Positions 1-36,727 of a stretch of 36,727 nucleotides of DNA are shown here, in pieces. This DNA comes from Planctomycetota bacterium. Its GTDB lineage: Bacteria; Planctomycetota; Brocadiia; SM23-32. The notes below the pieces were generated by a model, which searched no databases, had not been told where the DNA came from, and was given only the letters and a program-made list of their open reading frames with translations. The stretch is from NCBI GenBank assembly GCA_030628375.1, contig DAOVRD010000003.1, forward strand, positions 1 through 36,727, in the 5' to 3' direction. Both the position numbers and the translations under genes were made by a program. Numbering within the stretch: position 1 is the stretch's first letter; each line of letters opens with the position of its first letter.

Positions 1-1236
1 CGCGAAGGGCTGGCCCTGTGCATCAATCACCTGACGGAAGGGGGAGTGCTGGCCGCCACGCGCGGCCGACAGCTTCCTCCCCGGGACAACGTCAAGCTCT
101 TCGCGACGATGTGCGCGGCACTGGAGGACCTGGGATACGCAGATCCCGGACGGCAGATGGTCCAGTTGCGGGATCATCAGGCCGCTGCCACGCTTGCCTT
201 CCGCACTCCCGTCTCCTCAGAACGGTGCGGCCTGCTCAAATCCGACGCCGCGCGCCTCGCCCTCGACATAGAGTGGTGCCCCTGCCCCGGCGTCCGCTAC
301 GACGAACAGACCCACCAGGTCGAAGGACCTGAAGGCAAGCCCTACTCCTATTTCCACCACGCGGCCGTGCAGATACTTTCGGAGCGGCGCGAACCGTTCT
401 TCCGGGATTGGATTTACAACGTGCGCCCCGCGACGGACGGCAGGCCCTACTTCTACGACTTCTTCCGCTGGAAATCGCTGCCCCGGTTCGTGGAGAGCTA
501 TGGCCATGAATGGCTCAGGCGCCTGGAACTGGGCTACGTAGTCCTGGTGTTCGCCCTCGTGCAGGCGGTCGTTGTGGGCGGCGTGCTGGTCCTCCTTCCG
601 CTGCTGCGGCTGCGGCGGGGGCGCGGCGTCTCGGGCGGTCGGGCGGCAACGGGCGCGTACTTCCTCCTGCTGGGGCTCGGCTACCTGATGCTGGAGATCG
701 TATTCCTTCTGAAGTTCACGTACTTCCTGGGCGATCCGATCTACGCGGCGGCCGGCGTGATCGGCGCGTTCCTGGTGTTCAGCGGCCTGGGAAGCGCGTC
801 GAGCCGTCGGCTCTGCTCCTCTCCGCAACGTGCGATCTGCGTGGCTGCGCTGGGGATCGCGGTGATGGCAACGTTGTACGCCGCCGGCCTGGACGCCGTG
901 TTCCGCACGCTGATCGGATGGCCGCTGGCCGCGCGTGTCGTCGCGTCGGCACTCCTGACGGCGCCACTGGCGTTTCTGATGGGATGGCCTTTCCCCAACG
1001 GCCTGACGCTGGTCCAGAGGACCAACCCGCCGCTGGCGCCCTGGGCCTGGGGGATGAACGGGTTCGCCTCGGTGGCGGCTTCGCCGCTGGCCGTCATCAT
1101 CGCCATCGGCGCAGGCTTCAACACCGTCCTCCTGGTAGCCTCAGCGCTCTACGTCACCGCCGCTGCCGTATCTTTCGCCCTGCGTGAGGGCGGAGCCGCA
1201 GGAGCGCCGGCCACCGGAAGCGTCCCACCGACGTGA
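1..1236 (+). CDS. Spermidine-synthase-like SAM-dependent membrane protein, C-terminal part (5' partial)
   Basis: The frame is open from base 1 (REGLALCINHLTEGGVL...). PATDGRPYFYDFF is followed by several TM helices (YFLLLGLGYLMLEI, FLMGWPFP, WAWGMNGFASV), typical of this fusion family. Confidence 0.75.
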   Translation, partial: REGLALCINHLTEGGVLAATRGRQLPPRDNVKLFATMCAALEDLGYADPGRQMVQLRDHQAAATLAFRTPVSSERCGLLKSDAARLALDIEWCPCPGVRYDEQTHQVEGPEGKPYSYFHHAAVQILSERREPFFRDWIYNVRPATDGRPYFYDFFRWKSLPRFVESYGHEWLRRLELGYVVLVFALVQAVVVGGVLVLLPLLRLRRGRGVSGGRAATGAYFLLLGLGYLMLEIVFLLKFTYFLGDPIYAAAGVIGAFLVFSGLGSASSRRLCSSPQRAICVAALGIAVMATLYAAGLDAVFRTLIGWPLAARVVASALLTAPLAFLMGWPFPNGLTLVQRTNPPLAPWAWGMNGFASVAASPLAVIIAIGAGFNTVLLVASALYVTAAAVSFALREGGAAGAPATGSVPPT

Positions 1237-1326
1237 GGACGGGCATCCGCAGAAGAATTGAGGGGAGTTTACAGATCCGCCGCCGCCTCTCACGACTCAT
1301 CTTGCTCTGTAAAAACCTTTGTGTGG

Positions 1327-1390
1327 GTAGCCCCCGGCGTCTCGCCGGGGGCGGCATCAGTCCTCCAGCGCCGGGCGAGACGCCCAGGCA
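1327..1390. repeat. GTAG-headed REP-like inverted doublet (REPIN-like) between convergent genes
   Basis: GTAG at 1327, then the hairpin GCCCCCGGCG-TCT-CGCCGGGGGC (1330-1352). An inverted diverged copy GCCGGGCGAGACGCCCAGGC lies at ~1370-1390. Confidence 0.6.
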
Positions 1391-1432
1391 GAGACCGCTC
1401 GGATGTGTGCGTCGAGGCGTCGCACAACCCGG

Positions 1433-3718
1433 TCATTCCAGTGCCTCCAGCAGCTCCACGGCTTGTTCCAGAGTCCGCTTGTCCCACCACTCGACGGTCT
1501 GGGGTGCCGGCCCGAACGGTGCGGACTTTCTGCCGGAGGACTTTTCGAGGTTGCTCTTGAGGGCCCGAATGGCCGGAAGGCTGTCTCTGTCGCCCAACTT
1601 CGCCAGCAGAAGGGCTGCACACGCTTGCTCGGTAGCTCCCCCTGGAAGCTCCGGTGCCCACGGGATGTAGATATTGCCTGCCAGGGGGGCGTAAGAACCC
1701 ACCATCGCCGGCCTGTCGAGGGCCTTCTCAATCGCCTCGATTACCTCTGGGCGCAACTGCCTCTTGGGCGGGTACTCGGGCGGCTTGTCCATTACGCCCC
1801 TAAGAGCCTGGATCGCCGCGTCCGTCCCCATCCTTCCCAGAGCGGCAATGGTCTCCCTTCTGTTCCTGGGGGAGGGACCGGCCAGGGCCTCACGGACCAC
1901 GCGGAGCAGGACGCGCTTGGGCGTAGCGTCACCCATCAACTCCCCCCGGCCAACGCTGAAGAGCCAGATGGCGACACCGTTGAGACTTTCAAGATCGTCT
2001 CCCACCATCTCGACCGCCGCGTTCACGTCCGCCTCGTCGAGCCGAAGCAAGGTGGCAACCACGAGGTTCGCCGCCAGCTCTCCCACTTCCCATCCCCGCC
2101 TGCGGATACCGAGGAGCCTGAAGCAAAGCTGCGCCCTGGCTACGGGGTCGGGCACGCTCCTGGCAAGGGCCTGGAGCACTTCATCTCTGGACGCGTCATC
2201 CTGCATCAGTTCGCGGACCTGCGGCGGTAGCAAATCCCAATATTGCCGCCACCCTGACCACATCTGCGTGGCTTTCCTTCCATACTGCTTTCGCTCATTC
2301 TGGGGACCCTCCAGACCATGGTCGGCAAGCCATCTGCACAGGTAATCCGCGCTCCCGGCGGTCAGCCCTCCATCGCCAGGCCACCCGCCGGGCCAGCGCA
2401 AGTTCTTGCCATGGTGGAAGCTGAGCGAGGCAGTCAACTCGTCGCCCCTGTAGAACTCGAACGTCGGATTGCCATGGCACGCGCACATGGCACCAGGCCG
2501 CTCCATCACCCGGATGTTCCCGATGACCTCGCGGACCTTCGCCGCGTTCGCTTCCTCCAAGAGCGTTTGCTGCTCATCCACGTTCTGTATGCCGGTACCG
2601 CCCGAACGCACACGGATACGCGTCGTCCCCTCCAAGGCACCGTACAGCGCCTCGTCCCACCGATGCAGGACACGGCAGCGAGGATTGGCTTCCGAGAAAG
2701 CGGCGACCTCATCCGCGGTGAGTAGAGTAGACATTACGTCCAGCTCGCGAAGTGCTGGCAGCTCCCCTGTCGGCAGCTTGCAGGCCCACGACGAATGCGC
2801 GTCAACCCATGTGAGGGCGTCGCACCGCGTTAGGGGTGACAGATCTCTCACACGCGTCCACGCGACAGTCAACCGCTTGAGGGAATCCAGCTTGGGAACC
2901 ATCGAGATGTCATAGAGTGAATCGCACATGGAAAGATCCAGGTGGCGCAACGCACCCAAAGAAGCCATCGCCTCGGTGTTGTCCAGCCGCGCGTCCTGCA
3001 GGCATAAGCACCTGATGCCACTCGAGCTAATGAGCCCCACGTCGAAAGGCACACTCCCAACGCTGTCCAACCTGAAGAACGCCAGGTTCTGCAGCGCCCG
3101 CAGGGACGAGTAATCCTGGAACCCTCCGCCCTCGCCCTCAATGCACAGATATCGGAGCTCGGCAGGCAGCTCAGGGAACTTGCCTGGCGGGAAATCCGCC
3201 GCCTGCATCGTTATTGTTACGCAAAGGCGGTCCAGATCGGCGCGCTCGATGCTACGCGCTACCTCCTCGTCCCAGTGGTCCAGGCGGACACCCCAAAGGC
3301 CCTTCATCTCCTCGTCGGAGAGTTGCAGCAAAGGGTTGGATACCTCCCTGCGGAGGCCTCCGGCAGTCATGCGCCCGGTCGGGCCAAGTTCACCGAAGCT
3401 CCACGAAACCGTGGCAGCCACTACGCGTTCCGTGTCGAGACCTTCCCGGAGCAGCAGGCGGCCGTCCTCATGTGCCGTAGTCTTGAAGTGGTACGTGCCT
3501 GGCGCCCCGAGGGTGAGGAACGTGTAGTCAATGCGGATGACGTCGCCCGGTTGCGGATCATCCGGCGTGCCGTTAAGAGACATCACGTACGGGTGGATGG
3601 GCTTGCCGTCCAGGGTAAACGTGTAGCCCTCCTGCGATTGGTTGCCCACAGCGGGCATGGACATGGCAACAACGAGCGCTGCAATGCAGACCGCGACACA
3701 ACAGGTATCCCTATTCAT
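1433..3718 (-). CDS. Secreted leucine-rich-repeat / HEAT-repeat protein
   Basis: 761 aa with an N-terminal signal peptide, LRR-like units (LGALRHLDLSMC, LDSLKRLTVAWTRVRDLSPL) and C-terminal HEAT-like segments (RRETIAALGRMG, AALLLAKLGD). Confidence 0.7.
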   Translation of the reverse strand: MNRDTCCVAVCIAALVVAMSMPAVGNQSQEGYTFTLDGKPIHPYVMSLNGTPDDPQPGDVIRIDYTFLTLGAPGTYHFKTTAHEDGRLLLREGLDTERVVAATVSWSFGELGPTGRMTAGGLRREVSNPLLQLSDEEMKGLWGVRLDHWDEEVARSIERADLDRLCVTITMQAADFPPGKFPELPAELRYLCIEGEGGGFQDYSSLRALQNLAFFRLDSVGSVPFDVGLISSSGIRCLCLQDARLDNTEAMASLGALRHLDLSMCDSLYDISMVPKLDSLKRLTVAWTRVRDLSPLTRCDALTWVDAHSSWACKLPTGELPALRELDVMSTLLTADEVAAFSEANPRCRVLHRWDEALYGALEGTTRIRVRSGGTGIQNVDEQQTLLEEANAAKVREVIGNIRVMERPGAMCACHGNPTFEFYRGDELTASLSFHHGKNLRWPGGWPGDGGLTAGSADYLCRWLADHGLEGPQNERKQYGRKATQMWSGWRQYWDLLPPQVRELMQDDASRDEVLQALARSVPDPVARAQLCFRLLGIRRRGWEVGELAANLVVATLLRLDEADVNAAVEMVGDDLESLNGVAIWLFSVGRGELMGDATPKRVLLRVVREALAGPSPRNRRETIAALGRMGTDAAIQALRGVMDKPPEYPPKRQLRPEVIEAIEKALDRPAMVGSYAPLAGNIYIPWAPELPGGATEQACAALLLAKLGDRDSLPAIRALKSNLEKSSGRKSAPFGPAPQTVEWWDKRTLEQAVELLEALE

Positions 3719-3765
3719 CCCTGCACCCTCTCCTTCGCAGCAGAAGTCGGCAGGCGCTTGGAAAC

Positions 3766-4977
3766 CTAGTCCCGGCGGGCTACCCGCAGAATCCCCTCCG
3801 CATCCATGGGGACCAGCCGCGGCATCGGCGCTTGAGCACGGTCCCCGCTGCGCGTTTGGGGGACCAACTGGCCATCAATAATGATGTTCTCCGCCCTGCC
3901 GATCCGATACTTCTCGGGCTCTGCGCCCTGGCTGACGAAAACACTGCCCTGAACTTCGACGTCGTGCGGCATGCAGCCTTCGACCGGTATGCCGTTGTGC
4001 TCGCCGTAGCTGATGGAGATGCCAACGGGCCGGCGGCCGGAAAGGTTGCGGAACAGGTTGCCTCGGATGATGCCGGAGCCGTCCCGTATCCCGACGCCGT
4101 GACGAACGTTCTCGAAGATGTTGTTCTCGACCACGAACGTGCCGTCCATGCCCGGATGGGTGTCCACGGCGCAAAGCCGGTACCGCGTCCGATCGTCGCC
4201 ATTGACGCGATTGTGCGTGAACTCCCAGTGTGTCTTTCGAAAACCGGGCTTGTGGACGTACCTTCCCAGCCGCCTGGGACTGCCCCAGTCAAGCGACCCG
4301 TTGGAGGCCAGGCAGTGTCGGCATTGGCTGAACTCGTTGTCCATCACCAGCACGTAGGCCCCCGAGTAGACCGCCACACCGTACCCCAGGCCGTCGCGCG
4401 GACAGTCGTGGATGTAACAATGGTCCACTTGAGCCGTGGCCTCACTGGCGAAATTGGTGGCATAGCTGAAGCCCAGAAGCTCGCAGTGGTCTATGCGGAT
4501 GTTCTGCTTGCCGGATACGTTGATGCCGTAGGTGTTGTTGGTTTTGCTTTGGCTCGTGTCCGCGCCCTGGAGCTTCAGGCGCGTGAAGCGCACCCCGTCC
4601 CCGTCGACGCGAAACAGGTGAGTGTCCCGGCCTTCGGTCTGACATAGCGTCGTGGGTCCTTCGCCGAACAGGGTCAGCCCGCCGGGCACGCGCACCTCCT
4701 TCTGGAACACGTATCGGCCGGCGGGCAGGAACACCGCGTCGGTGCCTTCCTCGAGCGCCCGCTCACACGCCGCTTGCACCGCGCCGTCGGTCCGCCCCTC
4801 CACGGTGACACGCGTGGCGAACTCCCTCTCCTCAGCGTCGCTCAACGGCACGTCCGCACCGACAGCGCCGCGTGGCCCCACGGCCGGCATCTCTGCGCCC
4901 GGCTCCCGGTCCGCCGGCGCCCCGATCCCATGAACGACAAGCAGCATCAGCACCGCCGACACCATTGCTCCACTCAT
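3766..4977 (-). CDS. Secreted right-handed parallel beta-helix (pectin-lyase fold) protein
   Basis: Signal peptide, VFLPAGRY N-terminal motif and repeated beta-helix coils (IRIDHCEL, VDHCYIHD, VENNIFEN, IRGNLFRN). Confidence 0.75.
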   Translation of the reverse strand: MSGAMVSAVLMLLVVHGIGAPADREPGAEMPAVGPRGAVGADVPLSDAEEREFATRVTVEGRTDGAVQAACERALEEGTDAVFLPAGRYVFQKEVRVPGGLTLFGEGPTTLCQTEGRDTHLFRVDGDGVRFTRLKLQGADTSQSKTNNTYGINVSGKQNIRIDHCELLGFSYATNFASEATAQVDHCYIHDCPRDGLGYGVAVYSGAYVLVMDNEFSQCRHCLASNGSLDWGSPRRLGRYVHKPGFRKTHWEFTHNRVNGDDRTRYRLCAVDTHPGMDGTFVVENNIFENVRHGVGIRDGSGIIRGNLFRNLSGRRPVGISISYGEHNGIPVEGCMPHDVEVQGSVFVSQGAEPEKYRIGRAENIIIDGQLVPQTRSGDRAQAPMPRLVPMDAEGILRVARRD

Positions 4978-5051
4978 CGCCCTGTCACCTCCTGATAGAT
5001 GCCCATCGGCGTCCAGACATGCGCCGGCGGCCCCCCGAGCGGCTGCCGGAC

Positions 5052-6119
5052 TCAGTCCCCCTGGCTCTTCACGGGGCCGATGTAGGTCGCAGCGACCACG
5101 ATGTCGTCGAACAGAACCCGGTTCGTCGGATTTGGATACCTTACTCTGTTCCGGCGCACTGAGTTCTCGGTGACGTAGTGCAGCAGCCAGAAGAAGTTGA
5201 CTTTCAACTCATCGCTTGTGCGCCAGCGGAATCCTTCGAACGCCTCGCCGTTGTCATCCAGAAGGCGGAATCCCATCCCCGTCCACTGGGAGCGCGGCGC
5301 GCCGCGCAAGAAGTGGGCCGTCAGTTCCCCGTCCAGCCAGAGGGCCAGCTCGCCGTCGGGGCGATCCGGCTCGGAATTGCACTTGAGCATGATTTCCACG
5401 CACTGCCACCGGTTGCGGGGCACCGGAGCGGGCCGCGCCGGACGCAGGCCGTTGCCCCAGTACTTACCGTCGGCCGAGACCTTCATTTCGTGCCAGTAGA
5501 CGTAGAAGCCCCAGGCGCCCGGCGGGGGGAAGCGACCGTTCCCGCCGAAGGGCTCGATGCCCGCCGTCATCCGATCGTCCCCGCGCGGACGTTCGCCGGC
5601 ACCGCCCTGCGGCCAGGGGGTCGAGGGATTGTAGCCGCCCAGATGCACGAAGTGATGGATGTAGCCCGCATCCGGCGGGAACTTCACGTAGAAGCGGGCG
5701 AACGCCCTGTCCACACCGCGCCGCAAGCGGGTGTAGAGATGCCCGCCCGTGTCCTTGCCCAGGGTGGCGGTCACTTCAAGCGAGCGCCTGCCCGAGCTGG
5801 CCGGCGGCACGTCGCTGCTGAAGGCCATCACCTGGCCGTCCCTGTTGCTGATGTCGCTCCAGCGTTCGGCCAGGTCCCCTATGGTTCCCGTCTCGAAGCT
5901 CTCGGCCAGAAGGACGGCCGGGTCCGCGTCTATGCCGATGTCGCCGGGATAGTTCCCGGCAAGGCCCGTCCCCTCCGGCTTGCCCGAGGGGACGGGCAAG
6001 CCGGAGGGCTGGCCGTCCGGACCCTGCGCGTCGGCCGCCGACGGGCTGCACCCGAGCGGCAGCATGAGGCCCACGACCATCGCAAGCGCCATACCCGTGA
6101 CGGCGAACCACCTTCTCAT
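5052..6119 (-). CDS. Putative lipoprotein with polysaccharide-lyase / concanavalin-like beta-sandwich
   Basis: Start moved to ATG 6119 (MRRWFAVTG...LPLGC, lipobox-like). Motifs ESFETG, ARFYVKF, RWQCVEIMLK, DGELALWLDG, FDDIVVA. Confidence 0.6.
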   Translation of the reverse strand: MRRWFAVTGMALAMVVGLMLPLGCSPSAADAQGPDGQPSGLPVPSGKPEGTGLAGNYPGDIGIDADPAVLLAESFETGTIGDLAERWSDISNRDGQVMAFSSDVPPASSGRRSLEVTATLGKDTGGHLYTRLRRGVDRAFARFYVKFPPDAGYIHHFVHLGGYNPSTPWPQGGAGERPRGDDRMTAGIEPFGGNGRFPPPGAWGFYVYWHEMKVSADGKYWGNGLRPARPAPVPRNRWQCVEIMLKCNSEPDRPDGELALWLDGELTAHFLRGAPRSQWTGMGFRLLDDNGEAFEGFRWRTSDELKVNFFWLLHYVTENSVRRNRVRYPNPTNRVLFDDIVVAATYIGPVKSQGD

Positions 6120-6263
6120 TCGCCTCTCCTGATCCCCAATTTGACCAGCCCCCGCATGAGACCGTCGCGCCCGCCGGCCGCCGCGGGAATCATAGGCGAC
6201 GGGCCCACAATTGGCAAACGCCCGGTCCGCTTCGTGGGAACGGCGCAACGGCCCGAATGCGCC

Positions 6264-7064
6264 TCACTGCGAGTTCAGCAGGTCAACGATGCTGGTGGGG
6301 TGCTCGCGCTCCTCCGTGTGCGGCGGCTTGTCCCCGACCTGGCGATAGCGCACCACCAGTTTGTAGGGCGGCTGGATGTCAATGCGGCCGAAGCTCGACG
6401 GGTCTTCGGCAAAACGCCGGGCGACCCGCCGTGCCGCCTCCTCGATCTCCTGCCGCACCACCTCGGGATGGCGATGAATGGCCGCTTCGTGGGAACGGCC
6501 GTAGGCGTCCCTCTCCAACTCGTCGCCCTTGCCGGCCAGCGTTCCCTCCTTGCCGGCCACAGTCTCCACCCACGGCGTCAGCTCCTTCGCCTCGCGGCAG
6601 AAGGCCGCGTCCCCGGACGCGAAGATGATGGGCACGTCCAGTTCGTTCGCGCACAGGACCATCTGACCGTACTCGCCGATCGAGATGCCGTTGATACTCA
6701 TGTCAATGATGCCGAACCACTGCGTATGGGGGATGTGGGCATGAGGCGTGCCGGCCTTGGCGTGCTGGCCCACGAAGGCCAGGGCGTCGTAGGACGCGTC
6801 GAGCACGGACGGCCAGCCCATCCGGCCTCGCATCATCCGCGCCCGCCTGTCCAGCAGCTCGATGTCCATCGCCCCGCTCCCGTGTCCGTCGGCCACGACG
6901 ATGTCGTCGAAGCCGGCGTCGGCAAAGCCGCGCACGGCGGCGTTCACCTCCTCCGTGACCAGCCGGCGTGCCTTCTCATGGTAGCGCCCGGACGGCGAAA
7001 GGTAGTCCTCCACGTTGACGATGCCGGCCACGCCTTCCATGTCCGTCTCCACGTACATCTTCAT
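6264..7064 (-). CDS. M55 family D-aminopeptidase (DppA-like)
   Basis: MKMYVETDMEG, DGHG, GQHA, HT, IGE and SGD metal-binding motifs; start placed at ATG 7064. Confidence 0.88.
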   Translation of the reverse strand: MKMYVETDMEGVAGIVNVEDYLSPSGRYHEKARRLVTEEVNAAVRGFADAGFDDIVVADGHGSGAMDIELLDRRARMMRGRMGWPSVLDASYDALAFVGQHAKAGTPHAHIPHTQWFGIIDMSINGISIGEYGQMVLCANELDVPIIFASGDAAFCREAKELTPWVETVAGKEGTLAGKGDELERDAYGRSHEAAIHRHPEVVRQEIEEAARRVARRFAEDPSSFGRIDIQPPYKLVVRYRQVGDKPPHTEEREHPTSIVDLLNSQ

Positions 7065-7121
7065 CTGACACTCCCTTCCGTTCTGGCACGACGCCTCCGC
7101 ACCGAGCGCGCGCACACCGGA

Positions 7122-8486
7122 TCACCCAACCCGCTGTCGCAGAGCGCCCGGCGCCGGCTGGAACACGAACACGTTCTCAGTCCGAGGAACCCGCCGCGAC
7201 TTGTAGAAGCCCGTATCGAGGGCGTGCGTTATCGCCTCGACGCGGTCGCGGTGCGCAAGGGCGATGGCAAAACCGCCGAAGCCCGCCCCCGTCAGGCGCG
7301 CACCCAGCGCTCCGGCCCCCCGCATGAGGGCCACCAATTGGTCCAGCTCGTAGCAACTGATCTCGTAGTCATCCGCGCAACTCCGGTGCGACTCGTCCAT
7401 CAGGCGGCCGAACTCCTCGAGGTCGCCGCACGCGAGACACTCCGCAGCCCGCTCGGTCCGCGCCGCTTCGCTCAGGACGTGTCGGCATCGCTGGACCACC
7501 TTGAGGCCGTCGCCCGGCATGGGCAGCAGCCGGCCGTTCGCCATCCGCAGGAACCGCTGCGCGAACTGGCCCGGCTGGATGCCGAACAGCGCCGAAGCTC
7601 GGCCCAGCGAAAGGCCCTCGCGCCGTCCGAGCACACGCTTCAGCAGGCCGACCATCCCCTCCGGCGCCACGTCGGGCCGCGCCGACGCCAGGTCGGCCAG
7701 GCGCTCGGGGGGCTCGACGCCAAGTTCACGCGCCAGCAGGCACACGGCCATTCGACACTCCAGGACGCGGCGGTTGTAGGCGAGAAGCGACTCGCCCGTC
7801 TTCTGCGCCCTGACCGTGCTGTGGGCGGCCACTATCCTGTAGTCCCGCGGAAACGCGACCCGCGTCACCCGCAGCGGGAAGAAGTCAATCTTCAGGACCT
7901 CCCCCTCTCGCGCGAGCAGGCAGACGGCCTGGTCCATGCCTCCTCCCTGTGTGCCGACGTAGTGTTCGGCCTCGGCCATCCGCTCCGCCATGGCCCGTCT
8001 GTCCGGTTCCATATCGTTCACAGCACTGAAGGCAAGCGCCGATGCCACAACCAGCGCGGTAGACGATGAAAGGCCCGCCGCCGGCGGAATGTCCCCTGCC
8101 ACCAGGCACGACATCCCCTTCAATTCGCCTACAGCCCTGCCCTGACTCAGGGCAAGTTCGACCAGGGATTGCACGCCCGCCTTGACGTAATTCCCCCAAT
8201 CTGCGGCGGCGTACGGAGCAATCGGGTCGGACAGCGCGAACCGGCGGTCTCCGTAAAGGGAACCGTCGGCGTTCTTCAGTTCGACCAGGCCGTCGTCGCG
8301 CGGCGCGACGGCCATCCGGATGGCCCGGTTGATGGCCATCGGCATGACGGGGAAGCCGTTGTAGTCGGTGTGCTCGCCGATCAGGTTAATGCGGCCGGGC
8401 GCTCGGACGAGCCAGGCGGGCCGCCGGTTGCCGAACCCCGCACTGAACTGCTCGGCAAGACCCTGGAATTCGTCGCAAACCGCCAC
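7122..8486 (-). CDS. galK: GHMP sugar kinase, galactokinase / N-acetylgalactosamine kinase type
   Basis: APGRINLIGEHTDY, GLSSS, GGMDQ and GARLTGAGFGG motifs. Start at GTG 8486 follows a GAGG RBS. Confidence 0.88.
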   Translation of the reverse strand: MAVCDEFQGLAEQFSAGFGNRRPAWLVRAPGRINLIGEHTDYNGFPVMPMAINRAIRMAVAPRDDGLVELKNADGSLYGDRRFALSDPIAPYAAADWGNYVKAGVQSLVELALSQGRAVGELKGMSCLVAGDIPPAAGLSSSTALVVASALAFSAVNDMEPDRRAMAERMAEAEHYVGTQGGGMDQAVCLLAREGEVLKIDFFPLRVTRVAFPRDYRIVAAHSTVRAQKTGESLLAYNRRVLECRMAVCLLARELGVEPPERLADLASARPDVAPEGMVGLLKRVLGRREGLSLGRASALFGIQPGQFAQRFLRMANGRLLPMPGDGLKVVQRCRHVLSEAARTERAAECLACGDLEEFGRLMDESHRSCADDYEISCYELDQLVALMRGAGALGARLTGAGFGGFAIALAHRDRVEAITHALDTGFYKSRRVPRTENVFVFQPAPGALRQRVG

Positions 8487-8517
8487 CTGAGTGTCCTCAT
8501 CCCGAAGCGGGCCTCGG

Positions 8518-8546
8518 ATTCTACCCGACCCGGCAGGTCTTGCCAA
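8518..8546 (-). promoter_or_regulatory. Putative sigma70 promoter for galK
   Basis: Minus strand TTGGCA-N17-TAGAAT upstream of the GTG start. Confidence 0.45.
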
Positions 8547-8710
8547 CGTTCGCACACAGGCGCACTCCCTCGGCAGCCGTAGGGGCGGTTCGGGAACTTT
8601 AGCCGCCTTGGCGGCCGCCCCCACACTCGGAGGCTACGGCCCAAGGATGAGCGTGCCCTTCCGCACAGAGAAGTCATCGTCCCCGGAGAACACCAGGTAG
8701 ACGGTCCGGC
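8523..8710. repeat. Direct repeat copy 1 (gene 3' end + REP + intergenic DNA)
   Basis: Near-identical to 10749-10926, with about 7 substitutions and one ~10 nt indel. Confidence 0.95.
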
Positions 8711-10673
8711 CGTCCCCACTCATCCACTTCGTGGGGAATGCCCCGGTCTCCCCGGGACCGACATCCCACAACTCGGTGTAGTAGACGGCCGTCCACGGGC
8801 CCCACGGCTTCGGAGCATCGTAGACTGCAAAGCCCCCCGAGAATCGCGTGCGGGGTTCACGCGGGTGATTGGGAATCTGCTGCCACCAGAGGTAGCGGCC
8901 CAGCCCTGCGTTGTAACTGACGCTTGAGCGGAGGCACCGGTGCCTGTGCGTGAACACCGCCGCACGCTGACTGATGTCGGTGCGCCACATGGGACTGCCC
9001 TTCTTATCGAGGCCGGCGAAGAACTCGTAGGCATCTCGCCCCCTGATCGCGTTCCTGGGCACGCGGGCCAGGATCATCCGGTCCGCAGCGCAATAGGCGC
9101 TGGGGTCGTCGTGGGAGTACACGTAGACGTAATCGTCCGGAGCGCCGGCATAGTTGCGCCCGAAGTTGAGGAACGTGCAGTACCCCAACTCCCGGAATCT
9201 CCAGTCGCTCCAGGTCCAGGTCTCCGCACGGTCGTCTGACCAGGCCAGTTGAGAATGCGCCCCGTCCTCGTTCGCGTTGCGGACCCAGGCGTAGAGAACG
9301 CCCTCGACCATCAGCATTCCGCTGACCTTCTTGCCGGACCTGCCCGGCCCTTTCCTCTCCCCATCGGAGCGGACGTTTTCCCCCACGAGATCGGGCGGCA
9401 TGCCCGTGACCCTGGCGAATCCCATGCTGAGCTTTTCGGGCAGGGGCGGATCGAATCCCCAGCCATCGCCGTAAGCCGTGTAGAGCTTGCCGTCGTCCGC
9501 CCAGGTGACGGGCCAGTTGTCAGAGCCGTCATGCTCCTTCTTGTATGCCTTCCGGACGATGGCGGACGCCGGCGCCCACTGCATGGCCTCTACGACGGGG
9601 CTCTGCGGACATGGCGGAAGCACAGCCCCCGCCAGAGGCCTGAACAGGTGGCTGTCCACGCCTGCCCAGAAGGTGTCCCCGAGTTGTGAACCGTTGCGCA
9701 CAACGATCAGATCGAGGCTGGGAACCACGAGCAGGATCTGGTTGCCCGCTCCGGCGCCGGCGAACGCGTCGCGGGGCAGAGAGGGCCAGACGCCATCGGA
9801 GTTCACCCACCAGCCCAGGCCCGAGGCCGGGGCCGGGTTGTCGGCAGACCGCTCCGGCAGCGGCGTGCCGGCCTGCGTCGTTGCCTTCTCGACCCACTGG
9901 GGCGAAAGGATTTGCTGGCCCTGCCAGTCCCCCTGGCGGAGCATCAGTCGGCCCACCCGCGCCACGGCCCGGGGCGTGTAACTCCCGCCACCCCAGTTAG
10001 CCACAAGGGCGAGCCCATCGGTCTCGTACCGGGTGCCGTAGCCGATGGACCACTCACCGTCCGGCGTGCCAATTGGACGCATCACGCGCTCGCGCAGCAG
10101 CGTGCGGATGTCCGCGTGAGAAGTCCCCCGCAGGGCCGCCGTCACCGCGTAGGCAAGCATTCCCATACCGGGATTGCTGTAGGCATAGCCCGAACCGGGC
10201 GGAAACACAACGGGCGCCTGATCGCGCGCGATGGTGAACGGATTGGGGTCCCGCCGCCAGAAAGCCCCCTTCCAGCCCGGCAATTGGTCGTGGGGCAGGC
10301 CGGCCTCCGCGGCGTCTTCGATGCCCGAACTGTGCGTGGCCAGATGCCGGATCGTGATCCGCGACTTCTCAGGGTGGCCTTGCCACTGTGGGACGTACTT
10401 CCAGGCCGGATCATCCACACGCAGAAGCCCATCCTGCAGGACCAACGTGAGCGAGACCCCGCCCACAAGGGCCTTGGCAAGTGAAGCCGTGTAGTGCGTG
10501 ACCGCCGGGCCGTGCTCCGCGGCGTACCACTCGTAGATGATGCGGTCGTTGCGGATGACCAACAGCGCCTTGGTTCCGCGCCGTTCCAGCTCGCGACACA
10601 TCGCGCCTAAATGCTCGCCCGACATGCCCTGACTCTCGGGCGAGGAAGTCTGCCATTCGAACACATCGCCCAC
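8634..10673 (-). CDS. Serine hydrolase (beta-lactamase/AmpC family) fused to a DUF4185-like beta-propeller
   Basis: SLAK (SxxK), LATHSSG, YSN and AGAG motifs. The C-terminal half has GSDNWPVTWADDG...YGDG. GTG 10673 follows an AGGGAGG RBS. Confidence 0.8.
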   Translation of the reverse strand: MGDVFEWQTSSPESQGMSGEHLGAMCRELERRGTKALLVIRNDRIIYEWYAAEHGPAVTHYTASLAKALVGGVSLTLVLQDGLLRVDDPAWKYVPQWQGHPEKSRITIRHLATHSSGIEDAAEAGLPHDQLPGWKGAFWRRDPNPFTIARDQAPVVFPPGSGYAYSNPGMGMLAYAVTAALRGTSHADIRTLLRERVMRPIGTPDGEWSIGYGTRYETDGLALVANWGGGSYTPRAVARVGRLMLRQGDWQGQQILSPQWVEKATTQAGTPLPERSADNPAPASGLGWWVNSDGVWPSLPRDAFAGAGAGNQILLVVPSLDLIVVRNGSQLGDTFWAGVDSHLFRPLAGAVLPPCPQSPVVEAMQWAPASAIVRKAYKKEHDGSDNWPVTWADDGKLYTAYGDGWGFDPPLPEKLSMGFARVTGMPPDLVGENVRSDGERKGPGRSGKKVSGMLMVEGVLYAWVRNANEDGAHSQLAWSDDRAETWTWSDWRFRELGYCTFLNFGRNYAGAPDDYVYVYSHDDPSAYCAADRMILARVPRNAIRGRDAYEFFAGLDKKGSPMWRTDISQRAAVFTHRHRCLRSSVSYNAGLGRYLWWQQIPNHPREPRTRFSGGFAVYDAPKPWGPWTAVYYTELWDVGPGETGAFPTKWMSGDGRTVYLVFSGDDDFSVRKGTLILGP

Positions 10674-10748
10674 CGCGCGACCCTCCCTGACCAATGCGAA
10701 CGGCAGCATGATAGAGTCACACCGCGGCAGGGCAAAGGACACGGCCTC

Positions 10749-10926
10749 ACCCGACCCGGCAGGTCTTGCCAACGCTCACACATAGGCGCACTCCCTCGGC
10801 AGTCGTAGGGGCGGTTCGCGAACTTTAGCCGCCTTGGCGGCCGCCCCTACTACGGCCCAAGGATGAGCGTGCCCTTCCGCACAGAGAAGTCATCGTCCCC
10901 GGAGAACACCAGCTAGACGGTCCGGC
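10749..10926. repeat. Direct repeat copy 2, including a 77-nt dead copy of the serine hydrolase 3' end
   Basis: 10850-10926 matches 8634-8710 except at 10913, which turns a Tyr TAC into a TAG stop. Confidence 0.95.
10805..10850. repeat. GTAG-REP palindrome GTAGGGGCGGTTCGCGAACCGCCCCTAC interrupted by an 18-nt insert
   Basis: Removing 10823-10840 leaves a perfect 28-bp palindrome. A degenerate copy lies at ~8579-8624. Confidence 0.8.
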
Positions 10927-10937
10927 TCCAGACACGG

Positions 10938-11477
10938 TCAATGCGCGGTGACCCGTTCGAGCGCCGCTGCGTAGACGTCGTAGTCGGCGGCAGTGAAGAG
11001 CACGAAGCGCACCACCTCAAAGCAGCCCGGGTTCTGCCCAAGGAACTCCGCCACGGTGCTCAGCGCCACACCCGCCGCCTCCTCAATGGGGTAGCTGTAG
11101 ACGCCGGTGCTGATGGAGGGAAAGGCCACCGAACGCAAGCCGTTGTCCACCGCCACCTGCAGGCTGGAGCGGTAGGCGCCGGAGAGCAGTTCCGCCTCCC
11201 CGCGGGACCCTCCGCTCCAGCGCGGCCCCACGGCGTGTATGACGCGGCGTGCCGGCAGGTTGCCGCCCGTCGTGATCACGGCACTGCCGGTGGGGCACCC
11301 GCCAATGCGGCGGCATTCCTCCATGATGGCCGGCCCGCCCGCGCGGTGGATCGCACCGTCCACGCCCCCGCCGCCGCGCAGTCCGCTGTTGGCGGCGTTC
11401 ACAATGGCATCCACCTCCTGCCGGGTGATATCCCCCCGGACCAGTTCCACAGCGGCGCCACCGATATCTTTCCGCAT
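10938..11477 (-). CDS. ymdB: Macrodomain O-acetyl-ADP-ribose deacetylase
   Basis: GDIT, IVNAAN, GGGGVDGAIH, VIHAVGP and AFPSISTGVY motifs. Confidence 0.92.
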   Translation of the reverse strand: MRKDIGGAAVELVRGDITRQEVDAIVNAANSGLRGGGGVDGAIHRAGGPAIMEECRRIGGCPTGSAVITTGGNLPARRVIHAVGPRWSGGSRGEAELLSGAYRSSLQVAVDNGLRSVAFPSISTGVYSYPIEEAAGVALSTVAEFLGQNPGCFEVVRFVLFTAADYDVYAAALERVTAH

Positions 11478-11643
11478 CTTCCCCGCCTCCTTTTTGACGG
11501 ACTTAAACCGTTGCTACGCGCTAACTTACAGGACGCTTCTGCGTTCGCGTCGGCGGCCGGCCTATACTCTCAGAGAAGACCACAGGCGAGGGCGCCTGTG
11601 CTACATAAATACGACAGGATTCCGGAGGCCGGGAAGCGCCGCG

Positions 11644-12009
11644 ATGTCAGACCCGCACGAACCGCAAAGCTATTACGACCTGCTCGGCATCAAGCCCGGC
11701 GCCGCGCTCGAAGAAATCAAACGTGCCTACCGCCGCAAGGTCCGCACGTGCCACCCGGACCTGAACCGGGCCGCGGACCCCGCCCACTTCAAGCGCGTGC
11801 AGCGGGCCTACGAGGTGCTCCGCGACCCGGCCCGGCGCAAGCGCTACGACGCTGCCGCCGGGGTGGCAACGCAGAACGACTTCGCCGCGCCCGACCGCAG
11901 CAGCTTCAATCGGCTGCTCAACAACCTCTGCTCGTCCCTGCAAACCGCCCTCGACAACACCCAAAGCACGTCCCGCAAACGCCAAGGCAAGAGCCGCAGG
12001 GCGGGTTGA
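11644..12009 (+). CDS. Small stand-alone J-domain (DnaJ) protein
   Basis: YYDLLGI...EIKRAYR...HPD...AYEVLRDP..R..YD; 121 aa from ATG 11644. Confidence 0.85.
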   Translation: MSDPHEPQSYYDLLGIKPGAALEEIKRAYRRKVRTCHPDLNRAADPAHFKRVQRAYEVLRDPARRKRYDAAAGVATQNDFAAPDRSSFNRLLNNLCSSLQTALDNTQSTSRKRQGKSRRAG

Positions 12010-12084
12010 CGCTCGGCGGAGCCGGTCCGCCGCCTCACTCACCCCCCGCAAAGCCGGATAACGGACCCGCCCTCGCCCAGGCCG

Positions 12085-12588
12085 TCACTCAATCCACATG
12101 AACCAGGACTTCGGAGCCCCGCAGATGGGACACTTGTCCGGGGCCTCGTCCTCGACGGTGTTCCCGCAGCCCCTGCAGACGAACATCTTCTTTTCGGGCA
12201 GGTCCTCGCCCTTCTCCAGACTTTCGACAGCCCCGGCGTAGAGGCCGTGGTGGATCTCTTCGACCTTCAAGGCGTAATCGAAGGTGCGCTCGGCGTCCTT
12301 GTGTCCCTCTTCGCGCGCGGCGGCAACGAAGGCAGGATACATGGACTTGAACTCCTCCGCCTCACCGGCCATGGCCACCCTCAGGTTCGCCAGCGTGTCG
12401 GCGACGCCCCGCATAGCATCCAGGTGGTTCTGGGCGTGAACGGTCTCCGCCGCCGCCACAGCCCTGAACAGCCTGCCGATCATCGCGAGGCCATCTTCCT
12501 GGGCTTTCTTGCCAAAGCGCAGATACCTCTGGTTCGCCTGGCTTTCCCCCGCAAACGCCGCGTTGAGGTTGTCCTCACTGTTGGCCAT
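12085..12588 (-). CDS. rbr: Rubrerythrin
   Basis: AFAGESQA, ETVHA and EEIHH di-iron ligands plus a C-terminal rubredoxin CxxC...CPIC. Confidence 0.93.
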   Translation of the reverse strand: MANSEDNLNAAFAGESQANQRYLRFGKKAQEDGLAMIGRLFRAVAAAETVHAQNHLDAMRGVADTLANLRVAMAGEAEEFKSMYPAFVAAAREEGHKDAERTFDYALKVEEIHHGLYAGAVESLEKGEDLPEKKMFVCRGCGNTVEDEAPDKCPICGAPKSWFMWIE

Positions 12589-12759
12589 CGTACATGTCCT
12601 TCCAATCGAATAGAACGAAACAATCAGAAACAGCCCCCTGACCCGTCACCGTTCCCAGGCTAACACGCCACAGCCTGCCGTGCAAGGAACGCGTGCGCCC
12701 CCTCCGACGGCCCTCCGCGGCCTACCCGCTGAGGACCGCGCGGTTCGTGCGCGCGTGCC

Positions 12760-13407
12760 TCAGGCCGGGCGGATGTCCAGGAAGAGGTTCTCCGGCTCTT
12801 CGTGGATGCCGTGCGTGGTGAAACGAAGCGGCTTGTCGAAGCACGGGCCGTCGTGAACAAGGGAGTGATACTCGCCATTCTCCCCGCAGGGGTCTATGCC
12901 TTCCAGGCGAGTGATGTCGGCCACGAATTGCCGGTCTATGCTGCGGCCAAGGTATTCGCGGCCCAGGTGTTTCAGCCACACGGAAGTCACGACCGCCCGG
13001 AAGCCCTCTTCGACGAACTCCTCCAGCACGGCGGCGGTGTCCTGCTGCCAGAGCACGTCGAGGTACTGAAGACCCACGGCCTCCACGCGCTCGCGGTAGT
13101 ACTGGCTGACGTCCTCCAGAAGGATGTTGCCGAAGATGACGCCGCGCAGACCCGCCTCCTTCACCTTCTCCAGCGCACGGGCGAAGTCCTCGTCGAACTG
13201 ATCCGCCCGCGTGGACTCGATTATGATTTCGAGGCCCAGCGCCTCCGCCTGAGCAGAGAGCATTTCCGGGCGGTATCCATGGAACCGGACGCGGCCGTAC
13301 TCGGTCCCGTATACGTGGAAGAGGTGCGTCACACGGAGTCCCTGCGCCAGCGCTCTGTGCAGAGCCAGCGTGCTGTCCTTGCCGCCGCTAGAGGCTACGG
13401 CGTACAT
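12760..13407 (-). CDS. Diphthine-ammonia-ligase-like PP-loop ATPase (DUF71)
   Basis: SGGKDS PP-loop, FHG, GVIFGNI, LGR and DPCGENGEYH motifs. Confidence 0.88.
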   Translation of the reverse strand: MYAVASSGGKDSTLALHRALAQGLRVTHLFHVYGTEYGRVRFHGYRPEMLSAQAEALGLEIIIESTRADQFDEDFARALEKVKEAGLRGVIFGNILLEDVSQYYRERVEAVGLQYLDVLWQQDTAAVLEEFVEEGFRAVVTSVWLKHLGREYLGRSIDRQFVADITRLEGIDPCGENGEYHSLVHDGPCFDKPLRFTTHGIHEEPENLFLDIRPA

Positions 13408-13445
13408 GGGCCCCGACCCCCGAAACGAGACCGGCCCGATCGCGG

Positions 13446-14531
13446 CTAACACTCCCCCACGGCGTCGTACATGGCCACAACGTTCTCAAGCGGTATCTCC
13501 TTGAAGATGACGTTGGAAGGGCCGAGGCACAATCCCCCGCCCATGCTGCAATGCTCGATCAGATGCCGAATCTCCGCTCTGACGTCCTCGGGAGTGCCGA
13601 AGGGGAGCGTCTTCTGCAGACTCACGCATCCGTGCATGACCAGGCGGTCGCCGTGGTCCCTTTTGAACTCCGCGGGGTCCATGCACTCCGGCTGAATGGG
13701 ATTGAGGACGTCCAGGCCGCACTCGATCAGGTCCGGGACGATAGCCCGTGAATCGCCGTCGGTGTGCATCATGACGTAAGCGGCGGGATTGGCCGCCTTC
13801 AGGCCGGATATGAGGGCCTTCAACCTCCCCTTATCGAACCGACGCCAGGCGTCGGGCGACATGATCATGCTGTTCTGCATGGCCAGGTCGCCCGTGATTT
13901 GCACCATGTCCACGCCGGCCTCAACCAGCCGCACGCCCACGGCCCTCGCCCACCCATAGAGGATGTCGTAGAGGCGGTCGAGCAGCCCCGGGCGGATGGC
14001 ATAATCCATCAGGACGTTGTCCATGCCCCGCACCAGCCAGGCCGCCTTGAAGGGCTGCGTCAGCTCGCCGATCACCACCGCTCCCTCGTCCTTCAGGGCC
14101 TGGATCCTGTCCGGCAGGTCTTCGGGGACCGTGATCCATTCCTCGCGCGGGAACGGATAGAAGTCCAGGTCCTCAGGCCTCTCGGCCTCCGCCAGCGGGA
14201 GCCAGACGACGTCCTCCAGGTAGTCGCTGCCTGGATGGACCCTGACGACGCGGCCGCCGGACATAACGCGATACTGCTCGTCGTCCCTGTACTCGTCAGG
14301 CACGAGCGAGTCTATCAGTGCCTGGCACTCGTCCGGCCAGCGCACCTGCAGGCCGACCGATTCCCAGCGGTCTATCCGCAGGCGTTCGTGCGCCTCCCTG
14401 TCGGAATTGAGCCCGAGGTGCGCGAGCAACCCGTCCATGGCATCCCGGTTGATCCAGATGAAGGTCGGCACGCGGTCGGGACTGCGATGCTCAAAACAGG
14501 TGAGAATCCTTTCGCGACTCGTCATTGCCAT
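13446..14531 (-). CDS. Uroporphyrinogen decarboxylase family protein (MtaA/CmuA-like)
   Basis: MTSRERI...PDRVP, RGMDN, HTDG, LNPIQPECM, GTPEDV and ENVVAMY motifs. Confidence 0.85.
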   Translation of the reverse strand: MAMTSRERILTCFEHRSPDRVPTFIWINRDAMDGLLAHLGLNSDREAHERLRIDRWESVGLQVRWPDECQALIDSLVPDEYRDDEQYRVMSGGRVVRVHPGSDYLEDVVWLPLAEAERPEDLDFYPFPREEWITVPEDLPDRIQALKDEGAVVIGELTQPFKAAWLVRGMDNVLMDYAIRPGLLDRLYDILYGWARAVGVRLVEAGVDMVQITGDLAMQNSMIMSPDAWRRFDKGRLKALISGLKAANPAAYVMMHTDGDSRAIVPDLIECGLDVLNPIQPECMDPAEFKRDHGDRLVMHGCVSLQKTLPFGTPEDVRAEIRHLIEHCSMGGGLCLGPSNVIFKEIPLENVVAMYDAVGEC

Positions 14532-14592
14532 GATAGCTCCGCGGCAGCTTGTCCGGACCCGATCATGTCGCCGATGCTGGAGAACCCGGACA

Positions 14593-14718
14593 AAGGTGGC
14601 GCATCGTAAGGTAGCGCATCGTAGTGCGCCGAAGGTGGCGCATCGTAGTGCGCCGAAGGTGGCGCATCGTAAGGTAGCGCATCGTAGTGCGCCGAAGGTG
14701 GCGCATTGTAGTGCGCCG
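14593..14718. repeat. Intergenic tandem array of 15-nt (AAGGTRGCGCATYGT x6) and 9-nt (AGTGCGCCG x4) modules
   Basis: Order is A A B A B A A B A B, 126 nt in total. The junctions form GTAG-TGCGCC-GAAGGT-GGCGCA hairpins. Confidence 0.9.
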
Positions 14719-14774
14719 GAGGATGGAACTGCAACGGCGGGACGCGGACCGCCCAGACAGCGCTTCAGCCCGAC

Positions 14775-15719
14775 TCAGGGACCCGACTCCACGATCACGC
14801 AGTTGCGGCCGGCCTTCTTGCTGCGGTACATCAGTTCGTCCGCCCTGTCCACCACCGTCTCCAAGGTATCATCCGGGCGTGCCAGCACCGCACCGATAGA
14901 AACGGTCACGCGCACAACGTCCTCGTCTGGCTGAAGGCTGGAACTCTCCACAAGCGCGCGGCAGCGCTCTGCCACGGAGCGCAGCGTGCCCTCGTTGACG
15001 TTGACGATGAGGGCCACGAACTCCTCGCCGCCCCAGCGACCCAGGAAGTCGAACGGCCTGAGGCTCCCGACCATGGTCCTCGCGACCATCTTCAGCACTT
15101 CGTCCCCGGTATCATGGCCGTATTTGTCGTTGATCGCTTTGAAGTGATCTATGTCAACAAAGAGGACTCCGAACACCCAGCCATACCGGCGGACCTCGTC
15201 GAGCTTGCCACGGATGTTCATCTCGGTGTAGCGTCTGTTCCCCACCTCGGTCAAGGCGTCAAGGAAAGCCACCCTTTCCAGTTCGTTGATGCGCTCGACG
15301 GCGGCGATCTTCGAGCTGTTGTCGCTGAAGACCTGCACAACGCCGCTGACGACGCCATCGGATTCCAGGATGGGGGAGACACGGACCAGAACCGGCACTC
15401 GGTGCCCCTTCTTGTGGTGCAGGTAGGCTTCGAGTTCCCTGGACTGGCCGTCAGCCAGGGTTGCGGCCACCGGACACAGTCCTTCGCACAAGTTGGTCCC
15501 CTGCTCGTCCACGTGCATGAGGATGTTGTCCATGCAGCGATTTCCGAGGACCTCAGTGGCCGTGAAACCGGTGATCCGCTCCGCGCCGCGATTCCAGAAG
15601 ATAACCCGCCGGTCCCGGTCCAGGAAGTACACACCATCATAGAGATGGTTCAGCACATCGCGGTAGAACTCGTCGCCCGTTCTCAAGTCCGACCAGCTGA
15701 CCAGATGCGACCCCGACAT
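14775..15719 (-). CDS. PAS-GGDEF diguanylate cyclase (paralog 1)
   Basis: PAS (WNRGAERITG), DALT, DIDHFK.IND.YGH, RPFD I-site and GGEEF active site. Confidence 0.93.
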   Translation of the reverse strand: MSGSHLVSWSDLRTGDEFYRDVLNHLYDGVYFLDRDRRVIFWNRGAERITGFTATEVLGNRCMDNILMHVDEQGTNLCEGLCPVAATLADGQSRELEAYLHHKKGHRVPVLVRVSPILESDGVVSGVVQVFSDNSSKIAAVERINELERVAFLDALTEVGNRRYTEMNIRGKLDEVRRYGWVFGVLFVDIDHFKAINDKYGHDTGDEVLKMVARTMVGSLRPFDFLGRWGGEEFVALIVNVNEGTLRSVAERCRALVESSSLQPDEDVVRVTVSIGAVLARPDDTLETVVDRADELMYRSKKAGRNCVIVESGP

Positions 15720-15808
15720 TTCCGGTGACCACACTCCACTCACTGCACAATACCTCGAGCCAAATCCGTGCGTCCCCGCCCACAAAGCTCGCGGGATCCA
15801 GGCGCGCG

Positions 15809-16717
15809 CTACGCGCCGGATTCCACTATCACGCAGTTACGTCCCGCCTCTTTGCTCCGGTACATGAGTTCGTCCGCCCGGCCCATCAACGTTTCCAACC
15901 TGTCGTCAAGACGAGCCAGCGCCCCGCCGATGGAGACCGTAACCTGCACCAGGTCCTCACCGACCGGCAGGCCGGCCTGCTCGACAAGTCTGCAGCACCG
16001 CTCCGCCACCGATCCCAACGCCCCTTCGGGGACGTTGAGAACAATCGCAACAAATTCCTCGCCTCCCCACCGGCCCAGCAGGTCGAAGGGCCTCAGGCCT
16101 TTAGTCAGGGTTCTCACCACCATCTTCAGCGCTTCGTCGCCCGTCCCATGACCGTACCTGTCATTGACCCTCTTGAAGTGGTCTATATCAACGAAAAGCA
16201 GTCCGAACACCCAGCCGTAGCGGCGCATCTCTTCGAGCCTGGCACGAACGGTCTTCTCGATATGACGCCTGTTTCCCAGGCCCGTGAGGGAATCCAGCAG
16301 CGCCATCCCCTCCAGATCCCTGATCCTTCTCATCGCCTCCACCTTGGAGGCGTCGTTGCTGAAGACCTCGACGGCCCCGCTGATCGCGCCGTCCGGCTCG
16401 GTGACGGCACTCACCCGCACCGAGACAGGCACCCGGTGCCCCTCTTTGTGACGAATGTAGGTATCCATCCGGCGGGAGAGGCCATCGGCCAGGGTCGCCG
16501 CCACCAGTGAAAGCTCCTCCCCCACCGCCGCGCCCTGGCCATCCCGGCTGCTCAAGGCATCGTCCCAACGAGCCCCGACGATCTCTGCCGCAGTTACCCC
16601 GGTGATCCTTTCCGCCCCTTTGCTCCAGAAAAGGACCTTCCGGTCCCGGTCAACGAAGTAGACGCCGTGGCGGAGGTCATCCAACACGTTGCGATAGAAA
16701 CCGCCCTCGGTTCTCAT
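15809..16717 (-). CDS. PAS-GGDEF diguanylate cyclase (paralog 2)
   Basis: Same architecture (DSLTG, DIDHFK, RPFD, GGEEF); start placed at ATG 16717. Confidence 0.92.
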   Translation of the reverse strand: MRTEGGFYRNVLDDLRHGVYFVDRDRKVLFWSKGAERITGVTAAEIVGARWDDALSSRDGQGAAVGEELSLVAATLADGLSRRMDTYIRHKEGHRVPVSVRVSAVTEPDGAISGAVEVFSNDASKVEAMRRIRDLEGMALLDSLTGLGNRRHIEKTVRARLEEMRRYGWVFGLLFVDIDHFKRVNDRYGHGTGDEALKMVVRTLTKGLRPFDLLGRWGGEEFVAIVLNVPEGALGSVAERCCRLVEQAGLPVGEDLVQVTVSIGGALARLDDRLETLMGRADELMYRSKEAGRNCVIVESGA

Positions 16718-16766
16718 TCCGTATCCCCACGCCGATACCTTCTCTCCCCACCCCGTCAAGCCGTTG

Positions 16767-16802
16767 CACGACACGTTCCCAGAACACGACACGTTCCCAG
16801 AA
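16767..16802. repeat. Perfect 18-bp tandem duplication CACGACACGTTCCCAGAA x2 upstream of DGC paralog 2
   Basis: 16767-16784 is identical to 16785-16802. Confidence 0.9.
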
Positions 16803-16969
16803 ACGGAACAGGCGGTTATGATACAGGTTCTGGCAACGTTGCGCACGTCCCCATTGCCGAATACAGCGTCACTCTGCACGCGGGGCCACTATGCGTGCGT
16901 TCACGGGGCGGACAGCCAGCATCCCCTCCTGCCCGTGGAATGGGTCCGAGCAGGCCCGAGCCCACCACC

Positions 16970-17326
16970 TCAGCCCGGTGATTGCTGGACAGCCTCGAGC
17001 GCCTCCTCCTCGGTCGCATAGATCCTGAAGAGCTTGCTCACACGCGTGACGTCGAAGACCTCCCTGATCTGCGCATCGAGTCCGAACAGCACAAGTCTGC
17101 CGCCGTACTTCTCGACCTTGAGTTGCGCCTCAATCAAGGTGGCCAGGCCGCTGGTATCCATGAACTTGAGGCCGGTGAGGTCCAACATAAGGTTCTGCTC
17201 GCCCTTCTTGACGTACTTCATCAGCAGCCGGCGCAGATCCGGGGCGGTATGGATGTTCAGTTCGCCGGTGAGTCCAACAGCAGACACCCCTTCAACCGTC
17301 CGTTCCGTCAGGTCCATTTCCGACAT
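16970..17326 (-). CDS. STAS-domain anti-sigma factor antagonist
   Basis: LTGEL..TAPDL, LDLTGLKFMDTSGL (phospho-acceptor region) and EEEAL C-terminus. Confidence 0.9.
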   Translation of the reverse strand: MSEMDLTERTVEGVSAVGLTGELNIHTAPDLRRLLMKYVKKGEQNLMLDLTGLKFMDTSGLATLIEAQLKVEKYGGRLVLFGLDAQIREVFDVTRVSKLFRIYATEEEALEAVQQSPG

Positions 17327-17372
17327 GCGCACCGTCCTCTCGCACACAGACAGCAACGTCGCCGCTTCAGAG

Positions 17373-19433
17373 CTACATTGACAACTCCTGGGCGTTCTGG
17401 ACCAGATACGCCTTCCACGCGACGGCCGTGAATACACCTTCCTGCGGTTCGACGGGTTTGCTGGCCATTACGTCGAACATCTCTGCCCGCTGCCCCACAT
17501 CCCAGGCGAATTCCTTGTAGGCCCACAAGACCCTCACGTCGGGATCGGCTCCATCCCACAGCACACCCAGGTCGTCCGGCAGCAGGCGGGAATGCTCCAT
17601 GTAGTCCCTCACGGCGTGGTAAGCCTTATTGATAGCGGCATATTCGGGGCGCCACCAGCCTTCCAACCTGCCGTCCAGGCCGCGGGCCACGCTGTAGCGC
17701 GCGGCGTAACTGAGTCTGTTAGCACAGCCGCGGAAATACACCTCCAGCGGATCCGCACCGCTTTCGATGATCTGATCGTAGGGAAATCCCAGAACGCGGT
17801 CTCGAAACATGAACTCCCTGCCCTGCAGCACATCGTAATCCAGACTAACCCCCGGCACGACCATCCCGCCGGCGCTGGCCAGGGGGCACTTATAACCCAT
17901 GCTCTGCAGGGCCGCGATAAGGGAGACGCGCGCTCCGGCAAGCGCGCGTATCTGGCCTGCGTCCTCGTCGAAGCCCGGATCCCCTTTGGCGCCCGAGGCC
18001 GCATCCTCACCGGCCGGCAGAACCCAGTCGAACTGGTCGGCGATCTCGTCCAGTATGCTGTCCACAAAGAGCGCATCCACGCCGAGTCCTTTCCTGACCT
18101 TGCGCAGATGATCCAGCAACAGTTGGCGCGCGTCCCCATCGCGCAGCGCACGGGCCACCAGCCCGTTGCCGTCCCGGCCCTGCAAACGCCGCCAAAGATC
18201 CGGATTCTCCTCCCCCATGCTGGCGGCCACCACCCACGCCAGACAGCAGTCCCGAAGGGCAAGGGCCACCTCCATGCCCCGATGGTGGGCGTGTTGGACG
18301 AACCCCTGAGCCTGCCGAAAGGCCTTCTGCAATGACGTAGGCCGGCCCTTGCGCGGCTCCTCCGAGTCCGCCGGCGGCGTCAGAATCCTCATCAGGCCGG
18401 GCACGTGAACCCGTTTGCAGCCGCTATGGGCGACCTCGTCCAGACCCCGTTCCAGGCTCTCCAGGCACGACCCGTTGCCGCCCACCAGCCGGGTGCCCAC
18501 AACTACCCGCTCCCGCACCAGTCCGGACTGCTCGCAGTAGTCACGCTGCAACTCCTCCCGAATGGCACAGTACTGGTTGGCCCTCTCGATATCGCTCTGG
18601 GCAGCGCCCTCCGCTGTGAGCACCTGCAACGCCGGGAACTCAAGGCAGTTCCCCAGGTCGCCGCACAACTGATGCCAATGGATCACGTAATTCTGTCCGG
18701 GGTTCTTCTGGAAAAGCGACCTGCAGTGGAACGGCGCCTCGAAGGCGGTCACCAGTAGACTCTGGGGGTCGAACTGGAACGTAAACCCTTGCAGCACGCT
18801 CAACAACGGCAGGAACTGCTGCAACTGCACCGCCCGGCGGCTAGATCGGCACCACGAAGTTGTGAACCCCTCACTCTTGTTACGGAACGTCTTCTGCACT
18901 GTGTTGAACGGCCCCTGCATCCAGAAGGAATTGCCCGTAGCCCTGCCTCCCAGCTCCCACGTGGCGCGGTCGTGAATGCGATAGATGCGGTACTTGCGAG
19001 AACGGAACTTGTAGGAGTAAGAGAATCCGACGAAATCCACGCCGCCGATCGTGCGCTCGATCCCCCGGATGCGGAGGCGCAGGACGCCGCCTCTGTCCCT
19101 TTCGGCTTCCCGCTCCCAGGGACCGACGTTCCATCGGTCCTGCCCGTCGTAGCAGACCCACTCCATGCGCGCGCAACGCCTCACGTAAGGGGTCAATGAA
19201 ATAGTGAGCGAATCGGCGCCCCTGCGCATGGCCGCGAACCGGAGGCTGGTGACCTCGTACCCGTCGGGAGTCCGGATAAGGGGCATGATGGGCAGCTCGG
19301 CAGAACGCAGCTTTCGCCGCCTGATCTTGACGTTTCCCAAGCCCTGAAACGTGCTGCCCTGCTTGAGGATCTCAAGGGAGATGCCGTTGTCGAAGCTCAG
19401 TCTGTAGCTTCTTTCATGCTCTTTCAGCCGCAT
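17373..19433 (-). CDS. Large hypothetical protein, possibly a glycoside-hydrolase-like fold
   Basis: Long ORF; the start at ATG 19433 is uncertain. A beta-rich N-terminus precedes TIM-barrel-like segments (FVQHAHHRGMEV, LGVDALFVDS). Confidence 0.55.
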   Translation of the reverse strand: MRLKEHERSYRLSFDNGISLEILKQGSTFQGLGNVKIRRRKLRSAELPIMPLIRTPDGYEVTSLRFAAMRRGADSLTISLTPYVRRCARMEWVCYDGQDRWNVGPWEREAERDRGGVLRLRIRGIERTIGGVDFVGFSYSYKFRSRKYRIYRIHDRATWELGGRATGNSFWMQGPFNTVQKTFRNKSEGFTTSWCRSSRRAVQLQQFLPLLSVLQGFTFQFDPQSLLVTAFEAPFHCRSLFQKNPGQNYVIHWHQLCGDLGNCLEFPALQVLTAEGAAQSDIERANQYCAIREELQRDYCEQSGLVRERVVVGTRLVGGNGSCLESLERGLDEVAHSGCKRVHVPGLMRILTPPADSEEPRKGRPTSLQKAFRQAQGFVQHAHHRGMEVALALRDCCLAWVVAASMGEENPDLWRRLQGRDGNGLVARALRDGDARQLLLDHLRKVRKGLGVDALFVDSILDEIADQFDWVLPAGEDAASGAKGDPGFDEDAGQIRALAGARVSLIAALQSMGYKCPLASAGGMVVPGVSLDYDVLQGREFMFRDRVLGFPYDQIIESGADPLEVYFRGCANRLSYAARYSVARGLDGRLEGWWRPEYAAINKAYHAVRDYMEHSRLLPDDLGVLWDGADPDVRVLWAYKEFAWDVGQRAEMFDVMASKPVEPQEGVFTAVAWKAYLVQNAQELSM

Positions 19434-19588
19434 CCCGAACCTCGTCGGTTGTGTGCCCCCAGCCAACGGCATCCCCTTTATAGGGGGTGAGAGTCGGCTT
19501 TGCAAGAACCTTTTCGCTTTTCTACCGAACAGGCATCGCCAACTCACCCCGCCTGGCCACGATCGCCGACCGGCACGCGCACGTGCCC

Positions 19589-21460
19589 TCAGAAATCGAA
19601 CGGCGGGACGTAAGCGCCGTACCGCCCTCTCGCTGCCAGCAGTCGCTGCCGTTGAGCTTGCAGCAGTTCGAACACGATCTCCGGAGTGTCGGGCACCTGC
19701 CGACGGTAGACACTCTCGATGCGGTCTATCTTGGCCAGGTGCTCGGGGATGCGGAGCATGAACTGCCGCGCGTAGTCCTCTGCCTCGTAGTCTTTGCCCA
19801 GATGCTCGTGGAATATGTGGCGCAGGTCACGGTAAAGGGGAATCAAGCCGGTCGGCGTCTCGATGGCCCGGACCTCGCCGTGGACCCGGAGCCCCATCCA
19901 TTTCAGCCACACCTTCTTGTCCTGGGGGGCGTTCAGATAGCCACCGTCGGCCCCCTTGATGAAGTAGTTGACGCCGAACACCTTGGGCGGCTCGGCCACG
20001 TCAGCCACGAAGTCCAGGTTGGTCTGGATGTACTGCCCGATGGGGATCGAAATGAAGTCCAGATTCGACATGGGATCGAATCGGCGCACCCCCTCCGCGC
20101 CGACCGTGGCGGCGGTGGACTCCGACTCGAGGCTGGCACCCTTTGTGACGATGCCGTGCGCCCAGTCGAAGCACTCCTCCACCGGGACCCAGGTATCGGA
20201 GTCCCGCCCGCCGTAGATGATGCCGCTGACGGGCACCCCCGCGGGATCGTTGTGACGCGGATCGTAGTTGTCCAGGTGCTCCAGCCGGATCGTGTAGCGT
20301 GCATTCCTGTGGGACATGTCCACGGGATTGCTCGCCTCGTCCTCTTTTTCGGGCCACCATTCGCCGCTGTGATTGATGCCGCGCTCGGGTGCCGGCCGGC
20401 CGTTACCCAACCAGTGGGGGGCGCCCTCGTCGTCCACGAGCACGTTGGAGAATATGACCTCTCCGGGGGAAGTCAGCGCCTGCCAGATCAAGGGGTCGTC
20501 CTGGGCGTTGACATCCCTGATGATGCCGAAGATCCCGTTCTCCACATTGACGGCGCGCACCTCGCCCTCGATCTCGCGCAGATAGGCGATGTCGTCGCCC
20601 ACTATGCTCTCGCCCGGCACCATCGCAGTGGACGTCTTGCCGCAATAGCTGGGGAAGGCTCCGGTGAAGTAGGTGATGCGCCCCCCCGGCCCGTGCACTC
20701 CCATGACGAGCATGTGCTCGGCCAGCCAGCCTTCGCCGGCCGCCTTGCGGACGCACAACCGCAGGGCCAGTTTCTTCAGCCCGACCGTGTTGCCCGCGTA
20801 CTGCGTGTTCGTGCTGTAGATGATGTTGCTTTCGATATCAATGTAGATGCGGCGCTTGTCCACGTCGGCGCTGACGCCGTCCTCCAGGCGTCCTTGCGCG
20901 TGGACGAACCGGAAGAACTCCGCTGACGGACCCAGGTCCCGCAGGTTCTCATAGCCGGGGCGGTACAGGATGTCCTCGCTGTGCGCCACGTAGGAGGAGT
21001 CGGTGAGCTGCACGGCGGCAATCGAGAATACCGAACCCGCAGGCCCGAGGGTGTAGAAGCGCACGAAAAGCTCCTTGCCCGCCATACTGTTGCGCAGATA
21101 GCCGAGCACCTCCCCCAGACCTTCTTCCTTGTCAATGGACCTGACTCGCTCCCCCAGGTCCGTGCCGGGGCGAAGGAGGTACTTCGTGTTCGCCGGATCT
21201 CTTCCCTGGTCGTGGTAGCTGTCGAAGTGCAGCGTGTGCCCCGGCACGGCCAGCTCCCGCTCCTCGCCGTTCGCAATGGCAACGCGGCGTACGTAGGCCC
21301 TGTCTTCCTCGGAGTCGGTGCTCACGAATACCGACGCAGGATCGCAGAGCTTTATGAACTCAGCGACGAACTCGTCAACCCCGGGATTGCCCAGAGCGAC
21401 GAGCTTACGATAGCTGGTCTCGCCCAGCCTCTCCTGTAGCATTCGATCCGGTTCCGCCAT
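19589..21460 (-). CDS. pckG: Phosphoenolpyruvate carboxykinase (GTP)
   Basis: YAGN, WLAEHM, FPSYCGKT, VGDDIAY, HRNARY, YGGR, RFDPM and VNYF motifs. ATG 21460 follows GGAG. Confidence 0.93.
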   Translation of the reverse strand: MAEPDRMLQERLGETSYRKLVALGNPGVDEFVAEFIKLCDPASVFVSTDSEEDRAYVRRVAIANGEERELAVPGHTLHFDSYHDQGRDPANTKYLLRPGTDLGERVRSIDKEEGLGEVLGYLRNSMAGKELFVRFYTLGPAGSVFSIAAVQLTDSSYVAHSEDILYRPGYENLRDLGPSAEFFRFVHAQGRLEDGVSADVDKRRIYIDIESNIIYSTNTQYAGNTVGLKKLALRLCVRKAAGEGWLAEHMLVMGVHGPGGRITYFTGAFPSYCGKTSTAMVPGESIVGDDIAYLREIEGEVRAVNVENGIFGIIRDVNAQDDPLIWQALTSPGEVIFSNVLVDDEGAPHWLGNGRPAPERGINHSGEWWPEKEDEASNPVDMSHRNARYTIRLEHLDNYDPRHNDPAGVPVSGIIYGGRDSDTWVPVEECFDWAHGIVTKGASLESESTAATVGAEGVRRFDPMSNLDFISIPIGQYIQTNLDFVADVAEPPKVFGVNYFIKGADGGYLNAPQDKKVWLKWMGLRVHGEVRAIETPTGLIPLYRDLRHIFHEHLGKDYEAEDYARQFMLRIPEHLAKIDRIESVYRRQVPDTPEIVFELLQAQRQRLLAARGRYGAYVPPFDF

Positions 21461-21613
21461 GATCTCCAGGTTCCCTTCACGGGTGCCGTGCACGTCTGGC
21501 AGCGGGAAGCCGTACACTTCCCAAGCAAACGCCTCGGCCTCTTGCCCTCGGGGCCAGGCGCCTGCGGCGGGACGCCACGGCACGTTCTCGACCACGAGCC
21601 GTGCAATGCGGGG

Positions 21614-21641
21614 ATTCTACAGGATTTGCGGCAGCGGTCAA
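21614..21641 (-). promoter_or_regulatory. Putative sigma70 promoter for pckG
   Basis: Minus strand TTGACC-N16-TAGAAT, implying a ~145 nt 5' UTR. Confidence 0.55.
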
Positions 21642-21844
21642 GTGCGTGGAAGTGGCCGCGGGGGCGGCGATGCCGGCCGGTTCGCCCGTCACGCAGCATT
21701 TCCGAGCCGGGTCCGGCAGCGACAGGCCGCTCAAAACGCATCGAGGAGGAGCTTTTGCGTTTTAGCTTTACTTCCGGTCTCCCGTTATGTCTACAATCAA
21801 GGGGTTGTTGTCACTCTCGCCAGCGACCGGGCTCCGGGCACCAG

Positions 21845-22753
21845 ATGACGTCGGACGGCGGGGACAAACAGTGGACGGTGCTGGAACTGCTTAACTGGAC
21901 CGCTGACTACTTCAAAGGGAAGGGCATCGAGAATCCCCGGCTGAACGCCGAAGTCCTGCTGAGCAAGGTGCTGGGGCTCGAAAGGATCATGCTCTACGCC
22001 CGGTTCGAGCAGCCGGTGGCGGCGGCAGAACGAGAGGCGTTCCGCCAGATGGTCAGAAGGCGGGCCGCCCGTCAGCCCCTGCAGTACCTGGTGGGAAGGT
22101 GCGAGTTTCACGGGAGGGAGTTCGAAGTGACCCCGGCCGTCATGGTACCCAGGCAGGAGACGGAACTGGTGGTTGCGAAGTGCCTTGAGAAGATGCCGAA
22201 CGGCCGGGGCGAGCCATGGGCCGCCGACATAGGCACCGGCAGCGGCGCAATCGCCGTCACGCTGGCGGCAGAGCGCCCCCCGCTGCGGCTCGTTGCCACC
22301 GACAGCAGCGAACAGGCACTGGCAGTAGCAGCCCGCAACGCCGCGCGACACGGCGTCCAGGACCGGATCCGGTTCGCCAAGGGGGACCTGGCAGGGCCGG
22401 TCCCCGGGCACCTGCCGGCGGGCCGGGAAGGTGTTGACTTCATGGTGTGCAACCCGCCGTACGTCCCTACGGCCCAGATTGACCGCCTCCAGCCAGAGGT
22501 GCGGGATTACGAGCCCCGTGCGGCCCTCGACGGCGGCAGCGACGGGCTGGACGTCGTCCGCCGCCTCCTTCCCCAGGCGGCGCATCTCCTGATGCCCGAG
22601 GCCTGGCTCGTGCTTGAACTGGGGGAGGGGCAGGCAGAGGTCGTCAGGCAGATGCTCGGGCAGGACGCCGCCTTCGCGACGGAAAGCGTTGAGACCGCAA
22701 AGGACGCGTCAGGCTGCGAGAGGGTCCTGTGCGTTCGCAAATCCGGCCGGTGA
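21845..22753 (+). CDS. prmC: Release factor glutamine methyltransferase
   Basis: RRAARQPLQYLVG, VPRQETE, DIGTGSG, NPPY and ALDGG.DGL motifs. Confidence 0.95.
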   Translation: MTSDGGDKQWTVLELLNWTADYFKGKGIENPRLNAEVLLSKVLGLERIMLYARFEQPVAAAEREAFRQMVRRRAARQPLQYLVGRCEFHGREFEVTPAVMVPRQETELVVAKCLEKMPNGRGEPWAADIGTGSGAIAVTLAAERPPLRLVATDSSEQALAVAARNAARHGVQDRIRFAKGDLAGPVPGHLPAGREGVDFMVCNPPYVPTAQIDRLQPEVRDYEPRAALDGGSDGLDVVRRLLPQAAHLLMPEAWLVLELGEGQAEVVRQMLGQDAAFATESVETAKDASGCERVLCVRKSGR

Positions 22754-22766
22754 GGAGACGCCCCGA

Positions 22767-24065
22767 ATGGAACGTATCGTAGTGCGCGGCGGTAGGCCCC
22801 TCATCGGGACGGTCCGCATAAGCGGCGCGAAGAACGCTGCCCTGCCCATCATGGCTGCCGCCATCCTGACCGACAGCCCCTCCGTCCTGCACCGCGTCCC
22901 CCGTCTGACCGACGTGGCGACCATCAGCACAATACTGCGCGCCCTGGGCGTCTCGGCGGAATGGATAGGCCCGGACAGCCTGCGGCTGGTACCATCCCGG
23001 AACGGTCCTGTCGAGGCCCCCTCTCACCTGGTGCGCCAGATGCGAAGCAGCATCTGCGTGCTGGGCCCGCTGCTGGCGATGCGGGGAGCAGCCAGAATGG
23101 CGACGCCCGGAGGCTGCGTCATCGGCGACCGTCCCATAGATCTGCACCTGAAAGGGCTCAACGCGCTGGGGGCGCGCATCGAGATCAACGGAGCGCACAT
23201 CAGCGGCCGAGCGGACCGCCTGCGTGGCACGAGCATCGACCTGAAGGGGCCCTACGGTTCAACCGTGCTGGGGACGGCAAACGTCTTGATGGCGGCTGCC
23301 CTGGCGGAAGGCCGGACGCTGATCAAACACGCCGCCTGCGAACCCGAGGTCCAGGACCTGGCCAGGTTCCTCAACGGCTGCGGCGCCCACATCAGGGGCA
23401 TCGGCACCCCTACGCTGGTCATTGAGGGCGTCAAAAGCCTCCATGGAACGGAGCACACTATCATCCCGGACCGCATCGAGGCCGGGACCTTCCTCGCGGC
23501 CGCAGCAAGCACGGGCGGCGAGATAACGTTGGAAGGACTTCGTGCCGACCACTTGCGAGCCGTCATCGAAGCCATGGGACGGATGGGCGTGGAATTCCAC
23601 GAAGCAGAGGACGCCCTGACCGTCAGGCGGCCCGGGCCGCTGCAAGCCATTGGTTTGGCCACGTCGCCCTACCCCGGCCTGCCCACGGACATGCAGCCAC
23701 AGCTCAGTGCTCTGCTCTGCCTTACGCGGGGCATAAGCACCGTGCGAGAAGGCGTTCATCCCTGCCGGTTCACCCACGTCGGCGAGCTGCAGCGCATGGG
23801 CGCCCGCATCGTGCAGGGCGACGGGCAGACCATCATAGAGGGGGTCGGCCAACTCCACGGGGCGCACGTCACGGCCGCCGATCTGCGCGGGGGAGCGGCG
23901 CTGATGGTGGCCGCGCTCGCAGCCGACGGGGAAACAACCATCTCCGGGGTGGACCAGATAGACCGCGGGTATCAGACGCTGGAAGAGCGGCTCACAATGC
24001 TTGGGGCAGACATATCCCGCTCGGAAGCCCCGCCGGCGGAGCAGCGGCACAGGAAATCGGCCTGA
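22767..24065 (+). CDS. murA: UDP-N-acetylglucosamine 1-carboxyvinyltransferase
   Basis: SGAKNAALP, PGGCVIGDRP (catalytic Cys), IPDRIEAGT, PTDMQ and IDRGY motifs. Confidence 0.96.
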   Translation: MERIVVRGGRPLIGTVRISGAKNAALPIMAAAILTDSPSVLHRVPRLTDVATISTILRALGVSAEWIGPDSLRLVPSRNGPVEAPSHLVRQMRSSICVLGPLLAMRGAARMATPGGCVIGDRPIDLHLKGLNALGARIEINGAHISGRADRLRGTSIDLKGPYGSTVLGTANVLMAAALAEGRTLIKHAACEPEVQDLARFLNGCGAHIRGIGTPTLVIEGVKSLHGTEHTIIPDRIEAGTFLAAAASTGGEITLEGLRADHLRAVIEAMGRMGVEFHEAEDALTVRRPGPLQAIGLATSPYPGLPTDMQPQLSALLCLTRGISTVREGVHPCRFTHVGELQRMGARIVQGDGQTIIEGVGQLHGAHVTAADLRGGAALMVAALAADGETTISGVDQIDRGYQTLEERLTMLGADISRSEAPPAEQRHRKSA

Positions 24066-24135
24066 TACCCGATCGGCTCTCCCCAAGAGGTCTGGCGTAA
24101 CTCTTCTACTGCTTCCTAACGACCACCGAGGACGA

Positions 24136-24279
24136 ACCACGAAGTTCGCGAAGCTTGCCCGCCCCTGGCGGGCTTGCCCGCCTGCGGCGGGCTGACAAAG
24201 AGCACGAAGAACGGCAACAAAGCCTTTGTGGGGCGTCTTTCTGCCTGCCGTTCTTCGTGTCCTTCGTGCCCTTCGTGGT
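24136..24279. repeat. CACGAAG/CTTCGTG-type inverted repeat element containing two tandem 19-nt palindromic inserts
   Basis: ACCACGAAG (24136-24144) pairs with CTTCGTGGT (24271-24279), and CACGAAGAACGGCA (24203-24216) pairs with TGCCGTTCTTCGTG (24246-24259). The inserts occupy 24153-24190. Confidence 0.75.
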
Positions 24280-24537
24280 GACGGAAACGTTGGACGACTC
24301 TTGCCGTTCGGCTTAGGCCCCGGGCCCGCCCCGCCAGGCACACAAGACGCAGGGGCAAGGGCCCTGCGCATTCCCTCCGCGGGCTTCCAGTCTACGCTGC
24401 TGTCAATGCACCGCAAGCGGCTGAAGCCATTGCATTTTCGGCCGGGACGCCTTAAAGTAACTGAGGGCTGTGCTCGGGACCGCTGTCAAGAGAGCAGCGC
24501 AGCCGCCTTTCCTTTTCTGAGGCGCCCAAGAAAAGCC

Positions 24538-26481
24538 ATGACAAGAAGCCGAATCGCGGTAGCCCGCTTCCTCCCGATCCTGCTGGCCGGACTGCTGACT
24601 GCGGGCGCAGTCCACGGCGCTCAGGAGCGGCCGCAGATCATACCTGTCTCGGAGATCAAGGCGGGCATGACGGGCTACGGCCTGACCTGCCTGGAGAGCA
24701 GTCGCCCTCAGAAGTTCCAGGTGGAGGTCCTGGGAAACCTGAGGGGCTGGACCCCCAAGGGCGACGTCATCCTGATACGCATGAGCGGCCCCGTCATTGA
24801 CGACTGCGGCGTGATCTCCGGAATGAGCGGCAGCCCGATCTACATTGAGGGCAAGTTGGCGGGCGCGGTGGCGTATGGGTGGCGCTACTGCAAGATCCCC
24901 CTGGCCGGAGTGACACCTGCCGGCGAAATGATGCGGGTGCAGGAGATCCAGGCCCGCGCCGGCCAGGAGCAAAAAAAGGCGGCAAGGGAGGTCACCCGGC
25001 ATGCACTGCGCAATCGCAGCCGGGAACTTGCCAGGCTGCTCACCAGCGGCCCGCGGACCGAGGAGTCCAACGCACGACTGCGCCAGAGCGTGCTGCGAAT
25101 GGCCGGGCCAGCGACGCTTAGGGCCCCTCAGTTGAGTTTCGGTCCACACGCCGTCCCTCCCACCGTCAGCAGCCTGCTGCCCGGTGGGGTCGGCCAGGAA
25201 CTGCGGCCGCTGCTCATCCCGATGGCCATCAACGGCCTGAGCAGCGCCGGCGCTCCGCTGCTCTCGCTCTTGGACGGCACCGGATTCATGCCGGTGCAGG
25301 GAGCGGCCATCGCCGCAAGGGGAGCGCCGGAAGAGGAGGTGATCCTTGAGCCGGGAGTCACGGTCGGCGCGGCTTTCGTGTGCGGGGACATGGACATAGC
25401 CGGCATGGGCACGCTCACATGGATCGAGGGAGACAACGCCGTGGCCTTCGGCCATCCGATGTTCGGCTCAGGGGAGACCGACATCCCTCTGGCGGTCGGA
25501 CACGTCCAGACGATCGTGCCCTCCATATACAGTTCCTTCAAGCTCGCCAGCACGGGCAAGCTAGTCGGCCGCATCACGCAGGACCGTTCCAGCGGCGTCC
25601 TGGCGAAGATAGGCGAGAAAGCGCCCATGTTCCCCTGCAAGGTGCGGGTCAGGGGCACGGTGGACGACCAGTACAGCTACCAGGTGGCCGGCTACTGGGA
25701 AACCGCCCCCCTGTTCACCCTCTACGCTCTGGCGGACAGCAGCGCCCGCTGGGAAGGACTGGGCAATCGCTACTTCCTGAAGGCAAAGGCCACGATATCC
25801 TTCAGCGGGCAAGAGGAACCCTTGATCCAGGAGAACGTCTACAACAGCTATTCGGTGGTTCCGCCGAGCATGGATCTGGTCGTCATACCGATGGAGGAAC
25901 TGCTGCTGAACCCCCACCGCGAGGTCGAGATTGAGGGGATAGACTACGAACTGGAGGTGCAGCCGGGCTTCCAGGCGGCCCTGATCGAGTCGGTCTGGGC
26001 CGACCGGGTAATGGCCGAGCCGGGCTCGGAGGTGACGGTGTACGTGCGTCTGCTGGAGTTCCGCGGCGAGCGCCTGACCAAGAAGCTGAAGCTGCAAGTG
26101 CCCGAGACCGCTCGGCCCGGCTCCCGGGTGGATATCCTGGTCTGCGATGCCCTGGCCGACCGCATGATCAGGAGAGGCATGGACCCGGGGTCCTTCGCAC
26201 CCCCAAACTTCGAGAGCCTGCTGGATTATCTGAAAGAGACGGAGTCCAACAAGAGCCTCATCCTGCGGGCCTCGTTCGTCGAACGGGGCGTGCGCTACGA
26301 CGGCGACGCTATGCCATCGCTGCCCCCGTCGGCATTGAGCATCCTCCAGTTCAAGGGGTCCGGGGGCCAGACCACGCCCCTGGTCACCGACACCAGGGAG
26401 ACCGTGGAAACCCCCTGGGTGCTGGAAGGCGCCCAGTCCCTGTCCATAATCATAAAAGAACGCGACCCCTACAACCCCTGA
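24538..26481 (+). CDS. Secreted SpoIVB peptidase S55 domain protein
   Basis: Signal peptide, GMTGYGLT, ISGMSGSPIY (catalytic Ser motif), GTLT and AFGHPMF. Confidence 0.88.
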   Translation: MTRSRIAVARFLPILLAGLLTAGAVHGAQERPQIIPVSEIKAGMTGYGLTCLESSRPQKFQVEVLGNLRGWTPKGDVILIRMSGPVIDDCGVISGMSGSPIYIEGKLAGAVAYGWRYCKIPLAGVTPAGEMMRVQEIQARAGQEQKKAAREVTRHALRNRSRELARLLTSGPRTEESNARLRQSVLRMAGPATLRAPQLSFGPHAVPPTVSSLLPGGVGQELRPLLIPMAINGLSSAGAPLLSLLDGTGFMPVQGAAIAARGAPEEEVILEPGVTVGAAFVCGDMDIAGMGTLTWIEGDNAVAFGHPMFGSGETDIPLAVGHVQTIVPSIYSSFKLASTGKLVGRITQDRSSGVLAKIGEKAPMFPCKVRVRGTVDDQYSYQVAGYWETAPLFTLYALADSSARWEGLGNRYFLKAKATISFSGQEEPLIQENVYNSYSVVPPSMDLVVIPMEELLLNPHREVEIEGIDYELEVQPGFQAALIESVWADRVMAEPGSEVTVYVRLLEFRGERLTKKLKLQVPETARPGSRVDILVCDALADRMIRRGMDPGSFAPPNFESLLDYLKETESNKSLILRASFVERGVRYDGDAMPSLPPSALSILQFKGSGGQTTPLVTDTRETVETPWVLEGAQSLSIIIKERDPYNP

Positions 26482-26541
26482 CCCCGCGCTCGCCGGGCCG
26501 GCGACGCCGGCAACTCGCTACACGGAGTATTGGAGATAACG

Positions 26542-28674
26542 ATGTTGAAGAAGACGATCGGGCTTCTGGCAGTCCTGGTACTGGTGCTGGGCCACCCGAC
26601 CCTTGCGGCGGTCGGAAAGACGTGGAAGACCAGCGGCAGCCAGCAGTTCGCAGCCGGCAAGCTTGAAGGTGTCGCAGTCTTCTCGACCGGCGAGGTCGAA
26701 CTCGCTCCCGATACCGAGGAGATAGAGGGCCTGGAAGCCGAGATCGTCTGGGACATGGAGGCGGCGGCCGATGGCACGGTCTACGTCGCTACCGGGTCGC
26801 CCGCCGCTGTCTACACCATCAAGGGCGACAAGGCGGAACTGCTCCATAAGAGCGAGGACAAGCACGTGCTGAGCGTCCTGCCCCTTCCCGACGGGTCGGT
26901 CCTGGCCGGCACGGCCCCGAAGGGCATAGTCTACCGCATAGACCGCCGGGGGGATGTGAGCGTGCTGGCCGACCTGGAAGGATCCTACATATGGGACATG
27001 GCCCTGAGCCCCTTCAACGAGATCTACTGCGCCACCGGGCCCGAGGGGAAGCTGATCCAACTGAATCGCGCGGGCAAAGCCACCGAGCGTCTAAAGGCCA
27101 AGCAGAAGAACCTGATGTGCGTGGCGGTAGACAAGGATGGGACGGCTTACGTCGGCACCTCCGGGGACGGCTACATCTATCGGCTTGAACGGGGCGACCA
27201 GGCTACCGTGCTCTACGACGCGAGCGAGAGCGAGATCCACGACCTGGTCGTTGACGCCCAGGGCGTGGTTTACGCGTGCACGGCCCAGAGCGAGCGGTCG
27301 CGTCAGGCCCCGAGCGGGCCGTCCCGACCACCAGGCAGCCCGTCGGCCCCGGGTCCCGCTCTGCCCTTGCCAACACTCGTGCAGGGCGCCCCCGCCGCAC
27401 ACAACAGCATCTACCGCGTCGTGCCCGGCGAGGGAGGCACGCTCCTGGCCCGATTTGACAAGATGTTCGTGCTGAGCCTTGCACTGGTAGAGGACAAGCT
27501 CTTTGTCGGCACAGGTACCAACGGCCGGCTGATGACCGTCAGGCCCGACACCGTCTACACAATCCTTGCCGAGTTCGACGCGGCCCACATCACCGCCATG
27601 GCGGTGGACAGCGAGGGCGACATCGTCATCGGGACGTCCAACGCCGGCAGCGTCAGACGCCTCAAGAAGGGCTACCGCTCGGAGGGCGCCTTCATCAGCA
27701 AACCCTTCGACGGGGGCTACCTTTCCCGCTGGGGCAGAGTCTGGTGGCGGGACAAGGTCGAAACCGGGCAAAGGACGCGCATCAAACTGCGCACGGGCAA
27801 CTCCGGGGAGCCGGATGAGCACTGGAGCCCCTGGTCACGTTGGGCGACGGACTCCGCCGGGGAAATCCTGGACGTGCCGATGGGCAGGTTCGGACAGTTC
27901 AGCGCCGAACTCAGCACGCGGCCCAGGACGGGAAGCCCGCTGCTGCACGAAGTCATGGTCAGCTACCGGCAAGTCAATCGGCGGCCCCGAATCGACGACC
28001 TGAAGGTGGATGGCCAGTCGTTGCTCAACAAGCCGGAGCGCCGCGGGCCGTCGGGCGCCGCCCGGTCGCAGGCGTCGGCCTCATCCGCCGCCAGGCGTCC
28101 CCGCGGCGAGCCCGCTCTGAGGACCCTCACGTGGAAGGCCACCGACCCCAACGGAGACGAGATCTTCTTCGAACTCTTCTACAGGGGAGTCGAGGAGAGC
28201 GAGTGGAAACAGGTGAGCAAAGACCTGCGTGGGGAAACATCCTACAAGTGGGACACATCCCGCGTGGCCGACGGGTACTACGTGCTGAAGCTGGTTGCGC
28301 GTGACGATGCAGTGCGGCCGGAAGCGGAGGCCCTGGCCGACGAGCGCGTCAGCAACCCGCTGCTGATAGACAACCGCCGACCCGCCGTGGAGAAGCTGAC
28401 GGCCCGCCTCGGGCCGGACGACACCTACCGGATAAGCGGCGTGGCCCGGGACCAGCACGGCGCCATCACGAGAATCGAAGTCAGCCACAACTCCGGCGAT
28501 TGGATGCCCGTCTTCCCGTCCGATGGAATCCTCGATTCGCGCGAGGAGGCGTTCTCCCACACGACCGAGACCCTGGAGCCGGGCGAACACGTGTTCGTCT
28601 TCGCTGCCACCGACAGCAACGAGAACACCGGCAGCGGCAAGGTGGTCCTAAAAGTAAGAGCGACACGCGAGTAA
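26542..28674 (+). CDS. Secreted beta-propeller protein with C-terminal Ig/FN3-like domains
   Basis: Signal peptide, repeated DGxVYVATG-type blades, RTGN..PDEHWSPWS and W.A.DPNGD motifs. Confidence 0.78.
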   Translation: MLKKTIGLLAVLVLVLGHPTLAAVGKTWKTSGSQQFAAGKLEGVAVFSTGEVELAPDTEEIEGLEAEIVWDMEAAADGTVYVATGSPAAVYTIKGDKAELLHKSEDKHVLSVLPLPDGSVLAGTAPKGIVYRIDRRGDVSVLADLEGSYIWDMALSPFNEIYCATGPEGKLIQLNRAGKATERLKAKQKNLMCVAVDKDGTAYVGTSGDGYIYRLERGDQATVLYDASESEIHDLVVDAQGVVYACTAQSERSRQAPSGPSRPPGSPSAPGPALPLPTLVQGAPAAHNSIYRVVPGEGGTLLARFDKMFVLSLALVEDKLFVGTGTNGRLMTVRPDTVYTILAEFDAAHITAMAVDSEGDIVIGTSNAGSVRRLKKGYRSEGAFISKPFDGGYLSRWGRVWWRDKVETGQRTRIKLRTGNSGEPDEHWSPWSRWATDSAGEILDVPMGRFGQFSAELSTRPRTGSPLLHEVMVSYRQVNRRPRIDDLKVDGQSLLNKPERRGPSGAARSQASASSAARRPRGEPALRTLTWKATDPNGDEIFFELFYRGVEESEWKQVSKDLRGETSYKWDTSRVADGYYVLKLVARDDAVRPEAEALADERVSNPLLIDNRRPAVEKLTARLGPDDTYRISGVARDQHGAITRIEVSHNSGDWMPVFPSDGILDSREEAFSHTTETLEPGEHVFVFAATDSNENTGSGKVVLKVRATRE

Positions 28675-28678
28675 TCTC

Positions 28679-31594
28679 GTGGATGGCCCCGGCCTGTCAC
28701 AGAAGCTCCACCAACAAATCCTGTCGCGGCCAGTGGCGGAAAGAGCGGCCCCCTGGCGCGAGGCTGCCGCCATGCTCGTGCTGGCCGTGGTCTGCTGCGC
28801 GTTCTTCTGGGAAGCGGTGAGCCTGCGCGGCGTCTTCTTCCACTACGACCACGCCATCCAGAACTTCCCCTACCGGCTGTTCTTCGCCCGGGGGCTGCGG
28901 GCGGGACACCTGCCCCTGTGGACACCCGACATATTCTGCGGCTTCCCCCTCTTCGCCGAAAGCCAGGGCAACGCGCTCTACCCGCCCTTCCTGCTCCTGT
29001 TCAGATTTCTGGAGCCCTGGATAGCGTACAACTACTACCACGTCCTGCACTTCCTGCTGGCCGGTCTGTTCACGTACACGCTGGCTCGCGTCATGCACGT
29101 GGGCCGGGCGGGCTCGCTTCTGGCCGGCATCTGCTACATGCTGAGCGGGCCGGTGCTCTTCCACGCCCACCACACCAACATTGTGGTCGGCGCATGCTGG
29201 CTGCCGATCTTGCTGGCGTTGATGGAACTGGCCTGCCGGAGGCACTCAGTCCTGCCGCTGCTGGGCTTCGCTGCTGCAACCGCCGCCCTGCTGCTGGGAG
29301 CCCAGCCACAATACACGCTCTACTGCGGACTGGTTTGCGGGCTGTACCTTGTGTGGCGGCTGCGGCTCATTCAGTTGACCGGCGGCAGGCGGCGCCGGGT
29401 GGTCGCCCTGGTCGCGGCGTTCGGCCTGGCGGCGGCGTTGGCGGGAGTGCTGGCATCGGTTCAAGTGCTGCCGCTTATGGAACTCGTTGGCCACAGCAGT
29501 CGCGCCGCCGAGGCGGTTGCGCTGCCACGCATCAGCCAAGGCGTCCCGGCGAACTTGATGACCCTTTTCCTGCCCCACTACTTCGGCTCCCCGGGCCTGG
29601 GCAGTTACTGGGGCCATTTTGACGAAGGGCCTTACGCGGAACTCACTCTTTTCCTGGGCGTGGTGCCGCTGCTGCTGGCCCTGGTCGGCGCATTGAGCGA
29701 GCGCAGCCGCAAGACCCTGTTCTTTGCCGCACTCGGGACCTTCGCCTTCATCTTCTCCCTGGGTCTGAGCGGCTCGCTTTACAACGCCTTCTGGCCGCTG
29801 CCGGTGTTCCAGTCGGCGCGTTTCCCGAGCCGGTTTGCGTTCGTCACGGGGCTGTGCGTGGCAATCCTGGCGGGCACGGGATTGGACCAACTTCTGCGGG
29901 CCTCCAACAGGGCTCGGGTCAGGAGGGCGGCGTTCGCCTCGGCAGCCGTTGTCCTACTCCTGTCCACGCTGTGCCTGGCGGCGACCGCCGCCTATCATGC
30001 GGACCTGATGTCCCTCGGCCGCGAGCGCCTGGCCTTGGTTCTGCCGCTGAAGCCTTTCCCACTGGAGGTCATGTGGCGACACCTTCACGACACCTTGCCC
30101 GCCGACATCTGGCGCCTGGTGGCAGTGGCGGGGGCCGGCAGCTTGCTGCTGCTCATGTCCCCCCGGCACATTCTGCCGGGCCGCGTCGCCGCCGCCATCT
30201 GGTGCGTGTTGGTCTTCGGCGAGCTGGCACTTGCGGGACGCGAGTTCGCTGCCGTCACCGACCCCTCCGTCTACGGCGAGGCGCCCGAACTGGTGCAAGT
30301 CCTGCGCGAACTGCCCCCCGGCAGGATATTCCGCTACCGCTACTACGATTCCCGACTGCCGTCTTCCACCGGCGACTTCCCCCATACGCGGGGATGGGCC
30401 CTGCGACCCGGTGACTATGCGCGCTCCCTGGACAGACTGCCACACAACGCCAACATGATATGGGGAATCCCATCCGTCAACGGCTTTTCGCCTTTGCAGA
30501 CAAGAGCCTTGAAGTCTCTGCTGGGACAGCCCGAGGTGAGAGCGACGCTCGTTGAGTACAAGATCACCCCTGCCCTGAATCTGCTGGGCGCCCGCTACAT
30601 ACTGAGCCCTCACGACGAGATCCCCGGCGAGTTCGAGCACATCAAGAAAGTGGGCGCTGTCAACATCTTCCGCAACCCGGACGCCCTCCCCCGCGCCTTC
30701 ATCGTGCACCGGGCTACGTCCGCCGCCGACTCCCCCGCGACACTGCGGGGCCTCAGGGACGGAGAGTTCGACTACGGGCGCGAGGTACTGGTGCACGATT
30801 CGTCGGCGCGGCTTCTGTCGGGCGAGCCGGGCGAGTCCGACCCCTCAGAATCGGCCGAGATAAGAAAGGACACCGGCGACGGAATCGTCGTCCGGGCGCG
30901 TCTCGAACGGCCCGGCTATCTGGTGCTCGCGGACCAGCACTACCCCGGCTGGCGTGTGACAGTGGACGGCGAGGCGCGGGAGCTGCTGCGAGTGGACTAC
31001 CTCCTCAAAGGAGTCGAGCTGGACGCAGGCGAGCACACTGTCGAGTTCGCTTTCCGTCCAACCAGTTTCCGGGTGGGGGCTGTGCTCAGCGCCTGCGGTC
31101 TGGCATTGCTGGTGGGCGCGACGTTCCTCTGTCTCCTGACCAAGCGCAGCGTGCCCTGGCGTGCAGGTGGGGAGCAGGAAGGCCTGCTAGGGGCCTCCTA
31201 TACCCGCAGAATGGCCTGCTTCGCGGTGTTGGCGGGCGCGATCTTTCTGGCTTTGGGACCGGTTATCCGGCCCGGCGTCTGGGCGGAGGCCCGCTTCCGA
31301 CTCGACCCCCGCCAATACGTCGCCATCAACGCCCTCTGCACTGCCTCGTACGCGCACTTCGACGAACAGTATCAGGAAAGCTACGTCACGATACGAGAAG
31401 CCTGCCGATGGTGGCCGGAGAACCCGCGCCTCCGCCAGTTCTTGGTCGGCCAGGGATGCTCGGCCGTCGTGGAACTGCTGAACCAAGGAGACGTGGAAGG
31501 CGCGCGCACCATGGCTGCCGAGATCAACGCCCTCGCGCCCGAGGAAACGCAGGCCATGGCCCCCGCGCTGGCCGCAATGGCCAGGAGCCAGTAG
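28679..31594 (+). CDS. YfhO family polytopic membrane protein (GT-C glycosyltransferase-like)
   Basis: PLWTPDIFCGFPLFA...LYP, many TM helices, RFPSRF, LPRAF and LVLADQHYPGWRVTVDG. Confidence 0.85.
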   Translation: MDGPGLSQKLHQQILSRPVAERAAPWREAAAMLVLAVVCCAFFWEAVSLRGVFFHYDHAIQNFPYRLFFARGLRAGHLPLWTPDIFCGFPLFAESQGNALYPPFLLLFRFLEPWIAYNYYHVLHFLLAGLFTYTLARVMHVGRAGSLLAGICYMLSGPVLFHAHHTNIVVGACWLPILLALMELACRRHSVLPLLGFAAATAALLLGAQPQYTLYCGLVCGLYLVWRLRLIQLTGGRRRRVVALVAAFGLAAALAGVLASVQVLPLMELVGHSSRAAEAVALPRISQGVPANLMTLFLPHYFGSPGLGSYWGHFDEGPYAELTLFLGVVPLLLALVGALSERSRKTLFFAALGTFAFIFSLGLSGSLYNAFWPLPVFQSARFPSRFAFVTGLCVAILAGTGLDQLLRASNRARVRRAAFASAAVVLLLSTLCLAATAAYHADLMSLGRERLALVLPLKPFPLEVMWRHLHDTLPADIWRLVAVAGAGSLLLLMSPRHILPGRVAAAIWCVLVFGELALAGREFAAVTDPSVYGEAPELVQVLRELPPGRIFRYRYYDSRLPSSTGDFPHTRGWALRPGDYARSLDRLPHNANMIWGIPSVNGFSPLQTRALKSLLGQPEVRATLVEYKITPALNLLGARYILSPHDEIPGEFEHIKKVGAVNIFRNPDALPRAFIVHRATSAADSPATLRGLRDGEFDYGREVLVHDSSARLLSGEPGESDPSESAEIRKDTGDGIVVRARLERPGYLVLADQHYPGWRVTVDGEARELLRVDYLLKGVELDAGEHTVEFAFRPTSFRVGAVLSACGLALLVGATFLCLLTKRSVPWRAGGEQEGLLGASYTRRMACFAVLAGAIFLALGPVIRPGVWAEARFRLDPRQYVAINALCTASYAHFDEQYQESYVTIREACRWWPENPRLRQFLVGQGCSAVVELLNQGDVEGARTMAAEINALAPEETQAMAPALAAMARSQ

Positions 31595-31602
31595 GGGCGA
31601 CA

Positions 31603-33540
31603 ATGAACCGCCACGATCAACGCTCCACACAATCCGGTGGCTCGCCCCCCGGCCACGCCCCACGAAGCGAGAGCAGTGCAGCCACGGGGCCGCGCCCACG
31701 TTGGACGTTCCTGTGTGAGCCCTACGTGGTTGTCCCGCTCGTCAACACGCTGGCCTCGCTGATTTACGTGTGGGGCGACATTGGCAGGATAAGCGCCGCG
31801 GGCGCGTTGTCCCTGCTGGTTTCGTGCCTTGCAGGCATCGGCCTCTTCTACCTGATCCTCGGGATGGTGCCGCCGCGGCGCGTGTTTGCCCTCCCGATCG
31901 CTGCGCTGCTCGCCGTAATGCTTGCCGCCATGCACGTTGCGCAGTTCATTTACTACCAGGTGTTCAAATCCCTGATCCCCGTCAGCGTCGTGGACTACAC
32001 GCGTCAACTTCCCCGGCACGGCGTCGCCACGGCGCACGAGTATTTGACCTTCTGGCACGGGGCAGCGCTCGCCGCTGCGGTGGTCGGACTCACCTGGTAC
32101 TTCCAGCGGACCATCAGGCGCATCGGGGGCACGCTGACCTGGCGCCGGGCCGTCATCGCGCTGCTTCCCTGGGCGATACTGCCGCTGGCAGGCCAGCGCC
32201 CGCACCTGAGTCTGGATCAGTATGCTCTAAGCACCCTGTCGCTGTCCTTGCGCGGACTGGGCAGAACGAACGTCCCATTCGTCCCGGATCGCATTGACCT
32301 GCCCCCACTCCACGTGGAGCATCCCATCAACGTTGTGTTCTTCGAACTTGAGTCGGTCGCGCCGGACGCGCTTCAGATCTACAACCCGGAACTGCCGACG
32401 GCCCCCCGCTGGACGGACTTCATCCGCCAGCACCCGGATGAGGTCTTCGTGGCCCTGAAGCATTTTTCGAACTCCTCGGCGAGCGACATCGCGATGGTCC
32501 TGATATACACCGGCACCGCCGCCGATGACCCCTTCGCTCTGCACAAGACGGCACCCCTCCTATGGGACTACGCCAAGAGCGCCGGCTACGACACTTCCCT
32601 CTTCATGGCGGCAGCCCTGAGTTGGGGGGATTTCGACACCAGGTACCAACACCACCACGGGCACACGAACCTGGACCACATCGCACATGCCTTCAACGCA
32701 GGCAAGCCCCTCGTGCACGACCTGAGCATGAACGACGCGGACGTCATGGGGCTCCTGGTCGAATACCTCGAGGGACGGAACTGGCAACAACCGTTCCTCA
32801 CTTGCGTCAGCCTCAAGATGCCCCACTTCCTCGGACAGGGCGCGAAGCTGAACGGATTCAGATTCCTCAACGACAGGCTGCCCAACGACCGGCTCATCAA
32901 CTACTACAATGCCATATATCACGACGATCAGTTGATGGTGGATTTCATCGAACAGATGCCGGCGGAGGTGCGGCGTAACACCGTGGTCGCCGTGCTCTGC
33001 GACCATGGAGAGGACCTGTACGGACGCGGCGTGCGGCTGGAGAACTACCATGAGGAGATCGCTCGGATTCCGTGCTGGTTCTACATCCCCAAGAACGTGC
33101 AAGAACGCCTGCGGCCGGACGCCATCGAGAACCTGCGCCACAACTGCCGCAACGTGGCGACCAGCAACCTGGATGCGCTTCCGACACTGTTGGACCTGAT
33201 GGGCCTGGCGGAGAAGGAACCGGTGGCGGACATCCTCGCCGGCCTCCAGGGCCAGACGCTGCTCAGAAAGAAGGACCCTCCCGAGTGCATCGTCATGCTC
33301 AACACCAACGACCTGCGCTCCTGGGACCGGGAGGGCTTCGCCCTGACGATGGACAACGGCACCGTGCGCTACATCTACAACATGGGGCAAGAGGGCCTGT
33401 ACGACCTGGAACGCGATCCCCGGGAAGAGCACGACCTCATGGCCGATCCCGCGTACGCCACGTACGTGGAGCGCGTCCGGCAGAAGGTGAAGTCGAACCC
33501 CTACCTGCTGCGGATCGCCGTCAAGTACGGCACGATGTAG
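31603..33540 (+). CDS. Membrane-anchored sulfatase-like (LTA synthase / phosphoform transferase) protein
   Basis: N-terminal TM helices, then NVVFFELES, KMPH, YYNAI..DD, CDHGE and LYDL..DP.E motifs of the alkaline phosphatase superfamily. Confidence 0.8.
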   Translation: MNRHDQRSTQSGGSPPGHAPRSESSAATGPRPRWTFLCEPYVVVPLVNTLASLIYVWGDIGRISAAGALSLLVSCLAGIGLFYLILGMVPPRRVFALPIAALLAVMLAAMHVAQFIYYQVFKSLIPVSVVDYTRQLPRHGVATAHEYLTFWHGAALAAAVVGLTWYFQRTIRRIGGTLTWRRAVIALLPWAILPLAGQRPHLSLDQYALSTLSLSLRGLGRTNVPFVPDRIDLPPLHVEHPINVVFFELESVAPDALQIYNPELPTAPRWTDFIRQHPDEVFVALKHFSNSSASDIAMVLIYTGTAADDPFALHKTAPLLWDYAKSAGYDTSLFMAAALSWGDFDTRYQHHHGHTNLDHIAHAFNAGKPLVHDLSMNDADVMGLLVEYLEGRNWQQPFLTCVSLKMPHFLGQGAKLNGFRFLNDRLPNDRLINYYNAIYHDDQLMVDFIEQMPAEVRRNTVVAVLCDHGEDLYGRGVRLENYHEEIARIPCWFYIPKNVQERLRPDAIENLRHNCRNVATSNLDALPTLLDLMGLAEKEPVADILAGLQGQTLLRKKDPPECIVMLNTNDLRSWDREGFALTMDNGTVRYIYNMGQEGLYDLERDPREEHDLMADPAYATYVERVRQKVKSNPYLLRIAVKYGTM

Positions 33541-33568
33541 GGCAGGGGGCTGCTGCGGTTGCGGCGGT

Positions 33569-33597
33569 TTGAATGTGCGGGGGCAGTGTGATATAGT
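33569..33597 (+). promoter_or_regulatory. Sigma70 promoter of the tRNA pair
   Basis: TTGAAT-N17-TATAGT with an extended -10 TG, 11 nt before tRNA-Gln. Confidence 0.7.
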
Positions 33598-33608
33598 GGC
33601 AAAGCGCT

Positions 33609-33682
33609 TGAGGATTGGTGTAACGGTAACACACCTGACTCTGGATCAGGCATTCCAGGTTCGAATCCTGGATCCTCAGCCA
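33609..33682 (+). tRNA. tRNA-Gln(CTG)
   Basis: Acceptor stem TGAGGAT/ATCCTCA, anticodon arm CCTGA-CTCTGGA-TCAGG, GGTTCGAATCC T-arm and encoded CCA. Confidence 0.97.
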
Positions 33683-33696
33683 CATTTGTGACCCGT

Positions 33697-33774
33697 GGCC
33701 CCATCGTCTAGCCCGGTCCAGGACCTCGGACTCTCATTCCGGAAACAGGGGTTCGAATCCCCTTGGGGCTACCA
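33697..33774 (+). tRNA. tRNA-Glu(CTC)
   Basis: Acceptor stem GGCCCCA/TGGGGCT, anticodon arm TCGGA-CTCTCAT-TCCGG, AGGGG-TTCGAAT-CCCCT T-arm and encoded CCA. Confidence 0.96.
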
Positions 33775-33926
33775 GCCTTCGCCCCTCGGTCCGCCGTACG
33801 GCGGACCCGGGGCTTCGGCCGGCAGGCCAGCTATGCCTGCACGATGAGTGCTCAACCTTGTAAGAACACAAGGGCGAAGGCTGGGCGCCGAAGCTGGCGC
33901 GCCAGCTTGGCTCGATGCGAAGGCGG
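33772..33926. repeat. Nested palindromic element between tRNA-Glu and the GIY-YIG gene
   Basis: 13-bp inverted repeat 33772-33784/33872-33884. Perfect palindromes at 33788-33807 (20 bp) and 33891-33908 (18 bp). GCCTTCGC..GCTTCGGC is mirrored by GCCGAAGC..GCGAAGGC. Confidence 0.85.
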
Positions 33927-33928
33927 CC

Positions 33929-34171
33929 ATGCGTTACGTCTACCTATTGCGTAGTCGTTCCCATCCTAAGCAGACCTATGTTGGTTCCACAGCCGACCTG
34001 GATGGGCGCCTTCAAGCCCACAACGAAGGCAAGTCGCCGCACACCGCGAAGCACTGCCCGTGGCGACTCGTCGTCGCTGTGGCATTCAGCAACGAGGAAA
34101 AAGCCCTGCGATTCGAGCATTACCTGAAGAGCGGATCTGGCCGAGCCTTCGCCTTGCGGCACTTCTGGTAA
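33929..34171 (+). CDS. Small stand-alone GIY-YIG endonuclease
   Basis: 80 aa: YVYLL...YVG.T.DL..RL..HN.G...T....PW...A...E..LK. Confidence 0.92.
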   Translation: MRYVYLLRSRSHPKQTYVGSTADLDGRLQAHNEGKSPHTAKHCPWRLVVAVAFSNEEKALRFEHYLKSGSGRAFALRHFW

Positions 34172-34194
34172 TCCTGCCTGCGGTCACATTTGCG

Positions 34195-34223
34195 TTGTCA
34201 ATTCAAGAAGATTGTGCTATACT
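34195..34223 (+). promoter_or_regulatory. Near-consensus sigma70 promoter inside the islet
   Basis: TTGTCA-N17-TATACT with an extended -10 TG. Confidence 0.6.
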
Positions 34224-34405
34224 CCTGTATGTTCGGCTCTGTGTGTATCCGCTTCGCATTGGAAGCGCCAACCTGCGGGGGAACGATGCGGATACCTCTT
34301 GCCGACCGCGGGAACACCACAGGAACCGGCGCCATGCGCTCATGCGGTATCCGGCGTTCCTTGTGCAGAACAGGGCAGGCGAACTATGTGAAAGGGGCGG
34401 GGACC

Positions 34406-35278
34406 ATGCCTAAGCGTAAGTTACGGTGCATTGGTGCCACTCTAGTTGACATAACCATCTTTCATCCCGCAGGCCGCCTGGTCCTGCTAGCCGCAGCCCT
34501 CTTGGTCTGCGTGGGCGTCATCCTCGGTATCTTGCTTGTTCGCTCTACCTACATGCAGCGAGAGCATGATCAACAGCCTTCTCCGGCTGCCGCCGAGCCG
34601 CTGGCGGCCTTTCCCCCTGCGTGGGCTACCGGAACAGACTATGGAGACCAATTGGGACACACAATTGACCGAGCCGGGCTTCACATTACAAGAAGCTATC
34701 CGATGGATCCAAACGGAGCGTGTAGTTTCTCAGCTAACAACCGGGTTTTGTTCCGCGTGCCTGACCCGGCTACATCTGCTCAGGTTTCAGCGTTCTTCAT
34801 TTCCGGGCTGGGCGAAGGCGAGACGGTCGCTGATGTTATTGAGATATGGTTTGCCACATGCGCCATCTTGGCCAGTTATATAGAACCATCGCACCAAGCC
34901 GAGTTTATGGGCTGGTTGCAAGAGGGATTCGAGAGCTTTGAGTTAACAAAGGTCACAGGCCTGCGATCTCAGGAGCGCTGGTTTGGCTCTCGGGCCCTGC
35001 GTGTTGAACATCGCTATTCAGAATTCTTGGGCTATACGATTTCTGTTGAGCTTAACGACAGGTTTCCCCCTCTCCATGACCTCAACGGGGGTGAGACTGC
35101 CAAGAGCTGGGCGGACATGCGGCTGGGCTTGACATTGGAAGAGGTTGAGGCCTTTGCGGGGCCAGGCCGCCTTCAATCAAGTATGGGCGAGAGCCGCCAG
35201 TACCATTTTGGAGAAGGTTACGCACTCGGATGGGTGACATTCATTAATGGCCGCGCTGAGACGTGGATGGCTCCCTAA
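34406..35278 (+). CDS. Hypothetical single-TM protein with a C-terminal SmpA/OmlA(BLIP)-like domain
   Basis: TM segment LVLLAAALLVCVGVILGILLV and C-terminal MRLGLTLEEVEAFAGPG. AT-richer codon usage; start uncertain. Confidence 0.6.
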   Translation: MPKRKLRCIGATLVDITIFHPAGRLVLLAAALLVCVGVILGILLVRSTYMQREHDQQPSPAAAEPLAAFPPAWATGTDYGDQLGHTIDRAGLHITRSYPMDPNGACSFSANNRVLFRVPDPATSAQVSAFFISGLGEGETVADVIEIWFATCAILASYIEPSHQAEFMGWLQEGFESFELTKVTGLRSQERWFGSRALRVEHRYSEFLGYTISVELNDRFPPLHDLNGGETAKSWADMRLGLTLEEVEAFAGPGRLQSSMGESRQYHFGEGYALGWVTFINGRAETWMAP

Positions 35279-35434
35279 GCCTCTTTTGACAACATTACTG
35301 CCAACGAAACCCGGCCCGGCGTGACAACCCTTGCAAAACATGCAAAACCCCGCTTGCGGCACAAGTCTTGGCTGCTGCGAGCCTTATATCACAAATACGC
35401 CCAGGCACCACACTTCCGGCGAATGCCCCGCCCA

Positions 35435-35480
35435 GACTCTCATTCCAAAAACACCGGTTCAAATCCGGTTGGGGCTACCA
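35435..35480 (+). pseudogene. 3' half of a tRNA-Glu (anticodon loop to CCA), attR-like
   Basis: GACTCTCATTCCAAAAACACCGGTTCAAATCCGGTTGGGGCTACCA; no D-arm or 5' acceptor strand upstream. Confidence 0.88.
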
Positions 35481-35483
35481 CAC

Positions 35484-35526
35484 AGGGCGCAAGGCCTTGC
35501 ACTGGAACGCTTTGCGCCCTTCTTCT
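35484..35526 (+). terminator. Terminator-like hairpin after the tRNA fragment
   Basis: AGGGCGCAA (35484-35492) pairs with TTGCGCCCT (35512-35520), followed by a pyrimidine run. Confidence 0.5.
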
Positions 35527-35590
35527 CATCCTGCGGGGCCGGTGCCGACCAGTGCGGACGCAGCCGGGCCGGGTGGCACCTCTCAGTCTC

Positions 35591-36169
35591 TTATTCGCCT
35601 AATGGGGCCAGTTTGACGGCGGTGCCGTAGGCCAGTAGCTCGGCGGCGGTTCCGACCACACTGGTGGTCATGAATCGGACGTTGACAACGGCGTCAGCCC
35701 CCAACTCGGCGGCCTGCTCAAGCATCCTCTGCAACGCGATGGATCGGGCCTTGCCCATCATCTCCGTGTACTCGGTCAGCTCGCCGCCAAGGATCAGCCT
35801 TACGAGCGCGGAGATGTCTTTGCCCAGCCAGATGGCGTAGATGGTGTGCCCCTTCACTAACCCGAGCGCTTCGGTCACCTCCCGTCCTGGAACACGGTCG
35901 GTGTTCCCCATCATGATACCGGGCATGTCCCCCACATCCGGTTCGGCCCCCTTCGGCGCGTAGAGGCGCTGCTCGATGGCCACCGTAACGAGCACAACGA
36001 CGATGCCGCCCAGCAGCAGGTAGACTGCCGCCTTGATCCACAACGGCAGCCGCCCGCCTATGGTGGGGTCATTGAGCTCTGTAACGAGCCAGGGCATCGC
36101 CACGAAAATGAGGCCAAAGAACCCCAACACAAACGCCAACGATCCCAGACACCTGATCCCTTTGAGCAT
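35591..36169 (-). CDS. YbjQ/UPF0145 family protein with two N-terminal TM helices
   Basis: LGLVKG, GGELTEYTEMM..AR, GADAVVNVRF and LAYGTAV motifs. Confidence 0.9.
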   Translation of the reverse strand: MLKGIRCLGSLAFVLGFFGLIFVAMPWLVTELNDPTIGGRLPLWIKAAVYLLLGGIVVVLVTVAIEQRLYAPKGAEPDVGDMPGIMMGNTDRVPGREVTEALGLVKGHTIYAIWLGKDISALVRLILGGELTEYTEMMGKARSIALQRMLEQAAELGADAVVNVRFMTTSVVGTAAELLAYGTAVKLAPLGE

Positions 36170-36385
36170 TTCCTCCCCCTTTCCTGCACGCGGGAAGTTC
36201 CTCTCTTGCGGCCTCCGCAGTGGTAGGGCACGGTCCGCCAGTACGGCAGGCGGATGCCCCTACGAAAACGGATCGGGCCTACCGGGATGGCCGACGCCCA
36301 ATGGCCACCCGGCGAGCCACACGGCGGTCGCTCGAGGACAACACAATACACTGTGCTGGTGGGCGTTACAAGACGCTCGGGCCGA

Positions 36386-36414
36386 TTGACGGCGCGGCGC
36401 GCGAGGACTATGCT
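36386..36414 (+). promoter_or_regulatory. Putative sigma70 promoter for the gene starting at 36503
   Basis: TTGACG-N17-TATGCT. Confidence 0.5.
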
Positions 36415-36502
36415 GATGGCCCAGGCGCATGGTCCGCCGCTCTGCGCGGCGCCCTCTGCGCGCGCGTCACCGTGCGCTCAAGTCCAGCAGGAGGCACAGA
36501 GA

Positions 36503-36610
36503 ATGCCTGATACCGTTACGCGGCCGGAAGAGCCCGATGTGCCCGTTCTGCACGACGTGGACGTGATAGTGGTCGGCGGCGGTCCCGGAGGCATCGGGGC
36601 GGCCGTCGCC
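36503..36610 (+). CDS. N-terminus of an FAD-dependent oxidoreductase (truncated or chimeric)
   Basis: AGGAGG RBS, then [36 protein letters not shown] (Rossmann GxGxxG). Not listed in the ORF track. Confidence 0.75.
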
Positions 36611-36727
36611 GTCGCTATCGGCCTGGTCGGGGTTGGGTTCGGTTGGGCAGTTGTCGCACAGATCGCCGATGTTGTCGCCGTCGGTATCGGCCTGGCCGGG
36701 GTTGGATTGGGTTGGGCAGTTATCGCA
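36600..36727 (-). CDS. Fragment of a thrombospondin type-3 repeat protein
   Basis: The minus strand from base 36727 reads [42 protein letters not shown] (69-nt repeat unit). Confidence 0.85.

Follow-up and report, generated by a model that had tools for sequence, protein, structure and literature searches.

A GTAG-type REP with an exact 18-nt insert at one junction in a Planctomycetota genome, and its comparison with a separate heptad-hairpin element

The small dispersed repeats (SDR) of cyanobacteria, described by Elhai et al. in 2008 (Genome Res 18:1484) as very small mobile repeated elements, are reportedly hairpin repeats of about 21-27 nt that lie nested in other repeats, and their mobility is said to have been argued from filled and empty orthologous sites. 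Elements of the IS200/IS605 type carry two different subterminal hairpins, use guide sequences and measure hundreds of bases or more. GTAG REPs, as characterised in parts of Di Nocera, De Gregorio and Rocco 2013 (PMC3733652), are dispersed short GC-rich palindromes starting with GTAG, with several families per genome, and they are reported from the PVC group. For GTAG-3 and GTAG-14 the same parts describe minimal-loop units that coexist with long loops, whose termini are GC-rich and complementary and whose interior pairs with itself (PMC3733652). The E. coli REPs of types y, z1 and z2 are given as 35, 29 and 37 nt in the relevant section of PMC8266576; according to the portions of three papers that deal with recognition, they form hairpins that are recognised single-stranded by a Y1/HUH enzyme, TnpA-REP/RAYT (PMC8266576, PMC3333891, PMC3479197). 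Switching between inverted-repeat arms is described in part of PMC8604942 as inverting the spacer, and in part of PMC8794818 template switching creates hairpins.

We analysed a stretch of 36,727 nt from a Planctomycetota MAG, hereafter the window, and compared it with the genome and its relatives. REP1, a GTAG-type REP of this MAG, has the form GTAGGGGCGG-TTCGCGAA-CCGCCCCTAC, Table 1. Its GTAG pairs with CTAC, so that REP1 without an insert forms a perfect palindrome of 28 bp, tagged on both strands. Insert A (CTTTAGCCGCCTTGGCGG, 18 nt) is located only between TTCGCGAA and the right arm, in 13 out of 13 filled copies in the genome. A preliminary description of the window, whose quoted strings were all found where it had placed them, reported a 28-bp palindrome broken by 18 nt at 10805-10850, and the palindrome is indeed perfect again once 10823-10840 is removed. 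The degenerate copy it had noticed near 8597-8614 is also real: insert A is identical, and the centre TTCGGGAA and the right arm CCGCCCCCAC are altered. As single-stranded DNA, the first copy is predicted to adopt a three-way fold of -14.4 kcal/mol (z -2.8), and the second folds at -11.9 kcal/mol (z -1.4). Both copies lie inside one direct repeat of about 190 bp and therefore represent a single event; the two repeat copies align with one 10-nt indel, and one low-depth contig of run X2 weakly connects 8633 to 10850. The two ORFs that the left repeat copy overlaps were named from Pfam matches. In the window, REP1 occupies an intergenic spacer between same-strand genes.

Table 1. Features of the window discussed in the text, with their positions and strands.
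Feature	Position	Strand	Details
REP1+A copy	10805..10850	.	left arm GTAGGGGCGG 10805-10814, centre TTCGCGAA 10815-10822, insert A CTTTAGCCGCCTTGGCGG 10823-10840, right arm CCGCCCCTAC 10841-10850
REP1+A copy, slightly decayed	8579..8624	.	centre TTCGGGAA 8589-8596, insert A 8597-8614, right arm CCGCCCCCAC
~190-bp direct repeat, left copy	8523..8710	.	holds REP1+A; overlaps the beta-lactamase/DUF4185 ORF (minus strand) at its 3' end and the GHMP-kinase ORF in its start region
~190-bp direct repeat, right copy	10749..10926	.	holds REP1+A
Heptad-hairpin element	24138..24277	+	CACGAAG 24138-24144, TT, CGCGAAG 24147-24153
Unit alpha	24154-24172	+	CTTG-CCCGCC-CCT-GGCGGG, in the heptad-hairpin element
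Unit beta	24173-24191	+	CTTG-CCCGCC-TGC-GGCGGG, in the heptad-hairpin element
Second CACGAAG	24203-24209	+	in the heptad-hairpin element
CTTCGTG, three copies	24253, 24262, 24271	+	opposite arm of the heptad-hairpin element
TTCGCGAA of the second site	24145..24152	.	overlap of two tandem heptads; base 24148 is G, against A in the family
GC stem TCCGCC-GTAC-GGCGGA (TCCGCCGTACGGCGGA)	33790..33805	+	immediately after two tRNA genes, before the GIY-YIG ORF
tRNA genes, two	33609-33679, 33697-33771		upstream of the GC stem
GIY-YIG ORF, 107 aa	33848-34171		downstream of the GC stem

A census of the junctions covered 57 centres that are of REP1 type on one side or both. Among these, 28 are empty (arm/arm) and 13 contain A: nine with an arm on the other side, two with the other arm degenerate or missing, one with insert B and one with its longer form B'. 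The others comprise one centre with B only, ten that are single-arm or at a contig edge, and five with other interiors. Allowing up to three mismatches, insert A has 13 matches in REP1 and four unrelated three-mismatch chance matches elsewhere in the genome; at this threshold the genome holds no solo or donor copy, and no A-A double copy was seen. Intermediates between the empty form and the exact 18-nt filled form were not found, nor was a 6-nt-only form when searched for. With one junction, 13 filled and 28 clean empty copies, the REP1 insert pattern is beyond chance. The exact TTCGCGAA occurs at 111 sites in the genome, 47 inside REP1 and 64 outside; A is present at none of the 64, and a CCGCC hairpin follows on the 3' side only at the window site 24145. 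The idea of TTCGCGAA as a defined general target is thus contradicted. The earlier observation is sound for the REP1 insert, whereas the shared target word is no more than chance. Filled and empty hosts and fixed polarity support its interpretation in part.

Insert B is a hairpin of 21 nt, unrelated to A, at the same REP1 junction and with the same polarity. In two copies (A+B and A+B') A and B lie on opposite sides of one centre, and B' is B plus 18 nt, arranged X-AAA-X'-T-X with X = GCGAAGC. The presence of B at the junction of A suggests a recurrent process there rather than one accident. REP1 arms also enclose other interiors, in G000 GGCGCGCC (n=17) and a 21-nt interior with a TCCCGC-AGTT-GCGGGA hairpin (n=4), and in G054 GGTWACC, GTTTWAAAC and TTCGCGAA. 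Empty REP1 is found in four out of 60 relatives (G003, G022, G028, G054), and filled REP1+A in none of the 60 searched.

Comparison of orthologous loci with a population that is 92-96% identical gave two informative pairs. At L021 and C48 alike the REP is filled, but centre and A are in opposite orientation, and next to the REP C48 has a further module of 59 nt. L025 and C267 differ by the presence or absence of an entire 145-nt MITE, composed of module a, REP1+A and module a'. Neither pair differs by A alone, which does not support the preliminary description's idea of a mobile unit. Copies of MITE-A that are almost identical have REP1 filled in some cases and empty in others, at an unchanged position. 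C20 and C209 have the same left module at 69 of 70 bases, yet the insert of C209 is flipped and departs from that of C20 at 2 of its 18 bases; both changes are shared with C289, whose flanks are unrelated. Because insert and flank histories are discordant, simple vertical co-inheritance is insufficient and some transfer among REP1 copies is needed, for which only 10-18 bp of homology are usable across REP1 contexts.

At the second site, two 19-mers had been reported as inserts directly after TTCGCGAA at 24145-24152. The position is right, but the 19-mers (24154-24191) belong, as units in tandem, to a conserved heptad-plus-hairpin element and are not TTCGCGAA inserts, and the site has this word only through a single-base accident. 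Six copies of the heptad family bear hairpins; four have TTCACGAA, one TCCACGAA and one, the window copy, TTCGCGAA. In contigs over the window, G>A at 24148 accounts for 24.6 of 34.8 depth in run X1 and 4 of 4 in run X4, possibly from other family copies. Copies of the family have zero to three units after CACGAAG or CACGAGA (C148 is a clear empty copy), so empty versions exist for this host as for REP1, 28 empty against 13 filled there, and in both hosts the small unit has constant polarity, directly 3' of a CGAA-type word, as had been proposed. Outside the loop, units alpha and beta agree at 16 out of 16 positions; within it, all three bases differ. The predicted DNA fold of the element is -49.6 kcal/mol (z -6.9), with none of 200 shuffles as good, and Rfam gives no family at gathering score.

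The junction of ACGRRG with CTTGCCCGCC (both strands, at most one mismatch) is matched 13-32 times each in G020, G022 and G028. It is found in 17 out of 30 family genomes, most with one or two matches, no more than the control, a reversed pattern with 0-2 matches per genome. Among the fetched loci, 29 out of 40 have CTTG and CCCGCC-N2-6-GGCGRG after purine-rich short repeats, and across genera stem and leader are constant, loops and neighbouring heptads variable. The genera sharing the junction are about 68-77% identical in DNA, in matching stretches only. That three or more further genera of the family have the junction, and have it many times, speaks against a recent landing at 24145. Upstream of unrelated CCGCC hairpins, CRCGAR within 16 nt is found in 3 of about 390 flanks. 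The stem TCCGCCGTACGGCGGA, mentioned earlier as related, does lie beside the GIY-YIG gene, but it has no CGAA or CTT leader and was rejected as a member of either repeat family.

We lean, with a little more confidence than doubt, to the reading that insert A is a long-loop variant of the GTAG-type REP1 that arose once and was then copied passively with REP1. The outer arms (GTAGGGGC...GCCCCTAC) would be conserved and the inner part free to vary, and A would be one of the inner variants, a long loop with a small GC hairpin of its own. A most likely arose in the lineage common to this genome and the 92-96% identical population, probably by a replication template switch or by capture of the family's common CTTG-CCCGCC-loop-GGCGGG module. 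Its spread would be passive, by REP propagation and by the 145-nt MITE-like composites with REP1 inside; centre and A may have flipped through switching between the 10-bp inverted arms, and short-patch recombination or template switching may have carried A from one REP1 copy to another. We infer the single origin, its mode and the shuffling mechanism from the patterns above. The genome encodes an IS200 TnpA (134.7 bits), and two proteins pass the profile of the REP-associated tyrosine transposase at a cut-off of 80 bits (C70, 93.4 bits; C125, 89.5 or 86.1 bits). No RAYT gene, as a candidate for the assumed propagation machinery, was found adjoining REP1. This absence counts against the long-loop reading, as do the length of always exactly 18 nt, insert B and the discordance of insert and flank. 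The resemblance of A to the heptad unit (CTT leader, CCGCC stem, position 3' of CGAA) also counts against it.

It is unlikely, in our judgement, that A, the heptad units and perhaps B are autonomous micro-elements, single-stranded hairpins moved by an HUH/Y1 enzyme (RAYT or IS200-like) and inserted, always the same way round, on the 3' side of a CGAA(G) word that the host hairpin exposes. This is essentially the idea of the preliminary description with the target redefined. Since hosts with and without the unit, fixed polarity, insert B and discordant histories were all found, that idea is not refuted. It would account for the junction and polarity shared by all 13 A copies and all B copies, for the two centres flanked by A and B, for heptad copies with zero to three units after CACGAAG or CACGAGA and for insert variants discordant with their flanks; the TnpA and the two RAYT-profile proteins offer candidate enzymes, and outside the two families few CCGCC hairpins are preceded by CRCGAR (3 of about 390). 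However, the genome has no solo or donor A and no A-A double copy, none of the 64 outside TTCGCGAA sites is filled with A, neither informative pair differs by the unit only, and a junction kept across genera of about 68-77% identity in matching stretches is more in keeping with a module fixed long ago than with continuing insertion. Moreover, IS200/IS605 elements use two distinct ends, which a single hairpin of 5-6 bp does not have.

Less likely still is that nothing moved, each insert (A, B, B', alpha beside beta) being made separately by replication template switching, for which hairpin-forming palindromes would be hot spots, with small inverted repeats repeatedly created or extended at the loop-stem junction and copy differences due to later duplication of the host repeats. 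The structure of B' agrees with this, as does A in its context, X-TT-X'-X with X = CCGCC, and the inversion of centre and A between orthologous loci; template switching is reported to make hairpins and to invert spacers in the parts of PMC8794818 and PMC8604942, respectively, that concern them. However, no local template exists for the leaders CTTTAG and TACTA, and an identical 18-mer with shared variants in unrelated flanks argues that most copies are not independent local events. The identity of alpha and beta at 16 non-loop positions would fit, yet a difference at exactly three loop bases is unlike duplication and drift (chance about 1 in 1000). We consider it improbable that selection keeps the hairpins as a putative functional RNA or DNA structure, such as 3'-end protection or a protein-binding site, the CTT-leader/CCGCC-stem likeness then reflecting convergence or common function and not common movement. 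Constant stems and leaders beside variable loops and heptads, the strong fold of the heptad element (z -6.9) and the intergenic position of the window REP1 between same-strand genes point that way, and roles in termination and mRNA stability are commonly proposed for REPs in part of PMC3733652. Against selection, none of the RNA runs contained the stretch, Rfam gives no match, A flips relative to its flanks, which would alter an RNA hairpin loop and its context, and function leaves the presence of the unit in different hosts unexplained.

Among the known systems, the E. coli REPs and their RAYT resemble the present case in having subtypes of differing length in one genome, and RAYT-like proteins are encoded here; the E. 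coli REPs, as far as the portions of the cited work on recognition and cleavage go, are imperfect palindromes whose bulge is needed for recognition, and their cleavage site, CT/CA, lies outside the hairpin and not where loop and stem meet. The inversion of centre and A between 10-bp arms and the X-loop-X'-X order in A and B' are reminiscent of template switching, for which the parts of PMC8604942 and PMC8794818 concerned describe clusters of point mutations and spacer flips, whereas here an identical 18-nt block occurs at 13 loci. Single-strand peel-and-paste IS200/IS605 elements would share with the units here an oriented insertion immediately 3' of a short conserved word beside a hairpin, and the lack of a target duplication; the one-hairpin 18-nt unit has no such ends or guides. 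The SDR are the nearest precedent for a mobile unit below 30 nt, but the units here are shorter (18-19 nt), confined to two host repeats and without filled/empty orthologues in the two pairs. REP1 differs from the GTAG REPs in that GTAG pairs with CTAC, its long form exceeds the short one by a single, exact block of 18 nt whose junction is off-centre, another kind of block (B) occupies the mirror junction and no flanking RAYT was found. The earlier claim that there is no characterised mechanism or precedent was nevertheless too strong, since short and long GC-rich loops coexist in GTAG REPs (in the parts of PMC3733652 on loop variants); empty REP1 beside REP1+A matches that pattern, and the GGCGCGCC-type 21-nt-interior variant also fits it.

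The repeat REP1 occurs in the genome of the window, G000 (3.9 Mb in 412 contigs, 63.9% G+C, 86% complete; its contigs carry C numbers), in two sharp states that lie one exact 18-nt hairpin block apart, with a second block type at the mirror junction. The named proteins nearest to the PEPCK of G000 are Planctomycetes/Planctomycetota MAG entries, with an identity of about 75%. The centre of the repeat, TTCGCGAA, has 111 exact sites in the genome; a REP1 arm or an insert adjoins 47 of them on one or both sides, and 64 have neither. With one mismatch allowed in the centre we counted 57 REP1-type centres, spread over more than 40 contigs. In 28 of the 57 the repeat is empty, with an arm on both sides, and in 13 it bears the 18-nt block, insert A: nine have A on one side and an arm on the other, in two the other arm is degenerate or missing (C209, C278), one has A and the second block, insert B, and one has A and a longer form of it, B'. 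A single centre carries B without A. The other 15 are ten single-arm or contig-edge copies and five with different interiors. Both filled and empty forms had been expected in the preliminary description; for REP1 the observation is real and stronger than was known then, given 13 filled against 28 empty copies and the second type of insert.

The presence or absence of A is always an exact 18 nt. A search of G000 with the 18-mer, allowing up to four mismatches, gave 80 matches, of which the 12 with 0-2 mismatches and one of the five with three (on C289) are the 13 REP1 copies; the remaining matches are unrelated sequences, and insert A was not found outside the junction of centre and right arm. 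An intermediate with the 6-nt leader alone was not found in the search either, its four one-mismatch matches being unrelated. Insert B (TACTACTCTGCGAAGCACGAG, 21 nt) has the same junction and polarity as A, and stands opposite A across the REP1 centre in two copies. B' (C11:15563, with a left-truncated copy on C119) is B plus a further 18 nt and follows the pattern X-AAA-X'-T-X, where X is GCGAAGC. On C11, four REP1 units within 1.3 kb (14440-15720) are in four states (A, B, B'+A and empty), and C130:1-280 holds three units at a spacing of about 125 nt. At C278:138-173 (A) and C119:9520 (B') the right arm is present and the left arm absent; these copies are truncated or possibly progenitors.

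Features of the window that bear on REP1 and on the heptad-hairpin element
Feature	Position	Composition	Basis
REP1 with insert A	10805-10850	GTAGGGGCGG, TTCGCGAA, CTTTAGCCGCCTTGGCGG, CCGCCCCTAC	sequence read
Second REP1 with insert A	8579-8624	centre TTCGGGAA, arm CCGCCCCCAC, otherwise as 10805-10850	sequence read
Direct repeat, ~190 bp	8523-8710 and 10749-10926	one 10-nt indel between copies	
TTCGCGAA, followed by two 19-nt units	24145-24152		sequence read
Heptad-hairpin element	24138-24277	CACGAAG-TT-CGCGAAG, two CTTG-CCCGCC-(CCT/TGC)-GGCGGG units, CACGAAG, spacer, three CTTCGTG (opposite arm)	
Stem TCCGCCGTACGGCGGA	33790	after two tRNA genes, before a 107-aa GIY-YIG ORF	

All strings quoted in the preliminary description were read in the sequence where it had placed them, and removal of the 18 nt of insert A from 10805-10850 leaves a perfect 28-bp palindrome. 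The REP1 copies at 8579 and 10805 are not independent, since both lie within one ~190-bp direct repeat, whose copies bracket a 712-aa beta-lactamase/DUF4185 ORF (8634-10772). The right copy of this repeat also holds a ~70-nt duplicate of the 3' end of the ORF. A contig of sequencing run X2 joins 8633 to 10850 (depth 2.8, side 26; weak), which would fit a strain that lacks the gene and one of the repeats. The claim of two independent sites that share TTCGCGAA as a target therefore fails: the REP1 pair of the window counts as one event, and the octamer at 24145 is a one-base variant of the form usual in the heptad family. The stem that had been noticed beside the GIY-YIG gene is present at 33790, but its kinship to the inserts did not hold, as neither the CGAA word nor the CTT leader lies upstream. 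In this region (33609-34171) two tRNA genes are followed by a GC-rich extended hairpin and a small stand-alone GIY-YIG ORF; an Rfam search of the window gave two tRNAs and nothing else.

As single-stranded DNA the heptad-hairpin element has a strong fold (-49.6 kcal/mol, z -6.9), one long hairpin that bears a pair of side hairpins. Family copies in G000 hold no unit (C148), one (C269, C363, C227), two (C389, which is the contig of the window, C218, C271, C277) or three (C398); on C73 and C307 there are inverted heptads but no unit, and these are putative homologues only. Immediately ahead of the first unit, the eight bases read TTCACGAA in four of six copies, TCCACGAA in one and TTCGCGAA in one, that of the window. 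Contigs of the sequencing runs read the base A at 24148, and may derive from other family copies. A reading of the element as a conserved protein N-terminus was rejected, with no steady reading frame in 11 copies.

Matches to the junction ACGAAGCTTGYCCGCC, with at most one mismatch, are found in 24 of 61 genomes and in 17 of the 30 in the family. About eight genomes have four or more (G028 32, G022 15, G020 13, G000 12, G002 7, G014 5, G024 5, G003 4), and most other matching genomes have one or two, which is not above a reversed-pattern control (0-2 per genome). In five relatives, CTTG with CCCGCC-N2-6-GGCGRG comes straight after purine-rich short tandem repeats at 29 of 40 loci, and the other 11 mostly have longer loops or are truncated. 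The preceding repeats are genome-specific (CACGAAG, CACGGAG, GACGAGG, ATGAAG) and the loops highly variable, while the stem and CTTG are constant. At least three further genera of the family have numerous copies of this repeat (loci L046-L085), which has no match in Rfam. The element at 24138-24277 is a conserved module common to several genera of the family, and not an insertion at TTCGCGAA.

Insert A and the heptad unit are alike in their CTT-type leader, their CCGCC/GGCGG stem and their position 3' of CGAA. The exact 18-mer occurs in REP1 only, and the heptad family has a look-alike unit with a CTT leader and a CCGCC stem. Among 404 strand-specific flanks of CCGCC-N2-4-GGCGG in G000, 17 have CRCGAR at most 16 nt upstream: seven are REP1 with A, seven belong to the heptad family and three are unrelated. 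The heptad copy on C277 has a TTTA leader. Given this tally and the leader of C277, the likeness is unlikely to be pure chance. Noticed post hoc, it could reflect the capture of a module into the REP1 loop, a common function or a common insertion process, and the comparison of the two sequences is suggestive of homology.

REP1 is found alone and within bigger units. One composite, MITE-A, has about 145 nt and consists of module a, REP1 and module a', and a second is built with modules b and b'. Some copies of MITE-A are cut at varied left points (C345, L023, C41, C121, L020; L numbers denote fetched loci), and in others the right side has been replaced (C191, C72, C44, C366:1290). A metagenome scan gave five contigs of a related population with REP1 and A, with flanks 92-96% identical to G000, and two of these five loci have usable orthologues there. 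Between L021 and C48, filled in both, the centre and A are inverted relative to the common flanks, and C48 has an extra 59-nt module beside the REP. Between L025 (517-661) and C267 (near 19355) the whole 145-nt MITE-A with REP1 and A is cleanly present or absent. The ends of this composite are alike in inverted orientation, as in a MITE (alignments judged by eye), and its target duplication is ambiguous, either CT or CTCG. According to these two pairs, A can ride along in bigger mobile units, and the asymmetric core can turn round within its 10-bp inverted arms; template switching between inverted-repeat arms is reported to give such flips (PMC8604942).

A filled/empty difference by the unit alone at orthologous sites, which the idea of a mobile hairpin had called for, is seen in neither of the two informative pairs (one flipped core, one whole MITE). 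L020/C44 and L022/C98 are uninformative for A, owing to diverging flanks or to ~1.85 kb of other DNA in G000, and L023 has no counterpart in G000. Three genomes of the same genus are 68-77% identical in matching stretches, too diverged for intergenic comparison. The contigs of four runs on 8200-28199 stop at repeats; none of those listed bridges 10805-10850, and they are mute on empty alleles. They contain no indels across 8200-28199, though they break at repeats.

The left modules of the MITE-A copies on C20 and C209 are the same at 69 of 70 bases. C20 carries the canonical A, C209 a flipped variant with 2 of 18 bases different, and ten other MITE-A copies are empty. The two changes of C209 are also present in C289, whose flanks are of the other composite type. 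As these changes are common across flank types, the insert variants and the flanks have discordant histories, and simple co-inheritance of A with its flanks does not fit the sequences of C20, C209 and C289. Taken with the exact 18-nt states, the discordance calls for a transfer of the REP1 interior, or of A itself, between copies that share only 10-18 bp per side. We cannot tell short-patch template switching or conversion, whole-unit replacement and true insertion of the 18-mer apart as the mover. The phylogeny of MITE-A flanks, examined for a single origin of A, does not set filled copies apart from empty ones: those in G000 agree at 62-70 of 70 bases, with no substitution that parts the two states.

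Autonomous mobility of the 18-19-nt hairpin unit is in our judgement unlikely. Its fullest form, which we consider improbable, is that the CTT leader and the 5-6-bp CCGCC/GGCGG hairpin make up a self-standing single-strand micro-transposon of 18-19 nt, the smallest known, pasted by a host Y1/HUH enzyme 3' of a CGAA(G) word that a loop or arm of another hairpin repeat exposes. Such a unit would account for insert A in REP1, for the zero to three heptad units and, with another cargo, for B. The nearest precedent for so tiny a mobile unit is the small dispersed repeats of cyanobacteria, reportedly described by Elhai et al. in 2008. In IS200/IS605, two subterminal hairpins and guides go with a TnpA that cuts 3' of a target word, whereas here each unit has one 5-6-bp hairpin. 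G000 has an IS200-type TnpA (C349, 134.7 bits) and six matches to the model of REP-associated tyrosine transposases (RAYT), of which two pass the cut-off of 80 bits (C70, 93.4 bits; C125, 86.1-89.5 bits); a RAYT-like 223-aa ORF on C405 (L002 1117-2004) is just under it at ~73.7-75 bits. The 2.5 kb on either side of each of the five Pfam Y1_Tnp matches (C349, C405, C125, C70, C352) hold no REP1. A RAYT flanked by REP1 (a REPtron) was not found in the 412 contigs, among which one may have escaped the search; the C70 gene is at a contig end. The ORF on C405 is flanked by 88-nt inverted repeats of another family, each with a AAAATGGGGACAGGCACC...-type hairpin, and the best RAYT of the relative G054 by GTAGGGTGCG-type repeats, not REP1. 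The 88-nt repeat is also inserted in the heptad element of C363 and occurs twice on C91 beside TTCGCGAA. RAYT-like matches are so widespread (50 of 61 genomes) that their co-occurrence with the repeats is uninformative.

The best-supported reading takes filled REP1 as a GTAG-type REP in a long-loop version, spreading and flipping with its host repeat, and the heptad-hairpin element as a conserved module, probably unrelated to it though similar-looking. REP1 is a short, perfect palindrome of 28 bp with 22 exact copies, and when filled it folds so that the outer stem has 9-10 bp. It is dispersed, with its 57 centres, the array on C130 and the composites with modules a/a' and b/b'. Most copies have GTAG at the arm start, with the variants GTAA, GTGG and GTAC, and at C70:9066 and C160:37692 (two cases only) a compensatory change in the stem replaces GGGCGG...CCGCCC by GGGCGC...GCGCCC. 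The arms GTAGGGGC...GCCCCTAC of G000 also enclose ACGGCGCGCCGT (17 copies and one-base variants) and, in four copies, an interior of 21 nt that contains a separate hairpin, TCCCGC-AGTT-GCGGGA. The centres of REPs with GTAGGGGC arms are 8-bp palindromes (TTCGCGAA, GGCGCGCC; the GGCGGCCGCC form on C356). G054, which belongs to another family within the same class, has GGTWACC, GTTTWAAAC or TTCGCGAA between the arms GTAGGGGCGG...CCGCCCCTAC; this genome uses the REP arms of G000 around AT-rich centres. Of the 60 relatives, four have empty REP1 (one site in G028 and 4-9 in each of G003, G022 and G054), and none has filled REP1. The 19-mer has one match in the species-genome collection, in coding DNA and with no REP arms, which we take as chance.

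Little is understood so far about the ways in which REP families spread and become diverse. REP1 is a compact natural system in which to ask whether REP interiors are exchanged by template switching or tiny hairpins move alone, and the latter, if true, would lower the known size limit of a mobile DNA unit. For now, the finding is chiefly a record of REPs with variant loops and of a conserved heptad-hairpin repeat, both from an uncultured lineage of Planctomycetota. The alternative interiors of REP1 match the published account of GTAG-tagged REPs (PMC3733652). The GTAG of REP1 pairs with CTAC at the opposite end, whereas the tag of the family described in that account is unpaired. Size classes are also known from E. 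coli, where the REPs y, z1 and z2 have 35, 29 and 37 nt (PMC8266576).

Follow-up and report, generated by a model that had tools for sequence, protein, structure and literature searches.

The window analysed here, that is, the whole stretch of 36,727 nucleotides from a Planctomycetota bacterium (contig DAOVRD010000003.1), contains a pair of tRNA genes followed by a cassette of about 0.4 kb, in which a leader with two hairpins precedes the gene of a small GIY-YIG protein. Behind the cassette lie an orphan open reading frame and a partial copy of the second tRNA. The features of the locus are as follows, given by window coordinates, strand, and identity.

33569-33597, plus strand: promoter-like site TTGAAT-17-TATAGT before tRNA-Gln and tRNA-Glu, the sole such site upstream of the nuclease gene
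33609-33682, plus strand: tRNA-Gln(ctg), leading gene of the pair (ARAGORN, Rfam)
33697-33774, plus strand: tRNA-Glu(ctc), anticodon CUC, intact, with CCA encoded at 33772-33774 (ARAGORN; Rfam tRNA, 55.9 bits)
33767-33827, minus strand: leader hairpin 1, an inverted copy of the family motif whose stem takes in the tRNA CCA (model R1, 18.8 bits, E 0.047)
33772-33884, plus strand: long-range stem CCAGCCTTCGCCC (33772-33784) / GGGCGAAGGCTGG (33872-33884), which closes module 1 from CCA to TGG
33788-33807, no strand assigned: 20-bp perfect palindrome within the loop of hairpin 1, of the dispersed CGCCGTACGGCG hairpin class
33879-33932, plus strand: leader hairpin 2 (GCGCC-GAAGC ... GCGAAG-GCGGC), which ends on the start codon (model R1, 25.4 bits, E 8e-4)
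33891-33908, no strand assigned: 18-bp perfect palindrome widening the loop of hairpin 2 (I15; single genome copy)
33929-34171, plus strand: gene of an 80-aa single-domain GIY-YIG nuclease, Slx1/UPF0213-like (Pfam GIY-YIG, PF01541)
34195-34223, plus strand: promoter-like site belonging to the next gene (10/12 matches, TG extension)
34406-35278, plus strand: orphan 290-aa membrane-anchored ORF within the tRNA-bracketed segment (no Pfam match)
35435-35480, plus strand: 3' pseudo-copy of tRNA-Glu, 46 nt from anticodon loop to CCA (85% identical to 33729-33774)

The cassette joins directly onto the last base of tRNA-Glu, and the initial annotation was accurate in starting the structure on the tRNA CCA: ARAGORN ends the tRNA at 33774, and the stem includes the CCA. 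The right end of the cassette is placed at approximately 34172-34194, because the promoter-like site of the next gene occupies 34195-34223. The pair of tRNA-Gln and tRNA-Glu is kept in relatives, and an Rfam scan returned these two tRNAs only, with no Rfam family matching the leader. Between positions 33450 and 34450, two promoter-like sites were detected (33569-33597 and 34195-34223, where shuffled sequence averages 0.3), and none was found between 33598 and 34194; the nuclease gene thus appears to be without a promoter of its own and would be transcribed by read-through from the tRNA promoter. Available RNA runs match small shares of the stretch, and the one run (X15) that covers the tRNAs, together with part of a sulfatase gene (12 differences), covers none of the cassette.

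The nested pairing described in the initial annotation is present in all its parts. CCAGCCTTCGCCC is the perfect complement of GGGCGAAGGCTGG, a pair that the inverted-repeat scan extends to 18-nt arms of 89% (I2); GCCTTCGC at 33775-33782 pairs with GCGAAGGC at 33917-33924 (I19), and GCTTCGGC at 33812-33819 pairs with GCCGAAGC at 33887-33894 (I20). Closure from CCA to TGG is also found in relatives and in plain tRNA trailers of the same genome. When positions 33772-33935 are folded as RNA, the predicted energy reaches -90.3 kcal/mol; 200 shuffles gave -73.4 +/- 4.8 kcal/mol, and none of them was as stable (z = -3.56). What the leaders of different loci conserve is one asymmetric hairpin (stem-CGWAGC-loop-GCGAAG-stem), present twice in inverted orientation.

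The two perfect palindromes, of 20 bp at 33788-33807 and 18 bp at 33891-33908, were verified as well; however, their proposed part as the conserved, REP-like core of the cassette is ruled out, for they are absent from other leaders and represent local, lineage-specific inserts in the two loops of the conserved hairpin pair. The 20-bp insert is missing from the consensus leader of other loci, its core has 21 copies in the genome against about 1.4 expected, and copies approximately 90% identical are located at unrelated loci in two genomes of the same genus. At the place of the 18-bp palindrome, the closest homologues carry a loop of 4 nt (TTCA). The weak scores of both window hairpins are attributed to these secondary palindromes inserted in the loops; and since the palindromes interrupt the hairpin loops, the cassette copy in the window may be old.

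Two smaller observations on the gene's borders stand in part. The recurrence of AGCCTTCGCC in the last codons of the gene is real (34144-34153; D4), but it is read as a coincidence rather than as a cassette feature, because these codons specify a conserved Ala-Phe-Ala whose synonymous sites vary among 11 homologues, and because the genome contains 215 copies of GCCTTCGCC. The idea that GCCTTCGCC at 34145 marks a cassette end was ruled out, given the conserved AFA that it encodes with variable synonymous sites. Similarly, the statement that the gene has no obvious ribosome-binding site was too strong, as a GAAGG precedes the ATG by 5 nt, albeit buried in the 3' arm of hairpin 2.

The 80-aa frame, which begins at ATG 33929, is a GIY-YIG protein with intact residues, as first reported. 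It matches Pfam PF01541 with an E-value of 6e-14 and 52.5 bits (cut-off 22.6) over residues 2-70; Y5, G19, R27, H31, and E63 are invariant in an alignment with 23 relatives, and the conserved Tyr/Tyr/Arg/His/Glu residues presumably take the catalytic roles known for GIY-YIG enzymes. Members of the subfamily share the C-terminal signature SG[RH]AFAx[RK]HFW. The AlphaFold model (pLDDT 95) follows the order strand-strand-helix-strand-helix-helix, and Foldseek matched it to UPF0213, HIGLE, and Slx1 proteins at TM 0.56-0.75, as well as to UvrC and I-TevI; the nuclease domains of Slx1 reach TM 0.72-0.75 with 32-35% identity. In a PDB profile search, 1zg2 was retrieved with an E-value of 3e-17, the nearest solved relatives being UPF0213 proteins, and NCBIfam gave a sub-threshold match only, with none over the cut-off. 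Judged by sequence and model, the protein would adopt a GIY-YIG fold closest to structure-specific nucleases, with its catalytic residues intact and its activity predicted.

The position of the gene behind a tRNA is shared by much of its family. The family scan covered 80 loci in roughly ten phyla. In 52 of them, a tRNA or tmRNA gene on the same strand precedes the nuclease gene at a distance of 82-306 nt (tmRNA in 16 of the 52; opposite strand in none), which is a strong enrichment over the chance expectation of about 0.3% (0.003) and agrees with the tRNA adjacency initially proposed. When the count is restricted to loci whose upstream flank exceeds 400 nt, 51 of 67 lie behind a tRNA or tmRNA, and the other 16 show no tRNA. 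All four small GIY-YIG genes of the window's own genome are situated just 3' of a same-strand tRNA (the profile gave five matches, two of which are one gene split across contig ends), and so are 21 of the 31 located matches in 41 related genomes. Any match at all was obtained in 21 of these 41 genomes, and the SG[RH]AFAx[RK]HFW subfamily is represented in about 10 of them. For the locus scan, the 11-sequence subfamily alignment A2 was used, the broader alignment A1 being too diverse.

The hairpins accompany the gene with similar regularity. In 63 of 80 relatives, a plus-strand hairpin precedes the start codon at no more than 300 nt; an inverted second copy is present in 40 of the 80 loci, and the hairpin model R1 recovers 36 of the 53 loci outside its seed. 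The minus-strand hairpin begins between -7 and +2 from the tRNA end in all 28 loci that have both a tRNA and a minus-strand match, and of the two hairpins it is the 5' one in 35 of 35 loci. Conservation of the upstream hairpin, with the covariation that had been suggested as a check, is seen in the alignment, where 96.8% of cells pair and 31 both-side changes are counted against 10 in shuffles, from a seed that was pre-selected for pairing. In a count of G-T versus A-C pairs over plus- and minus-strand hairpin copies, 28 of 31 G-T fall at the outermost pair, which involves the last A of the tRNA CCA. A tblastn search of plasmids gave no match, and a set of 2.9 million viral contigs yielded two loci only. 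No paper on a tRNA-end association of small GIY-YIG cassettes was found in the literature; the cassette apparently belongs to a widespread and undescribed family of mini-elements that, across numerous bacterial phyla, sit behind the genes for tRNA and tmRNA, and this family is probably selfish.

Hairpins are also encountered apart from the gene. In the window's own genome, 46 solo hairpin matches were located, of which 13 are free and 33 are inside GTAG-tagged REPINs of the RAYT type; a separate Y1_Tnp (RAYT) gene is present at G000:C70:35242-35415, with 7 GTAG REPs around it. Two gene-carrying relatives have at least 49 and at least 33 hairpin copies, respectively. Gene-less leaders occur in the own genome behind tRNA-Val(cac), tRNA-Leu(taa), and tRNA-Ser(gga), and in the relative G017 behind a tRNA-Pro pseudo-end. 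Across 41 genomes, in which at most 150 candidates were scored, a cap that confounds the counts together with the REPINs, hairpin numbers track the gene loosely: G030 and G020 hold at least 24 and at least 12 copies, respectively, without the gene, and G029 holds none with it. As a result, gene-less copies do exist as expected, but the partnership between gene and repeat is not clean, most solo matches being within REPINs that have their own RAYT. Of the initial proposal that a minimal GIY-YIG protein and palindromic DNA are jointly tied to tRNA 3' ends, the adjacency, the upstream hairpin, and the gene-less copies stand, whereas the perfect palindromes and the clean repeat partnership do not.

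Several observations bear on the mobility of the cassette. Presence and absence at a conserved target are seen for the tRNA-Pro(ggg) site, where 587 nt separate the CCA from TGGTAGAGC in G017 and 17 nt do so at the orthologous site of the own genome, the flanks being syntenic blocks that are 71-72% identical between the two. In the protein tree, 59 rows carry a tRNA label, and this label switches at least 27 times; two relatives carry 2-3 cassette copies each, at different tRNAs or tmRNA, and broken gene copies with stop codons are found in G007 and G008. Moreover, a repeat of the tRNA end, 12-19 nt long, lies behind the gene within 1.2 kb at 6 of 48 loci, the upstream control giving 1. At the tRNA-Glu site of the window itself, no cassette-less form was found in public contigs of three DNA runs (no joints), and no relative is syntenic at the locus, the tRNA pair alone being shared; the sulfatase gene and the downstream 192-aa gene were both absent from the vicinity of the tRNA pair in the loci of 11 relatives.

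On the observed tRNA and tmRNA adjacency, exact junction, co-varying hairpins, occupied and empty site, gene-less copies, and tRNA switching, we consider it rather likely that the cassette is a small, mobile, selfish element of the Ssn-like nuclease-plus-hairpin kind (Ssn being compared by its published description), which would target tRNA 3' ends and depend on read-through from the tRNA promoter. In such an element, the nuclease would recognise its hairpin in single-stranded or extruded DNA and cut beside it, by analogy with SsnA and Slx1-type enzymes, and the breaks would fall at the base of the tRNA's acceptor/CCA hairpin. Repair of the break would then copy a cassette-bearing template and sometimes duplicate part of the tRNA. 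Transcripts that start at the tRNA promoter would read through into the gene, with translation kept low by hairpin 2, in which the weak Shine-Dalgarno sequence is buried and which abuts the ATG. It counts against this reading that the bare 80-aa domain is without a DNA-binding module and that GIY-YIG domains only hydrolyse DNA, an activity which does not by itself account for the insertion of a cassette. The mismatch with the published SRM pattern, the many solo hairpins inside REPINs, the loose tracking of gene and hairpin numbers, the 16 well-flanked loci that show no tRNA, and the 46-nt tRNA repeat of the window also weigh against it. A bolder version, which is put forward tentatively and may well prove wrong, is that of an autonomous element whose bare GIY-YIG hydrolase fills a role of the RAYT/IS200 type: an asymmetric hairpin would be recognised in single-stranded DNA, the foot of the acceptor stem and CCA, and also the loops of other hairpins, would serve as insertion sites, gene-less hairpins would be mobilised in trans, and the enzyme could be the one long missing from a class of "orphan" palindromic repeats.

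A rather unlikely alternative is that a domesticated host nuclease acts, as SsnA does, on single-stranded DNA hairpin repeats throughout the genome, so that the tRNA site gives constitutive transcription only and the cassette is immobile. The available text on SsnA, which modulates transformation in Neisseria through its repeats (PMC11893778), lends this alternative a precedent, and the 46 motif places in the own genome, the copies in two gene-carrying relatives, and an intact ORF without a promoter-like site of its own are consistent with it. However, the spread of the gene is patchy, with any match in 21 of 41 related genomes and the subfamily in about 10; pseudogenised copies exist, several copies per genome lie at different tRNAs, the tRNA partner is frequently switched, and an orthologous site is occupied in one genome and empty in another. 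Most motif copies here are, in addition, part of RAYT-type REPINs.

The 3' parts of tRNA and tmRNA genes are classic integrase attachment sites, and a 46-nt repeat from anticodon loop to CCA is what a tyrosine-integrase island classically leaves behind. Such a repeat is present in the window as the pseudo-copy 1.26 kb behind the cassette, which has a compensated T-stem, precedes an inverted repeat that has a T-rich tail, and was not called as a tRNA by ARAGORN at 35435-35480. Because it is bracketed by tRNA-Glu and this pseudo-copy, the whole stretch of 1.66 kb, holding the cassette and the orphan 290-aa gene (no match in 40 relatives with its own sequence as query), may be regarded as inserted DNA. 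It is nevertheless quite improbable that the cassette travelled with an integrative island, or is left over from one, and owes its tRNA adjacency to a tyrosine integrase that acted at the anticodon loop. No tyrosine integrase was detected by ORF list or Pfam in the bracketed 1.66 kb or nearby, and integrase families are represented by 0 of 143 frames downstream of the cassette at 76 loci. At the same time, the CCA junction is precise to a single base in 28 of 28 loci, the tRNA-end repeats within 1.2 kb are confined to 6 of 48 loci and are short (13-21 nt), unlike the 46-nt repeat of the window, and the viral contigs contributed just the two loci mentioned above.

It is most implausible that the leader acts as RNA only, serving as a tRNA trailer or 5' UTR in tRNA 3' processing or mRNA control, with the protein acting on RNA or tRNA ends: the strong predicted fold with the CCA in its stem, the position of hairpin 2 over the Shine-Dalgarno-like GAAGG and right up to the ATG, and the pairing of CCA with TGG in plain tRNA trailers would all suit such a role, but inverted copies of an asymmetric motif, which one transcript shows once as the motif and once as its complement, are typical of DNA-level sites, the leader has no Rfam match, the solved folds most similar to that of the protein belong to DNA structure-specific nucleases, and SsnA neither binds nor cuts RNA according to the available text of PMC11893778.

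If the cassette is indeed a mobile nuclease-plus-hairpin element, bacteria of many phyla would harbour one of the smallest autonomous elements imaginable, 0.4 kb in length, which finds the precise 3' terminus of tRNA and tmRNA genes with no help from an integrase. The Ssn single-stranded DNA nucleases would then change from repeat-associated enzymes of unknown role into a mobile element with a defined target, and in metagenome-assembled genomes an explanation would be at hand for many hairpin "trailers" that lack annotation, as well as for split tRNAs and pseudo-tRNAs. Moreover, a natural panel of tiny hairpin-programmed nucleases would become accessible for single-stranded DNA tools, and site-specific insertion by a hydrolase-only enzyme would become testable.

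Among known systems, the Ssn family is described in the available text of Chenal et al. 2025 (PMC11893778) as site-specific single-stranded DNA endonucleases with NTS/SRM hairpin repeats, and its authors point out an IS-like architecture; SsnA of Neisseria meningitidis is a 94-aa single-domain GIY-YIG protein that cuts single-stranded DNA only, next to its hairpin repeat. As far as this description goes, both proteins consist of a single GIY-YIG domain in 80-94 aa (80 aa here, with the domain at residues 2-70), the catalytic Y6, Y17, and E64 of SsnA correspond to Y5, Y17, and E63 here, and both genes lie beside oriented hairpin repeats that are also dispersed in the genome, although 33 of 46 such repeats here are inside GTAG REPINs. 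By contrast, both hairpins of the present cassette are upstream of the gene as an inverted pair, and the cassette is fixed to the 3' ends of tRNA and tmRNA genes, the word "tRNA" being missing from the available main text of PMC11893778. The published SRM pattern was tried and rejected, with 0 matches in 61 leaders on either strand and 35 in the genome against 44-57 in five shuffles. In the available part of the supplementary table of PMC11893778, Phycisphaera and Lentisphaera genomes are scored without an SsnA homologue.

SegB of phage T4, as portrayed in the available part of PMC2330249, provides a second parallel: a free-standing gene of a GIY-YIG homing endonuclease lies by tRNA genes, is inherited preferentially and selfishly, and is present or absent at a conserved site. 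Seg proteins, however, carry a DNA-binding domain and reside in phage genomes, whereas the protein here is a bare 80-aa catalytic domain of chromosomal location, preceded by a conserved two-hairpin leader that is locked onto the CCA. With the REP/REPIN-RAYT systems, to the extent covered by the available text of PMC2817692, PMC3116915, and PMC3733652, the cassette has in common short palindromic repeats, inverted pairs, gene-less copies, a single nuclease gene flanked by its repeats, and the nesting of hairpin in hairpin; CGTC-tagged REPs without a dedicated transposase are reported in the accessible part of Di Nocera 2013 (PMC3733652). The enzyme differs from TnpA_REP in being a GIY-YIG hydrolase rather than an HUH/Y1 transposase, the RAYT of this genome being separate, and the free hairpins here are few (13).

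Finally, Slx1, HIGLE, and UPF0213 (YhbQ-like) proteins are the best matches of the 80-aa protein in both sequence and fold. Slx1 cleaves branched and hairpin-like DNA structures. The protein of the cassette differs from it in having neither a RING/zinc-finger domain nor an Slx4 partner, and its genomic behaviour is that of a mobile cassette rather than of a repair gene.

The cassette, that is, the two-hairpin leader and the 80-aa GIY-YIG gene abutting the CCA of tRNA-Glu(ctc), is built as the initial annotation had described it from the CCA onward, with a stem, mirrored 8-mers (GCCTTCGC versus GCGAAGGC, and GCTTCGGC versus GCCGAAGC), two palindromes and the ATG of the nuclease gene. The leader folds much more strongly than shuffled sequences (z -3.56).

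Features of the cassette locus (R1, covariance model of the family leader hairpin)
33569-33597, promoter-like site ahead of the tRNA pair
33609-33682, tRNA-Gln(ctg)
33697-33774, tRNA-Glu(ctc)
33767-33827, minus strand, hairpin copy (R1 18.8 bits, E 0.047)
33772-33784 with 33872-33884, perfect 13-bp long-range stem
33788-33807, perfect 20-bp palindrome
33879-33932, plus strand, hairpin copy (R1 25.4 bits, E 8e-4)
33891-33908, perfect 18-bp palindrome
33929-34171, GIY-YIG gene, ATG at 33929, 80 codons (Pfam E 6e-14)
35435-35480, tRNA-Glu pseudo-copy from anticodon loop to CCA, 85% identical to 33729-33774

The protein structure is predicted confidently (pLDDT 95), and its closest solved relatives are UPF0213 proteins, the plant HIGLE and the Slx1 nuclease domain; a longer GTG frame from 33848 was rejected as the gene because homologues start at the same methionine. 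One cold-seep metagenome run contains 0.90 of the window's words, and its contigs run unbroken from the tRNA through the cassette into the downstream gene.

The adjacency of this small GIY-YIG family to tRNA genes is real and general. In the source genome (3.9 Mb, 412 contigs, 64% G+C, 51 tRNA/tmRNA genes), tblastn with the window protein gave five matches that represent four genes, since two matches are halves of one gene split across contig ends, and all four stand just behind a tRNA on their own strand (Glu, Pro, Met and Asn). Across 41 related genomes, a same-strand tRNA or tmRNA lies 29-650 nt upstream of 21 of the 31 located matches, and one match has an opposite-strand tRNA, located downstream. 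A wider scan of one genome per species, queried with an 11-sequence subfamily alignment, returned at least 568 relatives, the best 80 of which supplied the locus statistics; these 80 belong to Planctomycetota, Verrucomicrobiota, Lentisphaerota, Kiritimatiellota, Armatimonadota, Alphaproteobacteria, Myxococcota, Acidobacteriota, Zixibacteria and one Clostridia-labelled bin. A same-strand tRNA (36) or tmRNA (16) ends 82-306 nt ahead of the start codon in 52 of these best 80 loci, an opposite-strand tRNA occupies that position in none of them, and the chance rate for a random gene is about 0.3%; the proposed enrichment of homologues beside tRNAs is thus borne out. Where the flank exceeds 400 nt, the proportion is 51 of 67.

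Alignment of 52 leaders uncovered a recurring hairpin composed, in order, of stem, C[G/A][T/A]AGC, short loop, GCGA[A/C]G and stem. The mirrored 8-mers of the initial annotation are two inverted copies of this hairpin; the perfect palindromes were rejected as the conserved part of the leader, because they do not recur across the 52 aligned leaders. R1 was built from 32 hairpin copies, in which 96.8% of cells pair and both-side changes occur at four stem positions (31 cells versus 10 in shuffles), although this covariation is partly circular because the seed was picked for pairing. Unlike these seed statistics, matches outside the seed constitute independent evidence: R1 detects a plus-strand copy no more than 300 nt ahead of the start codon at 63 of the 80 loci, including 36 of the 53 that did not contribute to the seed. 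A minus-strand copy is present upstream in 40 of the 80; it stands 5' of the plus-strand copy wherever both occur (35/35) and, at loci with a called tRNA, starts -7 to +2 from the last tRNA base (28/28), and therefore the hairpin stem includes the CCA. The window leader, minus copy then plus copy, fits this layout.

The 20-bp palindrome is placed in the loop of the first (minus) hairpin and the 18-bp palindrome in that of the second (plus), positions at which the closest homologues carry AAG and TTCA, respectively. The 20-bp insert is a member of a dispersed hairpin class, whose core CGCCGTACGGCG occurs 21 times in the source genome versus about 1.4 expected (about 15-fold over-represented; e.g., contig positions C4:10220 and C69:2369), and two same-genus genomes carry copies of the insert, with about 90% identity, at unrelated sites. 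Moreover, in one metagenome contig the leader begins as it does here, but another hairpin is inserted at the point corresponding to 33783. Because of the inserts, the dispersed copies and this alternative hairpin, hairpin loops seem to be preferred positions for the insertion of other hairpins. At least two other dispersed repeat families, one with 6 and one with 4 near-identical copies, also have this core at their centre. In same-genus genomes, at loci L045-L047 (G001:C57, G002:C222, G002:C129), copies of the hairpin with the 20-bp palindrome are embedded in extended low-complexity arrays whose units are 7 bases long (GTTATTC, GCTCGTG etc.).

A REP-like module of palindromes and nuclease had been proposed initially. 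With 150 of about 4,100 candidates scored in the source genome, R1 marks at least 46 places at E up to 0.7 (at least 45 at E up to 0.06); 33 of the 46 stand at the apex of GTAG-tagged REPINs, as judged by their flanks, and the other 13 are free hairpins, so solo copies do exist. The GTAG-tagged REP/REPIN family numbers 206 tags (TGTAGC[GT]CAG[CG]CGCC) in this genome, 7 of which surround a single Y1-transposase (RAYT-like) gene. Members of the family, exemplified by G000:C70:34830-35600, C40:4516 and C128:11596-11700, are often found at contig ends, and its apex hairpin has the CATAGC...GCGACG motif shared with the GIY-YIG leaders. Among 41 genomes, R1 counts are highest in gene carriers (49, 33 and 22), two non-carriers hold 24 and 12, and one carrier holds 0. 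The REP-like reading is accordingly supported by the hairpin copies and their carrier counts, but as a non-exclusive partnership, because most copies lie in REPINs and non-carriers hold copies as well.

Synteny permitted an occupied-versus-empty comparison at one site, tRNA-Pro(ggg), where the distance from CCA to TGGTAGAGC is 587 nt in a genome of another genus (G017) versus 17 nt in the source genome, with flanks 71-72% identical on both sides. The 587 nt comprise a leader with the nuclease gene as well as a decayed tRNA 3' end and another leader that lacks the gene, and the 17 nt are a plain hairpin; at this one comparable site, the cassette stands exactly in place of the plain CCA...TGG trailer hairpin. 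Several cassette-less tRNA genes in the source genome (trailers at G000:C284:8666-8682, C102 and C330) have such a plain hairpin, with a stem from the tRNA's own CCA to TGG, and after it a common AGAGCAGG-rich sequence.

One protein clade is found behind many different tRNAs, and a poorly resolved protein tree (80 columns, 59 labelled tips) requires at least 27 changes of tRNA label, versus 31-41 in shuffles. Copies lie behind tRNA-Pro(tgg), tRNA-Pro(cgg) and the tmRNA gene in one related genome (G035) and behind tRNA-Val and tRNA-Pro in another (G011); G007 and G008 have copies with stop codons. At the same tRNA-Glu site, the same-genus genome G003 has a GIY-YIG gene of another subfamily (38% identity) together with a nested leader that has diverged; in G002 this leader stands alone. 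Gene-less leader pieces lie behind tRNA-Val(cac), tRNA-Leu(taa) and tRNA-Ser(gga) in the source genome. Of the 143 frames that follow the cassette across 76 loci, none matches an integrase family, the neighbours being ordinary, unrelated genes. An Armatimonadota contig (L048:825-1274) has a second GIY-YIG gene directly behind the cassette, forming tandem cassettes. Identical proteins with one and the same duplicated leader occur at loci L076 (Lentisphaeria bin) and L077 (Clostridia-labelled bin), where the tRNAs in front differ (Val and Ala); this reflects either recent transfer or a binning error.

The tRNA-Glu pseudo-copy lies 1.26 kb behind the window cassette, has its T-stem changed on both sides (GGGG/CCCC to CCGG/CCGG) and has behind it an inverted repeat that resembles a terminator and ends in a T-rich tail. 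The 1.66-kb stretch has the appearance of inserted DNA, an islet, because it is bracketed by the intact tRNA and the pseudo-copy and contains nothing besides the cassette and a 290-aa orphan ORF with a promoter-like site in front (34406-35278), for which no Pfam match and, among 40 relatives, no homologue was found. Elsewhere in the family, 6 of 48 loci have a tRNA-end repeat of 13-21 nt at a distance of 38-900 nt past the gene, versus 1 in the upstream control; the 46-nt repeat may be a trace of either cassette insertion or an older integrase island. The source genome's other three small GIY-YIG genes belong to different subfamilies (37-42% identity) and lie behind tRNA Pro, Met and Asn (G000:C102:200-1250, L002; G000:C138:5100-5900, L003; and the end of G000:C371 joined to that of C390), and these cassettes are surrounded by partial tRNA copies with arms replaced or interrupted by short hairpins. 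Two 94-nt 'tRNA-Pro' calls by ARAGORN are hybrids of tRNA parts and hairpins.

The presence of the asymmetric site as an inverted pair, with one copy on each strand, suggests that the leader acts at the DNA level rather than purely as RNA. No promoter-like site lies between 33598 and 34194, and the hairpin covers a weak GAAGG Shine-Dalgarno, which suggests that the gene may be expressed by read-through at a low level.

Full-text literature searches yielded no report of short GIY-YIG genes located at the 3' ends of tRNA or tmRNA genes in bacteria; the nearest papers concern SegB in the T4 tRNA cluster (PMC2330249), the Ssn nucleases (PMC11893778) and REP/RAYT systems, among which CGTC-tagged REPs are stated to be without a dedicated transposase (PMC3733652). 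The Ssn nucleases are the only characterised single-domain relatives. According to PMC11893778, SsnA binds its own hairpin repeat (SRM) as ssDNA, cuts a few bases upstream and ignores dsDNA and RNA, and its gene is flanked by hairpin repeats in an IS-like manner; the word tRNA is absent from the main text. The present leaders do not match the SRM pattern published there, and hence the cassette, which by analogy would act like an Ssn/SRM pair, is not filed as an Ssn member. It is best described as an Ssn-like nuclease and hairpin module that has a defined target at the tRNA end.
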